From Dehalococcoidales bacterium (lineage in GTDB: Bacteria > Chloroflexota > Dehalococcoidia > Dehalococcoidales > UBA2162), in assembly GCA_020354275.1 (NCBI GenBank), contig CP070645.1, positions 258,497-295,129 of the forward strand: a stretch of DNA of 36,633 nucleotides, in the 5' to 3' direction. Shown piece after piece: positions 1 to 36,633 of the stretch. The notes below the pieces were generated by a model. It was not told the origin of the DNA. It did not search any database and worked only from the letters and a program-made list of their open reading frames with translations. Each line of letters opens with the position of its first letter. Positions within the stretch are counted from its first letter, which is position 1. Position numbers and translations under genes: made by a program.

Positions 1-1551
1 CCAGATTTCCCGACACAACATAAGCTGAAAGCTAACAGCCCCATTATCAGATGGCTGGAACGAGAAAAGCGGTACCTCCAGAACAGAGAAATTGATGTCA
101 TGCCCAGATTACTGTCTATGGGACCCAACGAACGTGAGGTTGTACGCAATCTGGAAGGAGAACTTTACATACCGCTGAATGCCCAGGATAGACTAATAGG
201 TATTTTAATATTAGGCCAGAAACTTTCCCAGCAACTATTTACCACCCGTGATTTACAGCTGCTTTCAACGGTAAGTACGCAGATTGCCGTCAGCCTGGAA
301 AACGCCAGGCTATATCAAAGGGAAAAGCAACGTGCCGGCGAACTGGCCATGTTATACCAGAGTTCAGCGAAGTTGGCTTCGGAGCTCGATCTGAACCTCC
401 TGTACCAAAAGATAACGGAGGAAACCGCAAAATTGCTACAGGCAGATGCCGTGGTCTTCCTTAATATAGATGATGTCAAACGTAGGTTGTCATTCCAAGC
501 ATCCACCGGCCTTAACAACACCAATCCTCAAGGAATTGATCTACCTGTACCCCAGGAAATACCAGAGGAACTGTCTAATTACCTGAGGGCAGAAAATGAA
601 GTTTTCATTATTAATGACGTAAATACCCATCCTGTTAACAGAATCCGGTTTTTCCAGCAAGAGCAAATTCGCTCGATTCTGGGAATACCGATAACAGAAT
701 CGGGTAAGCTGGTAAGTGCCATTGTTATCTTTTCCAGAGAAACACCTAGACGGTTTACCGATGAAGAAGTAAATATGGCCCTTACTTTTTGCCGCAACGC
801 TGCTCTCGCCATAGAAAATGCCCATCTCTACGGGATCGAACGTAAACAGCGTTTGGAGTTAGAAAGGCTTGATGAGATGAGGTCGAACTTCTTCATCGCC
901 GTTTCCCATGAACTCAAGACTCCACTTACCGCCATCAAAGGTGCCGGCGAGATAATACTTAACGAGCAGGGAGTCAACCTGGACGGCCCCGAAGCCGAGC
1001 TTTTTAACATCATTAACCGTAATGTCCAGAGGATGGAAACCAGGATTCAGGAATTACTGGACTTTGTTAAGATACAGAGCGATACATTGCAGCTGGATTT
1101 AAAGGCCGAGGATGTTAACCAGGCCATCGAGGAATCCACTACAGTTAACCTGCCAACGCTGTGGTCAAGAAAGCAGACCCTGGAAACAGATTTGCTGCCT
1201 TCACCAACCACGGTCATGCTGGACCACAACCGCTTTGAACAGATACTGGCCAACCTTCTTTCCAATGCCAGCAAGTACAGCCCGCGGGGCAGTGAAATAA
1301 CCGTAGAAACACGAATAGAAGACTCCAAGGTTATTATAGACGTAAGTGACCGGGGCCGCGGCGTGCCACCGGAATTCCGCGAGCAAATCTTTGAATCCTA
1401 CTTCCGGGTAGAAAACAACACGTCCGGGCTTGGCATCGGCCTCAGTATTGCCAGAAAACTGACCGAGTTGCACGGCGGACAGATGTGGGTAAGTGACCGG
1501 GACGGCGGCGGCAGCACATTCTCTTTCTCCCTGCCTATCGAACAGAACTAG
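1..1551 (+). CDS. GAF-domain sensor histidine kinase, 5' end runs off the window
   Basis: The reading frame is open from nt 1 (PDFPTQHKLKANSPIIRWLEREKRYLQNREIDV precedes the first Met at 100). It has GAF-like segments and the H-box FFIAVSHELKTPLTAIKG. HATPase_c motifs are NLLSNASKYSP, DRGRGVP and GLGIGLSIARKLTELHGG. No TM segment occurs in the visible part. Confidence 0.85.
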   Translation, partial: PDFPTQHKLKANSPIIRWLEREKRYLQNREIDVMPRLLSMGPNEREVVRNLEGELYIPLNAQDRLIGILILGQKLSQQLFTTRDLQLLSTVSTQIAVSLENARLYQREKQRAGELAMLYQSSAKLASELDLNLLYQKITEETAKLLQADAVVFLNIDDVKRRLSFQASTGLNNTNPQGIDLPVPQEIPEELSNYLRAENEVFIINDVNTHPVNRIRFFQQEQIRSILGIPITESGKLVSAIVIFSRETPRRFTDEEVNMALTFCRNAALAIENAHLYGIERKQRLELERLDEMRSNFFIAVSHELKTPLTAIKGAGEIILNEQGVNLDGPEAELFNIINRNVQRMETRIQELLDFVKIQSDTLQLDLKAEDVNQAIEESTTVNLPTLWSRKQTLETDLLPSPTTVMLDHNRFEQILANLLSNASKYSPRGSEITVETRIEDSKVIIDVSDRGRGVPPEFREQIFESYFRVENNTSGLGIGLSIARKLTELHGGQMWVSDRDGGGSTFSFSLPIEQN

Positions 1552-2129
1552 ATAACCCGGGTGTTCACCCGGCAAGCATAAGGTAACAGTCCGTGCGGCA
1601 GTGTTTACCAAGCAAATCCGGTTCGTAATCTCACACTTGGCCAATAGTTTCCAGGTTTAACAAATAATCAGCTATCTACCAGACTTAACCCGACCTGAAA
1701 CCTGCCTTGAAGATACCGTTTTATTAGACCTGTTCATCCTGATTCCTCAGAATACAGTCCTTATCCTTCACCCTTTCCCCAATTATTGTTTATACCTCTA
1801 CCGTAAAAACACTAAAACACCGCTGAATTTCATCGTAAATTGACCGTGACGACTCCCCTACTGCAATTTAATATGTACCCGACCTTGATTCACCAGCCCC
1901 GAATTATCAGATCTACAAATTAGAAATAAATATCACCGGGCATGAGAAATTCTACCCAGAATGGCTTTAGTTAGTTATACCCACTGAATCTTTACCTGAA
2001 TCTACCTGCTTCATTACCGAATAACAACTATCCTAACTATATTTTTTATTAACCAGTGCTATCCTAATCTCATACAACAGGACAAGTTTTAAAACAAACC
2101 AAATCAGTTGGTTAAGGAGATGATTCGAT

Positions 2130-2465
2130 ATGGTAGTAGCTGAGAGACGAATCACCGATGTTGAGAATCTGAATGTGCCCAGCCTTGATGAAGTGGTTAC
2201 CGTAATCAGGGTAAACGGCGGCCTGTTCCTCAAACCGAGACAGGCAGCAGAGGTGGCCTCCAGGTTATCACCACTCTCCCGGCGTGAAATAGAGATCCTC
2301 GACTATGTAGCCGATGGACACTCCAATAAACAGATATCTCACCGTTTCGACATCAGTGAACATACAGTAAAGAACCACCTCACCACTATTATGCAAAAAC
2401 TCAATGCCAAAGACCGTACCCATGCCGTAGTTACGGCATTGCGTGAGGGATGGCTCTCAATATAG
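2130..2465 (+). CDS. small LuxR/FixJ-family HTH transcriptional regulator (no receiver domain)
   Basis: The C-terminal HTH is LSRREIEILDYVADGHSNKQISHRFDISEHTVKNHLTTIMQKLNAKDRTHAV. AAGGAG at 2114..2119 precedes ATG 2130. The N-terminal ~45 aa has no domain I recognise. Confidence 0.8.
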   Translation: MVVAERRITDVENLNVPSLDEVVTVIRVNGGLFLKPRQAAEVASRLSPLSRREIEILDYVADGHSNKQISHRFDISEHTVKNHLTTIMQKLNAKDRTHAVVTALREGWLSI

Positions 2466-2493
2466 TCCTTAATACATAAGTAAGGAGGAAACT

Positions 2494-3177
2494 TTGACTG
2501 ATAAATCAATAAAACAAAAAATCGGGGTCTTCCTCGTAGCTGAGAGTTCGATTGCGCGCCAAGGTGCTGCCGCAATAATATCCCAACAAGACGACATGGA
2601 AATGATAGGGCAAGCCGGTGATACCGACGAAGCCTTTTCATTAACCGGTGATATTACATCGAGGATGGTGGTACTGCGGGTCCTCCCCCCTAAAGGTAGT
2701 TTTGAGGTAGTCCACCGGCTCAGAGATATCTCGCCGGAGACATCAGTTATTGTCCTGGCAGAATTTGAAGATGATGAGGGACTTTTCCAGGCAGCTTTAG
2801 CGGGAGTATCGGCATACCTGACCAAGGGGTGTGCTAACGAACAACTGTTAAGCACCATCAGAACAGTAGCTAGTGGTGAGCAGCTTATATGCCGTAATAT
2901 ACTCAATCGGCCCAGGGTTGCCGCCAAAATCCTGGAACGATTCCGGGAGTTGTCATCAATCACAAAAGGCCTTGAACCGCTGGTGGCACCTTTATCATCT
3001 ATTGAAGAAGAAGTACTACGTCTAGTTGCTACTGGCAACCCGGTGGAAACGGTGGCCTATGAGCTTAATGCTAGCCAAAAAGTAGTAGTTAACCACATTA
3101 CCTCAATCATGCATAAGCTCGATGTTAACCAACGGACCCACCAGGCGGTTGCTTCACTTCTGGTTAATCAGTCATGA
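2494..3177 (+). CDS. NarL/FixJ-type regulator with atypical (pseudo-)receiver domain and LuxR HTH
   Basis: TTG start at 2494 follows AGGAGG at 2483..2488. It has a receiver-like fold (IGVFLVAES..., VVLRVLPPKG, VIVLAEF, AYLTK). The phospho-acceptor position reads Arg (codon 62, nt 2677..2679) and the acidic pair reads AE. The C-terminal LuxR-like HTH is LSSIEEEVLRLVATGNPVETVAYELNASQKVVVNHITSIMHKLDVNQRTHQAV. Confidence 0.75.
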   Translation: MTDKSIKQKIGVFLVAESSIARQGAAAIISQQDDMEMIGQAGDTDEAFSLTGDITSRMVVLRVLPPKGSFEVVHRLRDISPETSVIVLAEFEDDEGLFQAALAGVSAYLTKGCANEQLLSTIRTVASGEQLICRNILNRPRVAAKILERFRELSSITKGLEPLVAPLSSIEEEVLRLVATGNPVETVAYELNASQKVVVNHITSIMHKLDVNQRTHQAVASLLVNQS

Positions 3178-3215
3178 GATTAAAAGGGTATTCTTATATT
3201 TCGAGGTGAATTGTC

Positions 3216-4049
3216 ATGGTAGTAAGTAAAAAGAAGGTAGCCTATATCGGGGGACGGGAGTTTGAGATAGTTAAGGACGGACTTTCCCAATCCCAGGTAG
3301 ATACCTTCATTACCAAGCTTATGGAGCAAAACCAGTCTCTTATCAGGAAAACAGAACAGCTTGCTGTACTGGAGAAACTGGCCGAACAGACTATCGCCGA
3401 AGCCGACAAACTGGCGGAAAGTATCAAGAGTAAAGCCCAGGAAGAGGCTGCCTATATAGTACAGATGGCAACAACGGAAGCTGAAGAAATGATAAGGGAT
3501 GCCAGAGAAGATAGCAAACAAGCACTGGTAGTTAGCCGTGAACGCCTGGAGAGTAAACTCAAAGAAAAGGCAAATGAAATATACTTGAAAATACTCAACC
3601 GGTTGGAAGGAACCATATCCGAGGTATGGTCAGCAGACCTTATCGGGGAAGGAGTGGTCACTCAATCAGCGCGGCCACAGATTCCAGCCCAATACCCGGC
3701 TAATATTATTGAGGAACCAGTCGCGGAAAGACCCCTACCTGGTCTCTACGAAGGGAAAGTAAACCTGGATATAGTACCACCGGTTGACCTGGCCAAGTTT
3801 ATGAACTTCAGGAAAGAAATTAAGAATATCCCTCAACTAAGAATATTACATGTATCCAGCTCGCAGAAAAGGGGAGGGACAATCAGCATTCTATTGACGG
3901 AACCCACTCCTCTACTAGACATCTTAAACGGTATAACCGATGTGGAAGACGTAGTAGCAGATAAATGTTCCCAGACTGGGACTACAGCAGAATCACAGCA
4001 GATTGAACCAATACCGAAAATATCAATAGTGTTAGCCTTTGATGAGTAA
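3216..4049 (+). CDS. DivIVA-like coiled-coil protein with conserved unknown C-terminal domain (short paralog)
   Basis: GAGGTG at 3203..3208 precedes ATG 3216. The N-terminal motif FEIVKDGLSQSQVDTFITKL resembles the DivIVA N-terminus. About five 11-residue repeats follow (EKLAEQTIAEA / DKLAESIKSKA / QEEAAYIVQMA / TTEAEEMIRDA). The C-terminal block YEGKVNLDIVPPVDLAKFMNFRKEIKNIPQLRIL is shared with the next gene. Confidence 0.7.
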   Translation: MVVSKKKVAYIGGREFEIVKDGLSQSQVDTFITKLMEQNQSLIRKTEQLAVLEKLAEQTIAEADKLAESIKSKAQEEAAYIVQMATTEAEEMIRDAREDSKQALVVSRERLESKLKEKANEIYLKILNRLEGTISEVWSADLIGEGVVTQSARPQIPAQYPANIIEEPVAERPLPGLYEGKVNLDIVPPVDLAKFMNFRKEIKNIPQLRILHVSSSQKRGGTISILLTEPTPLLDILNGITDVEDVVADKCSQTGTTAESQQIEPIPKISIVLAFDE

Positions 4050-4145
4050 ACTTAGACAGATACTATTTTACTATAACTATACCACCCAAAGTACCATTGT
4101 AATCACTACTAAAGCTCCGTAAAATTTAGATTCAGGGGGATTAAT

Positions 4146-5750
4146 ATGAAAAGTAGCGAGGTGAAACTATTCGACGGGCAGGAATTCCAGAGAGTTAAAT
4201 GGGGGCTAGCCGAAGACCAGGTTGTTAGTTATATCAATAAACTTATCAGAGAACGTGACAATTTACTGGAACGGCAACAACACCTTAATTCACTCCAGAT
4301 GCTCGCAGAAAAGACTGTAACCGAAGCAAATGAGCTCGCACAACAGATCAGGCAGGAGTCTCAGGCTGAGGCCAAGAATTTGGTAACCGAGGCTGAAAAG
4401 AAGGCCGGTGAAACCCTCAGTCAGGCTCAACTTGAAGCTGAGAGCACACTGGCCCAGGCAAATGAGCTGGTTGAGCAGGCAGTTGCCGATGTCAACGACC
4501 TGGCCCTGCAGATCAAGCGGCAGGCTCAGACTGAGGCTAACGAAATACTGGAAGAGGCCGAAGAGAAGGTTCGTGAAACCATTGCTGAAGCCCAATTGGA
4601 AGCTGAGGAAACCACTACCCAAGCCAAAGAACTGGCCGAAAAAGCCATAACAGAAGCCTCGGAATTATCCGAAAAGACGATAACACAGGCCAACGAGGAA
4701 TCTGAGAAGGTGGTAACAGAGGCCAGTCAACTGGCTGAGAAAATCAGGCAAGACGCCCGGACTCAGGCTAATACAATAACAGAAGAGGCCGAAGAGAAAG
4801 CGAACGAAACCCTTAACGAGGCCCAACAGGAAGCTGAGAAAACCACCGCTCAGGCTAATGAAACGGCGGAGAAGACTTTAGCAGAAGCCAAGGAACTGGC
4901 TGAGAATATCAGTCAAGAAGCCCAGAACCAGGCGGCCAAGATAATCGAAGAGGCTGAAGAAGAAGCCAGCGGGATTATACATGAAGCGCAGAAACAGGCT
5001 GAAGAAGAAGCTGAAGAGAAAGTGGCCTTAGCGATGGAAAATTCAAAACATGAAGCCGCCGCTATTGTAGAAACAGCCAAGAAGAGCATTTCCAGTGAGA
5101 TTGAGGATTTCCACAGCAGGTTCAGTAACCGGCTACAGAATCTCATCTCCGAAATAGCAGCCTACCAGGATATAGTAGACTCCGCAGAGGTGGAAACAGA
5201 AGAGGACAAAGTAGAAGCGTTGTCCCAATCAATCCCCTTTACAGAAGTGGGCGACTCAAGCAACAACGGTAACAATGAAGATCTGGCAATGGACGGAGAC
5301 TTCGAATCCGATTTAGCCCTGGCGGTTATGAATCAAGAAGAAATTGCCGAAGACCCCGCAATAACCGATTCTGAATACGTCACGGCTGAGCCCACTCAGT
5401 CATCAGATGGCACTGTTCTCTATCAAGGCGAGATAGAGCTGGCAATGCCACCGCCAGTAGACATGGCACAACTGATTCGCTTCAGGAGGAACCTGCAAAG
5501 TATCAAACACCTGAAAGTCCTACGCACGACGGGTTCATGGAACGAAGGTAGTATCATTACTACCCTCATTGATAAACCACTACCGCTGATTGACTTACTC
5601 ATCGAAATGCCTGAGGTAGAAAAAGCGGAGTTATTGGCTATTGACGATGACGCTGATACCGACTTCGCTTCAGGGGAAGCAAATGAGGCTAGAAGTGATG
5701 ATTTACCGAAGAAACGGATAGTTGTCACCCTGATTGAAGATATTGGATAA
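4146..5750 (+). CDS. DivIVA-like coiled-coil protein, expanded hendecad-repeat paralog with the same C-terminal domain
   Basis: The N-terminal motif is FQRVKWGLAEDQVVSYINKLI. It has 21 consecutive 11-residue repeats and an acidic linker. The C-terminal block YQGEIELAMPPPVDMAQLIRFRRNLQSIKHLKVL is paralogous to 3744..3956. Confidence 0.7.
   Translation: MKSSEVKLFDGQEFQRVKWGLAEDQVVSYINKLIRERDNLLERQQHLNSLQMLAEKTVTEANELAQQIRQESQAEAKNLVTEAEKKAGETLSQAQLEAESTLAQANELVEQAVADVNDLALQIKRQAQTEANEILEEAEEKVRETIAEAQLEAEETTTQAKELAEKAITEASELSEKTITQANEESEKVVTEASQLAEKIRQDARTQANTITEEAEEKANETLNEAQQEAEKTTAQANETAEKTLAEAKELAENISQEAQNQAAKIIEEAEEEASGIIHEAQKQAEEEAEEKVALAMENSKHEAAAIVETAKKSISSEIEDFHSRFSNRLQNLISEIAAYQDIVDSAEVETEEDKVEALSQSIPFTEVGDSSNNGNNEDLAMDGDFESDLALAVMNQEEIAEDPAITDSEYVTAEPTQSSDGTVLYQGEIELAMPPPVDMAQLIRFRRNLQSIKHLKVLRTTGSWNEGSIITTLIDKPLPLIDLLIEMPEVEKAELLAIDDDADTDFASGEANEARSDDLPKKRIVVTLIEDIG
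4329..5021 (+). repeat. coding repeat: 21 in-register 11-codon (hendecad) units
   Basis: Residues 62..292 of the 534-aa protein split into 21 blocks of exactly 11 aa. The consensus is x-E-x-A-E-x-[TI]-[LI]-x-[EQ]-A, for example KELAEKAITEA / SELSEKTITQA / NEESEKVVTEA / SQLAEKIRQDA. Four larger 44-aa super-units begin at aa 62, 117, 194 and 249. Confidence 0.85.
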
Positions 5751-5770
5751 AAGGGAGAAGGGCAGAAATA

Positions 5771-7468
5771 ATGTCTATTATCACCACGGTAAACAGAAAC
5801 CTTGGTGACATACTGGTCCAGGCGGGACTAATTACCCCTGAACAGTTAGAGAATGCCTTGGCGCTGCAGAAGGAAAAAGGCGGTGAGGTTGGCCAGGTTC
5901 TGGTAGAGCAAAATCTAATTACCGCTCAAGAGCTGGCCAGCTTAACCGGTCTGCAGTGGAATATCCCCTATATTGATGTTACGCAACAGCGGATTCAGCC
6001 CGAGGCAATGAAACTCATCCCCGAAGAAATGGCCAGGAAATACAATGTTGTTCCATTAGAAATAGCCGATGGTGCGCTGGTAGTAGCTATGGAACAACCC
6101 TGGAATATCGAGACGATTGGCGACCTTACCATGCAGGCGAGGATGACGATTAGACCGATGCTGGCAGTTGCCGCTGATGTCCAGGAAGCCATTAACCTGA
6201 ACTATAAAGTCAGTAGCGAGCTTGAAGAGCAACTCAGTCACATCTCACTAACCACTGCTGCTCAAGCGAAGATGGATGAGCGTGTTTCTTCTGATGTTAT
6301 TGCCCAGGCTCCTATTGTACGGTCGGTAAGCCTTATCGTGGGACAGGCGGTCAAAGACCGTGCGTCTGATATCCATATCGAACCCCATGAGGACAAGTTG
6401 CGAATTCGTTACCGCATTGATGGCATCCTGCATGATGCTATGTCTTTACCGATGAGTATCCACCTGCCACTCACCTCCCGCCTGAAAATTATGGCCGGAA
6501 TGAATATCGCCGACCGGAGGCGGCCGCAGGATGGCCAGTTTTCATTGAAGGTGGAGGGCAAAGAAGTAGATATTCGCGTCGCCAGTAGCGATACGGTACA
6601 GGGTGAAACCATAGTATTGCGGATATTAGATAAATCATTTGCCCTGTTCGAGTTAGAGCAACTCGGTTTCTCTCTTGGTACTCTGGAGAGATACCGCCAG
6701 GTGCTTAACTCTCCATTTGGCATGATTCTACTCAGCGGTCCTACCGGTTCGGGTAAAACGACGACACTCTACGCCTCGGTGAACCAACTCAATCATAACG
6801 AACGTAATATAATGACCATCGAGGACCCGGTAGAATACCGCTTCAATAACATTACCCAAATCCAGGTAAATCCCCGTGCCGGCATTACCTTCGCTAGTGG
6901 GCTTAGAGCCCTGATGCGCCTTGACCCGGATGTTATTCTGGTTGGAGAAATACGAGATAGCGAAACCGCCCGTATTGCCGTTCAGGCTGCTCTCACCGGG
7001 CACATGGTACTTTCCTCAATCCATGCCAATGATGCTGTTGGCGTCCTTTTCCGTTTGATAGACCTGGGGGTTGAACCATTTCTGGTATCCTCAGCACTGG
7101 TCGGCGTGGTTGCTCAGCGGATGGTACGCCGTGTCTGTCCACACTGCCGCCAATTGACTCCAGCATCCGAAGAAGAACAGATCATATACGAACGGGAAAT
7201 GGCAGAAAAACGAACCGAATTCTACACTGGTGCCGGTTGTAACACCTGCGCCAATACCGGATACCATGGACGGAGTGCCGTGCTGGAGTTGATGGTCATG
7301 AGCGAGCAGTTAAGGCATCTGGTGATGAGCGATGCCCGGGCTGACATAATCCGCAATAAAGCAATTGAGGAGGGAATGGTGCCGGCATGGCGTGATGGCA
7401 TGTTAAAAGTCAAGGAGGGTACTACCACTCCATACGAATTACTGCGCAATGTTTATTCCATCACCTAG
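5771..7468 (+). CDS. pilB: type IV pilus assembly ATPase PilB (GspE family)
   Basis: The N-terminal T2SE_N-like domain reads LGDILVQAGLITPEQLENAL. Walker A is GPTGSGKTT and Walker B is DPDVILVGEIRD. The tetracysteine motif is CPHC...CNTC. It is 565 aa long. Confidence 0.9.
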   Translation: MSIITTVNRNLGDILVQAGLITPEQLENALALQKEKGGEVGQVLVEQNLITAQELASLTGLQWNIPYIDVTQQRIQPEAMKLIPEEMARKYNVVPLEIADGALVVAMEQPWNIETIGDLTMQARMTIRPMLAVAADVQEAINLNYKVSSELEEQLSHISLTTAAQAKMDERVSSDVIAQAPIVRSVSLIVGQAVKDRASDIHIEPHEDKLRIRYRIDGILHDAMSLPMSIHLPLTSRLKIMAGMNIADRRRPQDGQFSLKVEGKEVDIRVASSDTVQGETIVLRILDKSFALFELEQLGFSLGTLERYRQVLNSPFGMILLSGPTGSGKTTTLYASVNQLNHNERNIMTIEDPVEYRFNNITQIQVNPRAGITFASGLRALMRLDPDVILVGEIRDSETARIAVQAALTGHMVLSSIHANDAVGVLFRLIDLGVEPFLVSSALVGVVAQRMVRRVCPHCRQLTPASEEEQIIYEREMAEKRTEFYTGAGCNTCANTGYHGRSAVLELMVMSEQLRHLVMSDARADIIRNKAIEEGMVPAWRDGMLKVKEGTTTPYELLRNVYSIT

Positions 7469-7520
7469 TATCCCGGACAGGATACCCCCGCATAGAACAA
7501 CCTGACTCCCCGGAGAAAAG

Positions 7521-8729
7521 ATGAATTACCAATATGTAGCTTATACCAAGGATTGGAAAATAGTAAAAGGTACTCTGAGTGTCGCTTCAGAGGCAGTGGC
7601 CGAACAGACCCTGATAAGACAGGGCTACCAGCCTATCTCCGTCAAGTCAATGGCGGCTATGCCAAGCATCGAGCAGCTATTTCCTTCACTTTTTACCGTT
7701 AAACCCAAAGAGGTAATCATGTTCGCACGTCAGCTGTCGACATTGCTCGAAGCTAGCATCAGCCTGGTCCCCGGTCTCCAGATGCTCCAAGAACAAATTA
7801 CCAACCGGTTGTTCAAGAAGGTAGTTGGTACCATGCTTGATGACATTCGGGCTGGTAATTCATTTTCTGATGCGCTGACCAAACATAGTAATATCTTCGG
7901 AGAAGTATTCTGCAAACTGGTTGCCGTTGGCGAGCAAACGGGTAGCCTTGAAATCTCGCTGAAACAGGCATCCAACTACATAGAGAAAGAAGTCCAGGCC
8001 AAGAAGAAGATTAAAAGGGCTTTAACCTACCCTATCATAGTACTGGCCGTAGCTATAGTGGTAATAGGCGTACTAGTCATCTTTGTACTGCCTTCAATGA
8101 TGAGCATGTTTACCTCAATGAACGCCGAGCTACCAATAACAACAAAAATGCTGGTAGCTATCATGAACTTCGTTGAAAGCTACAAGCTTTACCTTTTTGG
8201 TGCAGTAGTATTATCAGTAGTAGGGCTTGTCGTTGGTATTCGGCAGCCGAAAGCACGTTATCAATTGGACCGCCTTCTAATCACACTGCCGGTAATCGGA
8301 ACTGTCAACCTTATGAATGAGATGGCCCGCTTTTGCCAGACCATAACCTTGCTACTACATGCCGGGTTACCCCTGCCCGATATAATAAACATGACACGAC
8401 AAACCAGCAGCAATCGCGTAATACAAAATGCATTGAATGATGTACAAAACGACCTGATAAAGGGAGAGGGATTATCAGTACCCATGAGCAAGCATAGTCT
8501 CTTTCCCCACCTGCTGGTCCAGATGGTAATGGTTGGTGAGGAGAGCGGTAATCTGGAGTCCACCATGAGCATCGTTGCTGAAAGCTATGAGTCCGAAGCT
8601 GATGATAAGATCAGCGGTCTGATTGCCCTCATCGAACCAGCCATGACCATTGGCCTGGCGTTAATGGTGGCTTTTATCGCTCTTTCGGTAATCAGCCCGA
8701 TGTATTCAATTATGGGGGCATTTGGTTAA
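7521..8729 (+). CDS. pilC: type IV pilus platform protein PilC (GspF family)
   Basis: It is 402 aa with two T2SS-F-like halves and three hydrophobic segments. It lies immediately downstream of pilB. Confidence 0.88.
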   Translation: MNYQYVAYTKDWKIVKGTLSVASEAVAEQTLIRQGYQPISVKSMAAMPSIEQLFPSLFTVKPKEVIMFARQLSTLLEASISLVPGLQMLQEQITNRLFKKVVGTMLDDIRAGNSFSDALTKHSNIFGEVFCKLVAVGEQTGSLEISLKQASNYIEKEVQAKKKIKRALTYPIIVLAVAIVVIGVLVIFVLPSMMSMFTSMNAELPITTKMLVAIMNFVESYKLYLFGAVVLSVVGLVVGIRQPKARYQLDRLLITLPVIGTVNLMNEMARFCQTITLLLHAGLPLPDIINMTRQTSSNRVIQNALNDVQNDLIKGEGLSVPMSKHSLFPHLLVQMVMVGEESGNLESTMSIVAESYESEADDKISGLIALIEPAMTIGLALMVAFIALSVISPMYSIMGAFG

Positions 8730-8756
8730 GCCAGCTTTATTAAAGCAGAAATAATT

Positions 8757-9200
8757 ATGCAAATTTTAATTAAGAAAATAACAGCCATTATCAACGGGCA
8801 AAAAGGCTTTACACTGTTAGAGACACTAACGGCACTGGCCTTGCTGGCTATTCTGGGGGTAGTTTTCTATTCCTCCATAGCTACTTCCAGTATTACTATG
8901 GCTAGTGCCGAAGAAAAGGTCCAGATTGATAATCTGGCCAGAGCCCAATTCGAATATACCAAGAAATGCGAATATGTCGAATACATTTATGGTTCGCCGG
9001 ATACGCCACCTGATTACACAACCCTTGATGAACTCGATCCCACTGACCCTTATGCAATCACCCTGCCCGACGGCTATTCTATTGATGTTGCTGCCGTGGC
9101 ACTCCACGTACCCGATGCCGGGGTACAGCAGATAACGGTCAACATATCACGGGACGGAGAAAGCCTGCTGGTAATAGAAGGCTATAAGTTAAACAGATGA
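8757..9200 (+). CDS. prepilin-type minor pilin
   Basis: The class III signal is GQKG/FTLLETLTALALLAILGVVF, with Glu at +5. Confidence 0.75.
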   Translation: MQILIKKITAIINGQKGFTLLETLTALALLAILGVVFYSSIATSSITMASAEEKVQIDNLARAQFEYTKKCEYVEYIYGSPDTPPDYTTLDELDPTDPYAITLPDGYSIDVAAVALHVPDAGVQQITVNISRDGESLLVIEGYKLNR

Positions 9201-9709
9201 TTAAGTCATTAATAAGAAACCAAAAAGGGATGACCTTTGTTGAAGTGATAGTGGTCACCGCTATTATTGCGGCAATCACGGGGGCTTTTAGTTCGTCAAT
9301 CTTTGGCATCTTTCAGCACACTGAGAGCAGCAATGCTCACATGACCGCTGCCAGCAGCATAGAGAACGCTGCCCACCGTATTAGCACTGACGGACAGATG
9401 GCCCAGAATACTGACCTCGTTCCAGGTTCTGCTGCTGTAAGCAGTATAACCCTAAACTGGACCGACCCGGTCAGTTCTGACTCCTACGAAATCTACTATT
9501 TCCTGGCCGATGGTAACCTTCAACGCCGGGAATCAGTTAATGACATAGAACAGAGTACACAAACAATAGCTAAATATATAACCAGTATCGGATTTTACCA
9601 GGAAGCAGGTGATGAACAGTTATTTACCGTCGCTATCACCTCTTCAGGGTCAAGTCCCCGGGTGAGTGAAACCAAAGAGTACCATATTCTACTTAGAGCA
9701 ACTGATTGA
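9197..9709 (+). CDS. prepilin-type minor pilin
   Basis: Its start overlaps the previous stop (ATGA at 9197). The signal is NQKG/MTFVEVIVVTAIIAAITGAF, with Glu at +5. Confidence 0.75.
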   Translation: MIKSLIRNQKGMTFVEVIVVTAIIAAITGAFSSSIFGIFQHTESSNAHMTAASSIENAAHRISTDGQMAQNTDLVPGSAAVSSITLNWTDPVSSDSYEIYYFLADGNLQRRESVNDIEQSTQTIAKYITSIGFYQEAGDEQLFTVAITSSGSSPRVSETKEYHILLRATD

Positions 9710-9835
9710 CCATAAGGGAGGGTGTTTAAAAAGCTGAGTCTATTGCCCAATTTCTCCGGCACGGAAATTGAAACAATCATACCAGATCCATTCCCCCACT
9801 GGGGAAAATATAGAACAGGTTTTAAACGGTAAAAA

Positions 9836-10405
9836 ATGAAATATAAAAGGATATTTACAAGCATTCCATTTATAATCGGTATTTTCATTGTCATTTACGC
9901 TGGCTTTGGGCTGGTATATTTCCAGAAGCATAATGAATGGCGTGATATAAATGCTCAAATTATTCCTACTCGAACTGCTCTGAGTAAACCTTCTGCCGAC
10001 CTGGGGCAACTGGAAAGCCAGCTCAGCCAGATTGAATTCCAGTTTGAACAGGCCTGGGCAACTCTTCCTGATGCGAACCAGGGAATTGATCTATATGACG
10101 CCCTAATAGAGGTGGCCCGTCAGAGCAATGTAGACGTTATTAGTGTAGTGGCTTCTTCACCGGCAGACGGTCACTATGGCGGAATAACATTTACCACATT
10201 ACCATACAATATCAATGTACAAGGCAGTGAAACTGGTATCCTTAACTTCGTCTCCAACCTGGCCGACGGCCCGGGGTTATTAGAAAGCTCTGAGGTCCAA
10301 AACCTAATTATTATTAATGGTGAATCAGACAATGTCACGGGTATTAGCTCCAGCCAGGCGAGTTTTCAACTGGTTATATACGCCCAACCCAGCCAATCAC
10401 TGTAA
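9836..10405 (+). CDS. PilO-like pilus assembly protein (N-terminal TM, coiled coil, C-terminal alpha/beta domain)
   Basis: The TM helix is IPFIIGIFIVIYAGFGLVYF. A coiled segment (LGQLESQLSQIEFQFEQAW) follows, then LPDANQGIDLYDALIEVARQSNVDVISV, which is typical of PilO. The call rests on architecture and position only. Confidence 0.5.
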   Translation: MKYKRIFTSIPFIIGIFIVIYAGFGLVYFQKHNEWRDINAQIIPTRTALSKPSADLGQLESQLSQIEFQFEQAWATLPDANQGIDLYDALIEVARQSNVDVISVVASSPADGHYGGITFTTLPYNINVQGSETGILNFVSNLADGPGLLESSEVQNLIIINGESDNVTGISSSQASFQLVIYAQPSQSL

Positions 10406-10442
10406 ATTATATATATCTCAAGCGATATAAGGGAGTATAAAA

Positions 10443-11879
10443 TTGTTCTCTAAGAAAATTGTAACCTTGAATATCGAGAGTACTGACATCAGGCTTTTAA
10501 CTGTAGTTGGTAAACGGGTACAAGAGTGGAGCACCGCTTCCCTTGACTCTGATCTGGTAAAAGAGGGATTAATAATAGACCCCCCAGCAGTGAGTGCCGC
10601 CATCAGCCGGCTTATGGCTGACCAAGGAATCAAGGAGAAGGACATTATTACCAGCTTGAGCGGTTTTCAATCAGTCCAGCGTACTCTTGATCTGCCCAAG
10701 TTATCTCACCAATTAATTGGCGATGCCCTTCTAAGGGAAGCTAAAAGGACAATGCCTGTTTCTCTAGATCAGTTATATCTGTCCTGGCAAATCCTCCATG
10801 ACGGAGATCAAACTCAGCCTGTTTTTCTGTTGGGCATTCCCAGGAACTTAATGGACGCCCAGGTTGTATGCCTGCAGCAGGCCGGGATTTCTCCACGTAC
10901 TATGGAACTCAAGCCGCTGGCTTTAGCCAGAATGGTAAACCGGCCCGAAGCACTAATTGTTGATGTTGAAGAGGAGAATGCTGATATTATTGTAATATCA
11001 GGAGGGATCCCCATCATTATGCGCACCCTCAGCATGCGCATTGACCAGTCGCTGAGCAGGCGGCTACAATATTTGGTTGAAGAGTTTGAGCGAACCCTGC
11101 AATTCTATGCTTCCAACCACCCGGACGAACCTTTGGGCCGTTCGACTCCGCTCTTTCTAACCGGTGGACTGGCTAAGGACGTCGAAGTAGTCCAGGTAAT
11201 AACCGCCGGTATAGAATACAAAATAGAACCCTTGGAGTCTCCGTTTGAATCTCCCCCTGATTTCCCTTCAGAACAGTATGCTGTAAATATCGGCATGGCG
11301 CTGAAATATACATCCTTAATGAGAGACACAAGCATACCCGATGTCAACATATTGCCCGATAACTATCGCCCCCACCGGATGCCAGCCAAACAGATGCTCC
11401 TGGTTCCGGGGATTGTAGCCGGAATCGCGGTCATCCTACCCCTGTACCAGCTGGCAAATTCGGCTAATGTCGAGGTTTATCAGGCCCAGGCGGAATATAA
11501 TAAGGTCACTCAACAGCTCCAGATCAGACAACTGGAAAATAAAAGGGTTCAGGAGATTGAAGCTGCTATCGCCAAGATAGAAGAGAAAAAGCAGCAGCTG
11601 GAGACCAAGATAGAGGAACTTGGCGCCGGGCGTCTGGATATCTATGATACCCTCTCCACGGTCGCTGTTGAATGCCTGCCTTCTGGGGCGACCCTGTTCA
11701 GTACTTCATATTCAGGCGGGCAATTGAAACTGCAGGGCAACGCTACCAGTTATACACAGGCGCTGGAATACAGCCGCATTCTTGAGCAAACGGAAAAATT
11801 TGCCGTAGTGTGGATAAATTCGTTAAACGCTGCCGATGACGGCACGGTGAACTTCAGTATAACTCTAACACAGTCTTGA
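10443..11879 (+). CDS. PilM-PilN fusion protein (actin-like ATPase fold fused to a TM and coiled-coil PilN-like region)
   Basis: TTG start at 10443 follows AAGGGAG. The N-terminal ~300 aa is PilM-like (IVTLNIESTDIRLL..., LTGGLAKD). Next come NILPDNYRP (PilN-type motif), the TM helix LLVPGIVAGIAVILPLY, a coiled coil and a C-terminal domain. Confidence 0.7.
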   Translation: MFSKKIVTLNIESTDIRLLTVVGKRVQEWSTASLDSDLVKEGLIIDPPAVSAAISRLMADQGIKEKDIITSLSGFQSVQRTLDLPKLSHQLIGDALLREAKRTMPVSLDQLYLSWQILHDGDQTQPVFLLGIPRNLMDAQVVCLQQAGISPRTMELKPLALARMVNRPEALIVDVEEENADIIVISGGIPIIMRTLSMRIDQSLSRRLQYLVEEFERTLQFYASNHPDEPLGRSTPLFLTGGLAKDVEVVQVITAGIEYKIEPLESPFESPPDFPSEQYAVNIGMALKYTSLMRDTSIPDVNILPDNYRPHRMPAKQMLLVPGIVAGIAVILPLYQLANSANVEVYQAQAEYNKVTQQLQIRQLENKRVQEIEAAIAKIEEKKQQLETKIEELGAGRLDIYDTLSTVAVECLPSGATLFSTSYSGGQLKLQGNATSYTQALEYSRILEQTEKFAVVWINSLNAADDGTVNFSITLTQS

Positions 11880-11933
11880 TCCGCCACGGTCATACCCATA
11901 AAAGATATATAAATTGTGAAAGGTAATTAAACA

Positions 11934-13028
11934 ATGGACATTATCGATATTCTACAACTGGCAGTGAAGAGAAATGCCTCTGATATTCAAATCCTGGCTT
12001 TTTGCGCCCCGGTAATGAGGGTTGACGGTAAGTTGGTAACACTGGACACCCTCCCCCTGACAGCCGAAGATGTCCGGCAGATATTCGATGAAATAACCAA
12101 TGATGAGCAGAAAGAGAGCTTCAAGCGTGAACAGGAGCTTGACTTTGGTTATAATTTCTCGGGAGGTATCCGCTTTAGGGTGAACGCCCACCGACAGAAG
12201 GGGACTATTGGTCTCTCCTTCCGTCTGGTCCACAATACTATTCCCACTATCGAGGATTTAGGGCTTCCACTAATATGTCAGGAACTGGTAACCAAACCCC
12301 ATGGTTTAATACTGGTTACCGGACCCACCGGGTGCGGCAAATCCACTACCATGGCGGCGATGATTGAATACCTTAATCACTACCTGCGCCGACGTGTGGT
12401 TACCATTGAAGACCCTATAGAGTACGAATATGCCAGTGACCAGTGTGTCATATCACAACGCGAAATTAACTTCGATACACACTCATTTACGGCAGCACTG
12501 AAACACGTGCTCCGCCAGGATCCCGATGTCATCCTGGTCGGTGAAATGCGGGACCTAGAGACGGCAGCGGCGGTACTGATGGTTGCGGAGACCGGCCACC
12601 TGGTGATATCTACCGGCCATGCTCCCAGCGCCCATTATTCCATAGAAAGAATCGTTGACCTCTTTCCCGCCCACCAGCAACAGTTGGCCCTGGGGCGGCT
12701 GGCCGCTGTCCTTCAGGGAGTGCTTTGCCAGAGGTTAATACCCAAAGCTGACGGCGCCGGACGGGTACCCGCGGTAGAGGTAATGCTGGCAACTCCGGCA
12801 GTGAGAAACCTCATCCGGGAGAACAAGACCTACCAGTTGCCTAATGTCATCCGTACCAGCTCGCAGAGCGGCATGCGCACCATGGACGAAGCATTATCGA
12901 CACTCTATCTCACCAAGCAGATTAGTAAAAAGGAACTTTTCGATAATTGCGCCGATGAAGAGGAAGTGGTCAGGATAATCGGTGAGCCAAGACGAGGTGT
13001 TGCCCTGCATAGAGCGGTATCATACTAG
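11934..13028 (+). CDS. pilT: type IV pilus retraction ATPase PilT
   Basis: It is 364 aa. Walker A is GPTGCGKST and Walker B is DPDVILVGEMRD. It has no T2SE_N extension. LIRENKTYQL is typical of PilT. Confidence 0.85.
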   Translation: MDIIDILQLAVKRNASDIQILAFCAPVMRVDGKLVTLDTLPLTAEDVRQIFDEITNDEQKESFKREQELDFGYNFSGGIRFRVNAHRQKGTIGLSFRLVHNTIPTIEDLGLPLICQELVTKPHGLILVTGPTGCGKSTTMAAMIEYLNHYLRRRVVTIEDPIEYEYASDQCVISQREINFDTHSFTAALKHVLRQDPDVILVGEMRDLETAAAVLMVAETGHLVISTGHAPSAHYSIERIVDLFPAHQQQLALGRLAAVLQGVLCQRLIPKADGAGRVPAVEVMLATPAVRNLIRENKTYQLPNVIRTSSQSGMRTMDEALSTLYLTKQISKKELFDNCADEEEVVRIIGEPRRGVALHRAVSY

Positions 13029-13123
13029 TCTCCTGACGGTTACTCCTAATACGCCACCAGAGCATACGTTTCTTCAAAAAGATCCTGTTATTCAGAGCTA
13101 ATAATATACACAACATAAAAAGA

Positions 13124-13158
13124 ACAGACACCTCTTTTCAAGGTGTCTGTCTTATTTT
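13124..13158. terminator. bidirectional intrinsic terminator between convergent pilT and the major pilin gene
   Basis: CAGACACCT (13125..13133) pairs with AGGTGTCTG (13141..13149) across a 7-nt loop. An A-run lies on the left and a T-run on the right. A separate perfect 20-nt palindrome, AGCTAAAGCCGGCTTTAGCT, sits at 13171..13190. Confidence 0.75.
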
Positions 13159-13212
13159 CCTGCTTGCTAAAGCTAAAGCCGGCTTTAGCTTAAACTGTAC
13201 ACAGGTACCAGA

Positions 13213-13656
13213 TTACGGTGCAGAATCAACTCCGATCTCATTATTGGATGTTCCGCTACCGCCACTTGTCCACCACCCGCGGCAGGTTCCGTCAGAATCA
13301 ACGCTATACCAGAACTCTGTTGTGTCCTTCTGCAGATAATGAGTATTACCAAACAGGCTAACATTATCTGAATTACTGGTGGTGGGGAAATAGGTCATGT
13401 CATTGTACGGAGATGTAGTAGTTGAGCAAGGGTTCGTGATTGACGTAATACCCAGGTCTGCCATCATCGCCGTCACCGCTGTCTGGATACTGTGCAGCTC
13501 GGTCAACCCTGACTCGTCTTTGCCCTGGCCCATGAACTTACTGACATTGGGTACCACCACTGCAGCCAGTACGCCTAGGATAGCAATTACCACCAGGAGC
13601 TCAATCAGGGTAAACCCCTTTTCGCCATAACGAAAGTGCTTCAGGAATTTTTTCAC
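13213..13656 (-). CDS. pilA: major type IV pilin (prepilin with N-terminal methylation motif)
   Basis: The leader is MKKFLKHFRYGEKG/FTLIELLVVIAILGVLAAVVVP. It is 147 aa. GGAGG lies upstream (reverse complement of 13664..13671). Confidence 0.85.
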   Translation of the reverse strand: MKKFLKHFRYGEKGFTLIELLVVIAILGVLAAVVVPNVSKFMGQGKDESGLTELHSIQTAVTAMMADLGITSITNPCSTTTSPYNDMTYFPTTSNSDNVSLFGNTHYLQKDTTEFWYSVDSDGTCRGWWTSGGSGTSNNEIGVDSAP

Positions 13657-13828
13657 GTTTCACCTCCTCTCGTGAATTGTTTCCAATGCTGATACTGGTG
13701 TTAACTTCACTGTCTCCATACTATCGTCCAGGCAGCCTAGAGTAAATAGCCTAAAGGTAATAACCGAGATAGGAAAATTATCCTATTGTATTGACGCAAC
13801 ATGTAGTCATACAGTATTTACAATAGTA

Positions 13829-14602
13829 ATGGATGGTATATTTAGTAATAGACTGGTTATGCTACCATTGTTTATCCTGCTGGGAGTAGTGGTAGGCAGT
13901 TTCCTCAATGTCTGTATTGATCGTCTGCCGGAGCGCCAATCGCTTTTCAGACCGCGTTCTCATTGCCCAGTGTGCCAGCACCGACTGGCTATTAGCGACC
14001 TGATCCCGCTCTTCAGCTATCTCTGGCTGCGAAGGCGTTGCCGTTATTGCGGGGCCCCTATACCCCAGCGCCTATTCTGGGTAGAACTGGTCACGGCACT
14101 ACTCTTTGCATTCTTATGGTGCAGTTACGGCCCCGGCGTCCAGCTAGGAATATTATTAGCTTATGGTTGCCTATTTATAGTTATTTTCGTTATTGACCTA
14201 GAACGGGGCCTCATTCTCAACAGGCTGGTGTATCCGGCCGCTCTGTTGACCCTAGCGCTGGTGCCACTCCGCCCTGAACTTACCATCGTCAACTCGTTAA
14301 TAGGAGGTGGAATCGGCCTGGCACTCCTACTCCTGCCGGTAATCGTCTTTCGTGGCGGAATTGGTTGGGGTGATGTTAAGATGGCCGGACTGATAGGCCT
14401 GGCAACCGGCTCGCCTGTTGTCTTCACTGCCATTATCAGCGCCATTATCGTCGGCGGGTTGATTGCCGGTATTCTACTCCTGCTGTCGGTGAAGAAACGC
14501 GGGGATACCATACCATTCGGGCCATTCTTGTGCTTGGGTGCTATGGCCGGGCTGCTGTGGGGGAGTACCATCTACGACTGGTATATTGGTCTATTCTCGT
14601 AG
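13829..14602 (+). CDS. pilD: prepilin peptidase (A24 family)
   Basis: The N-terminal zinc motif is CPVCQH...CRYCG. It is polytopic. The catalytic Asp motifs are GWGDVKMAGLIG and IPFGPFLCLG. Confidence 0.88.
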   Translation: MDGIFSNRLVMLPLFILLGVVVGSFLNVCIDRLPERQSLFRPRSHCPVCQHRLAISDLIPLFSYLWLRRRCRYCGAPIPQRLFWVELVTALLFAFLWCSYGPGVQLGILLAYGCLFIVIFVIDLERGLILNRLVYPAALLTLALVPLRPELTIVNSLIGGGIGLALLLLPVIVFRGGIGWGDVKMAGLIGLATGSPVVFTAIISAIIVGGLIAGILLLLSVKKRGDTIPFGPFLCLGAMAGLLWGSTIYDWYIGLFS

Positions 14603-14685
14603 TTATACCGGAACTTGAAGCAACCAGACCTGCTTATTTATATGACAAACCAAGGTTGACAAGGGCACAAAATGACAGCGTAGAA

Positions 14686-14732
14686 AGAAGGCGTCTCATA
14701 CCAACCTGAGGCTAAGTATGGGACGCCCTTCT
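14686..14732. terminator. imperfect hairpin between convergent pilD and CoA-transferase genes
   Basis: AGAAGGCGTCTCATAC (14686..14701) pairs imperfectly with GTATGGGACGCCCTTCT (14716..14732). Confidence 0.45.
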
Positions 14733-14812
14733 AAATAAGCACATCCGTTGCTACAATGGTCTTTTAATCCACTGTTTAATTATACCGACACCAGATAAAC
14801 CTAGCATACCTC

Positions 14813-16345
14813 TTACTCAACAGCACCTTCTATCACCAGTTGGACGACCTCCTCATCCGACATACCCAGTAGCTCTTTCAATATATATTCATTATGCTCG
14901 CCTAGCGTGGGGGCACTCTTTAACTGAGTTAATGACTTCGATAGCTTGAATGCCGTGCCCGCTGCCCGGTACTTCCCTATCTCCGGATGGTCAAGCTCCT
15001 CAAAGAGACCGCGATACTTCAATTGTGCGTCCTTGTCCATCAGGTCCTGCCCGGTCTCCAGAATACCGGCTGCCACACCGGCTTCCTGCATCCTGGTCAT
15101 TACCTCCTCGGCCGAGAAGTTGATTGTCCATTCCCCTATCAACCGGTCCATCTCCTCCTCGTTCTCCTGCCTAGACTTTAGTGTGCTGAACTTGGCATCC
15201 TTCGTCCATTCCGGATTACCGATTACACGGCAGAAACTCTGCCACTCTTCATCGGTCTGCACAACAATAGCACACCACCGATCCTCGGACTTGCAGGAAT
15301 AGGCTCCGTGCGGCATCGCTACAGCAGCCCTTTCGGCAAACTCAGCATCCTCGGCCAGCTCTACCTCGCCACGCTCAAGCCTTCGTACCGGCATATTAAA
15401 CCGCCTTAACATATTGGTAATTTCGCCAGGGGACCGTTCCATTGTCCATTCCTCCATCAGCATATCCAGCTCCGACTTGTTTGCCTTTCTCCCCTCAAGA
15501 GTGCTGAACCGCTCTTCCTGGACCCACTCGGTTTCACTCATCAACCAGCACATTATTTTCCATTCCTCGTCCGTAGCGACAGAAATACCACACCACCTGT
15601 TTTCGGAACGGCAACGATAGACGCCGTGTGGGGCAGCATAAGGAGAACTGTTACCAACCCTGGTGGCAACCCGCTGGTTGACCACATTGTCCAGTATTAG
15701 TGGGCTTAAGAAATGTATTGCGTTCTCATACTGCGATAAATCAAGGTACTGCCCCTTGCCGGTGCGGCGCCGGTAGTCCAGTGCCGCCAATATGGCCAGT
15801 ACACTAAAACGGGGCACTATATAGTCCGGATAAGGGCCATCCGGGGGTGAAGGCTCCTCACCAGGCCAGCCGGTTATATAATAAAAACCGGACAGAGCCG
15901 TCAGCTGGTACCCCGTCCCCGGATGATCGGCATGCGGCCCTGTCTGTCCCTGCATGCAGGCACTGAGCATGATAATGTCCGGCTTAACCTTCCTGAGATC
16001 CTCATAACCCAATCCCATCCTCTTCATTACACCCCCGGCATAGTTCTCAACGACAACATCAGCCCGGGAAACCAGCTTCTTAGCAATCTCTATCCCCTTG
16101 GGATCGGCCAGATTAAGGGCAATGCTCATTTTGCCGGCGTTGTACTGGTTGAAATCGCCACTACGGTCTACACCCGATTCGCCATCCTTATAAGGCCCGG
16201 TGGTTCGTTGGGGATCAACCCTGGTCCGGCCTTCGATACTGATAACCTCGGCGCCACAGGCAGCCAGCGTCTTGGTCGTCTGCGGCCCGGCAACATACCA
16301 GGTAAAACCAACGACCTTGATTCCCTCTAACGGTTTCTTCTCCAT
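14813..16345 (-). CDS. family III CoA-transferase (CaiB/BaiF) with internally duplicated small-domain segment
   Basis: The N-terminus LEGIKVVGFTWYVAGPQTTKTLAACGAEVISIE is typical of family III. At 510 aa it is ~100 aa longer than usual, because of a tandem repeat of an ~83-aa segment (aa 238..320 and 344..426). Confidence 0.85.
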   Translation of the reverse strand: MEKKPLEGIKVVGFTWYVAGPQTTKTLAACGAEVISIEGRTRVDPQRTTGPYKDGESGVDRSGDFNQYNAGKMSIALNLADPKGIEIAKKLVSRADVVVENYAGGVMKRMGLGYEDLRKVKPDIIMLSACMQGQTGPHADHPGTGYQLTALSGFYYITGWPGEEPSPPDGPYPDYIVPRFSVLAILAALDYRRRTGKGQYLDLSQYENAIHFLSPLILDNVVNQRVATRVGNSSPYAAPHGVYRCRSENRWCGISVATDEEWKIMCWLMSETEWVQEERFSTLEGRKANKSELDMLMEEWTMERSPGEITNMLRRFNMPVRRLERGEVELAEDAEFAERAAVAMPHGAYSCKSEDRWCAIVVQTDEEWQSFCRVIGNPEWTKDAKFSTLKSRQENEEEMDRLIGEWTINFSAEEVMTRMQEAGVAAGILETGQDLMDKDAQLKYRGLFEELDHPEIGKYRAAGTAFKLSKSLTQLKSAPTLGEHNEYILKELLGMSDEEVVQLVIEGAVE

Positions 16346-16377
16346 TCTCTCCCTCCTGATATCCCTTTCTTCCTTTT

Positions 16378-17682
16378 CTATATAACTCCAGCCTGCTTCA
16401 AAGACTGTATCTCTTCCGCAGACATGCCCAGCTCCTGCTGGTAAACCTCCTCGTTGTGCTCTCCGATAAGTGGTGCACGGCGCGATATCCCGGGAGGTGT
16501 CTCCGATGCCCAGGTAAATGCGCCGGGATAGGTGATGGTGGTGTCTAGCTCAGGGTGTTCCACTTCTGCCCAGAACCCCCTGGCAGCCAGCTGGGCACTC
16601 TCCAGAATAGCAGCGGTATTGTTCAGGGGATAAAGGGTAACCCGGTGTTTTACCGCCCCATCCATTAACTCAGCCATCGTGTGTGACATGAAGAACTTGC
16701 CTGTCGGCTCCTCCAGGGCTTCTCGCCTGGTCTGCAAGCGCTGCCTTCTCTCATCAGGGGTCTCTTCCAGTAATTCTTCAGGGGTCGGCGGGACGCCAAA
16801 TGCCTCCCAGTCAAATTCCCTCAGGAAGTCGTTAGCCATTCCCTCGCTGTCCATCCACTCTATAAGTGGCGGGTTCCGCCGCTTTCCCGCCTCGCCAGGG
16901 AAGAAGAACCACATGACAAAGCCGTCCTTACATGGCCACACCCGTTGCATCCTGGCAACTTCCCTGGTGGACTCCGGATCCTGCCTTGGTCTAATTGTTT
17001 GCCCATGGTCCCAGGAGGCAGTTAACATATATGTCGCCTGGGCCAGTGATGACTGAATGGAAAGGTCAACATGCTGCCCTTTACCACTCGATTGTTTCTC
17101 GAAAAGAGCCACCATAGCACCCACCGCAGCCTCAACAGAACCGTGCAGATATGCCTGAGCATGGTGGCTTATCTGCACCGGGGGGTGCTCGGGAGGGCCA
17201 ACCGAGTACATCTGGCCACCCATCCCCCAGGCTACAATATCAGGGGCTTTATAGCCCCGGTACGGCCCACTCTGGCCAAAGGGCGTAATCGATACCATGA
17301 TGACACCGGGATTGACCTTCTCCAGGTCAGCATACCCCAGACCAAGCCCATCCAGATAACCCGGCGCGAAAGACTCTATAACTATATCAGCGCCCTTAAC
17401 CAGCCTTTTCAATATCTCCCGCCCTTCAGCCTTTTCTATGTCCAGGGTGATACCCCGCTTGCTGGTGTTGAAAGCAAACCAGAAAAGGCTCTTCTCCGGG
17501 TCAACCTCATCATGATAGAAGGGGCCTATATTCCGGGTAGCGTCACCACCCGGCCTCTCAACCTTGATAACATCAGCCCCCAGATCACCCAGTAACTTGC
17601 CACACATAAGACCCTTCTCGTCGGTCAGGTCCAGTACCCGGTAGGGGCTCAGCATCCCCTCAATCCTCTCCTTTGTTGTCAT
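16378..17682 (-). CDS. family III CoA-transferase (CaiB/BaiF)
   Basis: The N-terminus is YRVLDLTDEKGLMCGKLLGDLGADVIKVERPGGD. It is 434 aa and sits 32 nt upstream of the previous CoA-transferase on the same strand. Confidence 0.85.
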   Translation of the reverse strand: MTTKERIEGMLSPYRVLDLTDEKGLMCGKLLGDLGADVIKVERPGGDATRNIGPFYHDEVDPEKSLFWFAFNTSKRGITLDIEKAEGREILKRLVKGADIVIESFAPGYLDGLGLGYADLEKVNPGVIMVSITPFGQSGPYRGYKAPDIVAWGMGGQMYSVGPPEHPPVQISHHAQAYLHGSVEAAVGAMVALFEKQSSGKGQHVDLSIQSSLAQATYMLTASWDHGQTIRPRQDPESTREVARMQRVWPCKDGFVMWFFFPGEAGKRRNPPLIEWMDSEGMANDFLREFDWEAFGVPPTPEELLEETPDERRQRLQTRREALEEPTGKFFMSHTMAELMDGAVKHRVTLYPLNNTAAILESAQLAARGFWAEVEHPELDTTITYPGAFTWASETPPGISRRAPLIGEHNEEVYQQELGMSAEEIQSLKQAGVI

Positions 17683-17932
17683 AATCGCCCTCCGTTTTAA
17701 ATGTTAGAGATAGTTCTTGATCAGCGGCAGTGATACGTAACAAAGAGAAATATATTATCTGCGATAAAAACTGTCAAATTTTCAGGCACTTTTTCCCCAC
17801 CTGTTTCACCAAGTATCCTCTGCCGCCACTTCCCGTAGAATATGATTTAAATCATAGTTAACCTGCCAGCCCTGTGTTATCATTTTAATAAAATATATAA
17901 AACCAGACAGAGCTGAAGAGGGAGGTAAAATA

Positions 17933-18166
17933 ATGGCAACGATGAAATGCCCGGGTCAGGACATGCGAAATTTACGTGTGGAGTTATTCAAATGCCCCGG
18001 CTGTGGCGGTGAGGTTGAGGTCTTCTCCGACGAAATGAGGGTGAAATGCCAGAAATGCGGCCAGCGTGTCTATCGCGATAGCGTCCCGTCATGCATCGAG
18101 TGGTGCGCCTCCGCCCGTCAGTGCCTGGGAGAAGAAAGATGGCGTCAATTACACGGCGGAGACTAG
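17933..18166 (+). CDS. small Cys-rich zinc-ribbon protein
   Basis: GGAGGT precedes ATG 17933. Cys motifs are CPGQD...CPGCGG...CQKCGQ, plus CIEWC...C. It is 77 aa. Confidence 0.6.
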   Translation: MATMKCPGQDMRNLRVELFKCPGCGGEVEVFSDEMRVKCQKCGQRVYRDSVPSCIEWCASARQCLGEERWRQLHGGD

Positions 18167-18190
18167 CCAGGACCGGTAAGGAGATATGCC

Positions 18191-18913
18191 ATGACGACAA
18201 AAGTAAATAGAAATATAGTAAAAATCGACGAGGATAAATGTAACGGTTGCGGAGCCTGCATTATATCATGTGCCGAGGGGGCATTACAGGTAATTAACGG
18301 CAAGGCAAAGCTGATCAGTGATAAGTACTGTGACGGACTCGGTGCCTGTCTCGGTGAATGCCCTCACGGGGCCATCAGTATCGAGGAAAGGGCTAGTGAA
18401 GAATTTGACGTAGAAGCCGTCAGGCACCACCTTGAAGCAGCAGAACCAAGTAGCAGGGAACTACCCTGTAGTTGCCCTTCAACCACCGTAGAAAAAGAGA
18501 CGGCAAACCAGCCATCAATACCCGGCCAATGGCCGGTCCAACTCGCCCTGGTACCGCCAGAGGCACCCTTTCTTGAACAAGCGGACCTGCTGCTGGTAGC
18601 CGACTGCGTCCCCTTTGCTTATGGCAAATTCCACCACGACCTACTCAAAGACCATGCATTGCTGGTAGCCTGCCCCAAACTGGACGATTTCCAGACGCAC
18701 CTGCAAAAACTCACCGAGATCCTGCGCCATTCACCGGTAAAAAGCCTTACCGTGGCGCACATGGATGTACCCTGCTGCGCCGGGCTAACCCACATGGCCA
18801 GGCAAGCAATACACCTCAGCGGACGCGAAATCCCTCTCAGTGAAATTACTATCGGCATCAGGGGAGACATAAAAAGACCTGACGCCGGTTCAGTAAGTAA
18901 ATTGCCTGCATAA
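18191..18913 (+). CDS. 4Fe-4S dicluster domain protein with Cys-containing C-terminal domain
   Basis: Cluster motifs are CNGCGACIISCAEGA and CDGLGACLGECPHGA. The C-terminal domain contains ADCVPFAY, ACPKLDD and MDVPCCAGL. Confidence 0.7.
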   Translation: MTTKVNRNIVKIDEDKCNGCGACIISCAEGALQVINGKAKLISDKYCDGLGACLGECPHGAISIEERASEEFDVEAVRHHLEAAEPSSRELPCSCPSTTVEKETANQPSIPGQWPVQLALVPPEAPFLEQADLLLVADCVPFAYGKFHHDLLKDHALLVACPKLDDFQTHLQKLTEILRHSPVKSLTVAHMDVPCCAGLTHMARQAIHLSGREIPLSEITIGIRGDIKRPDAGSVSKLPA

Positions 18914-19054
18914 TCCTCCCAATATTGACATTACGCTACAAGAGAACTAAACTCAAGACAATACACGAACCACCCGCAGTATTTTTTAAGGTAAGTGTAT
19001 AAAGCACATAAATTACCGGGTTCCTGTCTAACGTAACCGTCAGGGAGGTAAGTA

Positions 19055-20230
19055 ATGAAACTGCTAATTGTTGGCTTTGGACAATGCGGGGGCCGGATTG
19101 CCGATGGTTTTGCCCGTCTAAACAAAAGATCACGGGGCCGCCGCGGACTGGAAATAATAACCGGTATCTATGCGGTAAACACGGACGCTGCTGATTTAAG
19201 CGGGTTATACAACATCAGGGCAGATTACCAGCACCGAATCCTCATCGGTGGTGACAAGACCAGGGGACACGGTGTCGCTAAAATGAGCGAGGCCGCGGCC
19301 GATATAGCCAGAGAAGACGGTGATAAAATCATCGATGCTATACGTACAACCAAGAGATTTTTTGAAACTGACGCATTTTTACTGATTGCCGGCGCTGCCG
19401 GCGGCACCGGTTCCGGTACGCTACCGGTAATGATACAGCGTATTAAAGAGCGTTACGTGGATAAACCCGTCTATGCCCTGGTTGTCCTGCCCTTTGAACA
19501 CGAGGAGGAAACAGAAGAAAGGACTATCTATAACACCGCGGTATGCCTGAAATCTGTTTATTCCGTAGCCGATGCCGTGTTTCTGACCGATAACCAGAGG
19601 TATGTCAAGAAAGACATCTCTCTGAGGAATAACATCGCCAAAATCAATGACATGATTATTGACCCATTCTACAACCTGCTCTGCGCCGGGGAAGAAAAAA
19701 AGGCAAAATATATCGGGACCAAGATGCTTGACGCCGGAGACATAATGCACACCCTTTCGGGGTGGACGGCATTCGGTTATGGCAAATCGCTCCTGCCACT
19801 GATTAACCTGCCCTTTGCCGTAACCCGGAACTTCCGTAAGAAGAGTAGTGAAACCCACAAGGGAATCCAGGCCATGGACCAGGCCATCAGCGAACTGTCG
19901 GTCCATTGCGACCCCAAGGACTCGGCCAGCGCATTGTATCTTTTAACTGCCCCTTCCAAAGAAATGAATGTAGAGCTGGTAAAGGAGCTTGGTGACTCCC
20001 TCCGTAGCATAGCCCCTGAAGCTATTATCAGGAATGGTGACTACCCCAGAGAGAGCGGTGAAATCAACGTGGTCGTTATACTGTCACGCCTTAACGAACT
20101 GGAAAAGGTGAAGCAATATTACATCAAGGCGTCCAGTGTGGTTGCCGAGATTGAAAGAAAACAGGAATCGATGGCCGATAAACCCAATGCCACCGAGGAA
20201 GTATCCAAGGACATCCCGACACTACTATAG
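19055..20230 (+). CDS. tubulin/FtsZ-superfamily GTPase, CetZ-like
   Basis: GGAGG precedes ATG 19055. The T1 loop is IVGFGQCGGRIA. The T4 signature GGTGSG (nt 19400..19417) is tubulin/CetZ style, not the FtsZ GGGTGTG. Other blocks that I recall from archaeal CetZ are AVNTDAADL, LIGGDKTRGHGV, PVYALVVLP, FLTDNQ, NGDYP and VVVILS. Confidence 0.75.
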   Translation: MKLLIVGFGQCGGRIADGFARLNKRSRGRRGLEIITGIYAVNTDAADLSGLYNIRADYQHRILIGGDKTRGHGVAKMSEAAADIAREDGDKIIDAIRTTKRFFETDAFLLIAGAAGGTGSGTLPVMIQRIKERYVDKPVYALVVLPFEHEEETEERTIYNTAVCLKSVYSVADAVFLTDNQRYVKKDISLRNNIAKINDMIIDPFYNLLCAGEEKKAKYIGTKMLDAGDIMHTLSGWTAFGYGKSLLPLINLPFAVTRNFRKKSSETHKGIQAMDQAISELSVHCDPKDSASALYLLTAPSKEMNVELVKELGDSLRSIAPEAIIRNGDYPRESGEINVVVILSRLNELEKVKQYYIKASSVVAEIERKQESMADKPNATEEVSKDIPTLL

Positions 20231-20310
20231 GGTTAAAGGTTAGCTATACCAAGATACCATTGAGAAGGATATTACCGCCGTAATAGAATAGTAAAACAAA
20301 CGAGTTACCG

Positions 20311-20643
20311 GTGATAAACAATATCATTAATTACCTTCAAAGAAGAAGAAAGACGAAGCTATACCGGCAGTGGGTACAGCAGAGTAGTTTATCTGCCGAT
20401 GATGTTCCCGATGAACTTGTAAGACGGGAAAGAGAGGGAGCCGATCAACCCTCAGATGAAGAATCTGATTTTTTATTTGAAGAGATGCCCCGGCAAAGAA
20501 TACCGGTCAACACAAGATGGCAGGTTTCATCCAGCGGTATATTTATACCTACCCGATATATCCTGCTGACCGGTTCTGCAATCCTGTTACTCCTGGTTAT
20601 TGTATCAGTACTCTCAACCGTCCTCATTATGCGGTCCTGCTAA
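20311..20643 (+). CDS. hypothetical protein with acidic middle region and C-terminal TM anchor
   Basis: It has a GTG start and no clear RBS. The C-terminal hydrophobic segment is ILLTGSAILLLLVIVSVLSTVLIM. I recognise no homology. Confidence 0.35.
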   Translation: MINNIINYLQRRRKTKLYRQWVQQSSLSADDVPDELVRREREGADQPSDEESDFLFEEMPRQRIPVNTRWQVSSSGIFIPTRYILLTGSAILLLLVIVSVLSTVLIMRSC

Positions 20644-21254
20644 CACACCAACCGGAACCCCCTGGCTATGGCGACCGGGTTTGCTATCTACTACGCATAC
20701 CGTCGCTGGAAACACATACCGCTGACCCACAGTACACCGGCACCAACCATAATATACCGCAACTAACAACCTTAGGCTTTTATGCCCACCTTCCCGTATC
20801 AGAAACCTGGTCTCTGTACTGCAGTGCATCTATTATTTTACATTCTGGCACCTTCTCTGATGCTACTAGAGGAGCTCACTAATCACAAAATACCAGGATG
20901 GTTTCAAATGCAGCACACTGCACGTTCTAGACGATTACATAATTATAAGCCCTTTTAAGTAAGGTGAAACCAAAACTGCGTCAGTTCGGCTTAGGTATTA
21001 ATACTTAGAAAACACGACTAATAATAGGTATTACTACGGAAGCCAGTTTAACGAAGAATGTAATAGTCTAATATGTAGGGAGGATTTATGCTGCTGTAAA
21101 AAAGCCAGGGTGGAGCGAGTTGCTGAAGTCAACCAAGCGTAGGAAAGAACCGACATAACGGTTTGCCAGCAGATAATTAAGCCAGACCAACAATAAAAAA
21201 TTAAGAGCCAACCAATAAAACAGTATTAAGAATATAGTTTCATGGAGGTACATT

Positions 21255-21440
21255 ATGGAATGGTGGGTGATTTTGCTTCTGGTACTGGCAGTGCCCGTAA
21301 TCCTTATCCCGGTGGGCTTGATCTGGTATATCAATGTCAGCGGTATCTATACGGTTATCCGGGAGACACAGAGGAGGCGTGCTGAGCACAGTAAAAGGGT
21401 CAGAGAAACGCAACTGGCTAGCAAACCAGTGCTGAAGTAA
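21255..21440 (+). CDS. small membrane protein (61 aa)
   Basis: GGAGG at 21244..21248 precedes ATG 21255. An N-terminal TM helix (WWVILLLVLAVPVILIPVGLIWYI) is followed by a basic tail. A terminator follows directly. Confidence 0.55.
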   Translation: MEWWVILLLVLAVPVILIPVGLIWYINVSGIYTVIRETQRRRAEHSKRVRETQLASKPVLK

Positions 21441-21465
21441 GGAGAAGTGAAAGGCTTCTCCTTTT
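21441..21465 (+). terminator. intrinsic terminator
   Basis: GGAGAAG (21441..21447) pairs with CTTCTCC (21455..21461) across a 7-nt loop. TTTT follows. Confidence 0.7.
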
Positions 21466-21565
21466 CACTGCGGACTTGCTGTGCCCAGATTTTGCTTTAG
21501 TACGCGCAAGCTCCAGAAACTATTTTTAGGTAGCAAATTCAGTATATTACAGGGAAGGAGGTTTG

Positions 21566-22135
21566 ATGGAAAGAAGAACACGAACAGATAGTTTTATAGA
21601 GGAAGTCAGTGCTATTCCGGGCGGAGAAGGTATCCGCCTTTGTATTCAATGCGGTACCTGCACGGCGTCCTGCCCCAATGCTGATAGCATGGACCACACT
21701 CCGTCGCAACTCATCGCCATGACACGGGCAGGAATGAAAGAAGAGGTTCTTTCCAGCAATGCCATGTGGCACTGTCTCTCCTGTTATCTCTGTACTGTAC
21801 GTTGCCCGAGGGGAATCAAGCAAACAGACCTTATGCATGCCTTTGAGTGTCTATCAGTGCGGGAAGGTTTGAGTCACGGCCGGACACTCACGCCGGCTAT
21901 GTACCGCAGTTTCAATGATTTCGTTTACAGCCTGGGAAGTCTCCCCGAAGCAGGATTTATAACCTGGTATTACCTGTTGACTAACCCGCTGCGTGCTATC
22001 AGGTTGTTGCCAATGGCATTGAGCTTGCGGAAGCGGGGACGCCTAACTATTAGAGCCAGAAGGCTAACCCCGGAGGGAACCAGACAACTCCGGGCTATCC
22101 TTGACAAAGCCGAAGAGCTAGGAGGTGTGAGTTGA
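21566..22135 (+). CDS. hdrC: heterodisulfide reductase subunit C-like protein
   Basis: GGAAGGAGG lies upstream. ATG 21566 is preferred, and an in-frame TTG at 21563 is also possible. Two 4Fe-4S motifs are CIQCGTCTASCP and CLSCYLCTVRCP. Confidence 0.85.
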   Translation: MERRTRTDSFIEEVSAIPGGEGIRLCIQCGTCTASCPNADSMDHTPSQLIAMTRAGMKEEVLSSNAMWHCLSCYLCTVRCPRGIKQTDLMHAFECLSVREGLSHGRTLTPAMYRSFNDFVYSLGSLPEAGFITWYYLLTNPLRAIRLLPMALSLRKRGRLTIRARRLTPEGTRQLRAILDKAEELGGVS

Positions 22136-23004
22136 GATATTATGCCTATTTCCCGGGTTGCTCCTCGTCTGAGGGGGGAGCCAAAGCATATGGTGTGTCA
22201 GCTCAGGCAGTTAGCAAAGCTCTGGGCATCGAGCTTCTTGAGCTGGATGACTGGAACTGCTGCGGCTCGACGCCCTATAGCTCATTTGAGGAACTGGCTT
22301 CCTTCTGCCTTTCGGCGCGGAACCTGGCTCTGGCAGAAAAGACGGGCTTAGATTTAGTGACGCCATGCAGCTCCTGCTATGTCATCTTGAACCGTGCTAA
22401 CTCTTACTTGAAGCAGTACCCTGACCTTAAGGCTAAAGTTGATGAATCTCTGGCAGCCGGGGGGCTGGAATACAAGGGGACCGTTCGGGTCAGGCACCTC
22501 CTCGATATCTTTGTCAACGACATCGGTTACGACACCATCAGCGCAACCGTAAAGAAGAGCCTTGAAGGATTGAAGGTGGCTCCCTACTATGGCTGTCAGC
22601 TGGTTCGACCCAGCTTCGGCTTTGATCACCCTGAAATGCCTGAGTCGATAGATAAACTAATAGTAAGTCTTGGGGGAGAGACTATCAACTTCCCCAAGAA
22701 AGCCCGTTGTTGCGGAGGGTCCCTGATTATCTCTGAAGAGGACCTTTCACTGAGTTTAATCGGCAAGGTTCTCAAATCTGCGCTGGATAATGGGGCAGAA
22801 TGCATAATTACCCCCTGTCCACTGTGCCAGACTAACCTGGATGCTTACCAGAAATCAGCTGACAAAAGGTTTATGACCAGCTTCAACCTTCCCGTCCTGT
22901 TTTTTACCCAGTTGATGGGAGTGGCTTTCGGGCTTGTTGAGAGAGACCTGGGCTTGAAAAGCTGCATTGTCCCGGCCGAAACGGTCTTAGGCAAGTACCT
23001 TTAA
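22132..23004 (+). CDS. hdrB: heterodisulfide reductase subunit B-like protein (two CCG domains)
   Basis: The TTG start overlaps the hdrC stop (TTGA). CCG-domain cysteines are FPGCS...NCCGS...PCSSC and YYGC...RCCGGS...PCPLC. Confidence 0.85.
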   Translation: MRYYAYFPGCSSSEGGAKAYGVSAQAVSKALGIELLELDDWNCCGSTPYSSFEELASFCLSARNLALAEKTGLDLVTPCSSCYVILNRANSYLKQYPDLKAKVDESLAAGGLEYKGTVRVRHLLDIFVNDIGYDTISATVKKSLEGLKVAPYYGCQLVRPSFGFDHPEMPESIDKLIVSLGGETINFPKKARCCGGSLIISEEDLSLSLIGKVLKSALDNGAECIITPCPLCQTNLDAYQKSADKRFMTSFNLPVLFFTQLMGVAFGLVERDLGLKSCIVPAETVLGKYL

Positions 23005-23014
23005 GGAGTAGAAA

Positions 23015-24976
23015 ATGGAGCATAAAATCGGCGTTTATGTCTGCCACTGCGGGGCTAATATTGCTGGTGTCGTCGATGTCGAGCAGGTAACTGAGTTTGC
23101 CCGGGGTTTGCCGTCAGTAGCTATAGCCCGCGATTACAAATTTGTGTGCTCGGACCCGGGCCAGGACATGATAAAGAATGATATCAAGGAACTGGGGCTT
23201 GATCGTGTGGTAGTAGCGTCATGTTCACCACGCTTACATGAACCCACCTTCAGACGCATGCTGGCCAGCGCCGGGCTCAACCCCTATTTCTTTGAGATGG
23301 CCAATATCCGCGAGCAGTGTTCCTGGGTAACCGAAGACAATGAGGCGGCTACGGACAAAGCCAAGGCAATGGTGAGCGCCTCAGTACGGCGTGTTTTCTA
23401 CCACGAGCCGCTGGAAACGAAGGAGGTTTCGGTCAACCCCTGTACTTTAGTCGTGGGAGCGGGTATCGCCGGGATACAAGCCGCACTGGAAATCGCCGAC
23501 TCGGGTAACAAGGTTTACCTGGTAGAGCGTGAACCTTCAATCGGCGGTAACATGGCCCGGCTGGACAAGACATTCCCTACATTAGACTGTTCGGCCTGAA
23601 TACTCACGCCGAAAATGGCCTCGGTGAGGTCACACGAAAACATCGAAATGATGACCTATAGCGAAGTAACGGATGTTTCCGGCTACGTGGGTAATTTTAA
23701 GGTCAAAATACGCAGGAAGCCGCGCTATGTGGATGAGAGTAAGTGCACCGGTTGCGGTACCTGCCAGGAAAAATGCCCGATAAAAGCGGGCAACGAATTT
23801 GATGTCGGTCTGGGTAAGAGGAAGGTCATCTACACTCCTTTTCCGCAGGCAGTACCCAATATGCCGGTAATTGACCGGGAGCACTGCACCTATTTCCTGA
23901 GGGGCAAATGCCGCGCCTGCGAAATGTTCTGTGAAGCCAAGGCGATCGATTTTGAGCAAACGGAAAGGATAGATGAGATAGACGTTGGTTGCATCATAGT
24001 CACTACCGGCTTTGATTCATTCGACCCCTCAGTGATGACTCAGTTTGGCTACGGTCAATATGACAATGTAATCTCCGGCATCCAGTTTGAGAGGATGAGC
24101 AATGCCTCGGGCCCAACAGGCGGTAAGCTTCTGCTTAAAGACGGGTCAACGCCACAGAGCGTGGCTATCCTGCACTGCATCGGCAGCCGCGATGTCAACT
24201 ATCACGAGTACTGCTCACGGGTCTGCTGCATGTACTCACTCAAGTTCTCCCACTTGGTCAGGGAGAAGATCCCGGATGCCGAGATTTATCAGCTCTATAT
24301 TGATATGCGTTGCTTCGGCAAAGGCTACGAGGAATTCTACGAGCGGCTTCAGGAAGAAGGGATCAACTTCGTGCGGGGGCGTGCCGGTGAGATTACCAAC
24401 ATTGCCGAGGAACCCGGGGAGGAAGGCAAGCTGGTGGTGCTCGTTGAAGATACGCTGGTGCGACGGAAGCGGCGCATTCCGGTTGACATGGTCGTGCTGA
24501 GTACGGCTCTGGAGCCACAGGCAGACGCCGGTGAGGTAGCCAGGCAATTCTCTATCAGCCGGAGCAAGGACGGCTTTTTTATGGAAAAACACCCCAAGCT
24601 CGACCCGGTAGCAACCACTACCGACGGCGTCTTCGTTGCCGGCTGCTGTCAGGGCCCGAAGGATATCCCCGATACCGTGGCTCAGGCGGCGGCGGCGGCG
24701 GCGAGAGTGCTGGCGATGATAAACAAGGGTAATGTGGAGATTGAGTCGGCAATAGCTGCTGTTGATAAGGAGTCCTGTTCCGGTTGCAAGACCTGTCTCA
24801 CACTCTGTTCTTACAATGCAATTTCCTTTACTGAGGAAATGAAGGTGGCGGTGATTAACGAGGCGCTGTGTAAAGGCTGCGGAACCTGTGCTGCGGCTTG
24901 CCCCAGCGGGGCGATTATCAGCCGGCATTTTACCACGCAGCAGATTATGACGCAGTTGGAAGGAGTGTTAGTATGA
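23015..24976 (+). CDS. hdrA: heterodisulfide reductase subunit A-like flavoprotein, with in-frame TGA (codon 195) read as selenocysteine
   Basis: ORFs 23015..23599 and 23615..24976 share a frame and are separated only by TGA 23597..23599. The sequence reads [24 protein letters not shown], where HdrA homologues have DCS-x-C-I-L-x-PKM. Other motifs are the N-terminal CHCGANIAG, the FAD motif [14 protein letters not shown] and several ferredoxin-type Cys motifs ([35 protein letters not shown]). Confidence 0.85.
23603..23628 (+). promoter_or_regulatory. candidate SECIS-like hairpin downstream of the hdrA UGA
   Basis: CTCAC..CCGA pairs with TCGG..TGAG (about 8 bp with a 2-nt bulge). The apical loop is AAAUGGCC. 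The hairpin starts 4 nt after the UGA. Confidence 0.4.
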
Positions 24977-25395
24977 GCTTTGAACCCAGGATAATCGGAT
25001 TTCTCTGTAACTGGTGCTCCTATGCCGGGGCTGACCTGGCTGGCACATCGCGGAAAAAATATGTCCCCAACGTGCGCGTGATAAGGGTAATGTGCAGTGG
25101 CCGGGTAGACCCCAGCTTCATCGTCAAGGCTTTCCAGCTGGGTGCGGATGGTGTTCTCGTCTGCGGCTGACATCCCGGCGAATGTCATTACCTGGAAGGT
25201 AATATGAAAGCAGCCCGACGGATACCTTTGATGAAAAAAATGCTGGCCCAGTTCGGGATTGAAGAGGAGCGGGTACGCCTGGACTGGGTATCGGCGTCAG
25301 AAGGAGACCGCTTTGCCCAACTGGTCAACGAAATGACGGAGGAAATCAGACGGCTGGGTCCTTTCAGCGGAAACGGAGGTAAGGCCGATGACTAA
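24973..25395 (+). CDS. mvhD: MvhD-like hydrogenase delta subunit, with in-frame TGA (codon 66) read as selenocysteine
   Basis: The ATG overlaps the hdrA stop (ATGA). The sequence reads [24 protein letters not shown]...[37 protein letters not shown]. Homologues read GC-HPG-x-CHY at that point. The same frame continues to TAA 25393..25395. Confidence 0.85.
25187..25203 (+). promoter_or_regulatory. candidate SECIS-like hairpin downstream of the mvhD UGA
   Basis: AUUACC pairs with GGUAAU (6 bp) around the loop UGGAA, 17 nt after the UGA. An alternative hairpin, UGACAU/AUGUCA at 25168..25187, includes the UGA itself. Confidence 0.4.
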
Positions 25396-26362
25396 ACCGA
25401 AGATAGCCCTGTACTGGGCGGCCGCATGCGGTGGCTGTGATGTCGCCGTGCTCGATACCAACGAGAAGATACTGGATATTGCCAATCTTGCCGACATTGT
25501 TTTCTGGCCGGTTGCCCTTGACTTCAAGTACCACCACGTTGAAGAAATGGCCGATACCTCCATTGACCTGTGCCTTTTTAATGGCGCGGTTAGAAATTCG
25601 GAGCAGGAAGAGATTGCCAGGCTATTACGCGCCAAATCAAAGGTAATGGTAGCCTTTGGCGCCTGTGCCTGTTTCGGCGGTATACCGGCGCTGGGCAACT
25701 TCACCACACGCGACGAGATATTCGAGCGCGTCTATATTGAGTCACCGTCAAGCGCCAATGAAAACCGTACTTTCCCCCAGACCCTGACCAAAGTTGAGGA
25801 AGGCGAATTAGATCTGCCGGAGATGTTCGATACCGTGATGACACTGGCACAGGTGGTAGATGTGGAATATTTTATCCCCGGCTGTCCGCCGCCGGTGGAT
25901 ATCATCCTCAAAGTAGTAGACCTGTTTGCTAGCGGACAACTACCTCCGGTGGGGGCGATAATTGCCTCGGATAAGACGCTGTGCGATGAGTGCGAACGGA
26001 CAAAGGAAGAGAAGAAGATAGCCAGGATTTATCGCCCCCACCAGATTATCCCCGACCCGAACAGGTGCCTGCTGGAGCAGGGAATAATCTGCTGCGGCCC
26101 GGCTACTAGAGGGGGCTGCGGCGTCCGGTGCGTTAAGGCCAACATGCCCTGCCGCGGCTGTTTCGGGCCGCCACCGGGGGTTATTGACCAGGGAGCCAAG
26201 CTGGTCAGTGCTATTGCTTCCATCTATCAGTCTGACGGACAGGAAGACATTAACAGAATGTTAGAAGATATAGTGGACCCAGCAGGAACATTTTACCGGT
26301 TTGGTATGGCTGATTCCATGCTCAAGAGGAAGAGTCTACCGCAGGGTGAAAGGAGGGCGTAG
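25388..26362 (+). CDS. mvhG: [NiFe] hydrogenase small subunit, MvhG-like (group 3c type)
   Basis: It overlaps the mvhD end by 8 nt. Motifs are KIALYWAAACGGCDVAVLD, GACACFGGIP and GCPP. The C-terminal Cys cluster is CCGPATRGGCGVRCVKANMPCRGC. Confidence 0.85.
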   Translation: MTKPKIALYWAAACGGCDVAVLDTNEKILDIANLADIVFWPVALDFKYHHVEEMADTSIDLCLFNGAVRNSEQEEIARLLRAKSKVMVAFGACACFGGIPALGNFTTRDEIFERVYIESPSSANENRTFPQTLTKVEEGELDLPEMFDTVMTLAQVVDVEYFIPGCPPPVDIILKVVDLFASGQLPPVGAIIASDKTLCDECERTKEEKKIARIYRPHQIIPDPNRCLLEQGIICCGPATRGGCGVRCVKANMPCRGCFGPPPGVIDQGAKLVSAIASIYQSDGQEDINRMLEDIVDPAGTFYRFGMADSMLKRKSLPQGERRA

Positions 26363-26367
26363 CCGCA

Positions 26368-27843
26368 ATGAAAAAGATTTCCGTCAATCCCATAACCAGG
26401 CTTGAAGGACACGGCAAGATAGAGATCTTCTTAGATGATAGCGGCGAGGTTGTCAATAGCTATCTTCAGATTCCCGAGCTTCGCGGTTTCGAGAAGTTCT
26501 GTGAGGGCAGGCCGGTTGAAGAGTTGCCCCGCATCGTCCCGCGAATCTGCGGCGTCTGACCGGGGGCACACCATCTGGCCTCGTGCAAGGCCACAGACGC
26601 CGTCTACCATACTGACCCTCCGCCTGCTGCTAAGAAGGTGCGGGAGTTGTTCTACTGTGCCCATATGGTCCACTCCCATATCGCCCACTTCTATGCCCTG
26701 GCCGCACCCGATTTCGTTCTGGGGCCCACCAGCGACCCCGCCGAAAGGAACATACTGGGGGTAGTGGCCAAGGTCGGGCTTGAAATCGGTGGTGAGGTGA
26801 TAAAACACCGTGCTTATGCCCAGGATATCCAGAACACTATCGGCGGTAAGGCCACTCATCCCGTCTTCGGCCTGCCCGGGGGAATCAGCAAGCCAGTCAC
26901 CGAAGAGGAGCGTAAAGGCTTTGAGGAAAAAGCCAGGTCAGAGGTTGAGTTCGCCAAATTCAGTCTGAAACTGTTCAATGACGTGGTGCTGGAGAACAAG
27001 GACTACCTGGCTCTGATAACCGGTGACATATATACCATGAAGAGCTATTATATGGGGCTTGTCGATAGCCAGAACAGGATTAACTTTTATGATGGCGATG
27101 TCCGTGTGGTTGACGAAGATGGGAAGGAGATTGTCAGGTTTAGTCCTGCTGAGTATCTGGACTATATCGCCGAGCATACTGAACCCTGGTCTTACCTCAA
27201 GTTCCCCTTCCTGAAAAAAACCGGCTGGAAGGGATTTATTGAGGGCAGGGAAAGCGGCATTTACCGGGTGAGCCCGCTGGCCCGTCTTAATGTTGCCGAT
27301 GGCATGGCCACTCCCCTGGCTCAAGCCGAATACGAGAAGATGTATCAAACACTGGGTGGTAAGCCTGTGCATGCCACCCTGGCTTTCCACTGGGCGAGGT
27401 TAATCGAGTTGTTGTACGCAGCCGAGCGTCTACTGGATCTCAGCCAGGACAAAGAAATAACCAGCCCGGAGGTCAGGACTATACCAACGGCCACACCAGA
27501 CGAGGGGGTCGGTATCGTTGAAGCACCACGGGGCACGCTTATCCACCACTACCAGACGGATAACAACGGCATTGTCCAGAAGGCCAACCTGATTGTCGCT
27601 ACCTGCCACAACTACCCGGCAATGAATATGTCGATCAAGAAAGTGGCTCAGGCAGCGATTAAAAAAGGGGAGGAAGTATCGGAGGGGTTGCTGAATATGG
27701 TGGAGATGGCATTCCGCGCCTACGACCCGTGCTTCGGCTGTGCTACCCATACCCTGCCCGGGCAGATGCCGATGGAAGTAACAATTTATGACAGTCAGGG
27801 AGAAGTCGTCAGGAGATTAAGCCAGAACCTGCCCGATAGATAG
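26368..27843 (+). CDS. mvhA: [NiFe] hydrogenase large subunit, MvhA-like, with in-frame TGA (codon 64) read as selenocysteine in the N-terminal metal-binding motif
   Basis: ORFs 26368..26559 and 26638..27843 share a frame, and the frame between them is open. The sequence reads RLEGHGKIEI...PRICGV-TGA-PGAHHLASCKA, against the family motif RxCGxCxxxH. The C-terminal motif is all-Cys, DPCFGCATH. Confidence 0.8.
26576..26593 (+). promoter_or_regulatory. candidate SECIS-like hairpin downstream of the mvhA UGA
   Basis: UGGCCU pairs perfectly with AGGCCA (6 bp) around the loop CGUGCA, which contains GU. The hairpin starts 17 nt after the UGA. Confidence 0.45.
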
Positions 27844-27875
27844 TCTGACCGGTTTTGTTATAGGGGGAACGCGGC

Positions 27876-28334
27876 ATGAAGACACTGGTGCTGGGTCTGG
27901 GCAATCCGATTCTCAGTGATGACGGTGTGGGTATTCGCGTTGCCCAGGAACTAAAAGATAGTCTTGACCCGGCCGAGGTCACGGTGACGGAAGCCGGTGT
28001 GGCTGGTCTGGATTTTCTCGACCTGCTGACTCCTTATGACAAAGCTATTATTATTGATGCCATTCAAACCAGAGAAGGAAAGCCCGGTCAGGTTTACCGG
28101 CTCAAGCCTGAAGACTTCATGGCTACACAGCATGCCTGCTCACCCCATGACGTAAACTTCGCCACTGCCCTTGAGCTTGGGAGGAGATTGGGCATACTCT
28201 TACCCCAAGAGATAGTTGTCTTTGCTGTTGAAGTCGAAAACGTAACGACTTTTAACGAGAGATGTACACCCAAAGTAGCGCAGACGGTTCCTGTAGTGGT
28301 TGACATGGTAATGCGGGAACTGAACGGGGGATAA
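27876..28334 (+). CDS. hydrogenase maturation endopeptidase (HycI/HyaD/FrhD family)
   Basis: The N-terminus is MKTLVLGLGNPILSDDGVGIRVAQEL. An internal DAI...HD pattern is present. It is 152 aa and lies directly after the large subunit. Confidence 0.85.
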   Translation: MKTLVLGLGNPILSDDGVGIRVAQELKDSLDPAEVTVTEAGVAGLDFLDLLTPYDKAIIIDAIQTREGKPGQVYRLKPEDFMATQHACSPHDVNFATALELGRRLGILLPQEIVVFAVEVENVTTFNERCTPKVAQTVPVVVDMVMRELNGG

Positions 28335-28535
28335 AGGATAACACCCCTTTTTAACCCTGCTTTCACATATATTCCCTTGTTATGTTAACCCGTTAATCAT
28401 GGATGCAGGCAAATCCTGTTCGGCTATTCTACCTGCAGTAAGGAAAAGCTTGTTTGCCCCTGGCAACTCGCGCCTGTAATTGACAACCACCTACGCCCTC
28501 TTGTCCATAATCCACATAAGACATTCGCTCCCTAT

Positions 28536-28991
28536 GTGACCAGGGGAATGACCGTACTGGATGTAGGCTGCGGCGCCGGTTTCGCTTCCTTAGGGCTGGC
28601 CAGACTTGTTGGTGAGGAAGGCCTGGTGATTGCTGCAGATTTGCAGCCCAGGATGCTTAACTTCGTCAAAGAAAGAGCAATCAGGGAGGGACTATCAAAT
28701 CGAATTCATATTCACCTTTGCAGCCATGACCGCATTGGCCTGCAAGAAGAACTGGACTTCACCGTAGCCTTTTTTATGCTACACGAAGTACCGGATATAC
28801 AAGTCTTCCTGAAAGAAATTAACTCGCTACTTAAACCGGGTGGCCGGTTTTTCATCACCGAACCAAAGATTCATGTAGGCTTAATAGCATTCAATGAGAT
28901 GATGCGAAAAGCTGAAGACGTTGGCTTTGAAATAGCAGAAAAGCCCCGTGTACGGTTTGGCAGAACGGTGTTATTATCGAAGAGTGAATAA
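28536..28991 (+). CDS. class I SAM-dependent methyltransferase (start uncertain, possibly N-terminally truncated)
   Basis: Motif I is VLDVGCGAGFASLGLA. Post-I and II blocks are ADLQPRML and VAFFMLHEVPD, followed by LKPGGRFFI. The in-frame sequence upstream back to 28389 still looks like the family N-terminus but has no ATG, GTG or TTG. Confidence 0.7.
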   Translation: MTRGMTVLDVGCGAGFASLGLARLVGEEGLVIAADLQPRMLNFVKERAIREGLSNRIHIHLCSHDRIGLQEELDFTVAFFMLHEVPDIQVFLKEINSLLKPGGRFFITEPKIHVGLIAFNEMMRKAEDVGFEIAEKPRVRFGRTVLLSKSE

Positions 28992-29264
28992 TATTGTATT
29001 AACCAACCACCTATATTTATACCCAAAGAGCTTGCAACAATTTCCGATACAGGGGTAATAGCTTCTTTGTTTACAGATTGGCGTACTGCAGCATAGGATA
29101 GAGCTTGACAGCTCAGACGCGGCATGGCAAACTAATCAGTGGCGTTAAGGACGCCTCCTGGTCTGCGGGAAGGACGTAGTCCACCCCGGCAAAGTGAAAA
29201 CCGAAATAACCTTCTTTCTGCCTGCGATTGCAGACCCCAGGCAATTATGTGAAAGGAGGTTGTC

Positions 29265-30113
29265 ATGTCCAAGTCTCTTCCCGATCGGCCGAATCTTGAT
29301 CATGTCAAGAATGAGGCCAAAGCACTCCTCAAAGCGTACAAGGACGGCGACCCTGGTGTTTGCGAAACGCTGCGACATCTCGCCCGTCTGCGGGATACTT
29401 CGGACAAGGAAATCCTAGCGGCGAACGTTTCCCTGCAAGAGGTGCAGCATGCTCTGGCATGCCAGTATGGCTTCAAAAGCTGGAAGGCGTTGGTCAACAT
29501 CGTGGCCGAAGGTACCGAGTTCGCTGAACATGTTCAGGAAGCCTTCGAGGTCTTCACATCCAAAGGTCCCGAGCACAACTCCACGGGATCCTCCTGGGAC
29601 CAACGCCGCAAGGATGAGTGGAGAAAGCTATTGCAATCAGGCGATGATGGCTTCCGGGCTATGATGAAGCTGGCACGGTCCGATAATGGTCGGGCACGTA
29701 ACGCGGCAGCGGTCTTCTTCGGATTATCCGATGACAAACGGGCTACCGAAGAGCTTCGGACGCTACTGCTGAGAGATCCTGCAGCGACGGTTCGAAGTCG
29801 AGCAGTGCGTTTCTACGCTGCGCGGATACATCCTGCCAAGTCGGGGGATAGACTTTTGAGAATCCACGAGGCCGCCGACACTATCCCAGAAGGTGTGGAA
29901 GCCATCCTGCCGCTTGTGCGTGACGACAACGTGAAAGTGAGGATGGACGTCATTGCGATCCTCTCAGCCTATGCGCGGCTAGGCGACGCTCGCATCGTAG
30001 AAGCACTGCACCAAGCACTGGACGATCCGCTTCACAAGGTACGACATGCCGCCGCCCGCGTACTGGGCGTGCCGTGCCCACGGTGTAGCGAGTCTTCCCA
30101 AGCGGGTAAATAG
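29265..30113 (+). CDS. HEAT-repeat protein
   Basis: AAAGGAGG precedes ATG 29265. HEAT-like units are DPAATVRSRAVRFYA, DDNVKVRMDVIAILS and DDPLHKVRHAAARVLG. The N-terminus is LPDRPNLDHVKNEAKALLKAYKDGDP. Confidence 0.65.
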   Translation: MSKSLPDRPNLDHVKNEAKALLKAYKDGDPGVCETLRHLARLRDTSDKEILAANVSLQEVQHALACQYGFKSWKALVNIVAEGTEFAEHVQEAFEVFTSKGPEHNSTGSSWDQRRKDEWRKLLQSGDDGFRAMMKLARSDNGRARNAAAVFFGLSDDKRATEELRTLLLRDPAATVRSRAVRFYAARIHPAKSGDRLLRIHEAADTIPEGVEAILPLVRDDNVKVRMDVIAILSAYARLGDARIVEALHQALDDPLHKVRHAAARVLGVPCPRCSESSQAGK

Positions 30114-30164
30114 AAAGAACCAGAAGAATGTCGGCAAAATGTCAGCAGAAGAATAAAAATCGAT

Positions 30165-30208
30165 TGTGAGTCGTGCAGGTCTCGAACCTGGAACCAGCTG
30201 ATTTTGAG
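30165..30208 (-). pseudogene. tRNA-like 3' fragment (anticodon-loop to acceptor end, degenerate)
   Basis: The reverse complement reads CTCAAAATCAGCTGGTTCCAGGTTCGAGACCTGCACGACTCACA. A T-loop GGTTCGAGACC is present with a 4-bp T-stem. There is no matching 5' acceptor strand upstream. It matches 30779..30822 at 34 of 44 positions. Confidence 0.4.
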
Positions 30209-30220
30209 GTTATGTACAAT

Positions 30221-30631
30221 CTATAAATGGATAAACTCCTTGGACTCAAAGTTCTTCTCAAGGGTCCATATATGAGCGAGTCCGTTCTTCAGGCAATACA
30301 TAATCGGTTCCTGGCCTTCATCAATCCATTTCTGGAACTGCGGACGCCTGGGTATGAAGTCCTCTTTACTAGCGGCATCATCAACCGGTACAACACTTCC
30401 TCTGACCCTGACCTGTATGCCTTCCTCGTAATTGTTAAAACATAATTCCACTTCTGGGTTCCTCTCGAGTTGTTTGCCTACATCCTTGCTTTTCCACGTC
30501 TGAAATCGTATGCCATCCTCGTCAGCCTTGGCTATGCCGATGGCACGGACCCGTGGTGCGCCATCCTCCAGAGTTGCCAGATGGCTGGTACGGTTCTTAG
30601 TTATGAACTCCAATATTTCTTGCTTATTCAT
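30221..30631 (-). CDS. pyridoxamine 5'-phosphate oxidase-family FMN-binding protein (split-barrel)
   Basis: The N-terminal region is ILEFITKNRTSHLATLEDGAPRVRAIGI...GIRFQTWKSKDVGKQLERNPEVELCF...VRVRGSV. It is 136 aa. Confidence 0.7.
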   Translation of the reverse strand: MNKQEILEFITKNRTSHLATLEDGAPRVRAIGIAKADEDGIRFQTWKSKDVGKQLERNPEVELCFNNYEEGIQVRVRGSVVPVDDAASKEDFIPRRPQFQKWIDEGQEPIMYCLKNGLAHIWTLEKNFESKEFIHL

Positions 30632-30778
30632 TCATTCTTCCTTTACCTAGAGTAATAAAACGAGACTTAGATTTATCGCTTCCTTCCTTATCGTTAATCA
30701 TTTCACTCCTTCTGATATGAATTATATCCCATGGTAATTATTTTTAAGGGATTTCTTACTAGGTTTTTTCCCGACGAG

Positions 30779-30848
30779 TGTGAGCCGCGGAGGACTCGAA
30801 CCTAAAACCGGTTGATTAAGAGATAGGTGCTCTGCCATCTGTCAATTC
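30779..30848 (-). pseudogene. degenerate tRNA-Lys(CUU)-like sequence
   Basis: The reverse complement is GAATTGACAGATGGCAGAGCACCTATCTCTTAATCAACCGGTTTTAGGTTCGAGTCCTCCGCGGCTCACA. It keeps a D-loop (CAGATGGCAGAGCA), an anticodon loop (CTCTTAA) and a T-loop (GGTTCGAGTCC). The acceptor, anticodon and T stems do not pair. Confidence 0.4.
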
Positions 30849-30886
30849 AAAATAACCTGAATATTTAGGTGCAGGAAAAATCCCCC

Positions 30887-30962
30887 TGGTGGAGCTGAGG
30901 GGACTCGAACCCCTGACTTCCTCCGTGCAAAGGAGGCGCTCTCCCAGCTGAGCTACAGCCCC
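30887..30962 (-). tRNA. tRNA-Ala (anticodon UGC) with encoded CCA
   Basis: The reverse complement is GGGGCTGTAGCTCAGCTGGGAGAGCGCCTCCTTTGCACGGAGGAAGTCAGGGGTTCGAGTCCCCTCAGCTCCACCA. It folds into a perfect 76-nt cloverleaf. The G3:U70 Ala identity pair is present. The anticodon loop is TTTGCAC. Confidence 0.95.
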
Positions 30963-31225
30963 ATGTGCAAAAACATTATAGCAATAAAAATGGCTACTCA
31001 CAATTTGCCCGTTAGATTTCGGCACTAAACTCACAAACCTGTCTCTCTCCAGTAGTCTGTTACCTACCCCGTAAATGGCCTTTCAAGCCCCTTCCGTTTC
31101 TCCCGCCAATGTTAGCCGTTAGTGCCAAGATATTCTGTTCCACGCTGAAGGTGTATGGTGATACAATGGTTTTAAGAAAATAATAAAAAACAAAGCATAC
31201 AGGGGATTAAAGGAGGATCGGTGCC

Positions 31226-31861
31226 ATGAATGAGAATAAAATATCAATCTGGAAATGGACGGTGAAGAAACTGAGGACTCACTTCTTCACCGGTGTTGTT
31301 ACCACCATACCACTCGGTATCACCGTATGGCTACTGGTCTGGTTCTTTGTCACTATCGATAATATTCTGCAACCGGTAATTACAGCAATTTTCGGGCGCC
31401 CGATAACCGGCTTGGGTTTTGGAATAACGATAGTATTAATCTTTATAATCGGGGTTATCGCCAGTAACGTTATCGGTAAGAGATTGATTGGCTACGGTGA
31501 AGCCATATTACCATTCCTACCGGTGTTCCGGCAGCTCTATACCGGGCTAAAACAGATTACCGAGGGTTTTACCGCACCGGAACGGACCGGTTATATGCAG
31601 GTGGTACTGGTAGAGTTCCCTAGAAAGGGGATGAGGGTAATAGGGTTTCTCACCAACGAGTTGGGTGACGAGCCCGAAAACAAGTTATTAACTATCTTCA
31701 TACCGACTTCTCCCAACCCAACATCAGGTTATTTACAGCTGGTCAAAGAAGAGGAAGTTGTCCGTACCAATATATCTGTAGAGAACGCTTTGAAGATGGT
31801 AATTTCAGCCGGCAGGGTCTCACCAAAGGAGGTTGTCAATGAATTACCAATTAGCCCTTAA
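31226..31861 (+). CDS. DUF502-family membrane protein
   Basis: AAAGGAGG lies upstream. It has two N-terminal TM helices. The characteristic motif IPTSPNPTSGYLQLV is present. Confidence 0.75.
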   Translation: MNENKISIWKWTVKKLRTHFFTGVVTTIPLGITVWLLVWFFVTIDNILQPVITAIFGRPITGLGFGITIVLIFIIGVIASNVIGKRLIGYGEAILPFLPVFRQLYTGLKQITEGFTAPERTGYMQVVLVEFPRKGMRVIGFLTNELGDEPENKLLTIFIPTSPNPTSGYLQLVKEEEVVRTNISVENALKMVISAGRVSPKEVVNELPISP

Positions 31862-31949
31862 GCGTGTAATGAGAAAATCATCATCTCCACGGAAAAGGTT
31901 ATAGATGCTTTACCATAGATAATAGCGGGGTTTGTTCGCCAGACATGCA

Positions 31950-33029
31950 TCAGCTTATCTTCCAGAAGACAATAGTTGCCTTCTCGCCCCCGGGAAAGCC
32001 CAAGTCTCCGCCAAGTCCGGGCAAAGTGATTGTACCCCACGAGTGAATATCAATATTGGTATACCCGGCTACAGCACCGTAGAAATCCATGTGAGGCTGG
32101 AACTCCACCCCACCTTCAATAGACATCAGGAATAAGAAGCCATCTTCACTGGTGGCATTGAGTGGCTGAAAATTAATATCCCCGACGGCAATGATACACC
32201 CCTCTCCCACGAAGTTCACCTTGTTGGGGGCAACATATATATCGCCATCGACAAATATGGTCTGACCATTAAGGTCTATCGTATAGTCATTGTTTGCCTG
32301 GTTAAAATCCAGATTACCAACTACGTATATGGTCCCGGTAAGATTTGCTGTTGCTGCCCCAAAACTATCAAAAACCAGGTCGCCAACCCTGTATAGCGGC
32401 CCGACAGTGGGATTATCCTGAACCCATATTATACTATCGCCAGAAGGTGGTAAACTGTCCACATCTTCATAGTAGTAATCACGGAACTGGTCGGCCGTAG
32501 GCCAGTCATCCGGGTCAAAATCATCATCAACCTCGCCGTTAATAGTCACGTGCGGGTATTGGTTCACATCGCCTGGAGTGGTGATTGCATTATCCAGGAA
32601 GCCGGATAAATCAAAGGTCTCTATATAAGATTCAATTGTAGTATTGGAATAACCCGTACTGTTGGCGGTGGAGCTTATCTGGTAGGTGGGGAAACTCTCC
32701 CCGGGTACGCGGAATATGGTAATCTCTACTGTGGCGTCATTTAACAGGAATTGTGGCAGGGTCAGATTCTCGCTCTCAACCACCGTTAGATTGCCGCTGG
32801 TCAACTCCCATATCGCTTTCTCAATTCCGGCATCAGCGGCATACATTTCACCGGTGCGCCTTTCCTGGATAATGGTAGATTGCAGGCCGGTTACCATGTA
32901 GTTTAGAGTCGGTGTAATCATCAACATCCCCAAAGCAAGTGCAATCAAGGCGAGTATCATGGCCATACCACCTTCTCTGGCTTTGTCCGCCCTGATAAAC
33001 TGGTGAATCCGTCGCCCTAGATAGAACAA
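31950..33029 (-). CDS. PilX_N-type (prepilin-like N-terminus) protein with beta-helix-like C-terminal region
   Basis: The N-terminus is ...KAREGGMAMILALIALALGMLMITPTLNYMVTGLQSTIIQERRTGEMYAADAGIEKAIWEL, paralogous to the next gene. The C-terminus has repeated I-x-V-x-G-[DN]-[IL] strands. Confidence 0.6.
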   Translation of the reverse strand: MFYLGRRIHQFIRADKAREGGMAMILALIALALGMLMITPTLNYMVTGLQSTIIQERRTGEMYAADAGIEKAIWELTSGNLTVVESENLTLPQFLLNDATVEITIFRVPGESFPTYQISSTANSTGYSNTTIESYIETFDLSGFLDNAITTPGDVNQYPHVTINGEVDDDFDPDDWPTADQFRDYYYEDVDSLPPSGDSIIWVQDNPTVGPLYRVGDLVFDSFGAATANLTGTIYVVGNLDFNQANNDYTIDLNGQTIFVDGDIYVAPNKVNFVGEGCIIAVGDINFQPLNATSEDGFLFLMSIEGGVEFQPHMDFYGAVAGYTNIDIHSWGTITLPGLGGDLGFPGGEKATIVFWKIS

Positions 33030-33097
33030 CTCAAATCCCCTTTCTCCGCATAAACACTACTCTTTTACGTATATAGAACCGGTTTTTCATGGATCCT

Positions 33098-33946
33098 CTA
33101 ATTTATTTGATAACTGGTTATCTTGGGGTATTCAATCACCCAGCTGGGTAGGCCGGGCCAGGGCCCCGCATAACCTTCCACAGCACTCCCCCAGATATCA
33201 GAACTGTAATCGGTCGAAATAGTCCCACCGGCATAAGCACTGCCTTCAATCCGGCAGCCCTGCGAGATATCGATAATACCGAGGGCATAAACATCACCCT
33301 GGACAATAACATTCTGAGTCAGTTTAATATCGCCGCCAGAATAGACAGTGCCCCATACAGTTAGACTCTGGGAGAGGTCAACATTACCGGTTGCATAAAC
33401 ATCGCCTTCGATTCTATCAGCCTGGCTGCCATCAAAATCCCCTTCTATATACAGACTACCTTCTATAACCGACCACTGGCCCAAATCCAGGCTGCCACTT
33501 ATCCAGGCATTTACTGAGATATAGGTATTCTGTCCCCAATCCTGATCTCCATCATAATACTCGTAATCCACCGAGGTATAAGATTCAATAGTGGTGCCAC
33601 CAGCAGTTGAGGTGATTTTAAATGTCCGGTCAACAACGTTCTCTATGGTAATACTCACATTGTCACCATTAACATCTACAATCTGATCCGAATAAGGGTA
33701 AGTGGCCAGCGGGTCATTCTTCACCGTCCATACAGCATACTCAATGCCGGCGTCTGCGGCGTAAAACTCACCGGTGCGCCTTTCTTTAATATCAACCGAT
33801 TTAATACCGGCAACCATGTGGTTCAGGGTGGGAGTAATCATCAGCGTTCCAAGGGCGAGTGCAATCAAAGCCATAACCATAGCCATACCCTGTTCGTCTC
33901 TGTGAAAAACCTGGCCTAGCCTGTTAATCCACTTCCTGTTAGCCAA
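33098..33946 (-). CDS. PilX_N-type protein with six 18-residue bactofilin-like beta-helix repeats
   Basis: The N-terminus is ...HRDEQGMAMVMALIALALGTLMITPTLNHMVAGIKSVDIKERRTGEFYAADAGIEYAVWTV. The repeats are IEGSLYIEGDFDGSQADR / IEGDVYATGNVDLSQSLT / VWGTVYSGGDIKLTQNVI / VQGDVYALGIIDISQGCR / IEGSAYAGGTISTDYSSD. Confidence 0.6.
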   Translation of the reverse strand: MANRKWINRLGQVFHRDEQGMAMVMALIALALGTLMITPTLNHMVAGIKSVDIKERRTGEFYAADAGIEYAVWTVKNDPLATYPYSDQIVDVNGDNVSITIENVVDRTFKITSTAGGTTIESYTSVDYEYYDGDQDWGQNTYISVNAWISGSLDLGQWSVIEGSLYIEGDFDGSQADRIEGDVYATGNVDLSQSLTVWGTVYSGGDIKLTQNVIVQGDVYALGIIDISQGCRIEGSAYAGGTISTDYSSDIWGSAVEGYAGPWPGLPSWVIEYPKITSYQIN

Positions 33947-34162
33947 AACAAAAACCTCCGTACCGAAAATCTTCTTGGCAACCTACTATGATCAGAAATA
34001 AAGATAGCATTCCTGCGTACAGATAATGGTTTAGAAAGTTTTCTACAGGTACTGAAGCGGTAAAAATTTGATAGAACACAGGGTTTTGTTTTTCTTTTGA
34101 CAGGCTGGACTCATCGTGATAGTGTAGCGTTACCTGAAAGAAGGACATTTGAGGAGTGCAAA

Positions 34163-34804
34163 ATGGTTGTCATGGCCAAAGATGACAGCATCCAGATTGA
34201 AAGGCTAGAAATGCCCCCCTTCGGCACCAATGCCTATATCGTGACCTGTCAGGTGACACAGGACAGCGCGTTGGTAGATGCCCCTGCCCAGCCGGACATA
34301 CTCATGGACAACCTGAAAGGTACCAACCCCAAATATATATTACTGACCCATAACCATATGGACCATATCGGGGCCCTTGCCGAGTTACACGCCACATTAA
34401 AGATCCCTCTGGTTGTTCATGCCGCCGACGCAACGAACCTACCATTAACGCCGGACATGCTGGTGGACGACGGGGACACCATTTCACTGGGAGAGTCGAA
34501 GCTAGAAGTGCTTCATACACCAGGGCACACCGCCGGCAGCCTTTGCTTCAAAGTGGGTAACTATATGATATCAGGAGATACCATATTCCCCGGAGGGCCG
34601 GGGAAAACAAGGTCACCCGAAGCATTCCAGCAGATAATACAATCAATAACCGGGAAAATATTGACCCTGCCCGACGATATGACGCTGTACCCCGGCCACG
34701 GTGATCCTACCTCAGTAGCGTCAGCCAGGGAAGAATTCGCTGTCTTTTCATCACGCTCCCACGACCCGAACCTGTGTGGCGATGTTCTCTGGTTATCGTC
34801 CTAG
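34163..34804 (+). CDS. MBL-fold metallo-hydrolase (glyoxalase II-like)
   Basis: GAGGAG at 34151..34156 favours ATG 34163 over the upstream ATG 34097. The metal motif is LLTHNHMDHIGA (HxHxDH). Later blocks are HTPGHTAGS and PGHG. Confidence 0.8.
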   Translation: MVVMAKDDSIQIERLEMPPFGTNAYIVTCQVTQDSALVDAPAQPDILMDNLKGTNPKYILLTHNHMDHIGALAELHATLKIPLVVHAADATNLPLTPDMLVDDGDTISLGESKLEVLHTPGHTAGSLCFKVGNYMISGDTIFPGGPGKTRSPEAFQQIIQSITGKILTLPDDMTLYPGHGDPTSVASAREEFAVFSSRSHDPNLCGDVLWLSS

Positions 34805-34812
34805 CCAATTAA

Positions 34813-35532
34813 CTACCGGAACAGTTCTACCCGGTGGAAGGCCTCGGCCAGCTCGAAATCCTCTCCCTCGGCGAACATATGGTGCCTTTGCCTCATCCTT
34901 TCCTCAAGCCCGGGGTTCGAGCTATCACCAACCTGGCTCCTATGACAGCGCAGGGCGGCAATCTTGACATCAAAGGTATCGGTAATATCGGAACGGTAAT
35001 TAGGTTCTTCAGAACCCCACAGCAGTATCTCCCTAACCCGGTGGGGCTGCAAGCCTTCCTCTATTAAATCAGGATAGGCATGGATATCCCGAGCATAAGG
35101 GAAAACGGCATCCAGCACAACCTGACCGGTAATCCGGTGGTCCCGGTGCCAGATATAACGGCGGTAGGGGTCAGCCGTAACCACCGTCTCGGGCTGGTAC
35201 ATCCGTATCAAGCGCACGATCTCTTTCCTGAATTCCGGCGTGTCCTCCAGACCCTGGTCGGGGTAACGCAGGAAAATGACCTCCCTTACTCCCAGCAACT
35301 CGGCTGCTGCCAGCTGTTCCTTCTCTCTGGTTTTAGCCAGTTCCTCCGGTTTCATATTCATATCGCTGGTTCCCTTATCACCATTGGTGCACACCACATA
35401 GATAATTACCTTCCCCTCAGCGGCCAACCTGGCTGCCGTCCCGGCGACCCCGTACTCGGCATCATCCGGGTGCGGTGTGAATACCATCATGTCAACTGGT
35501 GCGGTCATTATCCCTGAACCCCCTATCTTCAA
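34813..35532 (-). CDS. PIG-L/LmbE-family N-acetylglucosaminyl deacetylase
   Basis: The family motif is MMVFTPHPDDAEYGVAGTAARLAAEGKVIIYVVCTNGDKGT. A later block is HRDHR. It is 239 aa. Confidence 0.8.
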   Translation of the reverse strand: MKIGGSGIMTAPVDMMVFTPHPDDAEYGVAGTAARLAAEGKVIIYVVCTNGDKGTSDMNMKPEELAKTREKEQLAAAELLGVREVIFLRYPDQGLEDTPEFRKEIVRLIRMYQPETVVTADPYRRYIWHRDHRITGQVVLDAVFPYARDIHAYPDLIEEGLQPHRVREILLWGSEEPNYRSDITDTFDVKIAALRCHRSQVGDSSNPGLEERMRQRHHMFAEGEDFELAEAFHRVELFR

Positions 35533-35629
35533 GATGAACTAATAAGGAATTGTATAACATTCGCCGGACTGATACAATTTAGCTTGTTGCGAAATGCCCA
35601 GCTCTTAATTCGTGCTATAATTAACCGCT

Positions 35630-36253
35630 ATGAAGAATGTATATGTCGTTACCCATACTGAATCCGTTCATCATGTCCAAGGTTTGGTTGGAGGATGGTA
35701 TGACACTTCTCTTACGGAGAACGGTAGGAGTCAGGCTAAAAAAACTGCAACAGCTCTCTATAACGAGATAGGAGAACGAAACATACCAATATACTCCTCT
35801 GATTTGAAGAGATGCGCAGAAACGGCAAGCATTTTTTCCGAAGTATTTAACAGTACCGTCATTCTTGATAGAAACTTAAGAGAGATGAACTTCGGAGATG
35901 CTGGCGGAAAGACCAAAGAATGGCGTGACAAAAACATCGTTCCCAAGCCAACGGATGGCAACAGACTAGACCACCGGATTTTCAACAACTCGGAATCCAG
36001 AAGGGACATCGGAACACGCATAAGTGACTCTCTTAATCGAATAATAAGCAAACAGGACAATAATGTAATAATCATAACCCACGGATTCGCCTTAACATAT
36101 ATAATCATGGCATGGTTGAAAGTCCCGGTGGAGAACATGGATTATTGTGGGTTTAATGGTAGACCTGGCGGAGTAACACTCCTATATGAGGATGACCTCT
36201 ACGAAAACAGGTCTGTAATGTATATCAACAAACAGGATTATTTAATGGTTTAG
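35630..36253 (+). CDS. histidine phosphatase (phosphoglycerate mutase-like) family protein with variant RHG motif
   Basis: The N-terminal block is VYVVTHTESVHHVQGLVGGWYDTSLTENGRSQA, with THT in place of RHG. Other family blocks are SSDLKRCAETA and IIITHGFAL. Confidence 0.65.
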   Translation: MKNVYVVTHTESVHHVQGLVGGWYDTSLTENGRSQAKKTATALYNEIGERNIPIYSSDLKRCAETASIFSEVFNSTVILDRNLREMNFGDAGGKTKEWRDKNIVPKPTDGNRLDHRIFNNSESRRDIGTRISDSLNRIISKQDNNVIIITHGFALTYIIMAWLKVPVENMDYCGFNGRPGGVTLLYEDDLYENRSVMYINKQDYLMV

Positions 36254-36352
36254 AAACGAATATAACAAGGTCAAGTGACTATCTGGCAACAAACCAGACT
36301 ATAGCCTTTAACTATTAAACTTTAGTTCAGTATTCTGGTATCATTACTCTAA

Positions 36353-36633
36353 ATGAGCAACCCGCAGTATCACATAAGAAACTATAAACCACAGGACTTT
36401 CACCGGCTCGTCCTCCTCTACTTTGACGCCGATGAGCTGGAGTCAACCGGGCAGGGAGTATCCCCGCAGTACATTACCCAGCGCTTGAAGCGGCCGGGTT
36501 ATCAGCCCGAGCAGGACTTGTTTATCGCCGAAACGGGTAACAGCTTCGTCGGTTATATGGATATCAACGCCGAACTGCCCATTGGGCGGGTCATCCTCGA
36601 CTGCTGGGTGCACCCGGAACACCGCCGGAGGGG
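36353..36633 (+). CDS. GNAT-family N-acetyltransferase, 3' end runs off the window
   Basis: From ATG 36353 the frame is open to the window end. The sequence is MSNPQYHIRNYKPQDFHRLVLLYFDADELE...FVGYMDINAELPIGRVILDCWVHPEHRRR, with the start of GNAT motif A. It is absent from the ORF track because no stop is reached. Confidence 0.6.
   Translation, partial: MSNPQYHIRNYKPQDFHRLVLLYFDADELESTGQGVSPQYITQRLKRPGYQPEQDLFIAETGNSFVGYMDINAELPIGRVILDCWVHPEHRRR

Follow-up and report, generated by a model that had tools for sequence, protein, structure and literature searches.

The window analyzed here is a stretch of 36,633 nucleotides (nt) from a Dehalococcoidales bacterium of the Chloroflexota (GenBank assembly GCA_020354275.1, contig CP070645.1, positions 258,497 to 295,129), and all coordinates below count from its first letter. 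Both open reading frames of interest in a preliminary description of this DNA are present on the + strand immediately ahead of a type IV pilus (T4P) gene cluster. Gene A (3216 to 4049, +) encodes a 277-amino-acid (aa) acidic protein with a pI of 4.96 that has no transmembrane segments and is predicted to be soluble. Gene B (4146 to 5750, +) encodes a very acidic protein of 534 aa (pI 4.26), also predicted to be soluble. BLASTP, Pfam, and autocorrelation analyses agree on the tripartite architecture that had been attributed to both: a DivIVA-type head, a helix of 11-residue repeats (hendecads) that is short in A and long in B, and, beyond a linker, a C-terminal domain (CTD). No receiver domain was found in either protein by Pfam.

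The neighboring genes carry the labels first given to them. Pfam identifies two LuxR/GerE-type regulators directly 5' of A (2130 to 3177, +); in the second of these (2494 to 3177), alignment to CheY positions shows a receiver-like domain without the phospho-acceptor Asp. Twenty nucleotides 3' of B lies pilB (5771 to 7468, +), encoding an MshEN and T2SSE extension ATPase (Pfam T2SSE, 427 bits; MshEN, 66 bits). The rest of the pilus cluster (7521 to 13028, +; assigned from open reading frames and, for the genes scanned, Pfam) comprises pilC, two pilin-like genes, pilO, a pilM-pilN fusion, and pilT. A histidine kinase and response regulators are encoded beside these genes. No division or cell wall genes were seen among the annotated pilus cluster genes, and the division or polar-growth context typical of DivIVA was not encountered. 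The gaps between the LuxR regulator and A, between A and B, and between B and pilB are 38, 96, and 20 nt, matching the initial values, and a Shine-Dalgarno-like purine run lies 5' of A, of B, and of pilB. The first strong terminator 3' of A is a bidirectional terminator-like hairpin (13124 to 13150) between pilT and a convergent pilin gene; no + strand terminator-like sites were found in the intergenic gaps before it. From the spacing and the absence of terminators, we infer that A and B are co-transcribed with pilB.

The DivIVA-type motif reported at the N termini is real, with both proteins scoring above the Pfam cutoff for DivIVA (PF05103; A, 32.4 bits; B, 52.4 bits; cutoff, 28 bits). The module covers residues ~8 to 55 of A (3237 to 3380, +; core REFEIVKDGLSQSQVDTFITKL) and residues ~6 to 53 of B (4161 to 4304, +; core QEFQRVKWGLAEDQVVSYINKL). 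A profile of the N-terminal family matched the DivIVA structure 7o39_A in the PDB with an E value of 5.4e-6, along the pattern EF.rVK.GL....V..F, and matched GpsB (4ug3, 6gp7) at E values of 0.013 to 0.19. When the A N terminus was used as a single sequence against the PDB, DivIVA was missed, and it surfaced only with the family profile. An AlphaFold2 (AF2) monomer model of the A head (pLDDT, 94.9) places a hairpin (5 to 8 and 11 to 16) before a long helix (22 to 66), which is compatible with the DivIVA fold, in which a loop or hairpin caps a long helix that pairs into a parallel coiled-coil dimer; a Foldseek search of the N-terminal model against the PDB returned a best E value of 3.9. The DivIVA-like head is a putative assignment, made from sequence profiles only. 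Bacillus subtilis DivIVA contacts the membrane through an exposed hydrophobic and a basic loop residue (F17/R18); at this site A has K20-D21 and B has K18-W19. A V-K pair is conserved one residue before this site, with the V invariant in the family, and 7o39 has it likewise (VKNGL). Given the K-D and K-W pairs at the contact site, membrane binding is not assured.

Autocorrelation delimits the repeat helices that follow the heads. In A, about five hendecads span residues 56 to 110 (3381 to 3545, +; z = 3.9 at lag 11). The B helix runs without interruption for ~23 units, from residue 54 to ~317 (4305 to 5096, +), with z scores of 12.5, 9.7, and 8.6 at lags of 11, 22, and 33, and its core positions are occupied by small residues. 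The count of 5 units first proposed for A agrees with this measurement, and the 21 proposed for B comes close to it. A search for a tandem repeat or repeat expansion at the DNA level in B found none. An acidic low-complexity linker, recognized from the sequence, occupies residues 340 to 421 of B (5163 to 5408, +) and leads into the CTD.

A shared C-terminal block of ~70 aa had been aligned by eye between the two proteins. Its core is real (nt 3744 to 3956, A residues 177 to 247; nt 5418 to 5630, B residues 425 to 495), but the domain is longer, at ~105 aa. In A the CTD comprises residues 174 to 275 (3735 to 4040, +; BLASTP against B, E = 7e-16; family HMM, E = 5.6e-30). In B it comprises residues 422 to 530 (5409 to 5735, +; family HMM, E = 2e-37) and is ordered b1-a1-b2-b3-a2-b4, a disordered acidic loop, and b5. 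In both proteins the last strand lies at the extreme C terminus, after a disordered linker (A, ~268 to 274; B, ~523 to 529). An AF2 model of the B CTD built with a 64-sequence alignment (pLDDT, 84.3, with the core >90; pTM, 0.74) contains strands at 5 to 13, 35 to 43, 47 to 58, and 70 to 76, helices at 19 to 30 and 60 to 65, and the extra strand at 102 to 108. On this model, we confidently place the CTD in the ferredoxin-like beta-alpha-beta-beta-alpha-beta class, a two-layer alpha/beta sandwich, with an additional strand, a statement about fold class that implies no superfamily. The weak Foldseek matches (S6 permutants, ACT domains, and HMA domains) all belong to that class, and nothing in the PDB was significant (best E value, 0.17; TM score at most 0.5).

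The earlier view of the CTD as uncharacterized holds. Pfam and NCBIfam scans of both CTDs matched no family, with no Pfam E value better than 0.02; the two CTDs as single sequences had no PDB matches at E values up to 10; and the C-terminal fragment by itself returned no homologues in a word-index search. The family was collected instead by exhaustive HMMER search and amounts to ~800 clusters at 50% identity. All named members are Chloroflexota, mostly Dehalococcoidia, and the source annotations uniformly read "hypothetical protein". The family signature is LY.GEVEL...PPVD....L...L...P..KIL.T.GS...G..ITV.L..P.PL...L...P.VE....RI...L. Two candidates were set aside: a 4112-aa protein with 16 short matching stretches (P0051), discarded as a low-complexity false positive, and PF28068, rejected as a model of the CTD because it is the coiled-coil family "Scy". 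In literature searches on DivIVA in connection with pili, Chloroflexi, or Dehalococcoidia, the CTD family did not appear, nor, as the preliminary description had supposed, did a pilus accessory protein of this architecture. Judged by these sequence comparisons, the CTD is a lineage-specific and previously undescribed family.

That A and B are paralogues, as first thought, is established by two independent significant BLASTP segments, one N-terminal (A 7 to 126 and B 5 to 123; 33% identity; E = 6e-15) and one C-terminal (A 164 to 275 and B 412 to 529; 30% identity; E = 7e-16). In a rough tree, the CTD of A falls nearer a clade that is found away from pilus genes (see below), and that tree suggests that the two paralogues are ancient and belong to separate subfamilies, rather than being recent duplicates. 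Orthologues of A share 46 to 85% identity with it.

The genomic context of CTD genes was surveyed, in part with clade-specific CTD alignments. Among relatives of the window's genes, one locus (L001), at 49% identity, places three paralogues in tandem ahead of pilB, three (L002 to L004) are arranged as in the window, and a fifth (L005) has two CTD genes within a pil cluster; LuxR/GerE-type regulators precede the gene pair in L001 to L004 as well. In others (L006/L007 and L009), short CTD proteins, some of them little more than a CTD, are encoded directly upstream of pilB. A distant clade, recognizable by the motif GSWDRGTTITV, has a CTD gene directly upstream of pilB-pilC in all 15 informative named genomes (L010 to L024), whose PilB proteins are 56 to 60% identical to that of the window. 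Adjacency to pil genes is thus conserved in L001 to L007, in L009, and in 15/15 informative loci of L010 to L024. CTD genes are also seldom alone: at least two occur in the window and in each of L001 to L005, as well as in at least 9 of the loci L010 to L025.

Other members of the family lie elsewhere. A third clade, marked by LNLGGSVDKGITIR (the LNLGGS clade), has the same head-stalk-CTD architecture, yet none of its 65 informative loci contains a pil gene. Its neighbors are instead a DUF5667 protein, an ECF sigma factor, and CoA-transferases, and two CTD genes are present in 28 of its 29 loci informative on this point. One further locus (L008) also has a non-pil context; it is no isolated exception among pil-linked loci but represents the context of this third clade. 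The expectation that homologues co-occur with pil genes therefore stands for the window's orthologues and for the GSWDRGTTITV clade (15/15) and fails for the LNLGGSVDKGITIR clade (0/65 loci). Non-syntenic homologues, which had been named in advance as grounds for abandoning a pilus role, do exist in one part of the family but not in the window's own lineage. It follows from the third clade that the CTD is not a dedicated PilB-binding domain family-wide. Pilus linkage is strong in the window's lineage and in the GSWDRGTTITV clade, but, on this comparison of loci, it does not belong to the CTD as such.

In sister proteins encoded at related loci, the CTD is fused to a receiver (REC) domain. These receivers are full-length (52 to 101 bits), and most keep the canonical D12/D13/D57/T87/K109 residues. 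At pil loci, the genes for the REC-CTD fusions are divergent from the pilB-linked CTD gene.

Taken together, these observations lead us to propose, with about even confidence, that A and B form a cytoplasmic, soluble, acidic scaffold or adaptor pair of the T4P gene cluster in this Dehalococcoidia-type Chloroflexota genome. The DivIVA-type head would dimerize and keep the protein anchored to the cytoplasmic side of the membrane or, as in GpsB, to the tail of a membrane protein. The stalk, if it is a continuous helix, would act as a fixed spacer of ~8 nm in A and 35 to 40 nm in B, and a flexible linker joins it to the CTD. The CTD itself would be a protein-protein docking module for the pilus motor platform, for the CTD of the partner, or for both, with PilB, the invariant downstream neighbor, as its most likely target. 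Three observations support such a docking role, namely, that a CTD can stand alone upstream of pilB, that it serves as the output of phosphorylatable receiver proteins encoded beside these clusters, and that CTD genes are nearly always paired. They lead us to read the CTD as the working end, for positioning or switching pilus assembly. Heteromers formed between CTDs may carry regulatory input to the scaffold, and paralogues outside pil clusters would use this kind of scaffold on other targets. Adjacency to pilB does not in itself tell which pilus component, if any, A and B contact.

DivIVA-family proteins are classically scaffolds for division or growth. A and B could therefore be general DivIVA-like morphogenesis or division scaffolds, with a pilB neighborhood that is conserved yet functionally irrelevant and a CTD with a housekeeping function, such as self-assembly or envelope attachment. 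The third clade, L008, and the position of the A CTD near the non-pil clade in the rough tree all fit this explanation. We nonetheless consider it unlikely, since the same-strand slot just upstream of pilB is kept in 15/15 informative genomes and in the window's lineage while the PilB proteins are only 56 to 60% identical, and chance adjacency seldom outlasts such divergence. The near-CTD-only proteins that hold this slot and the clustering of REC-CTD regulators at pil loci likewise argue against it.

A more ambitious version of the docking reading is, in our judgment, similarly improbable. It holds that the CTD is an unrecognized Chloroflexota signaling-output and docking domain carried on either a phosphorylatable receiver or a DivIVA-headed stalk, that the pairs couple two-component signaling to the pilus extension motor, and that the hendecad stalks are stator-like PilB tethers of defined length.

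The tethering idea can also be taken by itself: A and B may be stator-like tethers of the hexameric PilB ATPase, comparable to ATP synthase b, V-ATPase E/G, and FliH/SctL, with a right-handed hendecad coiled coil as the stalk, the DivIVA head as the membrane anchor, and the CTD clasping the ATPase. The ~23 uninterrupted hendecads of B with their small core residues, the position of the genes as invariant upstream neighbors of a hexameric motor ATPase, and weak profile matches of the stalk to ATP-synt_B, vATP-synt_E, HrpE/YscL/FliH, AhaH, and V-ATPase G point in this direction. Every match, however, lies below its curated cutoff (ATP-synt_B, 22.2 versus 28; vATP-synt_E, 17.9 versus 24.2; SctL [TIGR02499], 20.7 versus 78.7), and we attribute them to shared periodicity and composition, since models of Scy, apolipoprotein, and the RNase Y N terminus match the region too. 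Moreover, the stalk ranges from none to >500 residues among pilB-adjacent orthologues, which is hard to square with a fixed geometry, and the non-pil clade carries the same stalk. A and B resemble the stator proteins and Scy in having 11-residue or other non-heptad periodic helices with abundant A, E, K, and Q, but the similarity is limited to the repeat region, and they have neither a membrane anchor helix nor an ATPase-binding domain of the FliH type. We regard a stator role as distinctly unlikely.

Least probable of all, and in our view very doubtful, is that the CTD is a receiver-binding domain like P2 of CheA, through which the scaffold would recruit LuxR-type or REC-CTD regulators to the membrane with no pilus-motor contact: the family profile does match Thermotoga maritima CheA P2 (1u0s_A; E = 0.0034; hhalign probability, 79%), P2 is, judged from the sequence pattern, also a small beta-alpha-beta-beta-alpha-beta domain, and response regulators and a histidine kinase lie nearby, but the match is a local motif of 29 to 35 columns, a single beta-alpha unit (VEL..PVDL..L) aligned to the other half of P2, so that full-domain homology was rejected, CheA is absent from the top 50 Foldseek matches, no CTD-Pfam match is better than an E value of 0.02, and it would be odd for a domain that binds receivers to share a chain with one. 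Beyond the topology that it shares with P2 and with ferredoxin-like and ACT-like domains, the CTD has its own signature and an extra C-terminal strand after the disordered acidic loop.

Returning to the proposed scaffold pair, its closest recognizable relatives are DivIVA and GpsB (PF05103). The heads align residue for residue with 7o39 and are likewise followed by a coiled coil, but A and B have a long hendecad stalk of variable length and a ferredoxin-like domain outside the Pfam DivIVA model, and they sit in a pilus cluster rather than in a division or cell wall cluster. Coiled-coil proteins have precedents in T4P regulation. FrzS of Myxococcus xanthus, a cytoplasmic protein with a receiver and a coiled coil, acts as a polar beacon (PMC9811614); FrzS/AglZ proteins combine a pseudo-receiver with a long coiled coil, and the beacon recruits the T4P activator SgmX. 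The two systems are alike in linking a coiled-coil scaffold with receiver signaling, although here it is sister proteins that carry the fusion of CTD and receiver, whereas in FrzS the receiver is N-terminal on the coiled-coil protein itself, which has no DivIVA head or CTD. The FrzS domain is also a pseudo-receiver, whereas most REC-CTD receivers keep their phospho-acceptor residues, and no sequence relationship of FrzS to A or B was found. The cyanobacterial protein HmpF, which is rich in coiled coils and required for twitching motility, copurifies and colocalizes with PilB and has been proposed to activate pilus extension (PMC7002697). As a coiled-coil adaptor for PilB it is a precedent, but it comes from another phylum and is set apart from A and B by its description, which mentions neither a DivIVA head nor a CTD.

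To our knowledge, hardly any work has been done on the T4P of the monoderm-like Chloroflexota, most of which are uncultured. The analysis recognizes a conserved, unnamed gene family whose members hold the slot immediately upstream of pilB in two clades, and which joins a recognizable DivIVA-type scaffold head to a new globular domain that is also used by response regulators. The occurrences of the CTD outside pilus loci caution against naming it a "pilus domain". If the CTD does dock on the motor or on its partner copies, it would provide a tangible entry point into pilus regulation in Chloroflexota and add a new domain to the known outputs of response regulators. Should the signaling-output reading prove true, the family would connect the pilus motor with the membrane and with phospho-signaling in a new way, one that its paralogues reuse for other targets.

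Genes A (3216..4049, 277 aa) and B (4146..5750, 534 aa) are plus-strand open reading frames at the positions assigned to them in the preliminary description. In Pfam searches, the upstream genes encode a GAF-GAF histidine kinase (100-1551), a small GerE/LuxR protein (2130-2465, plus strand) and, directly ahead of A, a receiver-like GerE (LuxR-type) regulator (2494-3177, plus strand). The receiver-like domain of this regulator barely passes the Pfam cutoff (30.5 versus 30.2 bits) and carries A-E-R-A at CheY positions D12/D13/D57/T87, with Arg in place of the phospho-acceptor Asp; by sequence, it looks like a phosphorylation-independent pseudo-receiver.

Downstream of B, the Pfam matches on the plus strand are PilB (MshEN and T2SSE domains, 5771-7468), PilC (7521-8729), a pilin-like gene (8757-9200), PilO (9836-10405), a PilM-PilN fusion (10443-11879) and PilT (11934-13028), beyond which lies a convergent pilin gene (13213-13656); a second pilin-like frame (9197-9709, plus strand) is an ORF call only. 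The 478-aa fusion, with PilM_2 at residues 25-174 and PilN at 410-476, is kept in related loci. The pilus-cluster genes examined include no secretin gene, which is compatible with a monoderm-type machine. The spacers around A and B are only 38, 96, and 20 nt, and A, B, and pilB each have a Shine-Dalgarno-like purine run 6 to 10 nt ahead of the ATG. A scan of the intergenic gaps found no terminator-like site on the plus strand before a hairpin just past pilT (13124-13150). Taken together, these features make it likely that A and B are co-transcribed with the pil genes. The hairpin itself, in the gap separating pilT from the convergent pilin gene, has a GC-containing stem of 10 to 12 bp with T-runs on both strands and resembles a bidirectional terminator ending both transcription units.

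The two proteins share the architecture first proposed for them, as blastp aligns them in two separate significant segments, one N-terminal (A 7-126 with B 5-123, E = 6e-15) and one C-terminal (A 164-275 with B 412-529, E = 7e-16). The DivIVA-type motif reported at the N terminus is borne out by Pfam, in which both proteins exceed the curated DivIVA cutoff of 28 bits (A, 32.4; B, 52.4). A profile built from the N-terminal modules of 24 family members (consensus LWG.EF..VK.GL.E.QV..FV..L) hits the solved structure of the DivIVA N terminus (7o39_A, E = 5.4e-6), the two lining up residue for residue across the EF.rVK.GL...V..F core, and hits GpsB more weakly. The AlphaFold2 model of the head (pLDDT 94.9) is a small hairpin followed by a single long helix, a query that Foldseek could not use. 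On sequence grounds, the head can be classed as an N-terminal domain of the DivIVA family; beyond it, neither protein is canonical DivIVA, and the genes lie outside a cell-division context.

The helix of 11-residue repeats (hendecads) is likewise present in both proteins. Autocorrelation over residues 46-345 of B peaks at lags of 11, 22, and 33 (z = 12.5, 9.7, and 8.6), and when the sequence is laid out in rows of 11, the register is unbroken from residue 54 to about 317, or about 23 units; the stalk of A is shorter, at about 5 units (z = 3.9). We found no DNA-level tandem repeat under the stalk repeats, which indicates that they are old. The many sub-threshold matches of the stalks to ATP synthase b, V-ATPase E/G/H, FliH/SctL, and Scy are attributable to the 11-residue periodicity. 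Both proteins are acidic (pI 4.96 for A and 4.26 for B) and lack hydrophobic segments.

To examine how far the association with pilus genes extends, we compared related loci from other genomes and metagenomes. Three loci with A orthologues at 84% identity (L002-L004) have the same gene order as the window. A relative at 49% identity (L001) has the same LuxR genes, then three tandem paralogues (264, 288, and 535 aa; 1794-5122, plus strand) carrying the shared C-terminal domain (CTD), where the window has two, followed by pilB, pilC, pilO, pilMN, pilT, and a pilin gene; the first of these paralogues is missing most of its coiled coil. At 31% identity (L005), two CTD genes are interleaved with pilM, a prepilin peptidase gene, pilB, and pilC. 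Elsewhere, a 138-aa protein that is scarcely more than the CTD (P0123, locus L006) is encoded about 30 nt upstream of pilB, and a second short CTD protein (P0159, L009) has the same arrangement. In a distant clade marked by the motif GSWDRGTTITV, scanned with one genome per species, the CTD gene lies immediately upstream of pilB-pilC at all 15 loci with downstream sequence (16 loci in total), and PilB there is only 56 to 60% identical to that of the window.

A third clade, marked by LNLGGSVDKGITIR, behaves differently. Among its 79 loci in a metagenome scan, 65 are informative, and the flanks of all 65 are free of pil genes. These proteins (400 to 1100 aa) have a DivIVA-type head and stalk as in A and B, and their genes, usually two in tandem (for example, L034 2010-3254 and 3619-6309, plus strand), are convergent with those for a DUF5667 protein, an ECF sigma factor, and family-III CoA-transferases (in L026, the neighbors are at 6366-7184 and 7138-7689 on the minus strand and 8967-10199 on the plus strand). 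The preliminary description had expected homologues to be syntenic with pil genes, and the outcome is split: this holds for the window lineage and the GSWDRGTTITV clade and fails for the domain family as a whole. Judged by gene context, pil synteny is strong but clade-specific, and the CTD is not pilus-specific.

A complete Dehalococcoidia chromosome (L008, CP070819.1) was considered as a lone exception to pil synteny, but its context is exactly of the third-clade type. It also holds an open frame (9646-10320, plus strand) in which a segment matching positions 1-80 of the GTP cyclohydrolase I profile (PF01227, 96 bits) runs in frame into a CTD; the NCBI annotation splits the two pieces and labels the CTD part as partial. 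The frame may reflect a rearrangement or gene decay. Genes of the GH3 family (acyl-acid amido synthetase-like) occur a few kilobases from CTD genes both at pil-linked L005 (6739-8382, minus strand) and at the non-pil loci L078 (714-2363, minus strand) and L103 (2647-4395, minus strand).

We give about an even chance to the reading that A and B are a pilus-associated scaffold or adaptor pair, and rate any specific binding partner much lower. One alternative is that they are DivIVA paralogues with a general role in morphogenesis and that the synteny is incidental. The head and the pil-free third clade fit this view; the 15 pilB-linked loci do not, and we consider this alternative unlikely. A sharper version of the scaffold model, in which A and B act as stator-like tethers of PilB, would suit the invariant position of pilB but is weakened by the variable stalk length, and we regard it as quite unlikely.

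The CTD (about 105 aa) was put forward as uncharacterised, and profile searches agree. The CTDs of A and B have no match in Pfam, NCBIfam, or PDB sequences, and none of 64 diverse CTDs matches Pfam better than E = 0.02. An exhaustive HMMER search with a two-sequence profile recovered 800 cluster representatives (50% identity) at E ≤ 1e-3, of which 194 reach E ≤ 1e-10; a 4112-aa match was discarded as a low-complexity artefact. The CTD nearly always forms the very end of its protein (80 to about 650 aa) and has the consensus LY.GEVEL...PPVD......L...L...P..KIL.T.GS...G..ITV.L..P.PL...L...P.VE...RI...L. All source annotations read "hypothetical protein," and every source that is named belongs to Dehalococcoidia, Dehalococcoidales, or Chloroflexota.

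A confident AlphaFold2 model of the B CTD from a 64-sequence alignment (pLDDT 84.3, core above 90; pTM 0.74) contains b1 (5-13), a1 (19-30), b2 (35-43), b3 (47-58), a2 (60-65), b4 (70-76), and b5 (102-108), with a disordered acidic loop between b4 and b5; as modeled, the CTD adds one further strand to a ferredoxin-like unit. A Foldseek search of the PDB gave nothing at E ≤ 1e-3, the best matches being generic S6, ACT, and HMA-type sandwiches (E ≥ 0.17, TM ≤ 0.5). The sole sequence-level lead is the Thermotoga maritima CheA P2 domain (1u0s_A, profile E = 0.0034; hhalign 79%), whose second beta-alpha unit resembles the first of the CTD (VEL...PPVD..L..L; B 425-453, approximately 5418-5504); at 29 columns and one beta-alpha unit, this motif resemblance is too short to call homology, and a P2-like receiver-binding role for the CTD is very unlikely.

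Receivers are joined to the CTD directly. Many pilB-linked loci have a divergent gene, adjoining a REC-LuxR regulator gene, for a full-length receiver (REC, 52 to 101 bits) plus CTD; examples on the minus strand are L010 4773-5720, L011 4985-5830, L012 2762-3547, L019 951-1850 and 5213-6118, and L020 1958-2782. Most of these receivers retain the phospho-acceptor residues, several with the full canonical D12/D13/D57/T87/K109 set, and those of L010 and L011 have Glu at the D57 position. Such fusions indicate that the CTD doubles as a putative response-regulator output module.

CTD genes are also paired almost everywhere: A with B in the window, three in L001, two in L005, a scaffold with a REC-CTD gene in at least nine of the L010-L025 loci, and two in tandem in 28 of 29 informative third-clade loci. 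In a rough neighbor-joining tree of about 100 columns and no support values, CTDs group by context: B falls with the L001 paralogues close to the REC clade, and A lies closer to the non-pil one, a placement that points to A and B as possible ancient paralogues.

In the scaffold model, A and B would sit as a pair close to the membrane and serve the pilus machine. The DivIVA head of each would dimerise it and anchor it, either at the membrane itself or, as GpsB does, on the tail of a membrane protein. The hendecad stalk, far longer in B than in A, would act as a spacer, and the CTD would be the docking end, with PilB (the invariant neighbor), the PilM-N platform, or another CTD as candidate partners. 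Given the pairing and the REC-CTD fusions, CTD-CTD heteromerisation is an attractive route by which regulatory input might reach the scaffold.

The functionally closest precedents are coiled-coil T4P regulators: FrzS, a polar beacon that combines a receiver with a coiled coil (PMC9811614), and HmpF, also a coiled-coil protein, which co-purifies with PilB (PMC7002697). We found no homology of the A/B family to FrzS, and our literature search turned up no account of pilus proteins of the DivIVA type, nor any of DivIVA in Dehalococcoidia. A and B are predicted to be a DivIVA-family scaffold with a new, lineage-specific CTD, recruited to a pilus cluster. The hosts of the family are hard to culture and genomic context is mixed across it; the CTD family is conserved yet uncharacterised, and its link to response regulators is intriguing.

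Follow-up and report, generated by a model that had tools for sequence, protein, structure and literature searches.

Among the closest described relatives of the protein considered here are the archaeal CetZ proteins, represented by CetZ1 and CetZ2 of Haloferax volcanii and by CetZ of Methanosaeta. [quoted passage not shown] The canonical CetZ clade is bounded by CetZ of the Thermococcales (PMC9856176), and reviews still name CetZ as archaea-specific. Santana-Molina et al. (2023) reported that Chloroflexota-Dehalococcoidia contain CetZ-like proteins with C-termini matching a CetZ_C model, one that does not match TubZ; these sequences were termed CetZ-like and lie outside the canonical CetZ node (PMC9871819). 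In the Dehalococcoidales the dcw and peptidoglycan genes have been lost, mraZ-mraW-ftsA-ftsZ has been kept, and the wall is S-layer-like. Canonical FtsZ has been reported for D. mccartyi and for every one of the Dehalococcoidales investigated, and FtsZ therefore coexists with the CetZ-like protein in the lineage.

Sequence and predicted structure of the CetZ-like product

The window, meaning the whole 36.6-kb stretch of DNA that was analysed, contains an open reading frame at positions 19055–20230 that starts with ATG and encodes 391 residues; this and all other features given here with positions in the window lie on the + strand. A Shine-Dalgarno sequence, GGGAGG (19043–19048), can be read 6 nt 5' of the start codon. 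A consensus scan also revealed a promoter-like element (18925–18953), TTGACA and TAAACT with a spacing of 17, which has 10 of 12 matches and is a pattern match only. No second tubulin-like gene was found in the window. The open reading frame is as described in the first-pass annotation, and all of the motifs quoted there were found, including GFGQCGG (residues 7–13), AVNTDAADL (40–48), GGTGSG (116–121) and GDYP (328–331).

A Pfam search with the product gave matches to Tubulin (PF00091, E = 1e-29) and to CetZ_C (PF21011, E = 5e-14, 52.6 bits against a cut-off of 21.6), the latter spanning profile positions 3–175 out of 180. FtsZ_C and Tubulin_C were not matched in this search. The score against the NCBIfam ftsZ model TIGR00065 was 49.8 bits, far below its cut-off of 295. 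CetZ_C is matched by 62 of 63 bacterial and archaeal representatives of the family. When the gene was compared with its counterpart on L112, a near-identical contig from a second metagenome, dN/dS was 0.05.

The nucleotide-binding motifs are of the tubulin/CetZ type. The T1 loop GFGQCGG (19073–19093) aligns with GFGQAGG of CetZ1 and differs from the GGGGxN motif of FtsZ; G7, G9, Q10, C11 and G12 are invariant in close relatives. The tubulin signature GGTGSG of the T4 loop (19400–19417) is invariant in alignment A1, and its residues G116 and G119 are also invariant in alignment A2, which contains bacterial and archaeal representatives. The T7 loop, MLDAGD (residues 224–229; 19724–19741), carries the predicted catalytic acid D229, which is aligned with the catalytic E218 of CetZ1; neither D226 nor D229 varies within the CetZ-like family. 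In E. coli FtsZ, D212 sits in the same T7 motif. The M-loop region (residues ~246–260; 19790–19834), with a hydrophobic cluster LPLINLPF, aligns with the long M-loop of CetZ1, and P253, F254 and F260 are invariant in close relatives.

After the CetZ_C domain there is a long C-terminal helix (residues 350–375; 20102–20179), taken from the secondary structure of the AlphaFold2 (AF2) model. The protein ends in the conserved peptide KDIPTLL (residues 385–391; 20207–20227), a candidate partner-binding motif in which P388 is invariant and the conservation of K385, D386, L390 and L391 reaches 90% or more. Throughout the CetZ-like family the C-terminus is a conserved (K)D-I/V/L-P-S/T-L-L peptide, and similar tails occur in remote representatives of the bacterial clade. 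The archaeal tails have the form L-E-S-L-F or D-I-D-x-L-F/L.

The structure was predicted with AF2 from the alignment of 63 bacterial and archaeal representatives, and the model has a pLDDT of 91.6, the M-loop region being a loop of lower confidence. A model built from 31 relatives at least 68% identical was unusable (pLDDT 48). The best structural matches of the accepted model are 4b46, 4b45 and 3zid, with target-normalised TM scores of 0.90, 0.90 and 0.80. Ranks 1–3 are thus CetZ1, CetZ2 and CetZ, and their margin over FtsZ is modest (E values of 7e-33 and 6e-25), the FtsZ folds giving target-normalised TM scores of about 0.84. A search of PDB sequences gave the same order, with Haloferax CetZ1 (4b46) at 2e-39 over residues 1–372, which is as far as the alignment to CetZ1 extends, CetZ2 (4b45) at 1e-25 and Methanosaeta CetZ (3zid) at 9e-13; FtsZ and tubulin sequences reached 5e-9 or worse.

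Like its archaeal counterparts, which are its best sequence and fold matches, the protein has the Tubulin GTPase plus CetZ_C architecture, a GxGQxGG T1 loop, an acidic catalytic residue in T7, an M-loop of hydrophobic character and a long C-terminal helix, behind which a short hydrophobic motif closes the chain. With bacterial FtsZ it shares the superfamily fold, the GTP-dependent polymer logic and a short conserved C-terminal peptide of the form D-I-P-x-hydrophobic-L, but it fails the FtsZ equivalog model, lacks FtsZ_C, has GQCGG in T1 where FtsZ has GGGGNN, and contains an extra C-terminal helix. The first-pass assignment as CetZ-like, rather than FtsZ or TubZ, is borne out by the Pfam, NCBIfam, PDB-sequence and fold comparisons, which confirm that the resemblance to CetZ is not due to chance. 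Within the tubulin/FtsZ superfamily, the product of 19055–20230 belongs to the CetZ-like branch, as one of its bacterial members. Its host is a member of the Dehalococcoidia and not an archaeon, a departure from archaeal CetZ that concerns distribution and not the molecule.

Paralogues and gene neighbourhoods in Dehalococcoidia

A genome scan located 79 CetZ-like loci in 68 assemblies, nearly all of them from Dehalococcoidia. The closest genomic relatives are found in Dehalococcoidia metagenome-assembled genomes (MAGs), in two MAGs whose records were deposited as single chromosomes, and in cultured D. mccartyi. Two housekeeping genes recur as neighbours, dnaX in 40 and gap in 38 of the 79 loci. 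In D. mccartyi the order is ligA-pth-eno-gap-cetZ-...-dnaX-ybaB-recR-recO-lysS, and the stretch around the gene reads gap-cetZ-DUF2089-x-SHOCT-dnaX. A gap-cetZ-dnaX housekeeping locus, newly noted here, holds the CetZ-like family in many Dehalococcoidia genomes.

Several paralogues per genome are found, as in archaea with CetZ, and up to six copies are present in one MAG. Each paralogue group has its own gene context, the partners being gap and dnaX, coiled-coil proteins or a small KLYKQW protein, and in these partners the family differs from archaeal CetZ. The D. mccartyi protein, named 'Tubulin-like protein CetZ' in UniRef (D2BH82_DEHMV), is 60% identical to the window copy over the full length, has the same length and ends in a DIPSLL tail. 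It is the orthologue at the housekeeping locus, whereas the window copy belongs to the scattered paralogues and has another gene as its partner.

The first-pass annotation had listed a zinc-ribbon protein and a 4Fe-4S protein as upstream neighbours. Both genes are present, the former encoding 77 residues (17933–18166) and the latter a 2x[4Fe-4S] protein of 240 residues (18191–18913), as seen in the open reading frame listing and with Pfam. Their conservation is limited to L112. Nothing in the 79 genome loci corresponds to the zinc-ribbon, Fe-S, Hdr and 61-residue open reading frames, and for the two CoA-transferases the sole match among these loci is a distant homologue in L032. Two other loci of the window copy's paralogue group have different upstream genes. 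The zinc-ribbon and Fe-S proteins, shared with L112 only, were rejected as parts of the system. Of the flanking genes, it is the small open reading frame downstream that is a conserved companion within the group.

A proteome study has shown that D. mccartyi produces FtsZ (btf_0595) as well as an 'FtsZ/Tubulin GTPase' (btf_0551), and that both were less abundant in a co-culture in which the cells changed from discs to barrels. From its annotation and neighbourhood, btf_0551 of strain BTF08 is probably the CetZ-like orthologue. The correlation is with a change of culture condition and is not a genetic test.

The joint decrease of the two proteins in shape-altered co-cultures would also fit an auxiliary division protein, which would work alongside canonical FtsZ in the divisome and dock to FtsA or SepF through an FtsZ-like C-terminal peptide. 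The KDIP(T/S)LL tail resembles the C-terminal peptide of FtsZ, which in E. coli is DIPAFL. FtsA and FtsZ are kept in the Dehalococcoidales despite the loss of cell-wall genes, and such a protein would resemble the second FtsZ needed by wall-less archaea. Nevertheless, we regard a division role as rather unlikely, since all of the family-level tests favour CetZ over FtsZ. Archaeal CetZ has a hydrophobic C-terminal motif of its own, so a tail of this kind does not point to FtsZ in particular. The genes lie beside gap and dnaX or are scattered, outside the mraZ-mraW-ftsA-ftsZ cluster, and no ftsA, mraZ or mraW was found among the scanned open reading frames of the window. Furthermore, two to six paralogues with differing partners fit a single divisome role poorly.

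The small companion gene

Downstream of the CetZ-like gene lies a small open reading frame of 110 codons (20311–20643). The first-pass annotation had described its product as a small, acidic protein anchored by a transmembrane segment, and this description holds: a highly basic N-terminus with the motif KLYRQWVQQ (20356–20382) is followed by an acidic linker and by a C-terminal transmembrane helix of 25 hydrophobic residues (20557–20631). The protein has no match in Pfam or NCBIfam.

A homologue of the small gene was found directly 3' of the CetZ-like gene in all six loci of the paralogue group that were examined. In a metagenome search with the small gene itself as query, it adjoins a CetZ-like gene in 26 of 29 loci, and the remaining three end at a contig edge. 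The distance between the two genes is ~35 nt in most loci, and the small gene is probably co-transcribed with the CetZ-like gene. The KLY(K/R)QW open reading frame is restricted to the paralogue group of the window copy. In the comparison with L112 its reading frame is kept, with a dN/dS of 0.15. This membrane-anchored partner gene, which travels with the window copy, was previously unnoticed.

Most of the homologues are 63 residues long, with a basic amphipathic helix at the C-terminus, whereas the window copy ends in a transmembrane helix. The amphipathic ends have hydrophobic moments of 0.5–0.6 and net charges of +3 or +4. The same hydrophobic moment is reached by 9% of shuffled sequences, so the amphipathic character is suggestive only and not statistically strong. 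The moment is similar to those of the membrane-targeting sequences of FtsA and MinD. The C-terminus is always directed to the membrane and yet is either amphipathic or transmembrane, which suggests that membrane attachment itself is selected.

The idea that the small protein may serve as a membrane tether, speculative when first put forward and still so, gains support from its conservation as a companion and from the purifying selection on its sequence. Among known tethers of tubulin-family filaments, FtsA and SepF attach by an amphipathic helix and ZipA by a transmembrane one; both types of anchor would occur here inside one small family. The protein differs from FtsA, ZipA and SepF in that it resembles none of them in sequence and is only 63–110 residues long, and its binding to the CetZ-like protein is a proposal.

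The strict linkage of the two genes at such short distance, and the highly basic N-terminus, would also suit a peptide that regulates the CetZ-like filament, for instance by capping or sequestering, and that is located at the membrane incidentally and tethers nothing. We consider this quite unlikely in view of the C-terminus, which remains directed to the membrane while switching between amphipathic and transmembrane forms. A tether is the reading that we carry forward below.

Origin of the gene and proposed function

Among the other genes of the window are a type IV pilus cluster (PilB/PilC/PilM/PilT) and a histidine kinase gene. Every named relative of the flanking PilB belongs to Dehalococcoidia or Chloroflexota, and together with the pilus cluster this bears out the first-pass placement of the gene in a bacterial neighbourhood. 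On L112 the same order of zinc-ribbon, Fe-S, CetZ-like and small genes was assembled independently. GC content and composition show no sharp break at the CetZ-like gene. Archaeal contamination or a chimera, which the first-pass annotation had allowed for, is not what was found, given the PilB relatives and the independent assembly. The contig is bacterial and non-chimeric, and the host is an uncultured Dehalococcoidia (Chloroflexota) bacterium.

Identity of the window copy to archaeal CetZ is about 30–34% for the nearest sequences, as against 54–98% for the Dehalococcoidia copies. In a neighbour-joining tree with 100 bootstraps and one FtsZ outgroup, the bacterial group is placed beside archaeal CetZ and not inside it, with weak support (45 for the bacterial clade and 6 for the archaeal representatives); the representatives included no identified Thermococcales reference. 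This position means that the function may have diverged. The bacterial branch is not undescribed, contrary to one of the two first-pass readings, because it already appears in the work of Santana-Molina et al. (PMC9871819) and in the UniRef name of the D. mccartyi orthologue.

The first-pass annotation had offered inter-domain transfer as the other explanation. CetZ is otherwise an archaeal family, the neighbouring hdr and mvh genes are common in methanogens, and the 10-kb hdr-mvh block beside the CetZ-like gene varies between close relatives; all of this could be taken to indicate a recent gain from an archaeon, if not a chimeric or archaeal-contaminant contig. For the gene at 19055–20230 such an origin is refuted, and we attach almost no probability to it. 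The differences in identity given above, the housekeeping surroundings of the family in D. mccartyi and in the MAGs deposited as single chromosomes, the affiliation of PilB, the gene order recovered independently in a second metagenome and the even GC content all contradict it. Transfer is possible only as an ancient event at the level of the family, and the window copy is a member of a scattered paralogue group, neither a recent archaeal import nor contamination. A TubZ- or PhuZ-type tubulin for DNA segregation of a plasmid or prophage is scarcely credible either: Tubulin_2 is matched weakly and below its cut-off (E = 0.005, 16.6 bits against 27) and touched by 23 of the 63 representatives, but CetZ_C is matched, no phage or plasmid genes occur among the scanned open reading frames of the window, the family has a chromosomal housekeeping context, and CetZ and then FtsZ lead the fold matches, with no TubZ or PhuZ in the first 50.

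The reading that we favour, and consider fairly probable, is that this CetZ-like Dehalococcoidia protein forms a GTP-dependent, membrane-associated filament like that of CetZ1 in cells that have no peptidoglycan. Polymerisation, membrane association and an effect on cell shape are inferred for the bacterial members from archaeal CetZ1, which is ~30% identical. As in CetZ1, GTP would be bound through the T1–T4 loops and subunits would polymerise head to tail, D229 of the T7 loop completing the active site of the adjacent subunit. The result would be dynamic filaments beneath the cytoplasmic membrane. The hydrophobic M-loop and the KDIPTLL peptide would provide lateral and partner contacts, and in the paralogue group of the window copy the partner would probably be the small protein encoded at 20311–20643. 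This protein would bind the filament with KLYRQWVQQ, the conserved basic motif near its N-terminus, and would be held at the membrane by its C-terminus, which is transmembrane here and amphipathic in most relatives. With peptidoglycan lost, FtsZ and FtsA kept and an S-layer-like wall, the likeliest role is the organisation of the envelope or of cell shape, which would proceed alongside FtsZ-driven division and not in its place.

A broader and more tentative proposal, for which the chances are clearly lower, is that the Dehalococcoidia, after the loss of peptidoglycan, built an archaeal-style cytoskeleton. In this case CetZ-like paralogues would each have their own adaptors, the KLYKQW protein or the convergent coiled-coil proteins cc7 and cc8 (neither of which has a Pfam match), and these would capture the D-I-P-S/T-L-L tail, couple the filaments to the membrane and set the disc shape.

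A CetZ in a bacterium is already present in the literature and in UniProt names, and the gain here is to that extent incremental. New are the gap-cetZ-dnaX locus, the expansion to six copies, the conserved tail peptide and the small partner gene. They describe a sizeable bacterial CetZ-like branch that is embedded in the core genome of an environmentally important class useful in bioremediation. Like the archaea that carry CetZ, the Dehalococcoidia have no peptidoglycan and an S-layer-type wall, and this shared state makes testable a long-standing idea, namely that CetZ-type filaments give shape to cells lacking a rigid wall. In the small companion gene there is a concrete candidate for the link between CetZ filaments and the membrane. 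Because it is short, strictly linked and available in two anchor versions, it is directly testable in vitro. If the proposed cytoskeleton with its adaptors is real, it would be the first bacterial CetZ system and would contain the first CetZ membrane tether in any organism, and it would represent convergent cell biology in wall-less bacteria and archaea.

Identity of the CetZ-like gene

The CetZ-like gene is an open reading frame of 391 amino acids with an ATG start (19055-20230, + strand). Sequence reading places a ribosome-binding site, GGGAGG, 6 nt upstream of the ATG, and a promoter-like pattern, TTGACA-17-TAAACT, lies upstream of the gene (18925-18953, + strand). The motifs from which the first-pass annotation had proposed a CetZ likeness were all found in the translation. 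A Pfam search of the protein gave matches to Tubulin (E = 1e-29) and to almost the whole CetZ_C profile (52.6 bits, cut-off 21.6) but none to FtsZ_C or Tubulin_C, and the NCBIfam FtsZ equivalog scored 49.8 bits, far under its cut-off of 295. Among solved structures, the top sequence match is Haloferax volcanii CetZ1 (4b46; 2e-39, residues 1-372 aligned), followed by CetZ2 (4b45; 1e-25) and Methanosaeta CetZ (3zid; 9e-13); FtsZ and the tubulins begin at 5e-9. An AlphaFold2 model built from a diverse alignment (pLDDT 91.6, pTM 0.89) retrieved the same three CetZ structures at ranks 1-3 of a fold search, with target-normalised TM-scores of 0.90, 0.90, and 0.80. The FtsZs rank after these by a modest margin, as expected because both belong to one superfamily. 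Family membership is shown at the level of both domain and fold, and the resemblance to CetZ is not due to chance. Residue D229, invariant across the family, aligns with E218 of CetZ1, the T7-loop acid that CetZ1 needs. As read from the sequence, the GTP-binding and T7 catalytic apparatus is intact. The dN/dS of 0.05 relative to L112, a locus from another metagenome, shows that the gene is under strong purifying selection.

Bacterial host and surrounding genes

The neighborhood is bacterial, as initially described. The window encodes a PilB/PilC/pilin/PilM/PilT cluster and a histidine kinase as well as an Hdr/Mvh cluster, and every named relative of its PilB belongs to Dehalococcoidia or Chloroflexota. 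When one genome for each GTDB species was scanned, 79 loci in 68 assemblies proved to encode relatives 54-78% identical to the window protein, almost all from Dehalococcoidia, Dehalococcoidales, or Dehalococcoidaceae MAGs, including one Dehalogenimonas MAG and two MAGs whose database records are single chromosomes. L112 independently has the same order of zinc-ribbon, Fe-S protein, CetZ-like gene, and small ORF (nucleotides 87-95% identical, CetZ-like protein 98% identical). The PilB relatives, the Dehalococcoidia loci, and this independent assembly therefore exclude contamination or a chimeric contig and show that the host is bacterial. The zinc-ribbon and 4Fe-4S genes, noted earlier as flanking genes, are common to the window and the near-identical L112 only; none of the 79 genome loci has a match to either, and the upstream genes differ in two further loci of the window's group. 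They were rejected as parts of the system, and the conserved flanking gene is the small downstream ORF.

Several further features of the window were recorded. L112 lacks a 10.2-kb block of the window (20644-30883) that contains hdrCBA, mvhDGA, and genes for a hydrogenase maturation protease, a methyltransferase, and a HEAT-repeat protein. In L112, about 1.8 kb of different sequence separates the small ORF from a match to window positions 30884-31868, which begin with a tRNA-Ala gene. The block, adjoining tRNA-Ala, is a variable region. Two HdrA-like ORFs (23015-23599 and 23615-24976, + strand) share one frame and are split only by a TGA (23597-23599; TFPTLDCSA[TGA]ILTPK). The codon is a candidate for selenocysteine, and HdrA (23015-24976) is therefore probably a single protein of about 650 amino acids. 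An MvhA/VhuA-like hydrogenase large subunit (26368-27843, + strand; apparent start 26368) has an in-frame TGA (26557-26559) in its N-terminal metal-binding motif, RICGV[TGA]PGAHH, which may reflect either a sequencing error or a selenocysteine at an atypical place. Two DivIVA-domain coiled-coil proteins (3216-4049, 277 amino acids, and 4146-5750, 534 amino acids, + strand) are encoded directly 5' of the pilB-pilC-pilin-pilM-pilT cluster (5771-13028). The pairing of a polarity/division scaffold with type IV pilus genes is unusual, and it is found here in a wall-less lineage.

Paralogue groups and a probable partner gene

In many Dehalococcoidia genomes, including Dehalococcoides mccartyi, a CetZ-like gene lies within ligA-pth-eno-gap-[cetZ]-dnaX-ybaB-recR-recO-lysS; dnaX is a neighbor in 40 of the 79 loci and gap in 38. 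This housekeeping locus suggests that the gene has been in the lineage for a long time, which argues against a recent form of the inter-domain transfer suggested at first. In D. mccartyi (L083/L084:9384-10480), a DUF2089 protein, an ORF of 89-94 amino acids, and a SHOCT-like DUF2089-C protein are encoded between cetZ and dnaX. The gap/dnaX locus holds one to three tandem copies, and further copies are scattered. Three contigs of one Dehalococcoidales MAG (CAZNSC01; L003, L025, L037, L078) carry six copies in all, two tandem pairs among them, with strain mixing possible within the MAG; the number matches the six CetZ paralogues of H. volcanii.

A search of a library clustered at 50% identity gave 747 representatives at E ≤ 1e-3 and 68 at E ≤ 1e-30. 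Pairwise scores separate these cleanly: bacterial representatives score higher against the window protein, and archaeal ones, with labelled members from Nitrososphaerales, Halogeometricum, and Bathyarchaeia, score higher against CetZ1. A neighbor-joining tree gave the same split with weak support (45 and 6). A "Calditrichales" relative (L063; 4.6-kb contig, coverage 0.7), which is 64% identical to the window protein and resembles the proteins of the Dehalococcoidia loci, and a partial "Doudnabacteria" protein inside the D. mccartyi 90%-identity cluster (P0439) are probably misbinned, and a "Chloroflexota" protein among the archaeal representatives near a Bathyarchaeia sequence (P0196) could be a separate transfer or a binning error.

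In a tree of 88 copies, the paralogue groups have their own contexts: the gap/dnaX copy, a coiled-coil-gene copy, and the window's group. In the second group, two convergent coiled-coil genes always come next: cc8 (about 175 amino acids) and cc7 (490-710 amino acids, A/E/K-rich repeats), as at L017:8400-10724, L018:3536-4060, and ~20 other loci. Neither has a Pfam match, and both are candidate filament partners.

In the window's group, the small ORF (20311-20643, + strand) directly follows the CetZ-like gene. An HMM of this ORF found a homologue directly 3' of the CetZ-like gene in each of the six loci of the group that were searched, and nowhere else. A metagenome scan with the small protein as bait gave 29 loci; the CetZ-like gene is immediately 5' in 26, with a gap of about 35 nt, and the other three end at a contig edge. 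Linkage of the CetZ-like gene with a small membrane protein is thereby shown. A dN/dS of 0.15 relative to L112 marks the small ORF as a genuine coding gene. The N terminus is conserved (RRR-x-x-KLY(K/R)QW(V/A)Q(H/Q)), and the C terminus takes two forms. The 63-residue form has a predicted basic amphipathic helix at its end, RPYKEKFVDIIRKLLKV (hydrophobic moment 0.5-0.6, net charge +3/+4), and in the form of roughly 110 residues (window and metagenome loci L112 and L113) an acidic linker is joined to a hydrophobic helix of 25 residues. A swapped anchor type with a retained N-terminal motif is expected of a membrane adaptor and supports the earlier tether speculation, making the small protein a putative adaptor for a CetZ-like filament; its binding to the CetZ-like protein is a prediction.

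Earlier reports and possible role

The CetZ-like identification is correct, and its headline was already known. CetZ-like proteins of Chloroflexota-Dehalococcoidia, which a CetZ C-terminal model matches, had been reported (Santana-Molina et al., 2023, PMC9871819), and the 392-residue orthologue of cultured D. mccartyi, 60% identical to the window protein, is named "Tubulin-like protein CetZ" in UniRef and "tubulin/FtsZ family protein" at NCBI. Thus, the bacterial branch first taken as undescribed had been described in passing and named, although reviews still call CetZ archaea-specific (PMC9856176). What is new is an undescribed paralogue group of the Dehalococcoidia branch with a dedicated partner gene. 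In the D. mccartyi BTF08 proteome, FtsZ (btf_0595) and an "FtsZ/Tubulin GTPase" (btf_0551) were both quantified, and both are lower in co-cultures in which cells change from disc to barrel (PMC8163811). We infer from its annotation and neighborhood that btf_0551 corresponds to this D. mccartyi orthologue. In Dehalococcoidales and SAR202, the dcw/peptidoglycan genes have been lost, mraZ-mraW-ftsA-ftsZ are retained, and the wall is S-layer-like (PMC10608941).

The extreme C-terminal tail of the Dehalococcoidia proteins has the consensus (K)D-I/V/L-P-S/T-L-L, with P388 invariant, and remote bacterial-clade representatives have related tails. Archaeal CetZ representatives have tails of the type D-I-D-x-L-F/L, and rod formation by CetZ1 requires the terminal LESLF. 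The main rival reading, an accessory divisome role in which an FtsZ-like tail binds FtsA or SepF, is unlikely. In the mechanism proposed here, with CetZ1 as the analogue, the CetZ-like protein would polymerize head-to-tail in a GTP-dependent manner, and the small anchored protein would recruit the filaments near the membrane by way of their C-terminal peptide or M-loop. The filaments may organize the envelope or shape of wall-less cells beside the FtsZ/FtsA division machinery. The parts that deserve follow-up are the companion gene and the possible connection with wall loss.

Follow-up and report, generated by a model that had tools for sequence, protein, structure and literature searches.

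A putative selenocysteine codon in the N-terminal nickel-binding motif of a Group 3c Mvh-type hydrogenase large subunit from a Dehalococcoidales bacterium

Introduction

What is made from a hydrogenase gene whose N-terminal nickel-binding motif contains an in-frame stop codon? In the 36,633-nucleotide stretch of Dehalococcoidales DNA analysed here (hereafter the window), a large-subunit gene, mvhA, has a TGA within the RxCGxCxxxH motif, and the original prediction was that this codon specifies selenocysteine (Sec). Canonical [NiFeSe] hydrogenases, including those of Desulfomicrobium baculatum (1CC1), Desulfovibrio vulgaris (HysAB) and Methanococcus (Vhu/Fru), likewise contain a UGA-encoded Sec replacing one Cys ligand. 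In those enzymes, however, Sec occupies the first Cys position of the C-terminal motif (DPUxxC), where it serves as a terminal Ni ligand adjoining the proton-relay Glu, whereas the mvhA product has DPCFGC. To our knowledge, all structural and mechanistic understanding of [NiFeSe] hydrogenases concerns Sec as the terminal Ni ligand, and we know of no characterised natural enzyme with Sec at the N-terminal bridging ligand.

Results

The mvhA frame starts at an ATG preceded by a Shine-Dalgarno sequence (AAGGAGG) and contains a single in-frame TGA. Although the codon splits the ORF track, the frame remains open as originally predicted, and joining both parts yields the 491-aa product. The translation reads PRICGV, then the TGA, then PGAHHLASCKA. 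The RxCGxCxxxH and DPCxxCxxH ligand motifs are both present, with U standing at the second N-terminal Cys. Alignment to the PDB with phmmer, a check set beforehand, pairs the TGA column with the second Cys of the MvhA sequence PRICGIC (5ODC_F, E 3.5e-125); the position is equivalent to C79 of E. coli Hyd-1. The C-terminal Cys residues are encoded by TGC and TGT, with no UGA at the first Cys as in canonical DPUxxC, and the motif is thus all-Cys, again as predicted. MvhA therefore has an N-terminal CXXU arrangement, with a putative Sec at the second Cys of CXXC. The 30-aa extension following DPCFGCATH is presumed to be removed on maturation.

Table 1. Coordinates of the operon and of the features within mvhA (window numbering).
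Feature	Position	Strand	Basis or remarks
hdrC-like 4Fe-4S dicluster subunit, first gene of the operon	21563..22135	+	Pfam Fer4_8/Fer4_17
hdrB-like subunit with CCG domains	22132..23004	+	Pfam CCG, E 6e-29
hdrA (FAD/FeS subunit)	23015..24976	+	Pfam; in-frame TGA 23597-23599 (DCSA[U]ILTPK), second putative Sec
mvhD ([2Fe-2S] subunit)	24973..25395	+	Pfam FlpD, E 8e-57; in-frame TGA 25168-25170 (VCG[U]HPGECH), third putative Sec
mvhG, hydrogenase small subunit	25388..26362	+	Pfam Oxidored_q6; best NCBIfam match VhuG
mvhA, Group 3c [NiFe(Se)] hydrogenase large subunit, 491 aa including one putative Sec	26368..27843	+	Pfam NiFeSe_Hases
N-terminal Ni-binding motif R-I-C-G-V-U-P-G-A-H (U putative)	26542..26571	+	translation and alignment
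UGA, putative Sec codon at the site of the Ni-Fe bridging Cys	26557..26559	+	column conservation, codon periodicity
Candidate bacterial SECIS hairpin (stem 26576-26581 / 26588-26593, apical loop 26582-26587)	26576..26593	+	comparative evidence
C-terminal Ni-binding motif DPCFGCATH (all Cys)	27724..27750	+	translation
HycI-type hydrogenase maturation endopeptidase	27876..28334	+	Pfam HycI, E 2e-19

The family assignment was examined at several levels. MvhA matches Pfam PF00374 (E 2.9e-35), and its top PDB matches are MvhA 5ODC_F and the F420-non-reducing hydrogenase 9SW2_F (E about 1e-125). It shares 80-84% identity with Dehalococcoidia proteins named 'F420-non-reducing hydrogenase large subunit'. 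The best NCBIfam model is VhuA, an archaeal model without the C-terminal part (VhuU); the score of 452 bits lies below the equivalog cutoff of 800 bits, which indicates an Mvh/Vhu-type relative rather than an equivalog of Methanococcus VhuA. Judged by its best matches and gene context, MvhA is a Group 3c (Mvh/Vhu-type) large subunit. It is not a Group 4 enzyme, as the best matches are Group 3c Mvh/Vhu proteins and the neighbours are Hdr and MvhDG genes, not membrane antiporter-like subunits.

The gene order is hdrC-hdrB-hdrA-mvhD-mvhG-mvhA-hycI. The hdrC-like gene has CoB_CoM_SS_C as its best NCBIfam match, and the hdrB-like gene matches HdrB and SdhE-like models, in each case under the respective cutoff. 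The same subunit set and neighbourhood are found in the methanogen MvhAGD-HdrABC complex (PDB 5ODC), with which MvhA and MvhD align over nearly their full length; the solved complexes have Cys at the TGA site, and the host is here a bacterial non-methanogen. Elsewhere, the window encodes a CetZ-like tubulin (19055-20230), which prompted us to consider an archaeal origin. This was rejected, as the homologues bear Dehalococcoidia/Chloroflexota names, the window also has genes for a bacterial type IV pilus, DivIVA and LuxR-type proteins, and the candidate SECIS is located within the ORF. A search for selA, selB, selC and selD found none within the 36.6-kb window; the sole indirect support for Sec machinery in the genome comes from the other two putative Sec genes of the operon, hdrA and mvhD.

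We determined how widely the TGA occurs among orthologues. A genome scan that selected for TGA forms only recovered a TGA in the same column in at least 106 true orthologues from about a dozen bacterial phyla (106 of the 119 matches listed). Together with the 13 unrelated matches, these exceed chance, for which our own estimate gives about 26 random matches. By record title, the TGA-type matches come from Dehalococcoidia, Krumholzibacteriota, Nitrospirota, Acidobacteriota, relatives of Desulforudis and Desulfotomaculia, Syntrophaceae, Zixibacteria, Coatesbacteria, KSB1, Cloacimonas and others. Cultured strains are included, namely Desulfoscipio geothermicus, Desulfotruncus alcoholivorax and Desulforudis sp. 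Tu-874. Metagenome contigs listed with the RICG[VI]xPGAHH motif are divided between TGA (58/120) and TGC/TGT (62/120) at this column, so that both of the codon types sought among orthologues do occur. Every complete Sec-type orthologue listed has DPCxxC at the C-terminus.

A sequencing or assembly error at a genuine TGC or TGT codon would have to alter only one base, and Cys does occupy the position in 118/118 full-length close protein homologues, a sample that is biased because gene callers truncate the TGA forms. The same TGA nevertheless recurs in at least 164 independent contigs from different projects, including that of the closest relative among the matches listed (L161, 93.7% aa identity), and it is coupled to a hairpin-specific synonymous constraint that Cys-type genes do not have. 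An error, which would have overturned the original prediction, is on these grounds exceedingly unlikely.

A true stop at the TGA would imply either a pseudogene or a split into a 63-aa peptide and a second product, roughly 400 aa long, initiated downstream. In-frame GTG (26638), TTG (26647) and ATG (26665) codons are available for this purpose, and gene callers do shorten mvhA, the public call (P0120) being 398 aa. However, none of the three codons is preceded by a Shine-Dalgarno sequence, and a restart would cost the protein the His of the motif along with some 27 conserved residues. These residues are under amino-acid-level selection, with variation at third positions, in more than 150 TGA-type sequences. 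Past the TGA, the third codon position has an entropy of 1.2-1.4 bits and the first two have 0.2-0.5 bits, a periodicity that demonstrates translation of the stretch. Orthologues are without a separate start past the TGA, and both the TGA column and the hairpin are conserved across phyla. The earlier view that the codon does not act as a stop is therefore upheld; we consider a true stop highly unlikely. A global reassignment of UGA was rejected, as 7 of the 32 window genes end in TGA as an ordinary stop.

The predicted perfect 6-bp hairpin was found downstream of the mvhA TGA. It starts at the 17th nucleotide past the codon and consists of the stem UGGCCU / AGGCCA and the loop CGUGCA, with G at loop position 2. 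The UGA-to-loop spacing is 22 nt, and we take this spacing and the loop G to fit the bacterial SECIS consensus. A conserved apical-loop G in bacterial SECIS elements has been confirmed (PMC13582414). The folding energy is no better than that of shuffled sequence (z = +0.37 to +0.86), and single-sequence thermodynamics was dropped as evidence because shuffles fold as stably. A search of the window against Rfam at the gathering threshold gave no SECIS family match; a tRNA-Ala was the only match. Given this ordinary stability and the Rfam result, the significance of the hairpin rests on comparative data.

We compared synonymous sites between 88 Sec-type sequences and 61 of the Cys type that share their amino-acid context, counting the U of the TGA as position 1. 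All six hairpin pairs are 99-100% paired among the 88 Sec-type sequences, in which the synonymous positions are fixed (24 C 0.99, 27 G 1.00, 33 G 0.99 and 36 C 0.97). The same four positions are near random in the Cys-type set, with C 0.33, T 0.26, A 0.23 and G 0.18 at position 24. Flanking wobble sites have reached saturation in the Sec and the Cys type alike. Shared ancestry was rejected as the source of the conservation, since these very sequences show saturation (1.7-2.0 bits) at adjoining wobble sites. Every Sec lineage retains the hairpin, in places with compensatory changes or in a shifted register, and G is invariably the second loop nucleotide. Across the Sec lineages 94.1% of cells are paired, with double changes at three pairs. 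In 500 shuffles, neither the observed paired percentage nor the covariation score was attained, and 3/500 attained three double-change pairs. By this comparison, the hairpin is held by synonymous-site selection only in TGA-type genes, the same sites varying freely in Cys-type orthologues.

As the original prediction had stated, two neighbouring genes also have a TGA at a Cys column (hdrA from 23597, mvhD from 25168). In chains 8RVU_F, 8RVV_F and 9SW2_D of MvhD, the TGA column corresponds to the Cys of GCHxGDCHY, and the mvhD codon is followed by a hairpin, AUUACCU-GGA-AGGUAAU; synonymous constraint among mvhD orthologues occurs in the TGA type only. TGA-type hdrA orthologues likewise show post-codon synonymous constraint, with an entropy of 0.0 bits at position 27 versus 1.8 bits in the Cys type. 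Among the matches listed, TGA forms of both genes are enriched next to a TGA-type mvhA: 47/104 vs 5/43 for MvhD, and 25/48 vs 2/19 for HdrA.

These data bear on recoding and on the hairpin rather than on the residue inserted. UGA could be recoded through SelB and a SECIS element to Cys, by a tRNA of the tRNA-ReC type, which would leave the same signature and produce an ordinary all-Cys [NiFe] hydrogenase. TGA and TGY forms are, however, mixed in one clade and switch between close relatives at least 16 times among 203 tips. Repeated switching of this kind is the typical pattern of Sec/Cys pairs. Furthermore, insertion of Cys at UGA offers no obvious gain over TGC, and the other two TGA codons of the operon fall where HdrA and MvhD classically carry Sec, both being experimentally verified selenoprotein families, HdrA with a CxxU motif (PMC13188914). 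That sequence data of this kind do not identify the inserted residue is also stated in PMC13582414, in which tRNA-ReC was found in some genomes with N-terminal Sec motifs. Taken together, recoding to Cys appears unlikely.

The candidate Sec of the original prediction thus gains strong support from conservation among orthologues, from synonymous constraint specific to the SECIS and from codon periodicity past the TGA. We conclude from the comparative sequence data that the mvhA UGA is very probably recoded to Sec in a SelB/SECIS-dependent manner, which would make the product a CXXU-type [NiFeSe] Mvh hydrogenase encoded in an HdrABC-MvhDGA operon. During translation of mvhA, SelB-GTP-Sec-tRNA(Sec) would bind the hairpin, 16 nt past the UGA, and Sec would replace the second Cys of RxCGxCxxxH. 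Insertion of Ni-Fe(CO)(CN)2 would be followed by removal of the C-terminal extension by the adjoining HycI-type protease. The selenolate is predicted to bridge Ni and Fe, unlike the Sec of canonical [NiFeSe] enzymes, a terminal Ni ligand. The mature protein would serve as catalytic subunit in an MvhAGD hydrogenase whose genes lie with those of HdrABC, the Mvh-Hdr complex presumably being flavin-based, electron-bifurcating and H2-oxidising, with Sec in HdrA and MvhD too.

Discussion

Among the canonical [NiFeSe] hydrogenases, Methanococcus Vhu also belongs to Group 3c and is partnered by HdrABC and VhuD. Archaeal SECIS elements are located in UTRs, whereas the mvhA element lies inside the ORF.

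The original prediction that selenium would sit at a new ligand holds in so far as a natural enzyme with Sec at this position is uncharacterised, but it overstated the novelty, as both N-terminal CXXU sequences and the Hyd-1 C79U variant have been published. [quoted passage not shown] A 'selenocysteine-containing hydrogenase MvhA2DG' is listed for Desulfobacterium autotrophicum HRM2 (PMC2702500). The Baltazar cases and HRM2 MvhA2DG resemble the present gene as bacterial cytoplasmic Mvh-type large subunits with a predicted Sec, clustered with Sec-containing HdrA and MvhD, and in the Baltazar cases Sec replaces the second Cys of the N-terminal motif as a predicted Ni-Fe bridge. In the same accounts they figure as isolated sequence observations, whereas the gene described here, from a Dehalococcoidia-like genome, belongs to a large SECIS-supported clade spanning many phyla.

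Takano et al. 2026 described 47 Group 4 sequences with N-terminal Sec in CXXU, UXXC or UXXU motifs, 27 of them CXXU-type (PMC13582414). They share with the present case an in-ORF SECIS whose apical loop has G at its first or second position, a mosaic mixture of Sec and Cys forms, and mis-annotation by gene callers that truncate at the UGA; some of the sequences are from Chloroflexota. The Group 4 enzymes are, however, membrane-bound and energy-converting, and the Sec form is rare among them (about 0.2% of sequences), in contrast to the soluble Group 3c enzyme of an Hdr operon, for which the TGA form accounts for about half of the listed metagenome contigs in the PGAHH clade. Our literature search found no prior description of a widespread Group 3c CXXU form, and its breadth as found here seems to be unreported.

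An equivalent ligand has been substituted by design. Among four Sec variants of E. coli Hyd-1, C79U was the most active, with 13% of native activity (PMC8020662). The site therefore tolerates Se and stays catalytically active, but the variant, which was produced by UAG suppression, is an artificial form of a Group 1 enzyme that tolerates O2, and it showed no gain in O2 tolerance (PMC8020662). It consequently does not predict why nature selects Sec in Group 3c, tolerance of Se providing no rationale for selection.

That the bridging-ligand CXXU form is one of the main natural types of bacterial Group 3c (Mvh-type) hydrogenase, making up about half of the sampled Dehalococcoidia-type clade in metagenomes, occurring in a dozen phyla and having its own conserved in-ORF SECIS that dictates even the Cys/Gly codon of the loop, is a broader proposition, which we put forward tentatively and rate at slightly short of even. 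If true, reviews that place Group 1 and 3 Sec at the C-terminal UXXC would miss the commonest bacterial cytoplasmic [NiFeSe] hydrogenase, and the mu-selenolate Ni-Se-Fe core would be a widespread uncharacterised catalytic site. Because gene callers truncate the TGA forms, Mvh may be scored as broken in metabolic reconstructions of Dehalococcoidia, Krumholzibacteriota, Acidobacteriota and others. The existence of cultured carriers leaves the question open to experiment, and a natural Se-bridged Ni-Fe enzyme would test chalcogen tuning of hydride binding, catalytic bias and O2 sensitivity. Repeated Sec/Cys switching, with the TGA form in about half of the sampled clade, indicates that the substitution has real fitness consequences in H2-cycling anaerobes.

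An in-frame TGA in the Ni-binding motif of mvhA

The ATG start of mvhA follows an AAGGAGG sequence, and the gene contains a single in-frame stop, the TGA in PRICGV*PGAHHLASCKA, in agreement with the open frame described in the original prediction. In a phmmer search against the PDB, the product aligned over its full length to the MvhA chain of the Mvh-Hdr complex (5ODC_F, E 3.5e-125). The TGA column was found to be the second Cys of PRICGIC in this chain, which places it, as had been proposed, at the second Cys of the RxCGxCxxxH motif. This residue is known from structures to be one of the two Cys bridging Ni and Fe, equivalent to D. gigas Cys68. In E. coli Hyd-1 the equivalent bridging residue is C79 (PMC8020662). 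The C-terminal ligand motif is indeed all-Cys (DPCFGCATH). The public gene call for the locus, P0120, is a 398-residue protein with an internal Met start (MFYCAHM...). It lacks the N-terminal 93 residues, the Ni-binding motif among them, and automated annotation thus under-reports this hydrogenase.

Features of the window
Feature	Position	Strand	Remarks
Type IV pilus region	3216-14602		two DivIVA-domain proteins, then PilB-like ATPase, PilC, pilins with N-methylation motif, PilM/PilN fusion, PilT-like ATPase, prepilin peptidase
Family III CoA-transferases	14813-17682	-	two neighbouring genes, 510 and 434 aa
Ferredoxin-like	18191-18913	+	follows CoA-transferase pair
Tubulin/FtsZ-family	19055-20230	+	CetZ C-terminal domain (PF21011, E 5e-14)
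Region 5' of hdrC	20240-21560		short overlapping ORFs only
hdrC-like	21563-22135	+	operon member
hdrB-like	22132-23004	+	operon member
hdrA	23015-24976	+	operon member; TGA 23597-23599
mvhD	24973-25395	+	operon member; TGA 25168-25170
mvhG	25388-26362	+	operon member
mvhA	26368-27843	+	operon member; TGA 26557-26559
Hairpin	26576-26593		UGGCCU-CGUGCA-AGGCCA
P0120	26650-27843		public gene call
C-terminal motif of mvhA	27724-27750		DPCFGCATH
HycI-type maturation protease	27876-28334	+	adjoins mvhA
tRNA-Ala(UGC)	30887-30962	-	sole RNA gene detected across the window

The approximately 1.3 kb ahead of hdrC is lower in G+C (0.457 across 20001-22000) and may serve the hdr-mvh operon as a promoter or other regulatory region. 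CetZ is an archaeal family, and the gene with the CetZ domain sits in a genome otherwise resembling a Dehalococcoidia-type bacterium.

Conservation of the TGA and translation beyond it

The nearest full-length database proteins are Dehalococcoidia/Chloroflexota sequences named 'F420-non-reducing hydrogenase large subunit' (80-84% identical). Cys occupies the TGA column in 118 of 118 full-length database homologues, a sample that is biased because gene callers truncate the TGA forms; DNA was therefore scanned directly. Both scans are non-random samples, and counts refer to the matches listed. Searching one genome per species for R-I-C-G-[VI]-TGA-x-x-x-H-H returned at least 119 loci; among those listed, 106 are true mvhA orthologues that carry TGA in the exact column, and 13 are unrelated, versus approximately 26 expected by chance on our own estimate. 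Where these orthologues are complete, the C-terminal motif is all-Cys (DPCxxC). By record title, the carriers are Dehalococcoidia, Anaerolineales, Krumholzibacteriota, Nitrospirota/Thermodesulfovibrio, Acidobacteriota, Syntrophaceae/Thermodesulfobacteriota, Zixibacteria, Coatesbacteria, KSB1, Latescibacteria, Cloacimonas and Desulforudis/Desulfotomaculia-type Bacillota, with cultured examples including Desulforudis sp. Tu-874, Desulfotruncus alcoholivorax DSM 16058 and Desulfoscipio geothermicus DSM 3669. A metagenome scan permitting TGA, TGC or TGT ahead of PGAHH gave at least 120 contigs; all 120 listed are true orthologues, and both forms occur in the same column (58 TGA, 43 TGC, 19 TGT).

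The closest relative recovered (locus L161, 93.7% amino acid identity) likewise carries TGA. A neighbour-joining tree of 203 proteins places the window mvhA in a 23-tip all-TGA clade and requires at least 16 Sec/Cys switches, compared with approximately 66 for shuffled states. Recurrence of the TGA across genomes, metagenomes and close relatives excludes both an assembly error and a pseudogene confined to one lineage. A sequencing error at the TGA itself is scarcely credible, given TGA in the same column of other genomes and metagenome contigs.

Orthologues with TGA at this position (TGA-type, or Sec-type) retain codon periodicity 3' of the TGA, with a mean entropy of 0.2-0.5 bits at the first two codon positions and 1.2-1.4 bits at the third. 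Protein-level selection therefore acts on the stretch that would be lost to a restart at or beyond 26638, and no Shine-Dalgarno sequence is present ahead of the downstream start codons in mvhA. Both observations argue against true termination or a split gene, which we regard as very improbable; translation continues past the TGA.

A hairpin constrained together with the TGA

The predicted 6-bp hairpin is present, its first base being the 17th nt after the TGA. Numbering the U of the TGA as 1, the pairs are 20-37, 21-36, 22-35, 23-34, 24-33 and 25-32. By itself the mvhA hairpin is not of unusual stability, and an Rfam search matched it to no family. The key comparison was made between 88 unique TGA-type (PGAHH) and 61 Cys-type (TGC/TGT) orthologues with identical encoded amino acids.

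Hairpin positions in TGA-type and Cys-type orthologues
Position	TGA-type	Cys-type
Six pairs, pairing	99-100%	61% at 21-36, 54% at 24-33
24	C 0.99	C 0.33, T 0.26, A 0.23, G 0.18
27 (loop)	G 1.00	G 0.36, C 0.36
33	G 0.99	G 0.69, A 0.31
36	C 0.97	C 0.36, T 0.28, A 0.21, G 0.15

Wobble sites beyond the hairpin are saturated in both types alike (1.7-2.0 bits), hence the synonymous constraint on this SECIS element is local and tied to the TGA. Among the related loci L001-L239, positions 28-30, which form the loop codon, encode Cys or Gly in Sec-type sequences, with G29 in 100% (ASCKA or ASGKA), versus mostly Thr in Cys-type (ASTKA); the RNA element thus constrains the protein. Other lineages retain a hairpin at this site by compensatory changes, with U-A at 24-33 (L070, L078) and A-U at 21-36 (L104, L229). 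A shifted register or other stem sequence follows the same TGA in Zixibacteria/Coatesbacteria-type (L027, L040, L095) and Nitrospirota (L004, L008, L049) loci, examples being CUUCGC-AGGU-GCGAAG and GGCGUC-AGUUAA-GGCGCU, and G is at loop position 2 in every lineage's hairpin. Across 127 distinct sequences, 94.1% of cells are paired, with double changes at three of the six pairs; of 500 shuffles, none matched the observed values for percentage paired or covariation, and 3 attained three double-change pairs. The UGA lies 22 nt from an apical loop of 6 nt in which a G is conserved, a geometry in keeping with the bacterial SECIS consensus. The conserved loop G of bacterial SECIS is restated in PMC13582414.

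Probable selenocysteine decoding in the operon

Two neighbouring genes were correctly noted to carry TGA at a Cys column, hdrA (DCSA[U]ILTPK) and mvhD (VCG[U]HPGECH), each followed by a hairpin; HdrA and MvhD are experimentally verified selenoprotein families (PMC13188914). Among related loci, synonymous variation is lost at approximately positions 18-36 beyond the codon in TGA-type hdrA and mvhD orthologues but retained in Cys-type ones (hdrA position 27, 0.0 versus 1.8 bits). TGA is found in mvhD at 47 of 104 loci beside TGA-type mvhA versus 5 of 43 beside Cys-type mvhA, and in hdrA at 25 of 48 versus 2 of 19. At 57 of the 104 TGA-type mvhA loci with a detected mvhD motif, all mvhD motifs are Cys-type, and the mvhA bridging-ligand site is thus often the sole Sec seen among MvhA and MvhD. 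TGA terminates 7 of the 32 genes in the window, so UGA is not reassigned globally. Neither sel genes nor tRNA-Sec were found within the 36,633-nt window.

The factual statements of the original prediction are all borne out, and TGA conservation, read-through and hairpin constraint all support its reading of the codon as Sec. Very probably, the in-ORF hairpin is bound by SelB carrying Sec-tRNA(Sec), and Sec is inserted at the bridging-ligand position. A tRNA-ReC-type tRNA that inserted Cys in a SelB/SECIS-dependent manner would leave the same sequence signature, and we consider this unlikely. Following Sec insertion and then that of the cofactor, the adjacent protease would cut a 30-residue C-terminal tail, giving an active site with a Ni-(mu-Se)-Fe bridge and Cys as every other ligand. 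Within an MvhAGD-HdrABC-type complex, presumably electron-bifurcating with a putative disulfide substrate, the enzyme would act as the module that oxidises H2.

Relation to known [NiFeSe] hydrogenases

In the canonical [NiFeSe] enzymes (Dm. baculatum, D. vulgaris Hys, Methanococcus Vhu/Fru), Sec lies in the C-terminal DPUxxC motif, where it is a terminal ligand of Ni. The window mvhA lacks this defining feature. The proposal that its ligand position is unlike that of all known [NiFeSe] hydrogenases holds for characterised enzymes only, as sequences with Sec at the second N-terminal Cys (CXXU) have already been reported. Two Group 1 and one Group 3 CXXU sequences are attributed to Baltazar 2011 in the citing text of PMC13582414; the same paper (September 2026) describes 47 sequences from Group 4, approximately 0.2% of that group, whose N-terminal motif is CXXU, UXXC (Sec at the first Cys) or UXXU. 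A 'selenocysteine-containing hydrogenase MvhA2DG' is mentioned for D. autotrophicum in PMC2702500 (2009). Engineered Hyd-1 C79U is active at 13% of native, and natural bridging cases are termed 'purported' (PMC8020662). A 2026 selenoproteome review gives MvhA/VhuA/VhuU solely as UxxC (PMC13188914). The window mvhA therefore joins an existing, barely documented kind and is not categorically new. In the literature covered, which leaves out most subscription papers, we found no account of the breadth of CXXU in Group 3c or of its conserved SECIS. This breadth extends to a dozen phyla and, among the contigs listed, to approximately half of PGAHH-clade metagenome contigs, both from non-random samples. 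We consider the biological interest to be moderate to high, since no natural Ni-Fe site bridged by selenium has been characterised, the form is apparently common, and it can be tested in strains already in culture.
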